DNA from: Mesotaenium endlicherianum
Lineage: Eukaryota
Direction of reading: 5' to 3'
DNA: 64,000 nt
Assembly (NCBI GenBank): GCA_009602735.1
Contig: WELA01002856.1
Location: 1-64,000, forward strand
Shown: positions 1 to 64,000 of the stretch, one piece after another
Layout of the letters: every line of letters begins with the position of its first letter
Numbering within the stretch: position 1 is the stretch's first letter
Notes under the pieces: generated by a model
Seen by the model: the letters and a program-made list of their open reading frames with translations, nothing else
Told to the model about the DNA's origin: nothing
The model's database searches: none
Made by a program: the position numbers and the translations under genes

Positions 1-36
<36 letters not shown>
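1..36. repeat. (GA)n microsatellite, truncated by the window edge
   Basis: Perfect GA dinucleotide run. Confidence 0.95.
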
Positions 37-37
<1 letters not shown>

Positions 38-1999
38 GAAAGTAAAAGTCTTGTCTTCAGATCGTTGATATGACTCTTCTATTGAGATATTATTTGTTTA
101 CAATCTAATTTAATATTAATTGTGCACATATGTGTGTTCAATATATCATGATTTTTTCTAAATTCACCTATTGAATCATAATATTAGTATTGGATTTTGT
201 TTCTATTTTAGTTTTATTGTAGAAGATTATTCGCAAAATTCGTTTTGTGGTGATAAATTGACGGGCTTTGTAATGAATCATATGGACAATTTGTAATTTC
301 TAACCGAGCGATGACTATTGTGTTGTTTGATTGTTTGCTTTTGAGTTGTACACTTTTGCTTGTGAAAATAAGAGTACGACATTCAATTTGTAAGCGATTT
401 GGGCGACACTTGTTGGTCGACAAGGATCAGTAATTAGTTGTTGAGTAAGTAATGGCGCGTCGTTTCTTCGTCGCAATTTAATCATAAGCTTGATGGTGTT
501 ACCTTTGTGAAGGCCAACATTAGGAAAGGATACACATAGCTTTCTTTGAGCAGCCTTTTAGGAATATTCTTCATTAAGCTTCGACTTGCATGTCTCAAAT
601 CGAAGACCTAGTGCCCATATGCAAGTACTCGTTCATCAATCAATTTACATGGAAAAATCAATTCATGTTTTGTTCTCATTGATTTGTTAATGAGGTATTG
701 AGTCACACAAGTTTACAAAATTGGCTGAGAACTTCGATCTGTATAAAGTTTAGAAGCTTTAATTCCCTGTTTGAACCACCCATTGCAAACTCTTTCTTGT
801 GGGATGGAACGCCTTTCGTTTGCTTTAATTTATTTAAAATCTATAGCTGGCTGATTTTTCTGTCGTTTTAATGCTTCATAAATTGTCGGCTATCTTGCTT
901 CTTCAAGCACGCTTGTCATTTCGATCGCACGCGTAGTCGGTAGCTTCACACGGAGCGACGACCTGGCTCTCCTTTCAGTCCATTTCAGTCTCCCGCTAGA
1001 AAATTATCCCCTAGTACCACACGAGCGGTTTCCGTCGCTCGAGAAGATCCCCGGTACAGTGGCGTGTCGTCGGTGGCGATTCTGTTCGGCTCACACACTC
1101 TCACATGATTCAGCTCTCTGACGAGAGCTGACAGCTCCTGACGCGGTACAACGCATAAACTTGACCCGCTCACATTTTTGAAATGTGAGTTGCTTTCCTT
1201 TGAGATCGAGTGCCCCAGAGCGTACATTTTGAAAAAGGGAAACTGGGCACAAGCGCCCAAATCTGATAGATGTCGTTCTTGGCAACTTTGCCCAAGAAAA
1301 TGGGCTAAAGTTGGGAGCACGAGTTGCATTTATGCAAAGAGATGTGAACAATCAACACCTGGTCTTGTTCGATTGCCCTACTGTACTCGAATATAAATAC
1401 AACGGGCCACATCCAACCCAGCATTTGGCTGCAATACCTACTAGGTGTAAACACATTTCATACTTCAAAGGAGAACCCTGTGCATTAAAAATATGTGATT
1501 CCTTTTTTCTGCATGCCACATGTTGCTCATACTACTCCAAGAAATTGTATATTACAGCTGTTTGTACCAAATTGTAACGTGAAGCTTGCCCAGCCATCAT
1601 ATAACAAGGGGGTACATCATTTGTAGAAGTACATTCTTGGACACAATAATATGTGCAAATGAAGTGTTGTGTCGAGGTAGAAGTTACTATTCTATTTGTT
1701 GACATATACATGTACAATATGGTTCACATAATTACATCAACATTCCCGCTCTGTGCGGAAACACCTTCTGGTACGTAAATGGACGCTCGATACTGACTTC
1801 TCCTCGGGCATGCTACTAGACATACCTTCGCAGAGAGGAGAAGTCACAACACAAAAGAACCCGTTGTTTGTCTTTCAAATGGCTCCTGATCCTACTACAT
1901 CAAAATGTGTGAACAATGGAAAAGTCTTCCCCGTACTCGTCATCGACCCGCGTAGATTCGGATGTTCCCCACAGCCTTGCAGTTCAAGCCTTCAAGCTA

Positions 2000-4347
2000 T
2001 CAATGCTTGGCAGGCTTCAAATCGTCCCCGGCTAGATCCTCCCGCTTCCTCTTGATGGCGCCACTAGGCTCGGCCCCATTAGGCACACCCGCTTCCACGT
2101 CATCATCTGGCTCCTCGTCAAAGTCATCATCGTCATCCACGTCATCCCCAGGCTCGTAGTCCACTTCATCCTGGTCGTCTTCAGGCACAGGCTGCACGAG
2201 GTACTCTGTCCCGTACTCAGTTTGGTATGGCTCCTCATCCTCCTCTTCTTGCTCGTCATCATCCTCGTCATCGTCCTACATAACAAGAAGAGAAACTTTG
2301 GTCACAACTGGCCCTCCTCATACACACTACTTGTACCTCCAGCAATGAAGTAGAAACGGACCCAGCTCTCCTTATGCAGTGTAGTCTACAACGTGTGCAG
2401 CAGACACTACTGACTGAACAGACGTGGCCGGCAGTCGAAAGAGAAGCATATGCAGCCTATGTCTTCATCGCTTTGCCACAGATCAAACAACCACCTCAAA
2501 TACATATACCTTGTGAGTATGTTCGCAAACCACAGGGCTGAGGAACAAATATGCCAGACAACAGGGCAACACGACTAGCGTTGCAGGCTACAGGTCTTTG
2601 GACCAAGTCGCTGACCTATTGCAATATGCAAAAGAGAAACAAGTGCTGAACCGTTGCAATGCAATGTGCAGAAGGAAAAGAAGGTGTTCCTCTTCTTCAC
2701 AATGATGCATGCCTCTCTACATTGTATCGAATGCGCTGACAGCGTACCCCCAGATTAGTTTGCAAAAACAGCACGCCTTTCCGCCTGCTAAAAATTCAAG
2801 GAGGCCATCAGCAGCAAGGTATGCTTGAATGGAGTTCTGATGCGTACCACAGATATCTATCTTACCTCAACATTACGGTCATCATGACCACCGTCTCCTC
2901 CTTGACTTCTGACATCAAGTCTAACCTCCACTTGCTCGTCTTCCTCTTCGTCCCCCTCCCCCTCCTCGTCTTCCTCCCCATCCTCATCATCCTCGTACTC
3001 CTCCTCAGCGTCTACGTCACCATGTTGAGCTGGTCTCAATGTCGCCTCTCCGTGGCGTCCATGCAACTCTCCGACTTCGCCACCATCGTCGTCGTCCTCG
3101 TCGTCGTCTTCTCCGTCTTCTGCACCCTCATCGTCTTCCTCGTCTCCTTCTCCATCTGGAACTCCCTCCCCTCCTGTCAGAACAATTTACCTTGCATATG
3201 AGCAAAACAGGGGTACACTCAAACCTGAACCATTCCTTCGAGCTAGAGGCTTAATACAGAACGTGAATGCACTTTAAAAACTGACTTCATCACAAAATGT
3301 AAGCACATACCACCTTAACTTCTTGCGTGACTGACAATACTTATAATCATGTAGGTATGTGCAAGTACACTGGAAACAGTAGGTCTCAGGTTCTCCATTA
3401 CTTTGATACAAGAACACCTAGAGTTAACCCTTCAAGCAGATCTGCAGACAAAGGCATGGAACATGAAAAGATGTACCTTCATCGTCGTCTTCCTCTCCCA
3501 CGTCCTCCACATCAAGCTCGTCCTGGTCCCCATCATCATCTTCTTCATCTTCATCCACTCCATAATCGTCATGCTGCTGACCAGCTATTCCGTACACAGG
3601 CACCTGATCCTTTGACACTTCTACTTCCAGCTCTGCACCTTCCTCGTCCCCGTCCCCCTCCTCTTCATCCTCCTCCACTTCTTCCCTGTCATCGTCCTCA
3701 TCTTCGTCTTCCTCATCCTCATCTTCACTCCCAATATAAACAGTTGGGGGCTTTGGGGCAGGGAGTCCCCCTCCACCTCCTTGTGGAACTTCGTCGTCCT
3801 CGTCCTCGCCTATCCAGTCAGCGTTCTCCTCCTCCCCTTCATCGTCATAGTCATCTTCCTCCTCTTCAGATTCCGGCCGCTCATTGTTCTCGGCGTCCTC
3901 TTTGTCAAGGTATTGGAGTGAAGCCATGATCTTAAACGCTTGGGACCTATAGGCAGGCAGGTTCGTCACTGGGCAAGCATACAAGTCCAGTGACTTCAAG
4001 TTCAGTGCAGCCAAGGGCTTCAAGCTCTCAAGCGTCTGTATCTTATTGTTGCTTAAATCTAGCTCCTTGAGGGCCTGCAGTCCAGCGTGCACCAGGTACT
4101 CTAAGTCCCCAGATATCCTGTTGTCACTAAGAATCAACCGCTGCAAGTGAGGCAGGCACGGAAATCCCTCAAGGGTATTCAGCCCTAAAAAGCTGAGTGA
4201 GAGCTCTCTGAGTTTAGTATACTCAGGAAGCGGACCAACTTGAGGAACTTTTAAGCGGCAGTCAAGATTGAGGTATGTAACTTCTTCAGGAGGAATATCC
4301 CCGTGAGCTTTTCGAGCATGGTCAACAGCTTTGAGCCAAAGTTCCAT
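2000..4347 (-). CDS. ANP32: ANP32-family acidic leucine-rich nuclear phosphoprotein; exons 4347-3477, 3173-2866, 2275-2000 (484 aa)
   Basis: N-terminal LRRs (LRELSLS, LQRLILSDNRI, LKELDLSNNKI, LKSLDLYACPV) and LRRcap (YRSQAFKIMASLQYLD), then a long D/E-rich tail. The tail has the plant-type GTEYLVQPV motif and a C-terminal KRKR NLS. GT-AG introns join in frame (871+308+276 nt = 485 codons including stop). Confidence 0.9.
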
Positions 4348-4561
4348 CACCCTTTAGGGTCACATTTAGCTGCATGTAATGTGCTGACAAAGCCGTCTTG
4401 AGACGCATAAGAAGAACGTAGTAGTGCGTATTCTGATGAACGTGCACCGGATTCTCTCATGATAGACCCGAGCTACAGAAGTCTTCACTTCTCGCCTCTC
4501 GATTGGGGACGAAGAGGAGAAACTGGTCAGTGCTCCTGTAATTCAAACATTTCGATCGGAA
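4348..4561. promoter_or_regulatory. Probable bidirectional promoter between ANP32 and the acyltransferase
   Basis: Only 214 bp separate two divergent start codons. Confidence 0.6.
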
Positions 4562-6942
4562 ATGGACCTGAAGAGTGTAGGAGGAACGTTAGGAGTGGCC
4601 CCCAGCTTACTTATTTTCTTGCTCTGCTTATTCTCCTCCTTGCCAACTAGCTATTTACACAGACGCATACCAACAGTTACTGGTAGAAACTTGTACGCCT
4701 TTATAACCGGGGCTTTACTTTGTTGGTTTTCCTATGGCGGCTTCATGGGTAAGTCAGAGTTCGTTCGGCATTGTGCGCATGTAGAGAGTCAAAATACATC
4801 AGGCGTGGTCCTACTCGCTCAGGTTTCTGTAGCTGATTATGGATGCAAATTACTAGGACCATATGTATCTGCAGTGTGCATTATACTCATGCCAAATGGT
4901 GGCCAATAGGATGGTGTGGCAATCCACAGTCACACAATGAGTCGCAGGCAGTAACATCACGTGTATTCGAGGGTCTTCGAAAAGATATTGCTCTCCTTTT
5001 CCATGTAGGTACTACTGGTTCAGTTTAGTTTGTTCTGAAGGAAGAACCTTGCATGCAATGTTCTGGTCAATCATCTCCCAAGTCCCAGTGAAGCTGGTCA
5101 CGCTGGACGGCTTCCACGGCCGCTCTTCCTATGACAGACACCTCATGTCTGTTATTCTGTACTCTGCGGTGCCACCGTCACCTGCGTGCTGCAGCAAATC
5201 GGCATGTATACGTGCCCATCGCCTTCGCTTATGCAGCCATGGCGGCGACACGCAAGCATTGTGGCATCATTGTCTTTGTCGGCTCTTTTGCCTACTTAAC
5301 ATACTGGTAAAGTCTCAAATATGACATCCTACCGTAACGTAATTGCAAGCCCTGATGTGCTCGTGCCAGAACTTTAACAACCGCCTTGCAGCACAGCAGC
5401 TCTGCGTGTGATTTGCGATTAGGGCTGTGCAAGTAGTCGTCTGGTGCCAAACAAAGCCATATAATATGACGAAACTATGCAGTGCTGACGTTACTGAGCA
5501 GACTTGCTCAAGTGCAGAAACAAACTGACATTTGGAGGCAGGGAGAGAGCCTGAGGTCTGGTAGACAAGAATAGGCATGCGCAGGTCATAATATAGGGAG
5601 CAGACTAAGTGGGTGGACTCGGGCTTGATGAAGAAAGCATGTTTTGCTGGATCAAAGTCTTCAGCACACCCCTGTTCGGTAACAGCAGTATGCAGCTGCC
5701 ACATGGCAGATGCAGCAGCTGCAGCAGACACGTGGCGGGCGTTGGAGGTGCCACGAGCCGTGTGGCACGCACTCGAGTGATCTTACGGCACAGATGTTGT
5801 CTTCCACGTGACGTAGTGGTTGAAGCCTGAGTGGATACTAACGACGTGAATGTACCAATGCATGGCGCAGCCATGTGGCGAGCCTCAGCGGGGACGCTTG
5901 GCGGCAGGGCGGGATTGACTTTACAGGCACCCTCATGGTGGTAACACTCAAGCTCATCTCGTGTGCCTTCGACTACCAGGACGGCCTCTTACCCCCCCAC
6001 AAGGTCTTCCCCCTTGCCCCCTTCCACCTTCCGCCCCCCTTCCCTATCCGTGCACTGTACAGTCGTCACTCAGATGTAACGTTGGGGAGTATGGATCTGA
6101 AGTCACGACGACAGCCTATTTCTCCTCCCCCCCTTTTCTAAAAAGCGCTTCATCATTGTCAACTAGGAGCAGATGGGAGCTTTCGGTATAAAGTTCTTAC
6201 GACGGCCTATCCGTCTTCCCCATCTCTTACCCCCTCCCCCGTCCTTCTCCCACCTCCCCGAGCTCCTTCCATTAAGCGCTAGATAGGAGCTGAGCGCTTT
6301 CTCCCTCCCCCCTCCTTGAAGGAGATGACTGCCTACAGGCGTTTGTGGCAAAGGGCACAAGGCCCCCTCTCGGCAATTTGAATTGAGCATGACAATGCAT
6401 GGGCGTGCATAGGACTCTGTTGTTGCAAGATGATACCGCCTGAGAGTTCTGATTTCCTTGAGAGAGCGTCTGGCAGCTCTGCTAAGCATACCAGAAAGGA
6501 AGGGGGGGGATGCGGTCCTGTGGCAATGGGAAGTTGTGTTGCGAGGGGGTGCTGAATGAGAGGCTAAGAGGAGGAGGTGGGTGTGTGCGCCGTGTGTGGG
6601 CTCTTCCTGTCGTGCTATATCCAGCCCCTGCACAGGTGACGCAGAAGCATCCATGAGCGAATGGAAGCGTTCCTGCTTGCTTGGGCTTGCGCGCAAAGAG
6701 GCAGGCAGGGGGGAAAAGCGAGCAAGCATGCGCGCAGACATGCAGGCAAGGGGGGAGCGAGGAAGTTGACGAGCTAAAAGGGGGGTTTGAGGCGGCAGGC
6801 GGAGCATCGGATGTACGGCAGCCGGCTGGCGCAGATGCCCAGCGTGCTCGAGTTCCTGGGCTACCTCTTTTGCTGCGGCTCTATCCTTGTGGGGCCCGTC
6901 TTTGACATGCGCGCCTACCTGGCATTCACTCGCCGCACTGAG
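4562..6942 (+). CDS. MBOAT lysophospholipid acyltransferase (LPLAT/LPCAT-like), 5' part only; exons 4562-4748, 5195-5306, 5871-6003, ~6799-6942
   Basis: The spliced translation has motifs typical of plant LPLAT1/2: GRNLYAFITG, KHCGIIVF..FAYL, SGDAWRQGGIDFTGTLMVVTLKLISCAFDYQDG, QMPSVLEFLGYLFCCGSILVGPVFD. GT-AG boundaries are in phase. The exon 4 acceptor is uncertain and the downstream exons were not found. Confidence 0.85.
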
Positions 6943-9012
6943 GTGGGCCCGGCTTCCCTCTCCACCCCACCCCATCCCACCCAGCACCCATGTCCTGCTA
7001 CCCCACTGCTTCCTCTGCAAACCTTCACTCGATCAGGTCGGTTGGCTGGCCTGCCTCTCTTTTTGGGCCTGCCTGCCTGCGTGTATGCCCGCCCTGCCTG
7101 TTTAGCTGGCACCCCCCCCATGCAGAAGGCATGCAAAGGGACCGCACATTCCAGAGGGCGCCTTGTCTGGTCCTACTCTCGAGGCCAGCTGGCTTGCTGT
7201 GGTTTGCCCTCCGGTGGTCTGGGCTGAGTGTGACACCCTGGCCCGCTGCCAGCCGTCAGGCATGTAGAGAGAGGCTGAAGAGGCTGACCAGGTGCCGCCC
7301 TCAGGCGATCGCACATGTGCTTGACTCTGGAGTAGATGACCTGATACTCCAGACTTTTTTGAAAAGGCTGAGTGGAAAAAATGTTCAGATTGAGAACAAT
7401 GCTGTAACTACAAAGAAATTAGATTTGACACAAGTAGCCAGCAGAAATACCAGCATATTCCACTTTCTTTTGATAGACTTGAAAACAAGCCGAAAACATT
7501 CTTTCAACTCCCAGTAAGGGGGCATCATGATCACATGTAGTACAATGAAATGTTGTTGAGTGAGTGCTGTTGTCAATACATTGTTGATTAAAGCTAGTCC
7601 AGTCAAGTTTGAAGCTCAGGAGGCAGTAGTAATATTTTGAGTAGTCTTCTGTGGTTGCAATTTTTGTGACAACCGACAAGGTGTAATGCTTAAGCTTTTA
7701 TACCATATGAAATAGCTCTTTAAGAGCTGACGAGTGCACCCCTTCATTCAACGACATGCTACCTACACGTATACGCTTGTCTAAGTGGCACAACGCTTGT
7801 ATATAGGCGTATGGTCTGCTCTACCAAATTTGGTCACACATATCAGACAAGCTTTTTTGGTTTTCAGCATCATACGAAAAACACAAAGAGGGACCTTCAG
7901 ATAGCAAGTCGGCAAACCTATTGTAAATTTGCGTGCAAATGAGCGACTTATCTTAGGCAATATAGGTGCAGCCTAGACAAGAAAGTTGATGTTTGCCCAC
8001 AGAAAGGACTGAGATCCGAACACACAGGCAACAAGGGACTATCTAACAACAACAGTAGCAGCAGGATTCACGTGTCATATTGCTGGCCCAATGGCACGAA
8101 GTGACTGTGTATCAAGCACGTGCTACTGAAGAGGCATCTGGGCAGCATCTGACCACGGCGCAGAATACAACAACAATAATCCACTGTCCTCCCGTCTCCT
8201 ATCCAGTTGTTACTTTCGAGCATACCCAGGGGCATACATATTACCCCCCGGAATATGCTTCTGTGGCTGCAATAGCCATATGAAAGACTCTCTCTCAAGC
8301 ACGATAAGCGGCTGTCTGGGTTAGCGCTTGACTTTTCAAAAGTCGAGAGTGAGCTCCAATACTAATCCTGGTTCATATGAGACGTGGAAATGATGGGCAG
8401 AAAGAACGGTGTGTAAATACCGAACGGCACACTCTCCCTTTGCCTGCCTTGCCTTGCCTATCACAAGGCTTCTACACGGTACTATCGAACTCAACTGTCC
8501 AGTTCTCCTACAACTTTCTGCATAGCAGGCTGCAATTGAACACATTCAGCTAGCTTCCGAGATTATCCTTTCATAACCATTCCACTCCCTTAGCGCTCAA
8601 CGACACTTAGGGCCAGTTTACAGTGGCCAAATCGATGCCGAGTTGATTGATTGAAAAGTACTTCGCTGTACCTTGAAGTACGTTTTCAAATTTAGCGCGA
8701 TGAAACTGGTGTCAAGGCGCGACGCGATTGATTGACGTTTGTGAAGAATTTGATTGAACTTCTGGTTTAAAAAAATCGACCTCGCCTTTTCAATTCTGCT
8801 CTCGAGCAGAATTGAAATTTTGGAATGTGTTCGACCCCTCGAATAACACCTCCTCGACGAGCACTCCATCGACAAGGATTGTCGGTATTAGGTAGGGGAA
8901 TCGAGTGAGGATGTACCCAATGACTACATTCTTTTTTTTGCTACCGATTTCGGTACGACGAGGAGTACAGAAAAAAATAATCGCAAGATGAACGATGCAC
9001 GATGTTAACATA

Positions 9013-10267
9013 TGTCCCGACTAATATCCATTTGACGGTGCCGCACGCGCAGCGCAAGCTACGGCCACCCAGGTACGGAAAGTCAATGTTGACTCACCGA
9101 CCACTTGACTGATTACGTCGCAGTCAGCGGTTATGTCGGCGTCAAGACCACTGGCAAGGGGTCAATGTCAATGTGCCCCACACCCAGGGATGGGGGAGGT
9201 TTTGACAGCATAGACAGCCGCGAGGCTAGAAGCTGGGGATCAATGATGAGCCGCCCAGCAGGTACCAAGTCAGGTACTGTGTGACTGGCAGATTAAACCA
9301 GGTCATGGCCGCATGCCAAGATAGGTTACGGCCGCCCGATTGGGAATCTTGAGCAAGTGGCATTTGCTTGTACACGCCGCTCATGAGTTCTTAGCCATGA
9401 GCCAATTAGGCGTGATTGCCAGCTGAGAAGCTAAGCAGCCACGCGCGACAGTCACGAGGTGTGCATGCATGCCGAGTGACTACGAGCTTGAGTTGAGCAT
9501 GGCTAGGCAGAAGCGACATGCAGCTAAGCTTTGCGACTAAGCACGGCATTCTCGAAAGATGACACTGTGTGGTGCCTGCGAAAGGCACGAATCTTGCCTG
9601 AGGCATGTCATTCACTCTCACGCACTTTTGCCAAGAAGCAGAAGGAGCAGAAGGAGCAGAAGGAAGGAGAAGAAGGGCGCAAAGAAGAAGAAGGAGTTCC
9701 CAAGGCCATTGGAGAGCCGAGGCCCCACGCTTCTGCCGACGCTGAAGATTCTTCTCAGTGTATTATAGATAAGTTAGGATTGTAGGAGTTCCCAAGAGGG
9801 AATCTCACTGTTGAAAGTAAGAAAACTGCAGAATAGAATCTGCTAGGAGATTAGCACAGATTCGGCCGAACGCCACAAGTGTGTGTGAAGCAGCCTTAAA
9901 TTGGTGAGTTGTGTGTTAGTTTCCAAGTTCTCAGAAGTCGCATTCGCATCTCGAAGAGAGAGGGTAGTATTGGCAAATGAAGCTCTCAGTGAAGAACTGA
10001 GTGAGCCTAGCCTGACAGTGAAGAGCTGTTAAGGTGCGGTGTTGAGTGAAGAGCTTGACCCAGGCCAGCATAGACGTGTAGTTTCAAAGTTTTGTAAGTT
10101 GTGACCTTGTGAAAGTTAAGCAAAAGCCTGAAGGGCGATTTTCTTTGAATCTGACATTGTATGTCAAGCTGCTTAGAGTGTGATTTCTGCAAACTACAAT
10201 TTGCTCGCCTGTGAACCCAAGAACCTTGAGGCATAAAGCCTATGTGGAAGTAAGAGACTTCCGTCCT
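9013..10267 (+). repeat. Family A repeat A1 (1255 bp)
   Basis: Colinear with 25987-27241, same length. Confidence 0.95.
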
Positions 10268-10281
10268 ACTTTTGAGAACTT
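10268..10281 (+). promoter_or_regulatory. Putative self-priming primer-binding site, complementary to 9925-9938
   Basis: ACTTTTGAGAACTT pairs 14/14 (one G.U) with AAGTTCTCAGAAGT. It lies immediately 3' of A1 and is conserved in copy 2. Confidence 0.65.
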
Positions 10282-11053
10282 CGGTTCTGTGGTTCAGGTG
10301 AATAGAAATTCCCAAGCAAATTGGGGATTGAGGCCTGTGCGGGCTGCCGGTGCTCACCCTGGAAGGGGACCCGAAGAAATTTGACTGTACATGCGGTTGA
10401 GGAGTCGAACACTCTACTACCCTGTGGAGCCTGCGGAAGGTTCTGATTCAAGCCAGAGTCCACGAGGAAGTGAGACATCTGAGTGCACGGATAACCTGTG
10501 GAGTGAGCAACCGTGTAGTGAAACAGATAGATAAAGTACTTAGTAAAACAGAATAGTTTATCTATTCAAGACAAGGATCTTTGAACACAAGTGGTAGCTT
10601 CTTGAAAGAGAGATGGCTTCTTGAAAGTTAATATATTTCTGGATTTTGGCAAGTACAAGAGTGATTCAGGAATGTCTTTCTATGTTCTAGCTCTTGTTTA
10701 TATACTTGCTACATAAGTAATTTCTAGGAAGGTGTATGTTGATGTGTTGGCACCCAACACATCCCAAAACTTGCCACCTCTTTCTAGAATAATGTACACA
10801 TGTCCTTTTGACCTAAAAATGGCACATCTGACTTTTGCCACATGGAGTTCTTCTAGGTCTTTCCTCTAACTTCGAAAATGCCTTGGAAGGTTCAAAGGAC
10901 ATGAACCAAGTTACTAGAGTACCTATTCACACTTGACTCCACACAATACTACTCCAAATATATTTGAAAACATTAAAATATATGCAAACTAATATATAAT
11001 AACTCAAATCACTACATCACCCCCCCGATAGAAAAAGCGACGTCTCGGCGCGT

Positions 11054-11182
11054 CAAGTCAGGTCTTACACATGTGGAGCAAACTAGTCAACAGTTTCAAG
11101 TCAGATGCCACACATGTGAAGAGGACTAGTCAAAGGCGCCAAGTCAGGTGCTACACATGTAAGGTAGACTAGGCAAGGTCGT
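11054..11182. repeat. Three degenerate ~43-bp tandem repeats in the 3' UTR of element B
   Basis: Unit CAAGTCAG....ACACATGT......ACTAG, three copies. Confidence 0.7.
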
Positions 11183-11785
11183 AGGTGGTGTGACCTTATT
11201 GGCTAGCCTACTCCTTAATGATAAAGAAAATTGTACAAGTTGGCCCAGAATCTGCCACGAACTCAAAAATTCATAGCGGCCACAGAACTGCTCCAAATCT
11301 GAAAATTCGAGTGCCAGACGGACCGCGTCGGAGAACTCTACCGGGTCACCAAATTTGAGAGCATTCTCATTTCTGGAGTGTCGTTGAGAGCTGAGAGAGT
11401 AGGCACTCCTCCAAATCTGTGCAGAAACTTCTGAAAATCATAAGTCCTTCTATACTTCTCCAAATTCTGCAAACTAAGTCTCAAACTGGGCGCTGTAAGA
11501 TGTTCTACCAGAGTCTTGAGTTTCAGAGCATTCCAAGTTCAGGGGAGGGCACAATGTCAGAAGGCATATTCTGCCCTAACAATGCCAGCAGCCTGACCCC
11601 CTTCTACTTAGAGCATCATATCTCTCTCACCAGTGCTCCAAATTGAGCAAACTTGGACTCTAAATGACCGGCTACTCATGGACTACAGCCAGGTAAATTT
11701 TCAGAATTTATTATGCAGAGACCTATTACCAGTAGCAGTTTTAGTTTTCTGTCCAGAAACTGCGAGAAGAGAAGAGTGTCTAATG

Positions 11786-14700
11786 TCAATTTTTCCTCTT
11801 TCTTGTTCTTGCAGGCTGCCTCCAAGGGGTCTTCTGCTGCTTCTTGATGGTGGCAGGCTGCCTCCCTGAAGTCTTCGGGCTTCTAGTAGAGAGACTTGGG
11901 GCTGGTCCAAGATGGGGGTTGGCGGCATGGAAGCGCTTCAACTTTCTCTGAACTTTGTCAAGGTAGTGCGCCGCCACCCAACTATTCTCCGAATCTGGAT
12001 ATCCTTTCCACTTGATCAAGTATTGCTGCTGTCTCCTGAAATTTCTCATAGCCACTATGTCTTCCACTTCGTACTCCAAATGATCATCCACTATTGTTGG
12101 GGCTGGTGGGGTTGTCACACGTCCTGGGAACTTGTTGTCGGGTTGCACATATGGCTTGAAGAGGGAAGCGTGGAATACGGGGTCGATGTGCATAGTCTGG
12201 GGAAGTTCTAGCTTGAAAGCAACGGGGTTGACTTGCTGGATAATCTTGAAGGGTCCCAAATACTTGGGAGAGAACTTGCTGCCGGCAGGCCTGTTGTTCA
12301 GGGAAATGTTCTTGGATGATAGTAACACGTTGTCACCCACTCTGTACGTAATTTCTCTTCTGGATCTGTTCGCCACTCTTGCTTGAGCATCTTGCGCGTG
12401 TTGTAGAGCTTTCTTCGCTGCTGTAAGGGCTGCTTCTAATGTCTCCATAAAATCTGTGGCTGCAGGTACTTCATCATGGCCAGCCGTGAAGCTCAGTGGC
12501 GTGGTCGGATGGAAGCCATAGTTGAGGAAGAATGGGGACTCTTGGGTAGAGGCCTGCGTAGTGTTGTTGTAGGCAAACTCGAGGGGGGTCAAGTACATGT
12601 CCCAGTCTTGCTCGAGGGTAGACACGTAGGCCTTTAGAGAGGTCTTTAGGGTACGATTCATACGCTCGGTTTGCCCATCTGATTGTGGGTGGTAGGCAGT
12701 AGACATATCCAGCGATGTACCCAAGTTCTTGAAGAGATTTTTCCAGAAATGGCTTGTGAATCTTGGATCTCTATCTGACACAATTCTTGATGGTAGTCCA
12801 TGGAGTCGGAAGATGTTGTCAAAGATGAGTCTTGCAAGTTGTGGTGCTGTAGCCTTAGTCGTCGTGGGAATAAAATGAGCCATCTTGGTAAGTCTGTCCA
12901 CCGCCGTGAGTATTGCATTATGGCCTCGAGGTGTCACGGGCAAGTCCACGATAAGGTCCATTGAGATGTCCGTCCATTGTCTTTCGGGGATTGGTAGTGG
13001 TTGGAGGAGTCCTCCCGCCTTTTGCGATGATGGCTTGATTCTTTGGCATGTGTCACAGCTCCTGCAGTACTCCTTGACTTGCTTAGACATGCCTGGCCAA
13101 CAATAAGTCCTAGCTAGAACGCCCGTGGTCCTTAGGATTCCAAAGTGTCCTCCAAGAGGGTTGTCGTGTGCTTCTCGTAGAAGCAAGAGCCGGAGGTCTA
13201 AGTCATTAGGAACACATCTCTGGCCCGTATCTTGCCTCACCCAATAATTGCCTTCTTGCTTCTTGCATGGGTCCAAGGCTGCTTCTCCGTTCTTGTAGTA
13301 AGGGTCTCTTTCATAGGCGGCTGAAAATCGAGCTTCCAGATCTGTCTTCAGGGATACCATCACTGCATTTAATTGCAGTCTTGAGAGGGGGTCAGCCGGG
13401 TTTGTCTTGCCGGGCTGGTACTGAATCGTGATGTTGTATTGTTGCAAGTATCCGCTCCATCTTGCTTGTCTCCTTGAGAGATACGGCTGCGTTTGGAGGT
13501 GCTTTAACGCCTCGTGGTCCGTGGTGACCAGTACTTTGCGTCCTTCAACGTAGCAGCGCCAAACCTTCAAGGCATGTACAATCGCCAATGCCTCTCGCTC
13601 CGTGGTTGTATAATTTTGCTCGGCTGGATTTAGCTTCCTTGACTCGTAGGCGATGGGCTGCAGTCCCTTGCCTTGGTCTTGAAGCAGGATTGCTCCTATT
13701 GCATAGGAAGATGCATCGGTGATGACGTGGAAGGGCCAATCTGGGTTTGGACTTGGGAGTGTGAGCACCGGGGATGTGGTCAATCTTCGCTTTAACTCTT
13801 GAAATGCCTCTTCCTCTTTCTCGGTCCATGTATATAGCCTGTCCTTCTTGAGTAGATCTGTCAGGGGGGCTGCTATGTGCGAGAAGCCTTGGATGAATTT
13901 TCTGTACCAATTGGCAAATCCCAAGAATGACTGGAGTTCTTTCTTGGTCGTGGGGGTTGGCCATTCCTCCACCACCGTGGTCTTCTTGGGGTCTATCTTG
14001 ATGCCATCAGCAGTCACGTGGAGACCTAGGAACTCCACTTCTTGTTTGGCAAACTCGCATTTTGACTCCTTCGCAAACAGCTTGTTTTGCTTCAATACTT
14101 CAAGGACTTCTTTCAAGTGTCTCGCATGCTCTTCAAGGGTCTTGCTGTAGATAAGGATGTCATCGATGAATACCACCACAAATCTGTCCAACATGGGCTG
14201 AAATATGGTGTTCATCATAGTCATGAAAGTTGCTGGCGCGTTGGTGAGTCCAAATGGCAGGACCATGAACTCAAAATGTCCATATCTTGTCCTGAATGCC
14301 GTCTTCTCTATGTCCGGTTCTGCGATGCGAATCTGGTGGTAGCCGCTCCGTAAGTCAATCTTCGTGAAGTACTTGGCTCCAACCAGCCGGTCCATGAGCT
14401 CATCCATGCGCGGCAGCGGGTATCGATTCTTGATGGTGATCTTGTTGAGGGCGCGATAGTCCACACACATCCTCAAGGTACCATCTTTCTTCTTGACAAA
14501 TAGCACCGGGGCTCCAAATGGCGACTTGCTAGGTCGAATGAAGCCATGCTCCAGTAGCTCCTTGATTTGCTTCTTGACTTCGTCTAGCTCCGTGTATGAC
14601 ATTTTGAACGTAGGCCGAGAGATGGGCTTGCTTCCGGGCTCCAACTCTATCTTGTGGTCTACGAATCTTTTGGGGGGTAGGCCCTTGGGCAATTCCGGGG

Positions 14701-15394
14701 AGAACACTTCTTTGTAGTCCTCTAAGACTTCTTGTATCTCCTTGGGAACGGGGCTGCCTTCTTGACTCTCGATGTCTTTCTTGATGTCTTTTGGCGTGAT
14801 CAAGGCCAAAAGAAGCTCGTGTCCCTTCCTCACAAGTCTCTTGAGTTGGAGGGCGGACAATAGTATCTCGTGTGCCGGCTTCTGGATGTCTTGGGTCTGG
14901 ATATTCTGGATTGCGCGCAAAATACAGATTCTTGAAGTGATGTCATTCTTGATCTTGATAGTACCGGTCCTCCAATCAACTTGGGGGTTGTGCTTGGTCA
15001 ACCAAGGCGTCCCTAGGATGACGTCGTACTTGCCCAATTGCATGGGGGAGAACACTACTCTATCCTTGAAGGACTTGATAGAGAGTGCCAAGGGGTACGT
15101 CTTCTTGGAAGGGGTAGTATAGGAGAATCCATCGGGCATCATAATCTCCTCGTCGTGGTCAAGAGTTCGCATAGTAATACCGTGCTTGGTGGCAAAATCT
15201 GCAGCAATGAAGTTGCCTTGAGCTCCGCTATCCACCAAGATGTGGACCTTCTCTCCTCCAAGGTAACCTCTCAAACTCATTGGGGCTGGAACGTCGTCTT
15301 CAACGGGGGTCTCCACCTCACTTGGCGTGTTGCCTTCTCGTGAAGTGGGTCTTGGGGTGGTAGGCTCCTGGCCTACCGGCGCTGTCCGTTTTTT
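11786..15394 (-). CDS. pol: Element B Pol: protease-RT-RNase H-integrase-chromodomain, entered by a -1 frameshift
   Basis: LVDSGA, FIDD, TDAS, HHCC (HDNPLGGH...CDTC), DDE core, GPF motif, chromodomain YEVEDIV...YLIKWKGY. No internal stops. Confidence 0.95.
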
Positions 15395-16653
15395 GACAAC
15401 TTTTTGGGGCATGAAAGTGCACGATGGCCCTTTTCCTTGCAATAAAAGCATAGTCCAGCCGTCATGAGAGCTTCTTTTTCAGCCGGGGAGAGTCTTGCTT
15501 TCACTCCTTGCTGGTTTCTTGCATCATAAGTGTCATTGGAGGGTCTTCCACTCTTCCGGGCAGCCGCGGGGTCCCTTTTAATAACTCCGATTTCCATGGG
15601 TGTGGGTCCAGATTCGGATGTGGAAGGGGCTGCGTACACCCGCGTCGTCGGTACCCGTGAAGATGAAGGCACGGAGTGCTTGAAATCCAAGGTATCCACC
15701 TTTTGGGCCACTTCAATGATCTTTGAGAAGTCCGTCAAGTCGCGTAACTCCACTTCCTTTGCCACCTTGGGTTTGAGGCCAAAGATGTAGCGGTCAATCT
15801 TCTCCTCGAGAGACATGTTGGGGATCTCAAGAGTGAGGGCGTGAAATCTGGATGTATACTCTTGAACGGACGTCGTTTGCTTGAGATGGTGGAGCTTTCC
15901 TCGGGCAATCTTCTCCGCATTGATGGGCATGAATTGCTTCTTGAGGGCCTCACGAAAATCTGCCCATCTTGCATATGATGGTGGGGGCTCTTGGCCGAGC
16001 ATGGGGTGCGCCATAGCTTGATATATAGCCGCTTGATAGTTACGCCACCATGATGTTGCTGCTCCTCTAAGTAAGGTAACGGCAAAGGGAACGTAGTCCT
16101 CCTCGGGTACTTCAAGGAATGCGAGGTACGTCTCCACTTGGTAGAGCCATAAATTCAGGTTGGCACCTTTCCCGGGGTTGAAAGTGTCGGGTTTGCCGGG
16201 CTTGATGAGTTTCCTTGCTCTCGTTGGCTCTTGTGGAGGCGCTTGAGCCGGGGCTGGATTTTGAGCATTGCTCGCAATAGGGGCAACCATGGCAGCCATA
16301 GCTTCTCTTGACGCTTGCACGGTTGCTTCATAGGTGGCCAAGCCCACTTGGTTGTGGACGGTCATTAGGAAGGCTGCCCACTCATTTGCGGGAACTCCTT
16401 GTGGTGGGGTCAACTTTGCTATAGCGGCTGCCACGGGATTTGACGGTGCTCCTCCTTGTGGTGCTTCTTGTTGTTGGAGATTTCCTTGAGTAGGCTCTCC
16501 CATCGACGCTGGAGGAGGGTGTGCTCCTCCTTGTGGTGCTTCTTGTTGTTGCAGATTTTCTTGAGTGGGCTCTCCCATCGGCGCTGGAGGAGGGTGTCTT
16601 GGAGAGGAAGGGCTTCCTTCGAAAGCTTGCTGTTGGTCTTGAGGATCGGCCAT
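15373..16653 (-). CDS. gag: Element B Gag (426 aa)
   Basis: Retrotransposon gag core ([25 protein letters not shown]), PTPMEIG motif and [14 protein letters not shown] knuckle. A 25-aa N-terminal duplication is present. Confidence 0.95.
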
Positions 16654-19600
16654 CTTCTTGTGCTACCAAAGTGCCTAGCTCCGATACCACTGTAGTGAAA
16701 CAGATAGATAAAGTACTTAGTAAAACAGAATACTTTATCTATTCAAGACAAGGATCTTTGAACACAAGTGGTAGCTTCTTGAAAGAGAGATGGCTTCTTG
16801 AAAGTTAATATATTTCTGGATTTTGGCAAGTACAAGAGTGATTCTGGAATGTCTTTCTATGTTCTAGCTCTTGTTTATATACTTGCTACATAAGTAATTT
16901 CTAGGAAGGTGTATGTTGATGTGTTGGCACCCAACACATCCCAAAACTTGCCACCTCTTTCTAGAATAATGTACACATGTCCTTTTGACCTAAAAATGGC
17001 ACATCTGACTTTTGCCACATGGAGTTCTTCTAGGTCTTTCCTCTAACTTCGAAAATGCCTTGAAAGGTTCAAAGGACATGAACCAAGTTACTAGAGTACC
17101 TATTCACACTTGACTCCACACCATACTACTTCAAATATATTTGAAAACATTAAAATATATGCAAACTAATGTATAATAACTCAAATCACTACAAACCGTC
17201 AGGAGACGAGTCTCGCCATATTGCCACGTACGGTGAGAATCCGTATGACGCGCAAGCCTTTGTACCCAATTTGGGCAGAGAGCACGACGTGTGGGGTAAA
17301 GTTAGTGAGTCTTGGTCACCATTCGAAATGACTGGTGATGATAAGGATGAAAATCCTAAGTTCAAGCTGTCTACAAAGTGTTTTAGTGGACAAACCGGTG
17401 AAAATAGTTTCACTGTCAAAGAGTTTGATGAGATCTATTGGGCTGATTTCTTTGAGAGAATTCGAAAGGATTCTTCTTACACTCAGTCAGTCCCTTTTAT
17501 AAGCTTGGTTCATTACTTGGACAAGGATGCCTTGTTGCTTTATCGCCAATTCCGGAAGGATGAGAACCTTACCCAGGAATGGGCGTTTGACAAGCAAAAG
17601 AAGGCGAGGGATTTAAAAATCCAGAAAGAGGCTGCAAAAGCCTGCTTGTCCGCTTTGTCATCAGGAAGAGCGAAACCTGCTGCACCTATTGAGAGCGTAG
17701 ACTTAGTTGCACTAACACAAGAATTAACAGATGCCATGAGGCAACTCACCGAGGGTCAGCAGCGAGCGGCTACTCGAGATGATGATGCTGGGTCTGTTGC
17801 AGAATTGCGTAAAGTGTGTGCAGAATTGTCTGAAAAGATTGCTAATGCTCAGGAACGAGTAACGCGCAGGGCTGCACCTTTTACAGGGCAGCATGGTGAT
17901 AGTGCCACCACGGAAGCAAGCCATGCGCAAGCGTTGGCTAGTTGCCGTAGGGATATGGAGGCTGGAGATGACCAGTTAGACTCTGAGCACTGTCTGCGTC
18001 GTTTTTTTAAGTTGCTTGAAGCAAAATTCCCAGAGGATTGCAGTCTTAAGATGCACCGTTATGTGCATTTTGTCCGTCAGAAGAACGAGAGAGTGATGGA
18101 GGTCAAATCCAGATTGGTAGACCTTGCCAAGAAGGCAGGAATCTATGAGCCTAGGATTGTGGCTGACAAATTCTTATTGTGTTTGGGTAAAGACACAGAT
18201 TGGGAGGTCAGGCCGCATCTATCTGCGAAACGCGGAATCGACTGGAACATCGACGAGGCTGCTGAAATAGCACGCAATGTCTAGGAAGGTAAAGTCTGGT
18301 ACAAGGAGGCTTCCAGGACGCTTATGGCTCCTGAGAAAAAGGAGGAATCTTTTCAACCTAAGGTCAATAGCTCTAATTTCCAGTTCAAGAAGAAGAGCGG
18401 GTCTTTCAATAGGTTTGCTAAGCACGCCAACACTGTTGAGACCGCAGAGGGCTGTTGGAATTGCGGGAAATGGGGACATCAGAAGAGAGATTGTCTGTAC
18501 CCGGATGCTAAGCAATTGTCTGCTAGCAAGGCGCAGGTATGCGCACATTGCAGCAAAAAGGGACACTCAGAAGATGAGTGTTGGTCCAAGAACCCAAATC
18601 TGAAGCCACCATGGGCTAATGCTGCCACGAAAGAGGCAGATAAGGGTAAGTAAAAGGAGAAATGTAACTCTGGTGACCGAAAGGGTAACCAAAAGTATGA
18701 TGCTATGAGTGCAGAGATTGCAGAGTTGAAAGCTCTATTCGCAAGACTAAATGTCCCCAATGTCTATTATGATGCAGATGTGGCCGAAAAGACCGTCTGC
18801 AAAGGCGAGAAGCTGACGCCTGAGAAGGCCGTGACTGCAACGGCTGCGGAGCGCGCAGATCATGACCGTCTGGTTCCAAGGAATGCTGGGAAGCTTCCTC
18901 AGACCTTTCGGATCACTCTCGATAAGAACGAGATTGCGCGGCTACGACAAGCCAAGCCTGGGCCACGCAAGACATTTAGTTTTTTGCTGGAGATAATGAA
19001 GGCTCTGGTGGAACACCGGATTCAGCACATTCCTTGTCTTTCACTCGCTGATCTGCGTCTTACGTACCCTTTCACGGTTGAAGAAGCCGGACAGCAGCTG
19101 GACATAGCTGAGGAAGGCGCGAACGGCGCTTCGCTGCCTACTAATTTCAGCACTGTGAGAGTGCAGAACAAGGATAGAGTTTTGACATTCAACGACTGGG
19201 CCGCTCCCAATATCCTATTGGACACTAGCGCACAGCCAGTAAACTTGGGAAAGCGAGCTGTGAAAGCTCTGGGATTGACGGCAAGGGACCTGAACGAAAG
19301 TCCTTTTCAGTTGAGGACTGCATCTGGGCAGATTTCAAAATCTGTGGAATTACCCGCAAGCTTGTGAAAATCACAGTAAACTTGGGGAAACCTGAGGAGG
19401 CGTCACTGCTCATAGAATGCACGGTGACAGAGGCAGAGAACTATGATGTCCTTCCGGGGACAGAAGCCCTGATTCCCCTGGGTATGGTCATCGACCTGCG
19501 GAAGCAGAGGGTGACTTACCAGTCGACAGATTGGCAGCCGATAGGAAAAAATCCTGTAAAAATGGTTTGCTCGGGAGAGGCAAACTACGGATTGCTAGAC

Positions 19601-19798
19601 TGTTGTGTGAATGACCGGTATCCAGACCATTATGACCTCATCATGCAACGCGAAGAGGAGGGCTACACCAGCGTCAACATGCTGACTTCTTTGGTTTGGC
19701 AACCTCGGATTATGGAGCAACTGGAAGCTGTGAGTAACAGGGACCGTGGCTTGCAAGAGCTGCTGCCAGTTCCCTATCCAATTAAGTCTGTTGCCAAA

Positions 19799-20530
19799 GT
19801 TGACTGGATCTTTGCGGGATTCCCTTGTCAACCTTTCTCGCAAGCTGGGAACAGGAGGGGATTCAATGACCTGCGAGCACAACACTCGGGATGGATGGTG
19901 AAAATCATCAGTATGCTGCGGGAACGCCAGCATCTCTACCCACCAGTGTTTGTGATTGAGAATGTACGTCCAGGGATGGATTACAACCAGATGAAGCCAG
20001 GAGATCCATGGCTGGTCTTCGACTCCACCCTGGGTCATCATGTATTGATCAACGACGCCAGGCACGGAGGAGTCTCACACCGGGCCAGACTATTCTGGAC
20101 CAACGGCATGTCCATTGAAGTCCTGAGGGAGATGGAGGAGATTACGCGGCGCTCACCAACAACAGTATCTGTGGGAGAAGCACTGATGGTGGAAACCAAG
20201 CCAGTGATCAGGAGGGATTCCTACCCACAGTACGTCGTCAACGAGCCAGGCCGGCCCAGGGTGGTGCTGCCCACCTTCACGGCATACCCAGGATTACGCG
20301 CATTCGTGAATGGAGGACCAGGTTTGGTTAAGAATGCGCACGACAGAGAAGCTCAGTGGAGAGAGCCGACAGCTGAAGAGAAGGGAAGGTGCCTGGGGGT
20401 ACCCAACTCCATTGCACAAGAAATTGTTGCGATGGTGGGACAGGACAACGCTGGGAAGATATTCGGCAATATGATTGGGCATCACTCCATGACGTGGTTG
20501 ATGGAGACGATTATGACTTGGCAGCAGATG
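19799..20530 (+). pseudogene. C5 cytosine DNA methyltransferase domain within the family A polyprotein (copy 1; motifs I-III deleted)
   Basis: Motif IV AGFPCQPFSQAG, motif VI VIENV, motif VIII HRARLFW, motif IX-like REPTAEEKGRCLGVP and motif X-like KIFGN, in canonical order. Confidence 0.9.
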
Positions 20531-22599
20531 ACATTCTCTGACAAGTCTATGCCCAGGCCGAGACCGGTAACGATTGGAGTCCATGTGGTGCCAAACTCTG
20601 ATCAGAGAGCTATCAGGGAAGCGCATCAGCGACAAGAAGAATATGGTGTTGAAAGGGACGCAGCTGAGGCTGACCAAGGTGAAGCACTCAGAGAAACCAG
20701 AGTGGCGGAGCTGACCAGGTGTCAAGACCTACTGGCGCGAATTGACAATCGGATGACGGCTCTACAAGACCCTCTGGAAAGAGAGCTGCAAAGGCTGCGC
20801 GAAGACGTAGCCATGGAAGACCAGGCAACTGGTGAAGCAAACCCTTTGGAGAGCGCTGCAGCAAGCAAATCACAGGAGATCCCATTATCTGCAGAACGCT
20901 CCAGCCAAATATTTGTGAGGATGCCGGAAGGGGAGGAAGAGACCACTTCTGAGTTACGGAACATGGCCCAAGACCATGTCTTCGGAAGCCCATCCCCAAA
21001 CGCGGCAACGTCAAGATATGAAGAACGCCAGTGCAATATTGGCGAATGGGCCGAAGAATGGTCAGAATTCAGGAAATTCTGGAGGGTCTGGAAAGACCAT
21101 TTGCCTGGAGGTGATCTTTGAAGAACGCAGGAAGGAGACGAACGAGAGATTGCGCGCCACACCTGTTCTGATGAGCCCAGAGCCAGAGGCCAAAGGGCAA
21201 CCACAAGACGCAGTTGGCAGCACAGCTGAGTCGATCACCAGGCAAATCATGGAGCAGTTGCTGGAAGCAGACGCCCTTCGACTCAGAGAAGAGAAAGTGG
21301 CGAAAGCAGCTCGCGCTCTACAGTCAGCCATCATCAACATGGGGAGGCTCAAAGCAGGAGGGGATGAAGAATCGCCGCCTCCTGGAACAGAGAAGCGGGA
21401 GGAGGGAGAGGATGCAGAGATGCAAGGCCTCCCAGAGTTTGAGTTGCCATCACTCAACAATAGAGGGGAAGCTAGAGAAGAAATTCCACGTTTTCCCACG
21501 CCACAGTTGGATCAGCTTGACTTGCAGGAGTTGAGGACAGACGACTGGGTTGCTGACCACCTGATGGGGCCAAGCCCGGCAGACCTTTATGAAGAACTAA
21601 GGTCACCAACATCCAGTACCCCTACTGCCAGTCTTTCAGTGGCAGAGCCCAAGTCAACCGCACGACCGCCGCAATGGCAGGAGGTGACTGCCTGCACTGC
21701 TAAAGTGGAGACAGCGCAAGGTAAGCCCAAGGGTCGCGCAAGCAGACCAAGGAAGGTGGCCCGTGAGGGTAACGCATCTTTTAGGAGGATGCTAAAGCGA
21801 TATTTCAAGCATAAGGGGAAGGCTCAGAGAGAGGGCGTTCCGCGAGGAACCACAACCCCACCTCCTCCTCCTCTGCGGGATATTGTGCAGAGAGAGGGAG
21901 AGGACGGCTTGATTCGCAGGGCAATGGCATTGGGCATTAGTGTGCCGCCAGGCATTAACACGCCCTTGTTGCAACTATCAGATCTTAGGATGTCGAGGCC
22001 GGAGGCACTTGCTCCCATGACACCTGCAATCCCAGAATGGGAACTGATGGATCTGAGAAACACCATGAGCCGCTTGACCGCAGCAGATGATGTTTTCCTC
22101 GCACAACTAGCGACATCTCAAAGGCCGCAAACGTTGGCGCAGGCATGGACGGTCACACCACCCGCAAGGGAGGAGTATGGCACGACCGTCGCCCGCATGG
22201 CTGTTATTGAGCGAGAGTGGGGCTGGGTAATCAGCCCTAGGACAGGTCCTGCAGGTTGGCCAGTGGCAAACCAACCTCGGCCACGTGAAGAAGGAGGAAC
22301 CGAGACCAGTTGGACTGCAGTCGACGAAGAAAAGTTCCTAAGGCAACCCATCCGGAGGCGCCTGACGTACACCTCACAACAGGAGAGGCGACGCGTCATT
22401 GGGAAAGGTAAAAAGCCTAGGAAGCAGGCTGCAGAGCCTATCGCAACGGAGGAGCAAGCTGCAAAGCTTGCTACTCCACCTCCTAAGAATCAAGCAGAAA
22501 AGCTCGAGAGCCAGAATCAGGCAGAAAGCCTGAGGGCCAGGATGAGGGCGAAAAGCCCCCACCTGCACCCAAGGAGTTGCAACTACTGGATGCCTTTGT

Positions 22600-25500
22600 T
22601 GGGGAGAAGCAACCTGAAACTGAGACTTTTGCCATTTGGGAAAATGGTCTCAGCCCAGCATAGAGCACAAGTAGAAAGGTTGCTGAAGAAACACCGCAAG
22701 GTGTTTGCTTTTACTAAGGAGGAGATTGGTAGAACCACTGCCAGTGTGTGTGAGTTCACACTAACTACTGATAACCCAGTCAGACTTGGGCCGCATAAGC
22801 TCACTCAGACAGAATGGGACTGTGTGGAGAAAACTAGCGAAGAGCTGCATAAGCTCCGCATGATTGAAAAATCTACCTCAGTGCATGGGGCTCCCACAGT
22901 AGTAGTCGCTAAAAAGGACGAGGCCGGCAATTACACTGCCACTCGTATGTGTGGAGATTACAGGCGACTGAATCTGTACACGGAGCCAGACAGCTATGTG
23001 ATGCCTACGTCGGAGCGGATCTTTGCAATTGCCACCACCGGGAAGGTGTTCAGCATCATCGATCTGCGCCAAGGCTTCAACCAAATCCCTGTGAAAACAG
23101 AAGATCAAGGTAAGACCGCTTTCTGGGCTCAAAGGGAACTTTGGCAATGGACAGTAATGCCATTTGGGCTGAAAAATGCCCCAGCCATATTTCAGAGGAC
23201 TATGGATAAAGTGCTGGAAGGGCTGGATTTTGCTAAGCCATACATTGACGATGTGGTAGTATTCAGCAAGTCCATAGAGGAGCACCTCGAGCACTTCGAA
23301 CAAGTGTTCCAGCGCCTGGAAAATTTCCAGATGAAGCTGCATCCTGGGAAGTGCAGATTCTTTGAGGCACACGTGCCTTACCTAGGACATGAGATTGGGA
23401 AAATGCTATGTCCCCTCAGGCTGAGAAGACTGAGGCTATTTACAAGATACTTGCACCTGCAAATGTGTCTAAGCTGAAAGCTCTGTTAGGGCTAAGCGGA
23501 TACTATCGTAAGTTTGTGACGGATTATAGCAGAATTGCTAAACCCCTGACGGAACTCCTGAAAAAGGATGTGCCTTTTGTGTGGACAGAAGCTCAGGAGA
23601 AAGCCATGAACGAGCTTAAGGAGCGACTGGTTACAGCCCCAGTCTTGCGAACGCCTGACTACTCCAAGCCGTTCAATCTGCACACTGACTGGAGTCGTGT
23701 AGGAATTGGCGCAGTGCTCACTCAGGCCGCAAGCCCTGGAGAGGAGTATGCCATTGCCTATGCCTCACGCTCTAACAATCGAGCGGAGAGCAACTACTCT
23801 TCCTACGAAGGAGAGCTGCTGGCAGTGGTTTGGGCAGTCACACACTTCAGAGAGTATCTGTGGAGAAGACCCTTCACGCTGATCACGGATCACTCACCAT
23901 TACTATGGCTGATGAAGAATGGAGACCTCACTGGTAAGTTGGCTCGCTGGGCTCTTAAGCTGCAAGAGTACCAAATGACGGTGGTGCACAGAGCAGGAGT
24001 GCTCAACAACGACGCCAATGGACTCAGCAAGAACCCAGACCCATCTTCAGACGACAGAACAGGAGCTCGAGACAACGAAGACCCGAGCAGCCCAGCAGAG
24101 TTGGTGGCCTGCCTAGCCAAAATGGCTGGAATGGTAGCATCAGGTTAAGTTGAGCCTCTACCCCTGTTCAGTCCGAAGATCTGGAAAGATCAAGCTACTA
24201 TGCACTGGCTGAAGACGGGAACTCACTTGGAAGTGCTATCAGTGAAGGAGAAGGACCAGGTAAGCCATCGAGCTAAATGGTTTTGCTGGAAACGCAACAA
24301 CCTCTTCAAAATTGAAGAAATTGGTCAGGAGAAGTTAGTGCCAGAACCGATCAGGAGACGAGCTCTTGTGCAGGAAATGCACGAGAACACTGGACACTAT
24401 GGTGTCAAAAAGACGTATAGTCTTTTGGAGCTGTCTTATTGGTGGAGGGGCATGAAGCAGCAGTGTGAAGATGTGATCAAGGCCTGCCAAAGCTGTGATC
24501 GCGTCAAGGCTGGTTTTACATAGCAACATCCACACTTGCAACCTTTGCCAATCATGGGCCTAGGCTACCGCTGGAGCTGCGATCTCGCAGGTGAGCTACC
24601 GCTGTCTAAGCGAGGTAACAAGTATATCATGGTCATGATTGAGCATTTCTCTAAGTGGATAGAGGTCGTGCCTCTGACTGCTAAGGAGAGTCTAGGGACC
24701 GCGGAAGCACTCCTCGATGGTGTGATTGTGCGTCATGGAGCTCCAGCAAAAGTGCTGACAGACCAAGGGTCTGAGTTCCAAGGGTCTTTTCAGAAACTCT
24801 TGGATAGATGCTTCATTGATCATCGCACTACGTCTAGAGATCATCCGCAAGCAGATGGTTTGGCAGAAAGGATGGTGCAAACCGTTAAGTCTGCTTTGCG
24901 CAAGTTTTGCCTTGAGCATGACAAGCGTGATTGGGATCTGGCCCTGCCATGGTTGGTTATGGGTTACAGATTTAGCAAGCAGGCTGCCTTGGGGAATTAC
25001 TCGCCATATCAGATACTGCTTGGCAGAAGTCCAGTAGTGCCCAGCAGCATCAAGCAGGAGATTGAACAGGTGAAAGTCCTGGACAGCCCTGATGAACCGC
25101 TAAAGGTGATGGTACGTCGTAAGGCGTTATTTGAGCGCATGATGCCGGCTGCGCTGGACAATCTGAAAATTGCGCAGAAAAGAGATACGCAGCGTTACGC
25201 CAGGACGCGAGACGGGAGCTACCGCCTGCAGATGACGCACATTCAAGAAGGAGACTTCGTCTACCGCAAGCCCCAGACCAAGACCACCATCGACACCAGT
25301 TCAAGTGCAGTGATCTTACGCGTGAAACATGCGTTTGACAATGGTGTGTTAGAACTGGAAGGTTCTGATGGTAAGACCATGAGAGACCTCGTGCAGAATT
25401 GCACGCTATGCCATTTGCCGAATATTGATCCTACGGTTAGGATTGCGCCCGAGGAATTGGTGCCAGCCACGCCTTGTGCCAGCTGCAAAGTGCTGGATGA

Positions 25501-25675
25501 TCAGGAAGCAATGGTAACTTGCGATAAGTGTGGTGCCCGTTGGCACACTTTCTGCATTGGCGAGGAAGAGATTATGGCAGGACGATGGGTATGTCCTGAC
25601 TGCCTTCCTAAAACCCCTAGCCGCAGGGTTGGAAATAGCTTTCAGCAGAAAAGGCAGGGACGCCTCAGCAGCTGA
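22600..25675 (+). pseudogene. pol: Family A RT-RNase H-integrase-PHD finger, with frameshifts and stops
   Basis: RMCGDYRRLN, MPFGLKNAP, YIDD; RNase H LHTDWS; HENTGH...CQSC; DDE core (CDLAG, TDQG, LAERMV). C4HC3 PHD finger at 25475-25603. Confidence 0.92.
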
Positions 25676-25685
25676 AAGGGAGGGG

Positions 25686-25984
25686 TATAAGAGGAATTAA
25701 GGCAAAGCAAATATTTTCAAAATTTTCTGCTAAGTCTTAGGATGAGCAGATGGTGAGAGCTGGGTGAAGGAGAACATTGCTCTGAGTGTTGGTCATGGTT
25801 GCATGGTGTCAGGAGCCCAGGGATGGGTCAACCTTGGTGAGGCTTGTCACCGACACACGTGCGAAGGTTGATCGACCATGTTGGCCCACACGTGAGGAGG
25901 GCCACCGACACATCGACCAGGTCGAAGGCACACGTGCGGGAAGGCTACGCACGTGCCGAGGGACCGACACTGTTAGGCACGACA
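25686..25984 (+). repeat. Family A repeat B1 (299 bp), directly after the PPT
   Basis: About 95% identical to 27242-27545 and ends GCACGACA. Confidence 0.95.
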
Positions 25985-25986
25985 GC

Positions 25987-27241
25987 TGTCGCAAGTACTA
26001 TCCGTTTGACGGTGCCGCACGCGCAGCGCAAGCTACGGCCACCCAGGTACGAAATGTCAACGTTGACTCACCGACCACTTGATTGATTACGTCGCAGTCA
26101 GCGGTTATGTCGGCGTCAAGACCACTGGCAAGGGGTCAATGTCGATGTGCCCCACACTCAGGGATGGGGGAGGTTTTGGCAGCATAGACAGCCGCGAGGC
26201 TGGAAGCTGGGAATCAGTGATGAGTCGTCCAGCAGGTACCAAGTCAGGAATTGTGTGACTGGCAGATTAAACCAGGTCATGGCCGCATGCCAAGATTGGT
26301 TACGGCCGCCCGGTTGGAAATCTTGAGCAAGTGGCATTTGATTGTACACGCCGCTCAGGAGTTCTTAGCCATGAGCCAATTAGGCGTGACTGCCAGCTGA
26401 GAAGCTAAGCAGCCACGCGCGACAGCCACTAGGTGTGCATGCAAGCGGAGTGACTACGAGCTTGAGTTGAGCATGGCTAGGCAGAAGCGACATGCAGCTA
26501 AGCTTTGTGACTAAGCACGGCATTCTCGAAAGATGACGCTGTGTGGTGCCTGCGAAAGGCACGAATCTTGCCTGAGGCATGTCATTCACTCTCACGCACT
26601 TTTGCCAAGAAGCAGAAGGAGCAGAAGGAGCAGAAGGAAGGAGAAGAAGGGCGCAAAGAAGAAGAAGGAGTTCCCAAGGCCATTGGAGAGCCGAGGCCCC
26701 ACGCTTCTGCCGACGCTGAAGATTCTTCTCAGTGTATTATAGATAAGTTAGGATTGTAGGAGTTCCCAAGAGGGAATCTCACTGTTGAAAGTAAGAAAAC
26801 TGCAGAATAGAATCTGCTAGGAGATTAGCACAGATTCGGCCGAACGCCACAAGTGTGTGTGAAGCAGCCTTAAAATGGTGAGTTGTGTGTTAGTTTCCAA
26901 GTTCTCAGAAGTCGCATTCGCATCTCGAAGAGAGAGAGTAGTATTGGCAAATAAAGCTCTCAGTGAAGAACTGAGTGAGCCTAGCCTGACAGTGAAGAGC
27001 TGTTAAGGCGCGGTGTTGAGTGAAGAGCTTGACCCAGGCCAGCATAGACGTGTAGTTTCAAAGTTTTGTAAGCTGTGACCTTGTGAAAGTTAAGCAAAAG
27101 CCTGAAGGGCGATTTTCTTTGAATCTGACGTTGTATGTCAAGCTGCTTAGAGTGTGATTTCTGCAAACTACAATTTGCTCGCCTGTGAACCCAAGAACCT
27201 TGAGGCATAAAGCCTATGTGGAAGTAAGAGACTTCCGTCCT
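25987..27241 (+). repeat. Family A repeat A2
   Basis: Direct repeat of 9013-10267. Confidence 0.95.
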
Positions 27242-27545
27242 TATGAGAGGAATTAAGGCAAGGCAAGTATTTTTAAAATCTTCTGCTAAGTCTTAGGATG
27301 AGCAGATGGTGAGAGCTGGGTGAAGGAGAACATTGCTCTGAGTGTTGGTCATGGTTGCATGGTGCAAGTTCAGGAGCCCAGGGATAGGTCAACCTTGGTA
27401 AGGCTTGTCACCGACACACGTGCAAAGGTCAATCGACCATGTTCGCCCACACGTGAGGAGGGCCACCGACACATCGATCGGGTCGAAGGCACACGTGCTG
27501 GAAGGCTACGCACGTGCCGAGGGACCGACACTGTTAGGCACGACA
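27242..27545 (+). repeat. Family A repeat B2 (terminal, 304 bp)
   Basis: Direct repeat of 25686-25984 with a 5-bp indel. Ends GACA. Confidence 0.95.
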
Positions 27546-30500
27546 TTGATTGAAGTTGGTAAAAACATTGATTTAACTTCGTGGTTTCAATCAATTGAAC
27601 TCGGATTTTCAAACCTGCTCTCGAGGTTTGAAATCCTGAGATGTATTTGAACTAGTTCTAATCCTCGAATGACCCCTCCTCGCCGATCACTCGATCGACA
27701 AGGACTGTTGGTATTAGGCAGGGGATTCAAATAAGGTTGTCCTCGTGGAGTACTTTCTGTTTTTTGGCAACGATTTCGGGACGGCAAGGAGTAGACGAAG
27801 CGCGACATCGTGTGGAGGGAATTTGACAACTCCGCTCAATCAATTTTGTGCCTGTGCACTGTCAACGCTGTTTTGTTTAGCTGTTTGAAACTTGGTCGTC
27901 TATTTTGTCTTCGTCGCTTCGATCTCGTAAAATTCCGCAATTCGCGTTGATCAATTGAGTGCCTGTGGCCACTGTAAACCGGGCCTTAGTGTATGTAAGT
28001 CTATCAAGGGACTCAAACAACGTCAGTCTCTGGTCGACCTTGTCAATCACTTCAACTCATATGTGCACATGTCTGCACATATCTGCACATGTGTCACGAC
28101 TGCCAACCACTGGACGGTGCCACACGCTCAACGCAAGTCACGGTCGACCAGGTACGGAAAGTCAGCATTGACTCATCGACCAAAGGACTGAGTTATCTCA
28201 GTCAGCGGTTATGTCAAAGTCGTTGTCACTGTCAAAGTGGTCACGACACGTCAAACCCCACACCCAGGGATGGATGGGGATTTGGACGAAGTAGTCAGCC
28301 GAAAAGCTAGAGGTCTGGAACCAGCAATGAGCCAGCCCAACAAGTGCCAAGAAAGGTGCTGACCAATTGGCTGCCTAAGCCAAGTACAGCGGGGTGTTGC
28401 AGAGGCGTCGTGTGCCACCTCGGCCAAGACCCTCAAGTGACTAGGCACGGCTTGAGCGTTCATCTCAAACGCTGCCAGCCGCCAGCCACATAGGCATGAT
28501 TGCCAGCTGAAAGGCTAAGCAGTCCCGCGCAACAGTCGCAAGGCATGCATGCATACTCGGTGACAACTTCAAACCTGTTTGAAGGCTGCTAGGTAAGGAC
28601 AGCATGCAAAGCTAAGCGCTGTGACTAAGCACTGGCTTTCTCGGGATGAAAGGGGGAAGGGTGCGAGGAGTGCGCCCATACACACTCACGCACCCTCACC
28701 CGCGAGTGGAAGCGTGCACGAGGACCTTTCCTAGTTGCATACACAAGGTGGAGTGGCCTGGTGGTATGCCACCCTTGCAAGAGTTAGAGGACTACATGAG
28801 AGAGGAGTGGAAGAGAACTCACTTTAATAAGAAAAGTCGTGTACAAGATAAGAAGGTTAGACTGACTAACTAGACTAGACTTCCTCCACTTCTTTTTGCT
28901 TCCCATTTATGCCTCAATTCTACGTGTCCTCTCTAGCAAAGTACCTCCAGAACCTTCTACTATGGCTCCTTCCATGTAGGCGACCTTGCCTAGTTAGACA
29001 AGCTAGCACACTCACACACACAATCACGTTCTAGAATATTCTACTACACAATCCACTAACTCCTCACGGAGTTTCTAAAATTTCCACAATCACTTTGGCA
29101 CTCTACGTAATCATACATAATTTCTGGAACCCTCATAATTCAATGTCTTACTTTCTGGACTCCAATCGAAATTTTCGTCACTGGACCTGTCCTTGTCACT
29201 AAATTGTGACTGTGACACTAAAAACTCACCAAAAACTCCCAAAATTCATAATTTTTTGAATACTTGTCCAATGACTTGAAATACAGGCCAAAGTTCTTCT
29301 AAAATCACACTGTATGCATATAAAATGCTAGAAAGATACAAACTACACTTTGATAACCTTACATCATCCCCCTCCTCAAGATGCGACGTCCTCGGTGCAT
29401 ACTAAGCATAAGTGACGTCATATGAGGAATCGAGCTCACATATACGCTAGATAACACACATACACATTTATTATACAAGTTGCAGGTCTTGAACAGGCTC
29501 CAGGATGATACTCATTACTCCAAACTTGCTCCACTTAGTGAAAGCTCCATCGCATACATTGGCTCCCCACATAGCGTCTCCTAACACAAGTGCATCTTCT
29601 CTTCAACTCCTTTGTCTTGGAATAGGCCAATATCTCCATAAGGGCTGTAACATACTCCCTCCATCATCTTCACATACTCCAAAGCTGGATCCAAGGCATA
29701 ATAGTCTGCCATATCGCCAAAATACTCATTCTTCGCCCCCTTGGACAAGTGGCAACTCTTCGTCACGCCATGTGGCTTACTGAAATGAATCAACTTACCA
29801 AATAGGCGATTAACAATTAATAAATATCTTTATATCAGCAAGTAATCTTTATGGTAATTTCCGTTAACTGGTTAAACGGCAAATGACAACACACTAGCAG
29901 TGAATAATACTCGTAAGTCAAATGCGAGTAAACTAGCATCAATAATGCAAATCAGTAAACTCATACATAAGCAAGGTTAGAAGACAGTGCATATCAATGG
30001 TTTCTCGCCTTGGATTCAGATCGCTCTCAGTAAGCTGTACAAGAGAGTTGGCCTCGTTTCCGAATGCCAAACTCGAGAGCAATGCCTAGCATATGTACAT
30101 GGAATGAGTTGACTGTTCAACGGTCAGTGCCATGGCACCGCCTACCCGGGAGTTAACCACGCTGGTAGGACCTCGGTTAACCAAATCCACCGCCATCTCC
30201 CATCATCCCGAATCGCCATCCATCATAGGGATGTCATGTGGCCATTCATCTAGCATACCACACTTAGATGCATATCGAGGCAGTTCGCTGCTACCGAGTA
30301 CGGAAGTCAGCTGGCTGTCAAAGAATGTGTCAGCAAGCTGACTTAAGCTGACACCAGCCTGCTACTTCCGGCTGAGTCATTAAACTGATATTAAATATAA
30401 AGTCCAGCAGACTGACCATTAACTAGAGTTCAGCAGGCTGAACTTATTTCACTATATTATTTAAATGAATATCATATCAACCAATATACTGATTCATTAC

Positions 30501-30643
30501 AGTCCCTCCAACTTATCATGTTGTCGCCTCGACAACACTAACACTAATAACAGCGTACTGTCCCTTCCGTCCCCAGCCTACTGCCATTAGAAGGGAGATG
30601 TCCCTGAGGCCCTATACTCAGGGGAGCCAGACCTCGTCCTGTC

Positions 30644-32248
30644 TTAGGGCCTTCTGAAGCCTGTCAGAGAGGGAGGTTCCGTGTAAGGACCCCGTGGAGA
30701 ACGCAGTAACTGGGCTGTTTCCTCCTGCACAGTTTGGAGGGAGGCAACCTTCTCCTGGGCAGCCCTCAAACTGACAGGTACGTATACCGGCATCCCAGAA
30801 GGATGTTGCATGACATGAGCCAAGGGTACATGCCCTCTCTGCGAGGGAGATGCAGGCAGGCCTCTGGCTATCTCCCGAGCAGCCCTCCTGTCTGCTCTGT
30901 CTGTCTGGGTCTCTTTGCCTGGAGATGGGGTCTGTCCTCTGGCAGTCCCCAGCCAAGTGATATCCTCCTTTTCAGCGAGTTGCTGCAGGGCCATCCCCGT
31001 CTTCTCCCTTACAGGGGATGTGGCAGGCGTCAAGATCACAGCGGGGCTAGTGTCCTCCTCCTTGCCCTCCTCCTCGTCTTCCTCTGACTCCTCCTCCTCT
31101 CCGTCCCCGAGTTCCTGTGAGACTTTTGGGGTCTCTTCTGTCAGCTGCTCCAGCTCTTCCCGAGAAAAAGAATATCCTACTGACCTTCCCCTTTTGGGTG
31201 CTGGTGGGGGCTGCAGAGCCCGGACCGCATAGAGGTCCTTTCCCCCCTGCTTACTTGCCCATTTGGCATAAGCGTGCTTCCCTTTGGAAAATGACTCTCG
31301 GGCCCTGCTTCTGTCCCCCTGCATCTCTTGGCTCATGCAGTCTCTCACTCCATCCAATCTTGGGTCCCAAGCCGCAATGTGAGGGGGCAATACTATGTTC
31401 CCCTTTAGGTCTGTCAGGAAATCCTCATCCGTCGCCCTGTCATTCTGCTGGTCCCTCATGTTGATGGTCATCCACCGCCAATCAGTGGGCTTTTGGAAGA
31501 AGGCAGGGTCTGTCCTTTTAAGAGTACAAGGGTACCAGTGCCCTGCAAAGTCTAGCTGACTCGTTTCCCTGGCCACGAATTCCCAGCTCCTCCTCTCCAC
31601 CTCGTTGTACATGGCCTTGAACCTGTTATGGGGTGTTGAGTCCTTGAAGCTGTCCGCGTCCATGGGGATCATCCTGATGATCCTATCGGCCCCCCAGATA
31701 CCAGGAATCGAGACAGCTCCTGCTTCGTTCACCTGGGCCATTGCCTTGGCCTCTCCGATTGTATATCCTACCATCCTGGCGTAATTGTGGTAGAGGAGGA
31801 GCCCTGTGCTGACCTCTATATACTTGTCAAAGTTTTCGGATGTCTCCTCTTCCTTCTGGAGGATTTCCTTCTGCGACTCACTGCGACTTCTCTGGGCAAA
31901 CTTAAAGGCCTCCTCCAGTAGATCAAAGCCCTTGCCCAACACTGTGTAGCGGTAGCTGCTGATTCTCCTCTGTTCTTCTTCTTCAGCCTGCTGCTTTCGC
32001 TTCTCCTCAGCTTGCCTCTCCTCCTCTGCTTTCTTGGCCTCCTCTGCAGCTTTTCTGTCCATTTCTTCCTGCCTCAGTCTGGCCTGTTCCTCCTCCTCCC
32101 TCTTCTTCTGTGCCTCCCGCTGTTGTTGGAGTCGTTGTGATTCCCGAGCGGTGATGGAAGATGATTCGATGTCTCCACGGAATTGCAAGTATTCTGCATG
32201 TGCCTCTTCCGCCCTTCTCTTCCTGTTGAGTTCCGACTTTTGAGTCAT
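30644..32248 (-). CDS. Extra ORF of family E downstream of pol (~534 aa), function unknown
   Basis: Uninterrupted ORF from an ATG (MTQKSEL) that is conserved in E2 at 51830. E/K/R/Q-rich N-terminus, Trp-rich middle, acidic tract. Confidence 0.75.
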   Translation of the reverse strand: MTQKSELNRKRRAEEAHAEYLQFRGDIESSSITARESQRLQQQREAQKKREEEEQARLRQEEMDRKAAEEAKKAEEERQAEEKRKQQAEEEEQRRISSYRYTVLGKGFDLLEEAFKFAQRSRSESQKEILQKEEETSENFDKYIEVSTGLLLYHNYARMVGYTIGEAKAMAQVNEAGAVSIPGIWGADRIIRMIPMDADSFKDSTPHNRFKAMYNEVERRSWEFVARETSQLDFAGHWYPCTLKRTDPAFFQKPTDWRWMTINMRDQQNDRATDEDFLTDLKGNIVLPPHIAAWDPRLDGVRDCMSQEMQGDRSRARESFSKGKHAYAKWASKQGGKDLYAVRALQPPPAPKRGRSVGYSFSREELEQLTEETPKVSQELGDGEEEESEEDEEEGKEEDTSPAVILTPATSPVREKTGMALQQLAEKEDITWLGTARGQTPSPGKETQTDRADRRAAREIARGLPASPSQRGHVPLAHVMQHPSGMPVYVPVSLRAAQEKVASLQTVQEETAQLLRSPRGPYTEPPSLTGFRRP

Positions 32249-32500
32249 CCTGCTCAATCATAAACACAATGCAGTCAGTGAAGTCATGATATTATGCCGC
32301 TACTGAGTGCCCTTGATAAAGAGGAACGTGATCGGGAGAGTTCCTAGTGTGGAATACCTGGTGTGAGTGAATATAAGGGAAAATTGAGTTAGAGAGCAAA
32401 TGAGTGTGAGCGCAGGTTGAGTGTGTGATATGGTGATCAGAGAATACCACTCCCTCCTTAATTTTAAAGGTGGGCTGCCTGCCACAACTATCACTAACTG

Positions 32501-34866
32501 TCACATCCCCCTCCAATTTATGTGGAGACAGGACCGCCTGTCACCTTCCCGTGTCAACTGAAATGACTGGTAGGGAGGTGCCCCAGCCGCCCGAAGGTGG
32601 AACCGTTTCAACGCCCCTTTGGCATTGGTCAGCTGATCTTTAAATTCCCAAGTGTCCCCAGAGGCATCGTAACCCTTCCATCGGATGAGGTACTTCATGA
32701 CATATTTAGACAATCGACGGACCGAGCGAGCGTCTAAAATCTCATTGACCTCATATTCCTCAGGGTCGCCGTCCCGGACAGCGGGGACCGGTCCCGGTTG
32801 GACAGGTAACCGACCTGTGAACAGTGTATCACCTTTGGTGTATGGTTCCAGGNGTATCACCTTTGGTGTATGGTTCCAGGAAAGAGACATTAAAGACCGG
32901 GTGACCCTTGTAGTCCGCTGACATGTTCAGTTTGTAAGCATTCTGACTGACACGACGTACCACCGAATATGGACCGACCCAGACAGGGCCAAGCTTTTTC
33001 TTGACCACACCAGGGAGGTACAGGCGCTGAGAATGCAGTTTGACTAAATCGCCCTTAGAAAATGTCAGCTCCCAACGATGTTGATTATTGTGGGGTCTCT
33101 TGGACTTTGTGCAGGTTTTGTTGGACTTCTGACAGGGTCTCAGCAAACTCCTGAGTTAACTAGAGGGAGACCGGGTTGTCAATCGCTTCCGGGTCAGTTA
33201 AAGATTCCCCCAGTATATCTAAAGGAGACTCAGGGGCTCTACCCAGGCTGAGTTCAAAAGGAGTCTTGCCCGTTGACGCGTGCACCGCACTGTTGACCGA
33301 AAACTGAATTTGAGGCAACAGGTCATCCCAATTATCTTGTTTTTGGTTAATATATGCTCTCAGCACCTCCTGCAGAACTCGATTAGTTCTTTCAGTCTGC
33401 CCATCAGTCTGAGGGTGGTTTGATGTGCTGAGCAGCTGTTCGACTCCCATTAACCCCATTAAAGCTCTCCAGAACTTTGAGGTGAATTTTAAGTCTATGT
33501 CTGAGATGATATTAGAGGGTAGCCCATGTTGGCATACTACATGGTTGTAGAACTGTCTTGCTGTTTCGAGTGCAGTCACTTTGACAGTTGTGGGGATAAA
33601 AATGACCATTTTTGTCAGTTTATCCACGACTACCAGTATTGAATCATGCCCATTGGCAGTTCTTGGTAGTGAGACCACCCAGTCCATGGATATAGTTTCC
33701 CAACGTCCAGCTGGGATGGGCAGTGGTTGCAAGAGACCTCCGGGTGGTGTGTGCCGAGACTTATTTCTCTGACACTGGTCACAGGACTTGACATATTTCA
33801 AGACCTCCCGGGGTAACCCCTCCCAATGATAATGTTTTGCCAGTTTGCCAACAGTTTTGGCCTGCCCCAAATGTCCACCCAGGAGACTGTCATGAGCTTG
33901 ACTCAGTAAGAGAGACCTTATTTCCAAATTATTAGGAATGACCAGCTTCAGCCTGCCTGAAGTGGTTTCAGTCACCCAAACTCCTCCCTTGAGCTTATAC
34001 CTGAGTGCGGTAGCACGACACATACCAGTAGTGGGGCTGGGCTCAAATGTTGGGTCAGAAAGGTAGGCTTTCCTAAGATGTTCAAGGAAGAACTTTTTCA
34101 CCTTTAGTGAAGTGAGTGCACACAGGACTTTACCTACAGCATGCTGACTAAAGTTCCTTCCTTGCAAGTCAGGTCTTCTAGAGAGTGCATCAGCAGGATT
34201 CACCTTCCCTGGTTTGTAGTCGATCTAGACTTGGAACTGCTCAAGCATCTGGCTCCAGCGGTTCTCCCTCCTCGACAGCTTGGACTTCTTCTGAAAGTGA
34301 TTCAGAGCTAGATGATCTGTAATCACCTTAAAAGCTTTACCATGTAAGTATGCTCTCCACTGTTTGAGTACATGAATGATAGCTAGCAGCTCTTTATCAT
34401 GCACTGAGTAATTAATCTCCGCTGGATTAAATTTCATAGACTCATACAACACAGGATGCCACTCCTGCCGTACCTTACCATCCTTTGTGGTTTTGTCAGC
34501 AGGCTGCAACAAAATAGCACCCATGGCAAAATCAGAGGCATCAGTAACCACCTGCACCGGTTTGCTGGGGTCATACACGGCTAGCACTGGGGCAGAACAA
34601 AGGGCATCTTTAAGGGTCTGGAAGGCAGCCTGCTGCTCTTCCCCCCACACATACCCGATGTCTTTCTTAGTAAGGTCAGTCAATTTACTGGCCTTTGTGG
34701 AATAATTGTCAATAAATCTCCTATAGTAGTTAGCCAACCCGAGGAAGGATCTAACTTCAGAGACAATCTGTGGTACTGGCCAGTCCCTTATGGTCTGGAC
34801 TTCCTTAGGATCCACGCTGATGCCCTCTTTACTGACAACGTGGCCTAAGAATTCAATACTGTCTTT
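32501..34866 (-). pseudogene. pol: E1 pol remnant: RT end, RNase H, integrase, chromodomain
   Basis: TDASDFA, HDSLLGGH...CDQC, SMDWV, GPY, YEVNEIL...YLIRWKGY. Contains stops and frameshifts. Confidence 0.9.
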
Positions 34867-35892
34867 AAGCAAAGAAATGTTGGACATCAGGTGGAACAAG
34901 AGCATCCAGAGTGTGCACTCCCTGGACGTCTATATTGCTGATGGTCTCCTTTATCTGGTTGTCAGGCATGCATAGTGAATCCAGTTCAGCAGGACCCATA
35001 ATACCTGCTACGAGGGCAGCTAGTGACTACTCACTATCTCTAGCATCCTCACAGTCAGTAGACTGGATTACTGACTGTTGCTATCTTTTAAAGGCTGGTC
35101 TTTTCTCTCGACTTTCGGAAGGTGCTTGTGTAAGGTCATTTTTGAGTTTCAGAAAGTTATGTTTTGATTGTATATTCATGTAGAGTGCATTTTCGTGGTC
35201 ATTTTGATATAAAGTTCATCGAATTTGGTCAAGTATTGAGAGAGTTACGGATTTCTGAAGTTTAATTAGTTTTGAGGTCGGTCGACGATTGTCCTTAATT
35301 CGCGGTGAGCGCGACCGTCGGATTGACCGACAGCGTCGAGCGATCTGGCCCGTTAGAATGAACTCGAACCTTCACGTAAGTTCGGCTGACGCGGAGTGCC
35401 GACTAGGTCGATTTACCTAGAAGTTTCGGTTTAGCCTAGCGCGTCTAAGATAGAATATTCTAGTAATGTCGATGCATGTATGTGGACGTCAATTCGGCCC
35501 GACACGTCAGATTAGACTGATCTGGCTTACTCACGAATATTCTGGAAGGGACGATTTGACGAACACTTAGGAAAATCCGTAGCTTCCTCCTAGGGAGGAG
35601 CACTTAGGCAGAAAATTATAAATAGGCATAACTTCTTTGTTTCTTATCAGTTTTCACTTCTGTAAATTTCTACGGGTTTGTAATGACAAGGCCTTTCATC
35701 CTACATCATTTGTGAGCAGTTTCCTGCTACTCAAAATGTTGAGTAATTTTCCTAAGCTTTGTTAGTGATATGCCGCTGCACTCTCTAGTATGATGGCAAC
35801 TAGTTCCTTTCCTCGTGAGTCACTACGCTTCCACTAGGGCACTCTGCCCCTTTCATCTGGTATCGGAGCAGGGCTAGTTTGCATATTATATT

Positions 35893-36924
35893 ATGGAGTC
35901 GCAGCCGGCAGCTGGAGGAGGCGAACATGTCGAGCATGTTGAGCGCGCGGGGCAGCAGGCAGCACCAACAATGACCAGAGAGCAACAAGAGATGCAGGCG
36001 ATGCTAAGACAAATGGCAAATGCAATTGGAGGAGAAATCTACACCCAGTTTCAACAAAATATGCGCGCGGAGGTGGAGAGAATGGTGCGAGTTGTTATGG
36101 GGAACGCCGCTTCGACGAGTTTGGCACCTGCACCTGTTGTACCACCGATTCATGTTAATCTAGTGGTGCAACCAGTTATTCCACCCGCATCAGGAGTGCG
36201 TGCGCCTAAGCCTGAAGTTTATACTGGAGAGCGTGGATCGCCGCCTGTTCATCAATGGATTTTTGGAGTGAAGAAATTTATGGAGTACTCTGCGCTCACG
36301 CCCGACAGGCAAGTCGCCTTTGTCATAACTTTGCTGCAGAAGAGTGCTGGAGCTTGGTATGAACGAGAAGAGCAGTTGTCTGGAGTTCCTGCTACTGTTG
36401 ATCAGCTCTTTGAAGGCTTGAAAAGGCAATTTCAACCTATTGCACCCGAGGCTACCGCTCGAGATCTATTGGTGCGCCTTCGTCAACGAGCAAGCGTTCA
36501 AGAGTATGTGTTGCGCTTCAACGAGCTGGTGCTTTAATGTCCATCCATGCACGAGTCGGAGATGATGGACAAGTTCCAGAGGGGACTCAAGCCAACTGTG
36601 GCCAAGGAAGTGGCGCTCAAGGACCCTACCAGCCTTGGAGAAATGATGGCATCGGCAACAAGGGTCGACGCTGTGGAGTATAGTCAGAGGCAGTGGGGCA
36701 GCCACAACTTCGGAGGATATCGACACTTTGGATCTCAAGCGCCAAGCACGAGTGTTCAAGGTCCAGTACCCATGGAGTTGGGACTTGTGCAGTACCAGCG
36801 CACGCAGCAGACTTTCAAGTCGAGAGGACCCTGCTATAGTTGCGGCAAGCTTGGACATCTGGCTCGAGACTGTCATGTGAAGGCGAAGCAACCTCAACAG
36901 CAGGAAAAAGGAGGACGCCAGTAA
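35893..36924 (+). pseudogene. gag: C1 gag with a premature stop at 36535-36537
   Basis: Near-identical to the intact C2 gag, with CAA>[17 protein letters not shown] knuckle. Confidence 0.9.
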
Positions 36925-39900
36925 GTCGTTCTGGGGTGTCTACTGGCGTGAAGACGAGAACTCACAAGGAGGTTATCCCCAGGAGCCTGCCGAGAAGCAA
37001 AGGACAAGACGTTGACAAGCCTATCATCGTGGAAGGAGTAGTCGACGGCAACAAGGCGAAGTGTATGGTCGATAGTGGCGCAAGTGCAAACTTTGAATAC
37101 AAGAAGTTGGTGAAAGAGTGGCAAATCCCTGTGCAAAAGCATTATGAGCCTAAGGAGGCAAGTTTGGCGAATGGGCAGAGACTCAAGTGTGGTGCACCTA
37201 CGGAAGCTATTCACGTGGAAGTAGCGGGGCACCGGAGTAAGGAAGTTATGGAGCAGGCAGAGTTGGGTCACCATGAGGTGATATTGGGCCGACCATGGCT
37301 GAGGAAAGCCAACCCTCAAGTGCACTGGAGCACAGGACAAGTGAAAGTCCAAGGGCGTGATGGTCGAATGGAGACAGCGAAACAGGTGGAGGTAGATACG
37401 ACCACAAGTAACTGTCTTCTGTCGAGCCTGCAAGTTAAGAAGCTATGCAGGGCGAATCAGGTGAAGGAGATGTACCTTGTTTCGGTGGCCCTGGCCAGGT
37501 CATCAGATGGAGCAAGCGTGAATCCTAACAGCCTGGGCGAATGTACATCGCCGGAGGAGCAAGTAGTGGTGTCTGATCCCCTTGCTCAGAAGGAGCAGAG
37601 CCCAACTGCTCGGAGTAGCGGGGCACCTGCTATGCCTGCCCAAATTAAGGCGCTGTTGGAGGAGTTCAAGTGCGTGTTTCCTGAGGAAATACCTACAGGG
37701 TTACCTCCACAGAGAGCTATGGAGCACAAGATTGAGTTGGAACCAGGGAGCAAGTCACCAGTGAGACCCGCCTATCGACAATCGTTTGCGGAGTTGGATG
37801 AGTTGAAGAAGCAGCTGACAGAGTTGTTGGAGAAGGGATTCATCCGACCCAGCGAGTCTCCATTTGCAGCGCCAGTCTTATTTGTGAAGAAGAAGGATGG
37901 GACTATGAGGATGTGTGTCGACTACCGGGCACTCAACAAGGTCACCATCAAGAACAGGTACCCACTTCCACGAGTGGACGAGTTGATTGACAGGCTTGTC
38001 GGGGCGAAGTATTTCTCGAAGATCGATTTGAGGAGTGGCTATCACCAGGTACGGATTGCGGAAGGAGACGTTCAGAAGACTGCTTTCAGAACTCGCTATG
38101 GTTTCTTCGAGTTCACAGTCATGCCTTTTGGGTTCACTAATGCACCTGGTACATTCATGGGACTCATGAATAGTATCTTCAGACCCTACTTGGACCAGTT
38201 TGTGGTGGTATTTTTGGACGACATCCTGATCTATTCGAAGACCTTGGAGGAGCATGTGGGGCATCTGAGGAAGGTGTTGGAGGTCTTGAGAGATCAAAAG
38301 CTGTATGGGAAGATGAGCAAGTGCGACTTCTGTCTCAAGGAGGTCGAGTTTCTTGGACACATAGTGGGAGCTGAAGGAGTCAAGGTGGAGCAGAAGAAGG
38401 TGCAAGCAGTCAGAGATTGGCCGGTACCTGCTGATATTCATCAACTCAGGAGTTTCCTCGGCATGGCGAATTATTATCGACGTTTCATTGAAGGATTTGC
38501 CAAGGTGTGTGCACCGCTCACGGACATGTTGAAGAAGCAGGAGAAGTGGCTATGGGGTGACAAGGAGCAGCAAGCCTTTGAGAAGATTAAGGAGCTGTTG
38601 ACACAGGCACCTGTGTTGGCAATTGCAAGTCCAGAGCTTCCTTTCACCATCATCACGGACGCATCAAATTTCGCAGTGGGAGCCATTCTTCTCCAGGACC
38701 AGGGCAAAGGATTGCAGCCTGTGGCATATGAGAGCAGGAAGTTGAGTCCTGCGGAGCAAAACTATGCAGCACACGAGCGAGAGATGTTGGCTATTATCCA
38801 GGCTTTGAGGATTTGGCGATGTTATGTGGACGGCCGGAAGGTGTTTATCAAGACCGACCACAAGAGCTTGGAGAAGTTTATGACGCAACCAACGTTGACA
38901 CCAAGACAGGCAAGGTGGATGGAGTTTCTGCAACAGTTCGACCACAAGATTGAGTACTTACCTGGGAAGATCAACCCTGCAGACGCTTTATCCAGGAGGT
39001 GTGACCTTGCAGCTGTTTCAGTCATTAAGGAGAATATGGACTTCAAGGAGAAGCTCCAAAGAGGCTATGAGGAGGACCCAGAATTTGCTGATGGTGAAGC
39101 AGCTGAGTCCAACTCGAGTATGCAGAAGAAGGACGACATATGGTATTATGGTGATTCCAAGAGAGTGGTGGTACCTGACATCAAGGAGCTACGAGACTTA
39201 CTGCTTGCGGAGCACCATGACTGCTTATATGCTGGACACTTTGGAAGCGAGAAGACGGCAAGCGTGCTGAAGCGGGAATACTACTGGAGAAATATGGACC
39301 AAGACATCGAGGAGTGGATCAGGAGTTGCTATGCGTGCCAGAGAAACAAGACACCGAATCAAAAGAAGGGAGGTACATTGCGGCCCCTGCCTATTCCAGA
39401 GTACCCTTGGAAGTAGATTGCTATGGAGTTCATCACATCATTACCAGTCAGTGGTCAAGGGCACGATGCAGTATGGGTTGTGTCTGACAGACTCAGCAAG
39501 ATGGCTCACTTCATTCCCATGAAGGAGACTTCTACGGCAGCAGATGTGGCACGGCTATTCTTTGATCATATTTTCAGGCTACATGGGTTGCCGAAGGTGA
39601 TTGTTTCAGATCGGAATCCAAGGTTTACTAGCAACTTTTGGCAATCATTGTTTACTTTGATGGGGACCAAGCTGAGTATGAGCACTTCCTATCACCCTCA
39701 GACAGACGGGCAGAGTGAGAGGCTCAACAGAACTCTGCAAGAGGTGCTCAGGAGTTTCACTATGGAGGACCCTTCAGAGTGGGACAAGAAGCTACCAGGG
39801 TTGGAGTTTGCCTACAANTTGCCAGGACTGGAGTTTGCCTACAACAACAGCATGCAGAGATCCACCAAGCAGTCACCATTCGCTATGGTTTATGGGCGAG

Positions 39901-40550
39901 AAGTATATCATCCAGGGAACACCTTGTTGGAGAAGGCCAAGGAGACTCAAGTTCCTACTACACAAGCTTTTATGGAGCAGATGGCCAAGACTTGGGCTAT
40001 GGCGAAGACGTGTATTCGGAAGGCACAGGAAGAGCAGGTCAAGCATGCTAACAAGCACAGGAGGGAAGTGACATTCCATGTGGGCGACAAAGTACTCTTG
40101 TCCACAGAGAACCTACCTTTCACAGGCAAGAGGAAACTGCGGGCACGGTTTACGGGTCCCTTTGTAGTGCTCAAGCAGGTGAATCCAGTGGCCTACAAGT
40201 TGGAACTTCCTTCAGGCTGGCGTAGCCATGATGTGTTCCATGTCAGTTGTCTACGGCCATACGTTGACCCGAATGAAGGACATCCAGGACGACTACCTAC
40301 ACCGCCACCACCGGTCGAGATCGATGATGTATTGGAGTATGAAGTGGAGGCGATTGTCGGCGATCGACGAGTCAAGCGAGGTCAACGATTTGTCCAAGAG
40401 TATCTGGTCAAGTGGAAAGGCTACCATGCGGACGACAACACTTGGGAGCCAGAGGCCAACTTGACTCATTGTAAGAGTAAGTTGAGACGTTATCTGCAGA
40501 ATGCGTCGAGGACGTCGCATCTTGAGGAGGGGGATGATGTAAGGTCATAG
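36840..40550 (+). pseudogene. pol: C1 pol (PR-RT-RH-IN-chromo) with an in-frame stop at 39414-39416
   Basis: VDSGA, FLDD, TDAS, HHCC, chromodomain. CAG>TAG relative to C2. Confidence 0.92.
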
Positions 40551-41295
40551 GTTTATGAAGTGCATTTTTGAGTTTCATAAAATTATGTTTTGATTGAATA
40601 ATCATGTAGAGTGCATTTTCGTGGTCATTTTGATATAAAGTTCATCGAATTTGGTCAAGTATTGAGAGAGTTACGGATTTCTGAAGTTTAATTAGTTTTG
40701 AGGTCGGTCGACGATTGTCCTTAATTCGCGGTGAGCGCGACCGTCGGATTGACCGACAGCGTCGAGCGATCTGGCCCGTTAGAATGAACTCGAACCTTCA
40801 CGTAAGTTCGGCTGACGCGGAGTGCCGACTAGGTCGATTTACCTAGAAGTTTCGGTTTAGCCTAGCGCGTCTAAGATAGAATATTCTAGTAATGTCGATG
40901 CATGTATGTGAACGTCAATTCGGCCCGACACGTCAGATTAGACTGATCTGGCTTACTCACGAATATTCTGGAAGGGACGATTTGACGAACACTTAGGAAA
41001 ATCCGTAGCTTCCTCCTAGAGAAGAGCACTTAGGCAGAATATTATAAATAGGCATAACTTCTTTGTTTCTTATCAGTTTTCACTTCTGTAAATTTCTACG
41101 GGTTTGTAATGACAAGGCCTTTCATCCTACATCATTTTTGAGCAGTTTCTTGCNAGCAGTTTCTTGCCACTCAAAATGTCAAGAAATTTTCCTAAGCTTT
41201 CTTAGCAATATGCCGCTGCACTCTTGAGTATGATTGCAACTAGCTTTATTCCTCGTGAGTCACTACGCTTCCACTAGGGCATTCTGCCCCTTTCA

Positions 41296-42718
41296 GCTTG
41301 ACTGGACACTGTTCTCTGTAGTGGCCCAACTGCTGACAATGGTAGCAAGTGGATTTTGCTGAGGCTGGTCTCGGCTTAGTCGTACCACCACCTCTTCCAT
41401 AGCCGCCACGAGAGAAACCGCCTCTACCTCTAGACTGTATGGCATTATACTCATACTCATATCCATCACCCTGATCATCCTCAGCCAGGTCTCCTTCAAT
41501 TGCATTGTAGGAACCGTGGGGCTTTTTGATAACCTTAGACACCAAAGCATTACTCTGGCGCTTGTGATTGAANTGCTGCTGATCCCAGGAATCCGCATCC
41601 TGGATCACGTCAACCAGTTTCTCATACTTTTTCTCAGCAAAATGACCAGAGACCTCGGATTTCAAGCCATACCTGAAGTATGCTATCCTATACCGTTCTG
41701 GCAAATCTGGCTGCTTCATCATGTTCTCTTGGAACTTTTGAGCAAACTCAGCAACTGAAGTGGTCTGCTTCAGTGTCAGGGAGATCATCGCATAGATAGC
41801 TTTCTCCTGCTGGTTGATGACATCAAACTTCTCATGCAACTTCTCGACAAACTCTACCCACGTAGGGTCACCGAGTTGTCGAGCCTTACGCTCTCCTTTC
41901 CAGTAAAGCCACCAGTCTTCGACTCTGCCTTTCAGTAGCGCACCGGTGTGCCTGACCTTCTCGTAATCTTGCAGTTCTGGGTAGTTCTCCAGCCACTGCT
42001 CAACATCCGCGAGAAATTTGATCAGGTAATATTTTTTGTTTCCCTCAGGATCATATTCCTAGGGAGAATTCGGCTTGGGCGTACTAGGCCCTCGGCCACC
42101 ACCACTAGTGGTTTGAGACCCCAGTTGGTCTCTGTCCCGCAGTAGGGACATTATGATTCTTTTGTCCTCCTGCTGGGACTGATACATGGTCGCCATTTGC
42201 GACTGCATCTGAACGAACAATGCTCCCAAGTCTACATTCTGGGGTGGTAGATTAGCAAATGCAGCAGCAGCATTGGCATCTACTCGCTGAGTAGTGTCCT
42301 CAACAATCCCTCTCGCTCCTGCAGCAGCAATTCCTGCCGCATTCAGCCGGTCACGTATTTGACCTAGGGGTACATTGAGTTGTACAGCAGGAGGTGGGTT
42401 CAGAACATTGGCCCTTGATGCCATAAGTTCTTCTACAGTGCGCTCGTCAGCTGGCAGTCCTTCCCTCCTTTCTGTATCTTCAGAGGCCTTTGCTACTTGT
42501 TCAGCTTCTAATCTGGCTCTCTCCACCTCAGTTTGCTGTGCTGCGACTGCGGCAATAGCAGCTGCCTCATTTGCAGCCTCCCTAGCTGCAATATCTGCTA
42601 CTGCTTCAGAATAGGTACGGTTTCCCGCTACATGGCTTTCCGCCTGGTTTTCGACATTCTCGTTATCCTGGTTCTCCATGTCCCGGGAGTTGCTAGTTTG
42701 AGACCTTGTCCTTACCAC
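41296..42718 (-). pseudogene. gag: E1 gag, interrupted just after the zinc knuckle by C1
   Basis: VRTRSQ N-terminus, gag core and CYHCQQLGHYREQC. Homologous to 46328-47776. Confidence 0.85.
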
Positions 42719-45700
42719 ACAAAGAAGACTGTGATAACTGCTCCGATACCACTGAAATGAATCGACTTACCAAATAGGCGATTAACAATTAGTAAAGATC
42801 TTTATATCAGCAAGTAATCTTTATGGTAATTTCCGTTAACTGATTACACGGCAAAGGACAACACACTAGCACTGAATAATACTCGTAAGTCAAATGCGAG
42901 TAAACTAGCATCAATAATGCAAATCAGTAAACTCATACATAAGCAAGGCTAGAAGGCAGTGCATATCAATGGCTTCTCGCCTTGGATTCAGATCTCTCTC
43001 AGTAAGCTGTACAAGAGAGTTGGCCTCGTTTTCGAATGCCAAACTCGAGAGCAATGCCTAGCATATGTACATGGAATGAGTTTACTGTTCAACGGCCAGT
43101 GCGATGGCACCGCCTACCCGGGAGTTAAGCACGTNGGCTGGTAGGACCGGAATCAAAGTCTAACACTCAAACGAGATCGTAACTTTGTGCCTCACGCTCG
43201 TAGGACGCACACGCGCGCAACACGTATCAAGCTCCCGCGCCTACAAATGGCACATGCTTAAACCCCTGATTCTGAAACTTGAGTATGACTCAGGGCAGGC
43301 CTCATACTAGGTATATCACCTCATGTAGGACTTCTAGGAATTTTTTTCTCCACTCTCTCTTAAATAGGCAAAAAGTAGCCAAAATCTGCCAACTTTTACC
43401 CTCGCGCTCGCCTACCCGTAAAATCCTCAAACATGGACAGATTTGAGTATCTTCCGAGCACTTGCTCTCGAACTTCTTTCCACTTCACATCTCTTACTTA
43501 CAACTGAACTCATGAGATTGGGTTTACCTTGCTTACAAGCACTATAAACAACTAAAACACTCCCCCCCCTCATCATGAAGGTAAGACGCTTACCACTCGA
43601 GTGTCCAAGTCCAGATTTTACGCCTCCCTCTAGCTTGCTTGTATAGGCGCTGATTCTCCTAGCTTCATGTCCAAGTCCTTGTCATATATCTCCATCTTAG
43701 GCAGGACATATCAGCCCCATAACACTTGGTCTTTTCCTCATAAGTCCATATCCATAAAGTCGTAGTCTCAATCAAGCAACGATAATAAATCTCACAAGGC
43801 ATGAGCGCGTAGTCTCGCTCGTGGTGCACCAAACTCCATCATAGTCTTCTTCTTGGCTAGATGCTCACTCCCACATACTCCTGGCTCTTTTTGAAGGTCA
43901 GCCTTCACACAAGGCTCCAAGAAACACATCTGGAACGCCTCCATGAGCTCCATAACTTGGGCAAACACACATAGTCTTAGTGCTTGCACCTCATCTTGTG
44001 CTCGCACACACTTTGCCTTGCAAGCGGGCTTCTCTTGAGCTCACTTTCTAGGAGCTCCTCCACTTGAGCAGTTGGGGTCTGCTCTATATATGAGCAAGGG
44101 GATCATACACCTCTACTTGCTCCACCGGCAATGCGCGCTCGCCAAGGTTGTTAGGAGGCACGCTTACTCTGTGTGATGACCGGGCCAAGGTCACCAAAAC
44201 AAGCGCTTCTCCTTCACCTTCACCTTCCCGCGTCGCTTCTTTGCTAGCGGGCTGAAGATAGCTACTTGTTGTCATACGTACCTCCACCTATTTCACTATC
44301 CTCACTTGACCATACTCCTCCTTGGTCTTCACTTGACCCGTGCACTAAAGCACTAGAGGATAGGCTACTCTCTTTGTGCAACTCCTTCCACATGTTTAGC
44401 TTCTTGAGTGCACACTAGCCTTGGTCACCCCAATGCCACTTCTTACTACTAAACCCAGCTTGCCTTGGTGCTCTAGTTCTACATGAAGAGCTTCCATAGA
44501 TGAACCAACAACCTGCCCCTTAACTATGCCATCACACAACTGATGGCACACACACTTCAAGTGGGAGACATCTCTTGCACTAGCCCTCTTGCACCAACTT
44601 CATACCTTGCTTCTTCTTCCACAATATAGGCTTATCTTCATCATAGCTCTTAACTTCAAGTACTCCATAGTAGTCTCCTCCTCAAGAAACGAAAAATCTG
44701 AACTTGAAAGGCTCCATCTCCAACTATCTTGCTTGAAGAAAAATCTGGATTACTTCTTCTTGCTCCAAGCCTTCTCCACGGCGCTTCTCTTCACCTGAGG
44801 CTTCTCCAATCTCCATACAAAGTGCCAAGCTTCATCATGGTTGGCCAATAATATCCAGGTTATACAGGAGTGATGCAAGGCAACCCAAATCTGGCCACAT
44901 ACTTGGCCATCTTGGTGCAACACCCCGGTGCACCCTCTCTTGAGCTTCTCATGAGCTCCTCTTGAGCTTGCGAGTGCTATGCCCGCCAAAGCTCCTAGAT
45001 TTGCAAGTACACATGCTTGCTAAGTCCCCGGTTGCCTACCCTTAAAATCTGCTCCATCTTCATTGAAGATCTGAAATAAAGATGGGCACACACTCCTTTC
45101 TAGCCACTATCACCTCTATGCTAAGCCCCCTCCTCAAAAAAAGAGCTGAACACCAAAGAGCTTGCACCTTCAAGGGAAAATCCAGCCGTGTGAATTCCAT
45201 ATTTTTTTTATGCTCATATGTCTCCATACTCAAGCAAAGGCTGCTCTATATTACTTACATCACTACCATGCTTGAGTAACCTTCTTATATTATAAAGAAG
45301 ACGTACAAAAATCTGGTTGCGTCCAAGTTAACACTTCTTGGAGCACCTCTCTCTTCCCTTCTCCTCCCTCCTTCAAGATAGTGAGATGCTAGCTTGCATC
45401 AACGTCTTCATGGCTGCCCTTAGCAACTTTAAATCATCCTCGTCTCTCCTCTCTACCCTCTCTACACTCCTACAAGCATCACCAACCAAAGCTCCTCCTC
45501 CAAATGAAGCAACTAGGTAGCTCCGATACCATATGAAAGGGGGAAGGGTGCGTGGAGTGCGCCCATACTGTAATGAATCAGTATATTGGTAGATATAATA
45601 GTCATTTAAATATAATAGTTAAATAAGTTCAGCCTCCTGAACTTTCGTTAATATTCAGTTTGCTCGACTTTATAAACTAATCAGATCAATGACTCAGCCG

Positions 45701-46327
45701 AGAGCAGCAGGCTGAAGTTCACTTAGGTCAGCTTCCTGACACATTCTTTGACAGCCAGCTGACTTCCGTACTCGATAGCAGCAAAATGCCTAAATATGCA
45801 TCTAAGTGTGGTGTGCTAGATGAATGGCCAGATGACATCCTTACGATGGATGGCGATTCGGGATGATGGGAGATGGCGGTGGATTTGGTTAACTGAGGTC
45901 CTACCAACGCGGTTAACTCTCGGGTAGGCGGTGCCATCGCACTGGCCGTTGAACAGTAAACTCATTCCATGAACAATGTGCTAGGTAGTGCTCTTGAGTT
46001 CGGCATTCGGAAACGAGGCCAACTCTCTTGTACAGCTTACTGAGAGAGAGAGAGATCTGAACCCAAGGCAAGAAGCCATTGATATGCATTGTCTCCTAGC
46101 CTTGCTTATGTGTGAGTTTACTGATTGCATTATTGATGCTAGTTTACTACCATTTGACTTACGAGTATTGTCCACTGCTAGTGTGTTGTCTTTTGCTGTT
46201 TCATCAATTAACATAAAACACCATAAAGATTACTTGCTGATATAAAGATCTTCTTTAATTGTTCATCGCCTTTTAGTAAGTCAATTTATTTCAGTGGTAT
46301 CGGAGCTGTTATCACAGTCTTCTTTGT

Positions 46328-49300
46328 ATGGTAAAGACAAGGTCTCAAACTAGCAACTCCCAAGACATGGAGAACCAGGATAACGAGAATGTCAAATATT
46401 AGGCTGAAAGCCATGTAGCGGGAACCCGTACCTATTTTGAAGCAGTGGCAAATACTGCAGCTAGAGAGGCTGCAGATGAGGCAGCTGCTATTGCCGCAGT
46501 CACAACACAGCATGCTGAGGAGGAGTGAGCCAGATTAGAAGTTGAACGATTAGCAAAGGCTGCTGAAGATACAGAAAGGAGGGAAGGACAGCCAGCGGAT
46601 CGCACTGTCGAGGAACGTATGGCATCAAGGGTCAATGTTCTGGTCCCACCTCCTGCTGTACAACTCAATGTGCCCCTAGGTCAAATTCGTGACCGGTTGA
46701 ATGCGGCAGGACTTGCTGTTGCAAGAGCGAGAGGGACTGTTGAGGACACTACTCAGCGAGTCGATGCCACTGCTACTGCTGCATTTGCTAGACTCCCACT
46801 TGAGAGTGTGGATTTAAGAGCATTGTTCGTGCAAATGCAATCGCAAATGGCGAGCATGTACCAGTCCCAACAGGAGGACAAGAGAATCATAATGTCTTTA
46901 CTACGGGACAGAGACGAATTGGGTTCTCAAACCACTGGTGGTGGTGGCAGAGGGCCTAGTAAGCCCAAGCCGAAACCTCCCTAGGATTATGATTCGGAGG
47001 GGAACAAAAAGTATTACCTAATCAAGTTTCTCGCTGAAGTTGAGCAGTGGCTGGAGAACTACCCAGAACTGCAAGATTACGAAAAGGTCAAGCACACTGG
47101 TGCTCTACTGAAAGGCAGTGCAGCAGACTGGTGGCTGTATTGGAAAGGAGTGCGTAAGGCTCAACAACTCGGTGACCCTACTTGGGTATAGTTTATTGAG
47201 AAACGGCATGAGAAGTTTGATGTGATCAATCAGCAGGAGAAAGGTATCTATGCGATGATCTCCTTGACACTGAACCAGACCACTTCAGTTGCTGATTTTG
47301 CTCAAAAGTTTCAGGAGAACATGATGAAGCAGCCAGACTTACCAAAGCGGTATAGGATAGCATACTTCAAGTATGGCCTAAAATCCGAAGTCTTTGGTCA
47401 TTTTGCTGAAAAGAAGTATGAGAAACTAGCTGACTTGATCCAGGATGCAGATGCCTGGGATCAGCAGCAGTTCAATCACAAGCGCCAGAGTAATGCTTTG
47501 GTGTCTAAGGTCGTGAAAAAGCCCCACGGTTCCTACAATGCAATTGAAGGTGACCGGGCTGAGGATGATCAAGGTGATGAGTATGAATATGAGTATAACG
47601 CTATGCAGTCTAGAGGGAGAGGTGGTTTCTCACGAGGCGGCTATGGAAGAGGTGGTGGTAGGACTAAGCCGAGACCAGCCTCAGCAAAATCTTTCATTGC
47701 CAGCAGACGGGTCTTTTCAGAGAGCAGTGTCCAGTCAAGCACCTCCCAAAAGTTGAGAGAAAAGACCAGCTTTTAAAAGACAGCAACAGTCAGTAATCTA
47801 GTCTATTTACTGTGAGGATGCTAGAGATAGTGAGTTGTCACTAGCTGCCCTTGCGGCAGGTATTATGGGTCCTGCTGAACTGGAGTCACTATGCATGCCT
47901 GACAACCAGATAAAGGAGACCATCAGCAATATAGACATGCGGAGAGTGCACACTCTGGATGCTCTTGTTCCACCTGATGTCCAACATTTCTTTGCTAAGT
48001 CAGGAGAACAATGCGAAAGTCAGGAAAAGACAGTCCCCCCTATCCTACTGCATTGCATGATTGCAGGTAGGAAGAAGAGGGCATTTGTTGACGGAGGGGC
48101 GTCACATACTTTCATCCATAAGGACTTAGTTAAGCGGCTAAGGCTGCCTACTGTCACCCAAGGGAATCAAAAAATATTCCTTGGAGATGCCTCATGTATC
48201 CCGGGAGGAATCATAACCAAGCCTATTGAGGTCCAGTTAGGTTCTGCCATTGCAGTTCTAACTGAAACGCTTACATTTGAGGTACTCAACACTGGCTTCT
48301 ATGATCTTGTGCTAGGCAAGTCCTGGCTTGATAGACATCAAGCTGAAGTGTGTTGGAGTAGAGGTACGGTTAAAGTGAGAGGAGCCAGTGATGGGAAGAC
48401 TAACTTGGCACCCACCAGTGCTCTTCCTCTTGTCCTGTATGGATGGCAAATGAAGGAAAAGGAGAGGCTTCCAGGAGGATGCAAGTTGCTGAATGCAATG
48501 AAATTCATAAAAAGCTGGAACCAGAAAGAAGACAGAATGTTCTGTCTGCTGCTATGAGAGGTACCCCCTCAACCTGAAGAAATGGTTGAGAAAAAGGTAT
48601 GCCCTCCGGCGCACCCTACTGCTGGAAAAATTGTTGCTCAGTACATTGATGTTTATAATATGCCTCCAGGACTACCTCCTAAGAGGCAAGTGGATCGCAG
48701 GACTGACTTATTACCTGGGAGTCAGCCACCCTGGCAACGCGCCTATGGCTTGTCTTATGTGGAGAGCGAAGAGTTGAAGACACAGATTGCAGAGCTTGAG
48801 GAGAATGGTTACATTTCCCCCTGTGAATCACCTTATGGCGCACCCATTCTCTTTGTTAAGAAAGAGGACGGGAGTATGCAGATATGCGTTGATTACAGAG
48901 CTCTTAACAAAATTACAGTAAAGAACAAGTATGCTTTACCCAAAATCGAGGAGTTGCTTGATACCCTGTCTGGTGCTAAGGTGTTCAGTAAGATAGATCT
49001 CAAGAGTGGTTATCATCAAATCAGAATTGCTTGGGGGGGTGAATACAAGCCTGCCTTCCGCACACGATATGGACACTATGAGTTCAACGAGATGCCATTT
49101 GGACTGACTAATGCTCCTGCAACCTTCATGGGTGCTATGAATGACATTTTTAGACCTTATATGGATAAGTTTGTGCAAGTTTTCTTGGATAATATTTTAA
49201 TCTTCTCTGAAGATGAAGCTCAGCATGCTAAGAACTTAAGGACAGTCATGGACACTCTGGTAAAAAACCCGTTGAATTTCTAGACTATGTTGTTAGCAAA

Positions 49301-51472
49301 GAAGGCATCAGTGTGGATCCTAAAAAAGTCCAGACCAAAAAGGACTAGCCTGTACCACAATCTCTCTCTGAAGTTAGATCCTTCCTCGGGTTGGCTAACT
49401 ACTATAGGAGATTTATTGAGAATTATTCCACAAAGGCCAGTAAACTGGCTGACCTTACTAAGAAAGACATCGGGTATGTGTGGGGGGAAGAGCAGCAGGC
49501 TGCCTTCCAGACCCTTAAAGATGCTCTTTGTTCTGCCCCAGTGCTAGCCGTGTATGACCCCAGCAAACCAGTACAGGTGGTCACTGATGCCTCTGACTTC
49601 GCCATGGGTGCTATTTTGTGGCAGCCTGCTGACAAAATCACAAAGGATGGTAAGGTACGGCAGGAGTGGCACCCTGTGTTGTATCATTCATGTACTCAAA
49701 CAGTGGAGAGCATACTTACATGGTAAAGCTTTTAAGGTGATTACAGATCATCTAGCTCTGACTCACTTTCAGAAGAAATCTAAGCTGTCAAGGAGGGAGA
49801 ACCGCTGGAGCCAGATGCTGGAGCAGTTTCAAGTCCAGATCGACTACAAACCAGGAAAGTTGAATCTTGCTGATGCACTCTCTAGAAGACCTCACCTGCA
49901 AGAAAGGAACTTTAGGCAGCATGCTGTAGAGAACGTCCTTTGTGCACTCACTTCATTAAAGGTGAAAAAGTCCTTCCTTGAACAATTTAGGAAAGCCTAC
50001 CTTTCTGACCCAACATTCGAGCCCAGCCCTATTGATAGTGTGTGTCCTGCTACTGCACTCGGGTATAGGCTTAACGGTGGGGTCTGGGTGACTGAAATCA
50101 CTTCAGGCAGGCTGAAGCTGGTCATTCCTAATAATTTGAAAATAAGGTCCCTTTTACTGAGTCAAGCACATGACAGTTTACTGGGTGGGCATTTGGGGCA
50201 GGCCAAAACTGTTGGCAAACTGGCAAAACATCATCATGGGGAGGGATTACCTTGGGAGGTCTTGAAATATGTTAAGTCCCGTGATCATGACAAAGAAATA
50301 AGTCTAGACACAAACCACTGGGGATCTCTTATAATCGCTGCCCATCCCAGCTGGACGCTGGAACCAACATCCATGGACTGGGTGGTAACACTGCCACGAA
50401 CTGCCAATGGGCATGATTCAATACTGGTAGTGGTGGATAAACTGACAAAAATGGTCATTTTCATCCCCACAACTGTCAAAGTAACTGCACTCGAAATAGC
50501 GAGACAGTTCTACAACCATGTAGTATGCCAACATGGGCTACCCTTTAATATCATCTCAAACAGAGGCTCGAAATTTACCTCTAAGTTCTGGAGAGCTTTA
50601 ATGGGGTTAATGGGAGTCAAAGAGCTGCTCAGCACAGCAAACCACCCTCAGACTGATGGGAAGACTGAAAGAACTAACCGAGTTCTGCAAGAGGTGTTGA
50701 GAGCATATATTAACCAAAAATATGATAATTGGGATGACCTGTTGCCTCAAATCCAGTTTGCGGTCAACAGAGCGGTGCACGCGTCAACGGGCAAGACTCC
50801 TTTTGAACTGAGTCTGGGTAGAGTCTCTAAGTTTCCTTTAGATGTACTAGGGGAGTCTTTAACTCACCCTGAAGGGATTGACAATCTGGTCTCCCTTCGA
50901 TTAACCCAGGAGTTTGCTGACACCCTGTCAGCAATCCAACAGAACCTGCACAAAGTCCAGGAAAACCAACAAGAAAATACGCTAACCAGCACCGTCGAGA
51001 ACTTACATTTTCTTAGGGCAATTTGGTCAAACTGCATTCTCAGCTCCTGTACCTGCCTGGTGTGGTCAAGAAAATGCTTGGTCCTGTCAAGGTCGGTCCA
51101 TATTCGGTGGTGCGCCGTGTCGGTCAGAATGCTTACAAACTGAACATTTCAGTAGAATACAAGGGTCACCCGGTCTTTAATGTCTCCTTCCTCGAACCAT
51201 ACATTAAGGGCGACACGTTGTTCACAAGTCGGTTACCTGTGCAACCGGGACCGATCCCCGCTGTCCGGGATGGTGACCCTCAGGAATATGAGGTCGAGGA
51301 CATTTTAGACGCTCGCTCTGTCCGTAGATCATCTAAATATGTCATGAAGTACCTGGTCAGATGGAAGGGTTACGATGCCTCTGGGGACACTTCGGAATTT
51401 AAAGACCAGCTGACCAATGCCAAAGGGGCGTTGAAACGGTTCCACCTTCGGGCGACTGGCACACTTCCCTAA
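46328..51472 (+). pseudogene. E2 gag-pol (gag, PR, RT, RNase H, IN, chromodomain), heavily disrupted
   Basis: FVDGGA protease, [21 protein letters not shown] (decayed catalytic motif), TDAS, integrase core, YEVEDIL...WKGY. Confidence 0.9.
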
Positions 51473-51829
51473 CTGTCATTTTAGTGGACATGGACAGGTG
51501 ACAGGAGGTCCTGTCTCCATATACGTCGGAGAGGAATGTGACAGTTAGTGACAGATAGCGACAATTGTGACAGGCAGCCCATCTTTAAACTTAAGTTGGA
51601 GGGAGTGTGTTCCATTTCGGGATCAGCCAGGCGAATTTATAACGATACTACACACTCAACCTGCGCTCATACTCACTTTCTCTCTCTAACTCATTTCTCT
51701 CTTATACTCACTCACACAAGGTACTACACACTAGGGACTCCCCCTATCACGTTCTTCTTATTCACGGGCACTTAGTAGCGGCAAAGTGTCATGACATCAG
51801 TGACTGCATTGTGTTTATGATTAAGCAGG

Positions 51830-53433
51830 ATGACTCAGAAGTCAGAGCTTAAGAGGAGGAGAAGAGCGAAAGAGACACACGCAGAATACATGCAATTTCA
51901 TGGCGACATCGAATCATCCACCATCTCTGCTCGGGAATCACAACGACTCCAACAACAGCGGGAGGCACAGATGAAGAAGGAGGAGGAGGAGCAAGCCAGG
52001 CGGAGGCAGGAAGAACTGGACAAAAAAGCTGCAGAGGAGGCCAAGAAGGCGGAAGAGGAGAGGCAAGCTGAGGAGAGGCGGAAGTAGCAGGCTGACGAAG
52101 AAGAACAAAGGAGAATCAGCAGCTACCGCTACACAGTGCTGGGCAAGAAGTTTTATCTACTAGAGGATGCCTTAAAGTTTGCCCAGAGACGTCGCAATGA
52201 GGCACAGCAGGAAATCCTGCAGAGGGCAGGGGAGACATCTGAAAACTTCGACAAGTATATAGAGGTCAGCACAAGACTCATCCTCTACCACGATTATGCC
52301 AGGATGGTAGAATATACGGTCAAAGAGGCCAAGGCAATGGCCCAGATGAATGAAACAGGATCTGTATCGATTCCGGGTATCTAGGGGAAAAATAGGGTCA
52401 TCAAGATGATCCCTATGGACGCGGACAGCTTTAAGGACTCTACATTCCATAACAGGTTCAAGGCCATGTATAATGAGGTGGAGAGAAGAGGCTAGGAATT
52501 TGTAGCGAGGAAAACCAGTCAGCTGGACTTTGCAGGGCACTGGTACCCTTGTACTCCAAAAAAGACAGACCCTGCCTTCTTCCAGAAACCCACCGATTGG
52601 CGGTGGATGAACATCAACATGAGGGACCAGCAAAATGACAAGGCAAGGGAGGAAGACTTCCTAATGGATCTACAGAGGAACATTATGTTGCCTCCTCATA
52701 TTGCCGCTTGGGACCCAAGACTGGATGGAGTAAGAGATTGCATGAGCCAAGAAATGCAGGAGGACAGGAGCAGGGCCTGTGAGTCATTCTCTAAAGGGGA
52801 GCACGCTTATGCCAAATGGGCAAGCAAGCAGGGAGAAAAGGACCTGTATGCGGTCCGGACTCAACAGCCCCCACCAGCACCCAAAAGGGGAAGGTCAGTG
52901 GGATATTCTTTTTCTCGGGAAGAGCTGGAGCAGCTGACAAAAGAGACCCCAGCAGTCTCAGAGGAACCAGGGGAAGGAGAGGAGGAGGGGTCGGAGGAAG
53001 AAGAAGAGGAAGGCGAGGAGGAGGACATTAGCCCCGCTGTGATCCTGACACCTGCCACATCTCCTGTAAGGGAGAAGACTGGGTTGGCCTTAAAAAACAG
53101 CTCGTTGAAGAGGAAGATATCACTTGGCTGGGACCTGCCAAAGGACAAAGCCCATCTGCAGGCACAGAGATCCAGTCAGACAGGGCAGACAGGAGGGCTG
53201 CTAGAGAGATAGCCAGAGGCCTGCCAGCATCTCCCTCGCAGAGAGGGCATGTGCCCTTGGCTCATGTCATGCAACATCCTTCTGGGATGCCGGTATATGT
53301 ACCTGTCAGTTTGAGGGCTGCCCAGGAGAAGGTTGCCTCCATTCAGTTTCAGACTGTGCAGGAGGAAACAACCCAGTTTCTACGTTCTCCGCGGGGACCC
53401 TACGCGGATCCTCCAGGCTTCAGGAGACCCTAA
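51830..53433 (+). pseudogene. E2 copy of the extra ORF, with several stops and a frameshift
   Basis: Fragments align along the full length with the 30644-32248 protein. Confidence 0.85.
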
Positions 53434-54957
53434 GACTGGAGGAGGTCTGGCTCCGCTGACCATGGGGCCCCAGGAACATCTCCTTCCTAATGGCAATAGG
53501 CTAAGGAGGGGAGAGCATGCTGTTACTAGTAACCCCCACCGTTAGGTTTCAAGGTTGAAGCAAAAGATGTTGGAAGTCAGATCACCACTTTCAGCTAGAG
53601 GGACCATGTATCCAGTGTTAGTTTTGTCGAGGGGACAACCTGTTAAGTTACAGGAATTGTAATGAATCGGTATATTGGTAGATATAATTTTCATTTAAAT
53701 ATTATAATTAAATAAGTTCAGCCTGCTGAACTTTAGCTAATAATCAGTTTGTTGGACTTTTTATAATTATCAGTTTAATGACTCAGCCGGGAACAGCTGG
53801 CTGAAGTCAAATTAGGTTAGCTTGCTGACACATTCTTTGACAGCCAACTGACTTCCGTACTCGGTAGCAGCAAACTGCCTAGATATGCATCTAAGTGTAG
53901 TGTGCTAGATGAATGGCCAGATGACATCCTTGGGATGGATGGCGATTCGGGATGATGGGAGATGGTGGTGGATTTAATTAACCAAGGTCCTACCAACGCG
54001 GTTAACTCCCGGGTAGGCGGTGCCATCGCACTGGTGTTGAACAGTAAACTCATTTCATGTACATATGCTAGGTATTGCTCTCAAGTTTGGCATTCGGAAA
54101 CGAGGCCAACTCTCTTGTAAAGCTTACTGAGAGAGAGAGATCTGAATCCAAGGCGAGAAGCCATTGATATGCATTGTGTAAGGTCATAGGTTTATGAAGT
54201 GCATTTTTGAGTATCATGAAAGTATGTTTTGATTGTATAGTAGTGTAGAGTGCATTTTTGTGGTCATTTTGATATAAAGTTCATCGAATTTGGTCAAGTA
54301 TTGAGAGAGTTATGGATTTCCGAAGTTTAATTAGTTTTGAGGTCGGTTGACGACTGTCCTTAATTCGCGGTGAGCGCGACCGTCGGATTGACCGACAGCG
54401 TCGAGCGATCTGGCCCGTTAGACTGAACTCGAACCTTCACGTAAGTTCGGCTGACGCGGAGTGCCGACTAGGTCGATTTACCTAGAAGTTTCGGTTTAGC
54501 CTAGCGCGTCTAAGATAGAATATTCTAGTAATGTCGATGCATGTATGTGGACGTCAATTCGGCCCGACACGTCAGATTAGACTGATCTGGCTTACTCACG
54601 AATATTCTGGAAGGGACGATTTGACGAACACTTAGGAAAATCCGTAGCTTCCTCCTAGGGAGGAGCACTTAGGCAGAAAATTATAAATAGGCATAACTTC
54701 TTTGTTTCTTATCAGTTTTCACTTCTGTAAATTTCTACGGGTTTGTAATGACAAGGCCTTTCATCCTACATCATTTGTGAGCAGTTTCCTGCTACTCAAA
54801 ATGTTGAGTAATTTTCCTAAGCTTTGTTAGTGATATGCCGCTGCACTCTCTAGTATGATGGCAACTAGTTCCTTTCCTCGTGAGTCACTACGCTTCCACT
54901 AGGGCACTCTGCCCCTTTCATCTGGTATCGGAGCAGGGCTAGTTTGCATATTATATT

Positions 54958-55989
54958 ATGGAGTCGCAGCCGGCAGCTGGAGGAGGCGAACATGTCGAGC
55001 ATGTTGAGCGCGCGGGGCAGCAGGCAGCACCAACAATGACCAGAGAGCAACAAGAGATGCAGGCGATGCTAAGGCAAATGGCAAATGCAATTGGAGGAGA
55101 AGTCTACACCCAGTTTCAACAAAATATGCGCGCGGAGGTGGAGAGAATGGTGCGAGTTGTTATGGGGAACGCCGCTTCGACGAGTTCGGCACCTGCACCT
55201 GTTGTACCACCGATTCATGTTAACCCAGTGGTGCAACCAGTTATTCCACCCGCATCAGGAGTGCGTGCACCTAAGCCTGAAGTTTATACTGGAAAGTGTG
55301 GATCGCCGCCTGTTCATCAATGGATTTTTGGAGTGAAGAAGTTTATGGAGTATTCTGCGCTCACGCCCGACAGGCAAGTCGCCTTTGTCATAACTTTGCT
55401 GCAGAAGAGTGCTGGAGCTTGGTATGAACGAGAAGAGCAGCTGTCTGGAGTTCCTGCTACTGTTGATCAGCTATTTGAAGGCTTGAAGAGGCAATTTCAA
55501 CCTATTGCACCCGAGGCTACCGCTCGAGATCTATTGGTGCGCCTTCGTCAACGAGGAAGCGTTCAGGAGTATGTATCGCGCTTCAACGAGCTGGTGCTTC
55601 AATGTCCATCCATGCACGAGTCGGAGATGATGGACAAGTTCAAGAGGGGACTCAAGCCAACTGTGGCCAAGGAAGTGGCGCTCAAGGACCCTACCAGTCT
55701 TGGAGAAATGATGGCATTGGCAACAAGGGTCGACGCTGTGGAGTATAGTCAGAGGCAGTGGGGCAGCCACAACTTTGGAGGATATCGACACTTTGGATCT
55801 CAAGCGCCAAGCACGAGTGTTCAAGGTCCAGTACCCATGGAGTTGGGACTTGTGCAGTACCAGCGCAGGCAGCAGAATTTCAAGCCGAGAGGACCGTGCT
55901 ATAGTTGCGGCAAGCTTGGACATCTGGCTCGAGACTGTCATGTGAAGGCGAAGCAACCTCAACAGCAGGAAAAAGGAGGATGCCAATAA
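54958..55989 (+). CDS. gag: C2 Gag (343 aa)
   Basis: Open ORF with gag core, PVPMELG motif and CCHC knuckle. Confidence 0.93.
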
Positions 55990-58900
55990 GTCGTATGGTC
56001 GACAGTGGCGCAAGTGCAAACTTTGTGCACAAGAAGCTGGTGAAAGAGTGGCGAGTCCCTGTGCAGGAGAATCATGAGCCTAAGGAGGCAATTTTGGCGA
56101 ATGGGCAGAGACTCAAGTGTGGTGCACCTACGGAAGCTATTCACGTGGAAGTAGCGGGGCACCAGAGTACTGAAGTTATGGAGCAGGCAGAGGTAGGTCA
56201 CCATGAGGTGATATTGGGCCGACCATGGCTGAGGAAAGCCAACCCTCAAGTGCACTGGAGCACAGGACAAGTGAAAGTCCAAGGGCGTGATGGTCGAATG
56301 GAGACAGCGAAACAGGTGGAGGTAGATACGACCACAAGTAACTGTCTTCTGTCGAGCCTGCAAGTTAAGAAGCTATGCAGGGCGAATCAGGTGAAGGAGA
56401 TGTACCTTGTTTCGGTGGCCCTGGCCAGGTCATCAGATGGAGCAAGCGTGAATCCTAACAGCCTGGGCGAATGTACATCGCCGGAGGAGCAAGTAGTGGT
56501 GTCTGATCCCCTTGCTCAGAAGGAGCAGAGCCCAACTGCTCAAGAGAAGAAGCCTGCTGAGATGCCTGCCCAAATTAAGGCGCTGTTGGAGGAGTTCAAG
56601 TGCGTGTTTCCTGAGGAACTACCTACAGGATTACCTCCACAGAGAGCTATGGAGCACAAGATTGAGTTGGAACCAGGGAGCAAGCCACCAGTGAGACCCG
56701 CCTATCGACAATCGTTTGCGGAGTTGGATGAGTTAAAGAAGCAACTGACGGAGTTATTGGAGAAGGGATTCATCCGACCCAGCGAGTCTCCATTTGCAGC
56801 GCCAGTCTTATTTGTGAAGAAGAAGGATGGGACTATGAGGATGTGTGTCGACTACCGGGCACTCAACAAGGTCACCATCAAGAACAGGTACCCACTTCCA
56901 CGAGTGGACGAGTTGATTGACAGGCTTGTCGGGGCGAAGTATTTCTCGAAGATCGATTTGAGGAGTGGCTATCACCAGGTACGGATTGCGGAAGGAGACG
57001 TTCAGAAGACTGCTTTCAGAACTCGCTATGGTTTGTTTGAGTTCACAGTCATGCCTTTTGGATTGACCAATGCACCTGCTACATTCATGGGACTCATGAA
57101 TAGTATCTTCAGACCCTACTTGGACCAGTTTGTGGTGGTATTTTTGGACGACATCCTGATCTATTCGAAGACCTTGGAGGAGCATGTGGGGCATCTGAGG
57201 AAGGTGTTGGAGGTCTTGAGAGATCAAAAGCTGTATGGGAAGATGAGCAAGTGCGACTTCTGTCTCAAGGAGGTCGAGTTTCTTGGACACATAGTGGGAG
57301 CTGAAGGAGTCAAGGTGGAGCAGAAGAAGGTGCAAGCAGTCAGAGATTGGCCGGTACCTGCTGATATTCATCAACTCAGGAGTTTCCTCGGCATGGCGAA
57401 TTATTATCGACGTTTCATTGAAGGATTTGCCAAGGTGTGTGCACCGCTCACGGACATGTTGAAGAAGCAGGAGAAGTGGCTATGGGGTGACAAGGAGCAG
57501 CAAGCCTTTGAGAAGATTAAGGAGCTGTTGACACAGGCACCTGTGTTGGCAATTGCAAGTCCAGAGCTTCCTTTCACCATCATCACGGACGCATCAAATT
57601 TCGCAGTGGGAGCCATTCTTCTCCAGGACCAGGGCAAAGGATTGCAGCCTGTGGCATATGAGAGCAGGAAGTTGAGTCCTGCTGAGCAAAACTATGCAGC
57701 ACACGAGCGGGAGATGTTGGCTATTATCCAGGCTTTGAGGATTTGGCGATGTTATGTGGACGGCCGGAAGGTGTTCATCAAGACCGACCACAAGAGCTTG
57801 GAGAAGTTTATGACGCAGCCAACGTTGACACCAAGACAGGCAAGGTGGATGGAGTTTCTGCAACAGTTCGACCACAAGATTGAGTACTTACCTGGGAAGA
57901 TCAACCCTGCAGACGCTTTATCCAGGAGGTGTGACCTTGCAGCTGTCTCAGTCATCAAGGAGAATATGGACTTCAAGGAGAAGCTTCAAAGAGGTTATGA
58001 GGAGGACCCAGAGTTTGCTGATGGTGGAGCAGCTGAGTCCAACTCGAGTATGCAGAAGAAGGACGGCATATGGTATTATGGTGATTCCAAGAGAGTGGTG
58101 GTACCTGACATCAAGGAGCTACGAGACTTACTACTTGCGGAGCATCATGACTGCTTATATGCTGGACACTTTGGAAGCGAGAAGACGGCAAGCGTGCTGA
58201 AGCGGGAATACTACTGGAGAAATATGGACAAGGACATCGAGGAGTGGATCAGGAGTTGCGATGCGTGCCAGAGAAACAAGACACCAAATCAAAAGAAGGG
58301 AGGTACATTGCAGCCCCTGCCTATTCCAGAGTATCCTTGGGAGCAGATTGCTATGGACTTCATCACATCGTTACCAGTCAGTGGTCAAGGGCACGATGCA
58401 GTATGGGTTGTGTCTGACAGACTCAGCAAGATGGCTCACTTCATTCCCATGAAGGAGACTTCTACGGCAGCAGATGTGGCACGGCTATTCTTTGATCATA
58501 TTTTCAGGCTACATGGGTTGCCGAAGGTGATTGTTTCAGATCGGGATCCAAGGTTTACTAGCAACTTTTGGCGGTCATTGTTTACTTTGATGGGGACCAA
58601 GCTGAGTATGAGCACTTCCTATCACCCTCAGACAGACGGGCAGAGTGAGAGGCTCAACAGAACTCTGCAAGAGGTGCTCAGGAGTTTCACTATGGAGGAC
58701 CCTTCAGAGTGGGACAAGAAGCTGCCAGGATTGGAGTTTGCCTACAACAACAGCATGCAGGGATCGACCAAGCAGTCACCATTCGCTATGGTTTATGGGA
58801 GAGAAGTATATCATCCAGGGAACATCTTGTTGGAGAAGGCCAAGGAGACTCAGGTTCCTACTACACAAGCTTTTATGGAGCAGATGGCCAAGACTTGGGA

Positions 58901-59453
58901 TATGGCGAAGACGTGTATTCGGAAGGCACAACAAGAGCAGGTCAAGCATGCTAACAAGCACAGGAGGGAAGTGACATTCCAAGTGGGCGACAAAGTACTC
59001 TTGTCCACAGAGAACCTACCTTTCACAGGCAAGAGGAAACTGCGGGCACGGTTTACAGGTCCCTTTGTAGTGCTCAAGCAGGTGAATCCAGTGGCCTACA
59101 AGTTGGAACTTCCTTCAGGCTGGCGTATCCATGATGTGTTCCATGTCAGTTGTCTGCGGCCATACGTTGACCCGAATGAAGGACATCCAGGACGACTACC
59201 TACACCGCCACCACCGGTCGAGATCGATGATGTATTGGAGTATGAAGTGGAGGCGATTGTCGGCGATCGACGAGTCAAGCGAGGTCAACGATTTGTCCAA
59301 GAGTATCTGGTCAAGTGGAAAGGCTACCATGCGGACGACAACACTTGGGAGCCAGAGGCCAACTTGACTCATTGTAAGAGTAAGTTGAGACGTTATCTGC
59401 AGAATGCGTCGAGGACGTCGCATCTTGAGGAGGGGGATGATGTAAGGTCATAG
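55905..59453 (+). CDS. pol: C2 Pol (PR-RT-RH-IN-chromo); open, but with a 135-bp in-frame deletion just before the protease DSG
   Basis: All catalytic motifs are present. 45 codons found in C1 (SGVSTG...NKAKC) are missing. It overlaps gag in the -1 frame. Confidence 0.92.
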
Positions 59454-61973
59454 GTTTATAAAGTGCATTTTTGAGTATCATGAAAGTATGTTTTGATTGT
59501 ATAGTAGTGTAGAGTGCATTTTGGTGGTCATTTTGATATAAAGTTCATCGAATTTGGTCAAGTATTGAGAGAGTTACGGATTTCTGAAGTTTAATTAGTT
59601 TTGAGGTCGGTTGACGACTGTCCTTAATTCGCGGTGAGCGCGACCGTCGGATTGACCGACAGCGTCGAGCGATCTGGCCCGTTAGAATGAACTCGAACCT
59701 TCACGTAAGTTCGGCTGACGCGGAGTGCCGACTAGGTCGATTTACCTAGAAGTTTCGGTTTAGCCTAGCGCGTCTAAGATAGAATATTCTAGTAATGTCG
59801 ATGCATGTATGTGGACGTCAATTCGGCCCGACACGTCAGATTAGACTGATCTGGCTTACTCACGAATATTCTGGAAGGGACGATTTGACGAACACTTAGG
59901 AAAATCCGTAGCTTCCTCCTAGGGAGGAGCACTTAGGCAGAAAATTATAAATAGGCATAACTTCTTTGTTTCTTATCAGTTTTCACTTCTGTAAATTTCT
60001 ACGGGTCTGTAATGACAAGGCNTTCACTTCTGTAAATTTCTACGGGTCTGTAATGACAAGGCCTTTCATCCTACATCATTTGTGAGCAGTTTCCTGCTAC
60101 TCAAAATGTTGAGTAATTTTCCTAAGCTTTGTTAGTGATATGCCGCTGCACTCTCTAGTATGATGGCAACTAGTTCCTTTCCTCGTGAGTCACTACGCTT
60201 CCACTAGGGCACTCTGCCCCTTTCACATTGTCTCTTAGCCTTGCTTATGTGTGAGTTTACTGATTGCATTATTGATGCTAGTTTACTACCATTTGACTTA
60301 CGACTATTGTCTACTGCTAGTGTGTTGTCTTTTGCTATTTAATCGATAAACAGAAAATACCATAAAGATTACTTGCTGATATAAAGATCTTCATTAATTG
60401 TTCATCGCCTTTTAGTAAGTCCATTCATTTCACATATACACTCACGCACCCTCACCCGCGAGTGGAAGCGTGCATGAGGACCTTTCCTAGTTGCATAGAG
60501 AAGGTGGAGTGGCCTGGTGGTATGCCACCCTTGCAAGAGTTAGAGGACTACATGAGAGAGGAGTGGAAAAGAATTCACTTTATTATGAAAAGTCGTGTAC
60601 AAAATAAGAAGGTTAGACTGACTAACTAGACTAGACTTCCTCCACTTCTTTTTGCTTTAGGGTTACTAGGGTTGCTTTTCCCATTTATGCCTCAACTCTA
60701 AGTGTCCTCTCTAGCAAAGTACCTCCAGAACCTTCTACTATGGCTCCTTCCATGTATGCGACCTTGCCTAGTTGGACAAGCTAGCACACTCACACGCACA
60801 CAATCACGCTCTATAATATTCTACTACACAATCCACTAACTCCTCACGGAGTTTCTAAAATTTCCATTATCACTTTGGCACTCTCCGTAATCATACGTAG
60901 TTTTTGGAACCCTCATGATTCAATGTTTTACTTTCTGGACTCCAACCAAAATTTTGTCACTGGACCTGTCCTTGTCACTAAATTGTGACTGTGACACTAA
61001 AAACTCACTAAAAATTCCCAAAATTCATAACTTTTTGAATACTTGTCCAATGACTTGAAATAAAGGCCAAAGTTCTTCTAAAATCACACTCTATGCATAT
61101 AAAATGCTAGAAAGATACGAACTACACTTCGATAACCTTATACGGGAGAGGATAATATGTGGTGCCCGTGAAAGGCACGAGTCTTGCTTGAAGCTGCCTC
61201 ATTCTGGCTCGTATTGCGTTTTCAAGAATGCTGAAAACACAGGTACAAGAGGACAGGAGAAGAAGGAACGCGAGGAAGAAGGAGTTCCCAAGGCCACAAA
61301 AGAGCCGAGACGCCACGCTTCTGCCGACGCTAGAAGATTTTTTCTCTAGTGTATCAAAAAAAGGTTAGACCTCAAGAGTTCCCAAGGAGGGATCTTGCTG
61401 GTAGAAGGTAGAGAGCTGCACAATAGAATCTGTTAGGAGGTTAGCACAGATTTGGGTCAAACACCACAAGCGTGCAAAAACCACTTAAAATGGTGAGTAC
61501 TGCGTTAGTTTCCAAGTTCTCGGAAGTCTCAGTTGTCGAATTGCTGATAGCATGAGTAGTATTAAAAATCTCAGTGAAGAACTGAGTGAGCCCAGCCAAG
61601 CAGTGAAGAATTGTTAAGGCGCGATGTTGAGTGAAGAGCTCAGACCAGGCTAGCATAGATGTGCAATTTCAGAGTTTTGTAAGCTCTGACTTCGTGAAAG
61701 TTAAGCGAAAGTCTTGAAGGGCGATTTTCTCTGTATCTGGCATTGCCTGTTAAGCTGCTTAGACGTGATTTCTGCAAACTACAAACTTGTTCAGTCTGTA
61801 AACCCTCAACTTGGGCGAAAGCCTGTGTGGAAGTAAGACGCTTCTGTCCTATTTCTGAGAACTTAAGTTGATTGGTTCAGGTGAACAAGAATTCCCAAGC
61901 CAGTTGGAGATAGAGGCCTGTGAAGGCTGCCGGTGTTCGACCTGGAAGGGGACCCGGAGAAATCCAACTGTAT

Positions 61974-62829
61974 ATGCGGTTGAGGAGTGGAAGACTCTAC
62001 CAGCCTGTAGAGCCTGCAGAAGATTCTGACTCTAGCCAGAGTCCACGAGGAAGTGAGACGTCCGAGCATACTGACAACCGGTGGAGTGAGCAACCGTCGA
62101 GAGACGAGTCTCGCCATATCTCCGCAAGCGATGAGAACCCGGATAACACACGAGCCTTTGCACCTGATTCGGGCAAAGAGCAAGACGTGTGGGGTAAAAT
62201 CAGTGAGTCCTAGTCACCGTTTACAATGGCCGATGATGATGGGGATGAAAATCCTACCTTCAAGCTGTCTGCAAAGTGTTTTTGCGGACACACCAGTGGA
62301 AACGATCTCACTTTTGAAGAGTTTGATGAGATCTAGTGAGCAGAATTCTTTGAGAAGATTCGGAAGGATTCTTCTTATACGCAATCTGTCGCAATCTTTC
62401 CAGTTGAGAATTGGCTCAGGGCAAGTCACCAAGTCTTGTGGGATTACTCGCAAGCCTGTGGAAATCACAGTAAATTCGGGGAAACCTGAAGAGGCGTCAC
62501 TACTCATGGAGTGCACAGTGACGGTGGCAGAGAACTATGATGTTCTTTTGGGAACAGAAGCACTGATTCCCTTGGGAATGGTCATTGATCTGCGAAAGCA
62601 AAGGGTGACTTACCAGTCAACAGATCAGCAGCCGGCAAGAGAAATTCCTGTGAAAATGGTTTGCACAGGAGAAGCAAACTACGGGCTGCTAGACTGCTGC
62701 GTTAACAATAGGTACCCAGAAGCCTGCGACAATATCATGAAACACGAAGAGGAAATCTATACGAGCATCAACATGCCAACACTTGGTATGGCAACCTCGG
62801 ATTATGGAGCAACTGGAAACTGTGAGTAA
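61974..62829 (+). pseudogene. Family A copy 2: gag N-terminus fused to the protease C-terminus by a ~1.8-kb deletion near 62390
   Basis: MRLRSGR...DVWGKISES matches copy 1 gag. The sequence jumps from SSYTQS to FQLRIGSGQ. Confidence 0.8.
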
Positions 62830-62954
62830 CAGGGACCGCGGCCCGCAAGAGCTGCTGCCAGTACCTTATCCAGTTACCTCTGCTCGAAACCTGATGCCGG
62901 GATTCGAGCCGCTGCCGCAAAGCATTGTCAGGATGGGAGATCCGTTTCGCAAAA

Positions 62955-63945
62955 GGGGAGTGGTGGTGTTGGAATTGTTTGCTGGACTTGGGTCTGGGAC
63001 CATAGCATTGATCCAGCGAGGGATAGAGGTGGCCAAAGTCCTGTATGTGGACAATGATGACCACGCTTTTCCAGCATTCAGAATAGTCATGAGTCAGATG
63101 CGGCAAATGCATCACTTTCAGGAGTTGGTGCCCCCATACTCCAATGTTGAGCGCATCGCTGGAGGCAACATTATCCATGTGAAGCCTGAAGACCTGTATG
63201 GCTACAGGATTGACTAAATCTTTGCTGGATTTTCTTGTCCGCCGTTTTCTCAAGGTGGGAACGAGAGGGGATTCAATGATCCAGGAGCACAACATTGGGG
63301 ATGGATGGTGAAAATCATCAGCATGCTGCGGGAACGTCAGCACTATCACCCACCAGTGTTTGTGATTGAGAACGTGCATCCAGGAATGGATTACAAGCAG
63401 ATGAAGCCGGGAGAGCCACGGCTGATTTTCGACTCTACCTTGGGTCATCATGTGCTAATCAACAACGCCAAGCACGGAGAATTTTCCCATAGGGCCAGAA
63501 TATTTTGGACCAACGGCTTGTCTATTGAGATCCTGAGAGAGATGGAGGACCTTACACGGCAATCATCGACGACATTGACAGTGGAAGAGGCGCTGGCAGT
63601 ACGTACCAGGCCAATAACCAGGAGGGATTCCTATCCACAGTGCGTCACCAACGAACCAGGTCAGCCAAGGGTGGTACTGCCTACCTTCACAGCGTATCCA
63701 AGATCTCGAGTCTTCATTGGAGGTGGACCAGGAATGGTCAAGGACATGCATAAAAGAGATGCCGTTTGGAGAGAGCCTACTGCGGTGGAGAAGGGAAACT
63801 GCCTTGGAATACCCGACACCATGACTCGGCAGATAGTCGATGCTGTAGGGTCAGATGAAGCTGCGAAGATTTTCGGCAACATGATTGGACAACACTCTAT
63901 GACTTGGCTGGTGGAGACAATCATGACGTGGCAGCAATTGACCTT
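62955..63945 (+). pseudogene. C5 cytosine DNA methyltransferase domain of family A copy 2 (full motif set, one stop at 63215-63217)
   Basis: Motif I VLELFAGLG, motif II-like YVDND, AGFSCPPFSQGG, VIENV, HRARIFW, REPTAVEKG and KIFGN, all in one frame. Confidence 0.9.
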
Positions 63946-64000
63946 CACCAACAAGCCTATGCCGAGGCCAAGACCAGTGGCAATTGGGGCCAATGTGGTG

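Follow-up and report, generated by a model that had tools for sequence, protein, structure and literature searches.

A split-repeat Gypsy element in Mesotaenium endlicherianum whose ends are the halves of a palindrome inside its LTR, and a probable route of integration by internal cleavage

The stretch of DNA analysed here, hereafter the window, comprises 64,000 nucleotides of contig WELA01002856.1 of Mesotaenium endlicherianum (GCA_009602735.1). At 9013-27545 on the forward strand lies a retroelement whose repeats are split into two parts, in the order A-int-B-GC-A-B. A1 (9013-10267), the left repeat holding most of U3, R and U5, begins TGTC and is followed by the internal region; B1 (25686-25984), the first part of the LTR as defined by reverse transcription, terminates GACA; and beyond a GC dinucleotide come A2 (25987-27241) and B2 (27242-27545), the right end, again terminating GACA. 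A1 and A2 are 97.05% identical and gap-free, while B1 and B2 are 93.75% identical, with 14 substitutions and a single 5-nt indel. Where B1 meets A2 they form the palindrome GACA-GC-TGTC (25981-25990), which occurs once in the window, is conserved among relatives and is the putative integrase attachment site (att). A polypurine tract (PPT; 25674-25685, forward strand) lies directly 5' of B1, and the A2|B2 boundary, which would be the joint of two cDNA ends, reads GTCCT|TATGAG. Sequence comparison bore out the original prediction on the order and its coordinates, the palindrome, the PPT and this junction. A primer-binding site (10268-10281, forward strand) adjoins A1 and appears to be of the self-priming type, judging by its pairing, with one G-U, with a predicted self-primer at 9925-9938 on the same strand, near the likely transcription start; TTAAAT at 9896-9901 lies some 25 nt upstream of this self-primer. 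The self-primer site is repeated in A2 (26899) and in a diverged second copy (61514), and 12 of 14 related copies have homologous pairing. As predicted, the PPT and primer positions in related loci support B+A as the LTR that reverse transcription defines. We rejected the alternative of A+B: B is absent from every left end, and the PPT lies ahead of B1.

The coding content, all on the forward strand, follows the Ty3/Gypsy order of protease, reverse transcriptase (RT), RNase H and integrase, the protease match being weak (gag-asp_proteas, E=0.009, below cut-off). It lies in a gag region with a zinc knuckle (17194-19367; zf-CCHC, E=5e-4) and in-frame stops. Next come an ORF with a C5 cytosine methyltransferase domain (19229-21121; PF00145, E=1.4e-12), present in most relatives too, a frameshifted RT and RNase H (20919-24148; RVT_1, E=5e-30; RT_RNaseH, E=1e-37) and, by domain search, a DDE integrase (24149-25675) with an H2C2 finger, an rve core, a C-terminal PHD finger and one in-frame stop. 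The finger is of the HHCC type and the core has D, D and then E 35 residues on, the D,D(35)E signature. No tyrosine recombinase was matched in the 37 of 48 listed ORFs that were scanned, the remainder being 11 ORFs of 60-98 aa within the repeats or the MITE, and the claim of an integrase-encoding Gypsy element in place of a tyrosine-recombinase element is upheld. The integrase ends in the PHD finger with no chromodomain at its C-terminus, which sets it apart from chromoviruses such as Tcn1 and Chlamyvir. A midpoint-rooted RT tree, with neither a DIRS, Copia or Bel outgroup nor REXdb references, placed the window RT among relatives that bear the palindrome and separated it from chromoviruses and fish Gypsy proteins (SH-aLRT 97). 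We place the window element, now decayed, in a Gypsy clade that carries an integrase with a PHD finger and whose copies terminate at the two halves of a CA-GC-TG palindrome lying within the LTR. A primer site follows its 5' repeat, a PPT precedes its 3' repeat and it has the TG...CA ends of Ty3/Gypsy elements; it departs from them in that the ends of the RT-defined LTR are not the ends of the insertion. Pfam matches to DUF7220 and conotoxin fell below cut-off and were dismissed as chance. The methyltransferase domain had not featured in the original prediction, nor had a nested chromovirus of 6.7 kb that interrupts gag (10514-17193, reverse strand; 503-bp LTRs 98.8% identical, target site duplication (TSD) AACCG).

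The window copy lacks a TSD, its flanks reading ...ACATA on the left and TTGAT... on the right; it has a mosaic A1 and looks rearranged after insertion. The differences between A1 and A2 are clustered, with 31 in the first 552 nt, five of them within the first 18, and no more than 6 in the remaining 703 (P=7e-7). The element sits in a MITE that we take to be PIF/Harbinger-like from its TTA target and GGGCC-type terminal inverted repeat (TIR). The left part of the MITE (8610-9012), host of the element's left end, has a TIR that follows TTA at 8607-8609 and matches the right TIR at 18/20; its right part spans 27546-27985, and 27536-27793 is 73% like 8715-8967, a duplication of the MITE core in the flanks. 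Contigs of four runs compared with 8500-28400 showed the element family at high depth and made the MITE ends visible, with loose ends at 8605 and 27986 in run X8. A scan of viral contigs found no relative of the window element. Copy 2 (28092-64000, forward strand) carries A, a primer site, gag and a methyltransferase, continues past the end of the window and is just 68-81% identical to the first. Its A starts TGTC at 28092 as had been reported, but does not run straight into gag, being split by a nested insertion of ~32.5 kb (28647-61142) with a 5-bp TSD.

The counts of ends, TSDs, joints and forms given here describe related loci and not the window copy. Among 87 loci, 57 match the repeats, or the internal ends next to them, of the near family and 28 were treated as distant; L033 and L047, which end inside the integrase, were not used. 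Left ends begin TGTC in 14 of 16 distinct cases, and none of the 16 carries B. Right ends stop at ACA in 33 of 39 distinct cases, three of the other six having GACA one sub-repeat earlier; this count omits 8 duplicate insertions, and also contigs that stop short of B1 or within it (L001, L010, L015, L025, L029, L032, L057 and L076). An exact 4-bp TSD flanks 7 of 14 two-ended copies against 1 of 182 cross pairs, rising to 11 of 14 against 11 of 182 when up to one mismatch is allowed. TSDs of 3, 5 or 6 bp showed no excess among the 14, three of which lacked a TSD. The predicted TGTC and GACA ends with a TSD are therefore seen in relatives, while the window copy is without the TSD. Both A-int-B-A-B and A-int-B occur among related loci and B-A-int-B-A was never seen there, just as foretold, and the split layout is family-wide.

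The variable part of these copies is the A|B joint. Of 19 such joints six are blunt, six share AT and seven are otherwise, so that 13/19 are ragged; one has an extra G resembling a PPT remnant. The int|B boundary, unlike the joint, is unchanged in 19/21, and A|int reads AAT|T in 11/14. Joint classes and 3' forms did not cluster on the tree (21 changes against 19.3 when shuffled), a weak test because the tree is star-like, with 5/35 branches well supported. In L082 no difference separates B1 from B2 across 106 nt, although the opening 1-2 nt of B1 are missing from B2, and the divergences of the A pair and the B pair agree in 5/5 full related copies. Some of the raggedness may be decay, since these relatives are old (~10% LTR divergence). 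In related loci A|B behaves like a fresh end-joining scar, in keeping with the proposal that it joins two cDNA ends. The B|A site, in turn, keeps a 2-nt spacer between the palindrome halves in 22/22 related loci, the spacer being GC or deamination products of GC. Special mutability of this spacer was considered and rejected: CAG and CTG sites decay at 0.40-0.47 generally, and CHG sites as a whole at a rate like the spacer's. In the 28 distant loci the palindrome GACAGCTGTC occurs 11 times against 0.2 expected from shuffles, and in several Chlamydomonas Gypsy consensus entries it stands ~55 nt after a G-run.

The layout is already on record, with no mechanism attached, in two figure legends. 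KnitGypsy-Dnmt3 of Klebsormidium nitens is stated to have the DIRS-type repeat order (de Mendoza et al. 2018, PMC5890265, Fig. 4c legend) and resembles our element, by published description rather than sequence, in its Gypsy domains and a cytosine methyltransferase in Pol; that description leaves aside termini, palindrome, TSD, priming and mechanism. The left LTR of Gypsy-7a_cRei of Chlamydomonas reinhardtii lacks its final 8 bp (Craig et al., PMC9940879), which reads as A-int-B-GC-A-B with a B of 8 bp, and in Gypsy-7a and the library families Gypsy-2, -3, -6, -8 and -14 the internal part ends CA-GC before a TGT repeat. Read by eye from the library, Gypsy-14a ends B-GC-A-B. These Chlamydomonas families, compared by repeat structure, are annotated as ordinary LTR and internal entries with no mechanism given. 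Gypsy-7a differs in that PHD is listed between RNase H and integrase, its legend has no methyltransferase and its right arm is TGTG. Its primer site is presumably of the tRNA type. A methyltransferase requirement was rejected, as the domain varies in position, is missing from that legend and did not turn up in L078, L084 or L085, which may be truncated. Titles and abstract openings, a scope outside which most subscription papers, Repbase Reports and theses fall, yielded no mechanism for split or permuted LTRs in integrase-bearing Gypsy elements.

Internal cleavage by the integrase is our best reading of these sequences, because the ends are TGTC, the TSD is 4 bp, the spacer is a constant 2 nt, A|B is ragged and the palindrome recurs in distant relatives. 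The places of the PPT and the primer site suggest that reverse transcription takes the conventional LTR course: self-priming past A and plus-strand priming ahead of B would yield a linear B-att-A-int-B-att-A. The ragged A|B joint suggests that the two cDNA ends would then be closed into a 2-LTR circle, either by the host's end-joining or by one final template jump of the RT. To judge from the chromosomal ends, the integrase would nick after CA on both strands of one palindrome, with loss of the 2-nt GC overhangs. The product, A-int-B-att-A-B between 4-bp TSDs, is what relatives contain. A simple 2-LTR circle, as originally envisaged, agrees with the ends, TSD, forms and joint in relatives, but not if it opens freely: holding two identical palindromes, it would also yield A-B-A-int-B, and the absence of this form means that a rule picking the left site is needed. 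Related loci show that it is the left palindrome that is used, with B-A-B at 21/41 right ends and A-B-A at 0/16 left ends (Fisher P=1.5e-4). The left site may be favoured because just a short B of 8-300 bp separates it from the joint or cDNA end and because it would be the first to turn double-stranded, whereas the right site is separated by a long A. Copies of the form A-int-B could come from 1-LTR circles, from a cut at each of the two sites or from B1 x B2 recombination at a later time, and ragged RT ends would be buried in a scar that the next generation's transcript omits. We consider it probable that in this PHD-integrase clade, ending at palindrome halves, the cDNA is end-joined and the DDE integrase then cuts the left-hand palindrome.

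Much the same outcome could be reached with no circle if the integrase cut the left palindrome of linear cDNA and inserted both halves, after which host repair in the chromosome would seal the loose end of A to the loose start of B. The ends, TSD and ragged joint would be identical, nearness to a free end would explain the choice of left site, and loss of the small piece could explain L016, whose right end is the end of A with no B2 following. However, this is just 1/41 right ends, and the 8-bp B of Gypsy-7a, set against an intasome footprint of ~16 bp, is probably not long enough for the integrase to hold as an end of its own; we regard this route as rather unlikely. Another possibility is that the RT jumps head-to-tail onto the left end of a cDNA, often another molecule's, and that the integrase excises A-int-B-A-B from the concatemer via two palindromes. 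The 2-nt shared AT in half of the non-blunt joints and the PPT-like extra G would suit such a jump, as would the window, where B1 and B2 differ at 14/299 against 6/703 for the 3' part of A1 and A2. The matching pair divergences and the identity of B1 and B2 in L082 are instead expected of one molecule, related loci contain no tandem multimers, and the jump itself does not explain the exclusion of A-B-A-int-B, leaving this quite unlikely.

Replication like that of PAT and Ngaro, with RNA running from A1 to B2, B1|A2 as template for the circle joint and integration by a tyrosine recombinase acting in trans, would bring the identical repeat order (PMC5890265, Fig. 1e and 4c legends), and the final 10 nt of B2 do match a motif of the flanking MITE. 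It was already disfavoured and we hold it to be very improbable: the PPT adjoins B1, a TATA box and the self-primer lie in mid-A, the A|B joint shows no inheritance on the tree, the 4-bp TSDs are of unrelated sequence and there is no recombinase among the ORFs scanned. Finally, the missing TSD, mosaic A1 and duplicated MITE core could be taken as signs that the window holds an ordinary LTR element whose layout comes from a single rearrangement or from faulty assembly, and the original prediction had named a misassembled or separately inserted B2 as a danger. This is refuted for the family, and scarcely credible for the window, by the same layout and palindrome in 21 distinct related insertions, L082 and curated Chlamydomonas entries, and by the substitutions and indel separating B1 from B2; later rearrangement of the window copy's flanks is likely but leaves the layout unexplained. 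Circular contigs (L065, L078 and L081) were rejected as evidence for circles, repeat collapse in assembly being sufficient to explain them.

The end-joined, internally cut cDNA that we prefer has partial parallels. PAT, TOC1, Ngaro and SymbioDIRS share the A-int-B-A-B order and a likely circular intermediate; unlike them, the window family has a DDE integrase, PPT, primer site, 4-bp TSD and CA ends and no recombinase. It bridges LTR-type reverse transcription and DIRS-type repeat order. HIV-1 integrase cuts the palindromic 2-LTR junction in vitro (PMC1905944), a similar case in which two att half-sites make up a palindrome and a staggered cut within it gives integrable ends (PMC1905944; PMC4372172). 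In retroviruses this is a side route at the joint of the cDNA ends, whereas the LTR of the window family itself encodes the palindrome, and cutting it is apparently the only route. The self-priming Gypsy elements Tf1/Sushi and Tcn1 likewise have a primer site complementary to LTR-internal sequence (PMC6317226), but with ordinary LTR ends and chromodomains, and the window RT branches apart from the window's chromoviruses. The family is likely green-algal and early-plant, the internal-cut route not normally being used by its well-studied relatives. On balance we lean towards an old, green-lineage-wide group of integrase-bearing LTR elements, the lab-active Gypsy-7a included, for which the 2-LTR circle would be an obligatory precursor, each LTR encoding a U5-GC-U3 junction of which only the left is opened, with ragged RT ends discarded as an uninherited scar. 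For DDE-integrase retroelements, the general view is that circles lead nowhere or serve as a minor reserve (PMC4372172); a clade in which every insertion ends inside the LTR would, if confirmed, be the counter-example from nature and serve as a model for an integrase that cuts internally in the manner of a restriction enzyme. Such elements are likely to be missed or mis-split by pipelines whose criteria include a pair of full LTRs, TG...CA and a TSD, as in PMC6317226. Both the mechanism and the question of circles as precursors are directly testable, because Gypsy-7a, with its 8-bp B, appears to share the design and is active in Chlamydomonas laboratory strains, with 86 new insertions reported in CC-4532.

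Self-comparison of the window confirmed where the original prediction had placed the split repeat of copy 1, the Gypsy-type element at 9013-27545. A1 (9013-10267) and A2 (25987-27241) are 97.05% identical without gaps, B1 (25686-25984) and B2 (27242-27545) are 93.75% identical, and the repeat boundaries are sharp in 4/4 cases, with ACTTTTGAG directly 3' of A1 and TATGAG directly 3' of A2. A purine tract (PPT, 25674-25685) lies directly 5' of B1, and the GC between B1 and A2 completes GACA-GC-TGTC (25981-25990), which occurs once in the window. Copy 2, a diverged element 68-81% identical to copy 1, does begin with TGTC at 28092, but its A does not run straight into gag as had been claimed, being interrupted by a nested insertion of ~32.5 kb. 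This insertion (28647-61142) is a stack of chromovirus-type LTR elements with an outer target duplication (TSD) of CGGGA and an intact-looking pol of 1182 aa at 55905-59453; two related nested elements carry an additional ORF beyond the integrase region (30644-32257, minus strand; 52172-53212, plus strand).

The coding content of copy 1 was read after removal of a nested chromovirus (10514-17193, TSD AACCG). Its frames, interrupted by stops and frameshifts, encode a zinc-knuckle gag, a C5 cytosine methyltransferase (PF00145, E=1e-12), RT and RNase H, and an integrase that combines an H2C2 finger, an rve core and a PHD finger; a protease match is weak. All three catalytic residues of the integrase (D, D, E) are found, with 35 residues from second D to E, and no tyrosine recombinase was detected among 37 ORFs scanned. 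The methyltransferase (19229-21121 and 62741-63900) lies 5' of RT in the window and the near family, and in another subclade (L036, L043, L059, L062) it follows RNase H and precedes integrase; its N-terminal motif region is kept by copy 2 and apparently lost from copy 1. The 14 nt directly 3' of A1 are complementary to 9925-9938 within A, ~25 nt downstream of TTAAAT. This pairing also holds for A2 and copy 2, and points to self-priming and a transcription start in mid-A, so that the LTR made by reverse transcription is B+A. Of 14 related copies, 12 retain self-priming complementarity 3' of a TATA box.

Comparison of the flanks of copy 1 gave no TSD. Both (8610-9012, 27546-27985) are parts of a MITE, which we take to be Harbinger-like, with TTA on both outer sides, a 250 bp core on both sides at 73% identity, and a motif matched by the final 10 nt of B2. 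A1 and A2 differ at 31 positions in 552 nt and then at 6 in 703 nt (P=7e-7), and the B1/B2 mismatches (14/299) are in line with the higher rate. Most simply, copy 1 can be read as an older insertion in which part of A was later converted and the flank rearranged; the integration point is therefore not provable from the window alone, and relatives were needed. Copy 2 starts ~100 bp from the right MITE end, and the left flanks of both copies end in a similar TGCAC..ATGT..ACAT motif; these features may reflect a preferred target, or two insertions that recombined with each other.

At E<=1e-20, 108 longer homologs of the integrase-PHD protein were found. Many include RT and PHD, some also the methyltransferase, and the named ones come from Calypogeia, Closterium and Pseudoscourfieldia. 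We fetched related loci from metagenomes (n=80, the best 80 of 554) and genome bins (n=7); the latter, L081-L087, are eukaryotic retrotransposon contigs within prokaryotic GTDB bins, likely through binning contamination. In a midpoint-rooted RT tree, the window element and the palindrome-bearing loci, a label that includes A-int-B copies whose site is known from two terminal halves only, fall on one side of a single branch (SH-aLRT 97), with the window chromoviruses and fish Gypsy proteins on the other; a Calypogeia protein groups with the largest near family.

The A-int-B-A-B layout is family-wide, being found by self-comparison in L014, L027, L031, L037, L044 and L051. A and B were mapped over all loci, ends read and duplicate insertions removed. 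The 41 right ends comprise 21 B-A-B, 19 B only and one B-A without B, while B was upstream of 0/16 left ends (local scores 5-10 vs 23 for true B). The sole right end stopping where A stops (L016:3510-3985) could reflect loss of a small piece or insertion at the joint. As predicted, B-A-int-B-A was never found among loci with mapped A and B. The expected TGTC/GACA termini with TSDs, of which copy 1 has the termini but no TSD, were supported in its relatives: 14/16 left ends start with TGTC, ACA is the stop in 33/39 right ends that were read at a fixed position, and a 4-bp TSD is exact in 7/14 two-ended copies and within one mismatch in 11/14 (cross pairs, 1/182 and 11/182), with no excess at 3, 5 or 6 bp.

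Some joints are precise. Two bases separate the halves of the B|A site in 22/22 cases (GC 8, AC 7, GT 5, AT 2), PPT|B start is unaltered in 19/21, and A|int is AAT|T in 11/14. The A|B joint (n=19) is blunt in only 6, with shared AT in 6 and other small losses or gains in 7, and these classes are unclustered on a weak tree of the neighbouring 1 kb (21 changes vs 19.3 shuffled). In L082, from another family, B1 equals B2 over 106 nt, but the first 1-2 nt of B1 are missing from B2; A-pair divergence equals B-pair divergence in 5/5 full copies. Together these data indicate that B2 and the A|B joint are likely made anew with each insertion.

The CA ends, exact 2-base loss, fixed 4-bp TSD of unrelated sequence, DDE triad and absence of a recombinase point to integrase chemistry at the internal site, and we consider internal cleavage by integrase very probable. 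In vitro cleavage of such a palindrome by HIV-1 integrase has been reported (PMC1905944), and 2-LTR circles of HIV can serve as a source for integration (PMC4372172). We lean, with moderate confidence, towards joining of the cDNA ends into a 2-LTR circle before the cut; a B of only 8 bp, as in Chlamydomonas Gypsy-7a, favours this order. Such a circle would contain two identical palindrome sites, and if opened freely should give A-B-A-int-B as often as A-int-B-A-B; this did not hold, with 0/16 vs 21/41 (P=1.5e-4), so the left palindrome is the chosen site. In all families with both lengths measured, B is the shorter of the two, which always places the left site close to the cDNA end or joint; in the standard reverse transcription scheme it is also completed first. 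Nearness and earlier completion would thus likely select the left palindrome. The arrangement likely originated when a perfect circle junction was captured inside the LTR, after which the element no longer needs clean reverse transcription ends.

The site extends to distant loci (integrase 40-51% identical), where the exact 10-mer occurs 11 times in 28 loci vs 0.2 in 200 shuffles, usually 55-110 nt downstream of a G-run. These represent about 8 independent elements, because a single element accounts for three of the loci and two loci are close; 16/28 showed no site, many on contigs that stop shortly after integrase. Among the entries listed from a Chlamydomonas library, the internal parts of Gypsy-2a/b, -3, -6, -7a/b/c and -8a/b end in CA-GC followed by a TGT repeat, those of Gypsy-1 and -4 have a plain PPT end, and Gypsy-14a ends in B-GC-A-B (PMC9940879). 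The left LTR of Gypsy-7a is without its last 8 bp, which corresponds to A-int-B-GC-A-B with a B of 8 bp. In one lab strain, 86 insertions of this family are new, and solo LTRs were not seen (PMC9940879). KnitGypsy-Dnmt3 was described in a legend as having DIRS-type repeats with Gypsy domains, and the main-text section and supplement examined give no mechanism for this layout (de Mendoza et al. 2018, PMC5890265). No literature on the palindrome, TSD or polarity was found in a collection with few subscription papers and neither theses nor Repbase Reports. The repeat layout was thus already known, without explanation; the present analysis adds an attachment site, a rule for the choice of the left site and a connection to an element active in Chlamydomonas.

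Elsewhere in the window, the chromovirus at 10514-17193 is young, with LTRs 98.8% identical and gag and pol open, and contigs of sequencing run X8 skip several GT..AG-bounded stretches of it, resembling splicing. A host gene at 3424-4353 (minus strand), presumably ANP32-like, is a single open frame that encodes leucine-rich repeats and an extended acidic tail.

Follow-up and report, generated by a model that had tools for sequence, protein, structure and literature searches.

A decayed Ty3/Gypsy element of Mesotaenium endlicherianum with the remnant of a DNMT3-like methyltransferase and permuted terminal repeats

Architecture and decay of the locus

The window analysed here is a stretch of 64,000 nucleotides from Mesotaenium endlicherianum (assembly GCA_009602735.1, contig WELA01002856.1, positions 1 to 64,000). 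It contains a decayed Ty3/Gypsy element at 9013-27545 (copy 1), which is of the already published KnitGypsy-Dnmt3 kind, and part of a second one (copy 2). The domains of the element follow the order gag-protease-DNMT-spacer-RT-RNase H-integrase-PHD (Table 1), and the succession of protease, reverse transcriptase (RT), RNase H and DDE integrase detected with Pfam is the one that defines Ty3/Gypsy elements. A tyrosine recombinase, the hallmark of DIRS, PAT and Ngaro elements, found no Pfam match in the long ORFs of the element, where a DDE integrase is present instead. The canonical LTR form is absent: the ends are arranged as A-internal-B-A-B and not as two complete, like LTRs. The active-site triad of the copy 1 protease reads DTS.

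Copy 1 carries four in-frame stops across gag and pol as well as indels relative to other copies at 19342, 21060, 22524, 22635 and 23401, and its methyltransferase is out of frame both with the N-terminal half of the protease and with RT. Judged by its reading frames, the polyprotein would not be translatable and the locus is dead. RNA run X23, of which about 6% was read, reached a depth of at most 0.7 over 17654-26246, the coding region being almost bare.

The chromovirus nested in the leader is about 6.7 kb long and has LTRs of 503 bp with 98.8% identity; its empty site is present in runs X1 and X6. Within 11382-13026, spliced reads of run X23 (GT..AG) skip 11689-11812 and 11960-12464, with about 190 reads each. 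The depth over the 3' part of the nested chromovirus amounts to 60-100, and first mates map to the minus strand. If the library is of the usual stranded type, this may be a spliced transcript antisense to the integrase-chromodomain end, for which another copy of the family is a possible source.

In copy 2, gag is largely deleted, the methyltransferase is interrupted by a stop (TAA) at 63215 just ahead of motif IV, and FSCP replaces FPCQ. Its repeat A is split at 28644-61146 by at least four stacked Gypsy-type LTR elements, several with chromodomain-like ends; two of them have an extra ORF in common (30644-32257, minus strand; 52496-53212, plus strand). On the sequence as it stands, neither copy 1 nor copy 2 would be able to make the enzyme. 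Apart from the transposons, the window holds an ANP32-like host gene on a long branch; the ANP32-like proteins of land plants themselves are mostly 56-71% identical between major groups. A short exon-like stretch at 6830-6942 may derive from a membrane-bound lysophospholipid acyltransferase, which is how it reads.

Table 1 Features of the window and the observations on which their assignment rests.
Feature	Position	Strand	Remarks
ANP32-like host gene, long first exon	2020-4347	-	50-57% identical to land-plant proteins
Repeat A1, left end of copy 1, starts TGTC	9013-10267	+	96.9% identity to A2 over 1260 nt
TATA-like box (inferred), 29 nt upstream of predicted transcription start	9896-9901	+	kept in A2 and copy 2
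Predicted RNA 5' end and self-primer	9925-9938	+	14/14 pairs (one G:U) with 10268-10281
Putative primer-binding site, adjoins A1	10268-10281	+	differs from TGG-type tRNA site of nested element
Nested chromovirus (ordinary LTR Gypsy) in leader	10514-17193	-	5-bp target duplication AACCG; Pfam domains
gag region (zinc knuckles) and N-terminal half of protease	17199-19228	+	in-frame stops 18282, 18651
C-terminal half of protease and linker, in frame with methyltransferase	19229-19797	+	aligned to protease ends of relatives
Joint of 318-nt in-frame deletion (motifs I-III gone)	19797-19802	+	short microhomology
DNMT3-like C5 methyltransferase, motifs IV-X only	19799-20540	+	PF00145; family profile nearest DNMT3A/B; model pLDDT 85.3
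Catalytic Cys codon of GFPCQPFS	19826-19828
ENV	19958-19966
HRAR	20078-20089
Motif IX-like block	20363-20398
Motif X-like block	20450-20482
Long spacer, ~690 codons, frameshift near 21060	20541-22600	+	no Pfam match
Reverse transcriptase (YIDD) and RNase H, frameshift near 23401	22601-24148	+	PF00078, PF17917
DDE integrase (D, D-35-E kept) and C-terminal PHD finger	24149-25675	+	PF00665, PF00628; stops 24146, 24521
Polypurine tract, adjoins B1	25674-25685	+
Repeat B1, final letters GACA	25686-25984	+	93.8% identity to B2
B1/A2 joint CA-GC-TG in 12-bp palindrome; predicted integrase site	25980-25991	.
Repeat A2	25987-27241	+
Repeat B2, right end of copy 1, final letters GACA	27242-27545	+	no target duplication with left flank
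Repeat A of copy 2, interrupted by ~32 kb of nested LTR elements	28092-61850	+	A parts ~28092-28643, 61147-61850
Putative primer-binding site, copy 2	61851-61864	+	14/14 pairs (two G:U) with 61514-61527
Methyltransferase of copy 2, runs into window end	62804-64000	+	motif I ELFAGLGSG 62972-62998; motif II present

The methyltransferase domain and its class

The original prediction placed a C5 cytosine methyltransferase in one ORF with the C-terminal end of the protease. Indeed, GFPCQPFS, ENV, RxR and the blocks resembling motifs IX and X lie together with the C-terminal half of the protease in one frame free of stops (19229-21121), and PF00145, the profile that had been proposed for verification, matched copy 1 with an E-value of 1.4e-12 (48 bits, cut-off 22) and copy 2 with 2.1e-11. 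The Pfam match in copy 1 spans only about 60 residues. Alignment of the two copies revealed a point that had been overlooked: copy 1 lacks, in frame, 318 nt that copy 2 has at about 62892-63209, and this deletion took out the SAM-binding motif I along with motifs II-III. No FxGxG-like motif was found elsewhere in the ORF of copy 1 or in the following ORF. A permuted domain of the DRM type was considered and rejected, since neither ORF holds a permuted motif I. The deletion is not a trait of the family, because seven contigs of run X1 continue past 19797 with letters resembling the stretch kept in copy 2. As it stands, the copy 1 domain would be unable to bind SAM and would not be a working enzyme. 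The proposal that the enzyme is packaged with Pol is not supported for this very locus, which is predicted neither to bind SAM nor to be translated as a polyprotein.

A profile built from 20 family sequences lies closest to DNMT3A (2.6e-27), followed by DRM (4e-15), M.HhaI (4e-13) and DNMT2 (6e-9). The structure model of the copy 2 domain (pLDDT 85.7) found its best structural matches in DNMT3B and DNMT3A, with a target-normalised TM of 0.77-0.80 among the top ten. By profile and predicted fold, the domain is thus DNMT3-like, and its motif order is unpermuted.

A large family of methyltransferase-bearing Gypsy elements

Searching the copy 2 domain against 1.84 billion protein representatives (50% clustering) yielded 373 representatives at E <= 0.001 and 152 at 1e-10. 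It took an exhaustive search to find them; a word-based search among longer proteins returned no match. DNMT-bearing retrotransposons had been described in the original prediction as known but rare. They are known, from Klebsormidium nitens (PMC5890265), and with 373 representatives at this threshold they are less rare than stated. The best 150 of the 373 are 23-35% identical to the copy 2 domain and homologous to it over its full length. Adding four cluster members and the two window proteins gave 156 proteins, in 95 of which the domain lies beside matches to protease, RT, RNase H, integrase or PHD, while it stands alone in the other 61. Two domain orders occur: either protease-DNMT-RT, as in the window, or DNMT between RNase H and integrase. 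The domain follows RT or RNase H in 62 of the 156 proteins, and in most of the long ones among these it immediately precedes the integrase. Most long relatives also have a PHD finger. In P0282 and P0010 the DNMT3-like domain resides inside a Gypsy polyprotein encoded by a single ORF, with a much shorter spacer before RT. Some relatives of the post-RNase H type (P0030, P0152, P0155) contain a G-patch between methyltransferase and integrase. Named members include four Closterium proteins (DNMT after protease), a protein of Scenedesmus sp. PABB004 (post-RNase H) and GAQ93235.1 of K. nitens, which has the order zinc knuckle-protease-DNMT and ends right after the domain. For a Mesostigma protein, only the DNMT domain was detected. 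The viral contigs scanned contained no relative.

At the family level, the residues expected of a C5 methyltransferase are present, namely the catalytic Cys (motif IV), the Glu (motif VI) and Arg-x-Arg (motif VIII), together with motifs IX and X. In an alignment of 132 domains, invariance extends to the catalytic Cys (129/129 relatives with a residue at this position), the Glu (130/130), the first Arg (130/130) and the Gly of motif I (119/119). Both window copies retain the catalytic C, E and R and deviate, in motifs IX and X, at several positions that are near-invariant in the family. For the single pair formed by copies 1 and 2, the dN/dS test that had been suggested gave 0.18 over 259 codons. 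The domain has been under purifying selection (Ka/Ks < 0.2) though both copies are now dead.

Related loci were collected from metagenomes with an alignment of the integrase, because selection on the methyltransferase domain itself was to be avoided; a DNA scan with the latter was moreover precluded by the divergence of its alignment. Of 366 confirmed integrase matches, the best 80 formed 49 clusters at 96% identity, 23 of which were evaluable, i.e. long enough and holding RT. Among these best-80 loci, the domain occupies the expected place in 15 of the 23 evaluable clusters, preceding RT in 12 and following RNase H in 3. By the rule used, it is missing from the remaining eight; most of these have been altered by large deletions, inversions or insertions, and in two a DNMT lies further upstream. 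The low-GC loci stem from peat moss: a kinase on L059 is identical to KAH9541452.1 of Sphagnum magellanicum, and L052, a locus with DNMT-RT-RNase H-integrase, also holds a gene that groups with Sphagnum proteins.

A tree of the domain (132 rows, FastTree) and one of RT-RNase H (58 rows) show the same split by domain order, with the window on the pre-RT side. In a quick IQ-TREE run under a mixture model (41 rows, one host DNMT3 as outgroup), the pre-RT rows come out as an unresolved grade, with a long branch leading to the window pair. The window and K. nitens rows fall on the same side of the split marked 98 in FastTree and belong to a polytomy under the mixture model.

The claim that the domain is integral to the family is borne out by its occurrence at the same place in copy 2, as seen both in the alignment and with Pfam, by the dN/dS value and by the integrase-selected clusters; absence from most members, which would have spoken for a foreign origin, was not observed. 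That the methyltransferase is an unrelated insertion into the element, or a chance motif match, is extremely improbable. The short Pfam span in copy 1 and the eight evaluable clusters without the domain could be read that way, and are outweighed by full-length homology to 150 proteins, the shared position in copy 2, the dN/dS value and the congruent trees, the more so as most of the eight clusters are rearranged and two have the DNMT upstream.

Structure of the ends

Copy 1 is composed of A1, internal region, B1, GC, A2 and B2, starts with TGTC and finishes with GACA. Purine tract, primer site and A/B joint coincide at the same bases in the window, i.e. the A2/B2 joint is located exactly where the two priming sites cut. 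The 14 nt that follow A1 pair fully with 9925-9938, and the same applies to copy 2; 1 of 1000 shuffles reached either score. Pairing was found in both window copies and in five of seven moss-type 5' ends, for which the A ends were chosen by hand (0-2 of 400 shuffles), and failed in the other two. Primer sequences differ between families though the pairing persists. L057 and L007 have clear TATA boxes at a like distance from the predicted start.

Downstream of the integrase, 16 distinct clusters, each inspected in one locus from the best 80 of 366, show the arrangement B-A-B. Counted by eye, the B/A joint of 15 of these 16 related loci conforms to A(C/T)A-RY-T(G/A)T, and 13 of 16 have a clear G tract before B1. 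The A/B joint lies within a few bases of the primer site and purine tract in two other sequence families as well. As for the 12-bp palindrome at B1/A2, the window holds 17 palindromes of that length or more, and it is the location of this one that counts, not its existence. In ten further clusters (L002, L009, L010, L029, L032, L034, L039, L056, L064 and L077), the element ends after a single B, at about the point where B2 would end. Such ends may have arisen from recombination between B1 and B2 or, equally, from integration of one-LTR circles.

Copy 1 lacks a target duplication, and one was found in one of two complete elements (L054, a 4-bp AT-rich match). A hairpin-rich repeat (8720-8967 and 27546-27793; 74% alike) precedes repeat A of both copies and directly follows B2 of copy 1. 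In run X1 this repeat occurs in multiple copies, and neither Rfam nor a tRNA scan gave a match anywhere in the window, the repeat included. It may represent a preferred target or the reason for the missing target duplication.

A proposed route of replication and integration

In LTR retrotransposons, the purine tract sets the left end of the cDNA and the primer site its right end. Applied to the purine tract and primer site of this element, this logic leads to a cDNA of the form B-A-internal-B-A, of which the genomic form is a circular permutation. TG and CA do not lie at the ends of this cDNA but inside it, at B/A. We propose that the RNA would start near 9925 and that its first 14 bases would pair with the site after A1 to start reverse transcription in the manner of Tf1, where the first bases of the RNA are described to pair with the primer site just after the 5' repeat (PMC7175516). 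Plus-strand priming at the purine tract would then give linear B-A-internal-B-A, and ligation of its ends into a circle would create the A/B joint. The DDE integrase would open this circle at the palindromic CA-GC-TG of the B/A joint with a 2-nt stagger, which would leave two CA-3' ends of the normal kind and account for the permuted form A-internal-B-A-B. Cleavage of a palindromic joint between two LTRs has been reported for the integrase of foamy virus (PMC1180852). Self-priming followed by circle opening is the simplest reading of the ends, and we consider it reasonably probable that the element self-primes, is ligated and integrates from a two-LTR circle cut at the B/A joint, a route that would be unusual for its class.

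Three observations count against the circle. The A-B-A-internal-B form that it predicts was seen at none of eight 5' ends inspected, three of which are of poor quality, being eroded, doubtful or located at the edge of a contig; copy 1 is without target duplication; and the single-B ends are ambiguous. The absence of the A-B-A-internal-B form suits another course of events, in which no circle is ligated, the RNA spans A1 to B2, the A/B joint is copied from the template and the integrase uses the linear product. This resembles the route proposed for split-repeat elements of the DIRS type, with which the layout of the element agrees. It would leave aside that the A/B joint sits exactly at the primer-site end of A and the purine-tract start of B in the window and no more than a few bases from these sites in two other families, and that it is the internal B/A joint, and not the so-defined cDNA ends, that offers TG and CA. 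We regard this linear course as possible at best. If the element does integrate from a circle, it departs from the rule for LTR elements, whose integration substrate is linear cDNA.

Possible role of the enzyme

The stretch at 19799-20540 is probably what remains, from motif IV to motif X, of a DNMT3-like enzyme in a decayed polyprotein of the KnitGypsy-Dnmt3 kind, and in intact members this enzyme is likely packaged, set free by the protease and active on newly made double-stranded cDNA. It would be synthesized as part of the polyprotein, released by the protease and thus meet the double-stranded intermediate. CG methylation of this intermediate is the role that we prefer, because, by analogy, DNMT3 domains borne by DIRS elements are active, SymbioDIRS-Dnmt3 being reported to methylate CG in yeast (PMC5890265). 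Perhaps, and this is the weakest of our inferences, the methylated extrachromosomal DNA could pass as host DNA or arrive pre-silenced. If true, this would offer a reason why a transposon keeps an enzyme that normally silences it.

A footprint of self-methylation was not apparent in copy 1. Its CpG observed/expected ratio is 0.62, compared with 0.55-0.61 in three young neighbouring chromoviruses; two older chromoviruses reach 0.31-0.38. Nor was there any extra loss of CHG relative to the neighbours. The lack of CpG loss would fit a domain that binds DNA or chromatin with weak or no catalytic activity and, together with the PHD finger present in most long relatives, steers integration. The deviations of the subfamily in motifs IX and X would fit it too, as would the K. 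nitens domain, which did not methylate in yeast in an experiment that its authors call inconclusive (PMC5890265). A mere binder would have no need for the catalytic Cys, Glu and Arg and the motif I Gly, which are invariant in 119-130 relatives, and the related domains of DIRS elements are active. A purely binding function is therefore improbable.

Another option is an active enzyme that methylates the host target site or the integrated copy and not free cDNA. The fold is that of a de novo methyltransferase of the DNMT3 type, and in the relatives in which the domain follows RT or RNase H, mostly just before the integrase in long proteins, it could stay on the integration complex. In the window, K. 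nitens and Closterium, the DNMT follows the protease instead and is far from the integrase. We hold this option to be unlikely, though less so than the binder.

Methylation of the cDNA can be connected with the circle in a further, tentative reading. An ancient clade spread through green plants, from algae to peat moss, might have moved its integrase site into the middle of the repeat, making self-priming, circularisation and opening at a built-in palindrome its way of integrating, much as for the circle of an insertion sequence, and the DNMT3-like domain, in either of its two positions, might methylate this obligate circle. Methylation would then possibly decide which of two CG-flanked sites is cut, or shield the chromosomal site. 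Should this apply, methyltransferases would be an adaptation shared by circle-forming retroelements, i.e. DIRS and the present clade.

Comparison with known systems

The locus is a dead further example of a published type of methyltransferase-bearing Gypsy element. What is added are relatives in Closterium, Sphagnum and Scenedesmus, the two domain orders and a testable model for the ends. The kind thereby turns out to be a large clade that reaches land plants and chlorophytes and is kept under selection in both domain orders. A survey of the literature, with subscription papers, Repbase and theses outside its coverage, found only PMC5890265 to describe such Gypsy elements, and within the same coverage no account of priming or integration for any DNMT-bearing Gypsy element. 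According to the part of PMC6338049 available to us, land plants such as tracheophytes lack DNMT-bearing elements; the Sphagnum loci show a DNMT-bearing Gypsy element in a moss.

KnitGypsy-Dnmt3 of Klebsormidium nitens is described as having Gypsy domains, DIRS-type repeats and signs of purifying selection (de Mendoza et al. 2018, PMC5890265). The window element shares with it the DDE-integrase Gypsy set, the DNMT3-like domain within the polyprotein, split repeats and purifying selection, and GAQ93235.1 has the same order of knuckle, protease and DNMT. It differs in that its domain is less than 30% identical and occupies a long branch of its own, that a long spacer precedes RT and that the copy is dead. 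The accessible text on KnitGypsy-Dnmt3 names neither a PHD finger nor the mode of priming nor the route of integration (PMC5890265). SymbioDIRS-Dnmt3 of Symbiodinium, according to the same source, likewise combines a DNMT3-type domain in Pol with repeats of the form A-coding-B-A-B (PMC5890265). In contrast to the window element, which has no recombinase match and a Gypsy-type RT, it integrates by means of a tyrosine recombinase.

In Tf1/sushi elements, as in the predicted priming of the window element, the RNA start is reported to be complementary to the primer site after the 5' repeat (PMC7175516). Tf1, with its ordinary LTRs and a primer of 11 bases, lacks a methyltransferase; the window element has permuted ends and a predicted primer of 14 bases. 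Gypsy-7a_cRei and other PHD-bearing Gypsy elements of Chlamydomonas are also green-algal and carry the PHD finger in the polyprotein; unlike the window element, they have a near-complete LTR pair, and the available description names no methyltransferase (PMC9940879). The natural single-ORF relatives identified here are ready material for the methylation assay that was inconclusive in 2018.

The circle junctions of IS3-family elements are a parallel for cutting the joint of a circle, as a DDE enzyme there acts on the palindromic joint of two circle ends. The same holds for foamy virus integrase (PMC1180852). In these systems, the joint originates from ligated ends, whereas the site predicted for the window element is built into the repeat, away from the ends of the cDNA.
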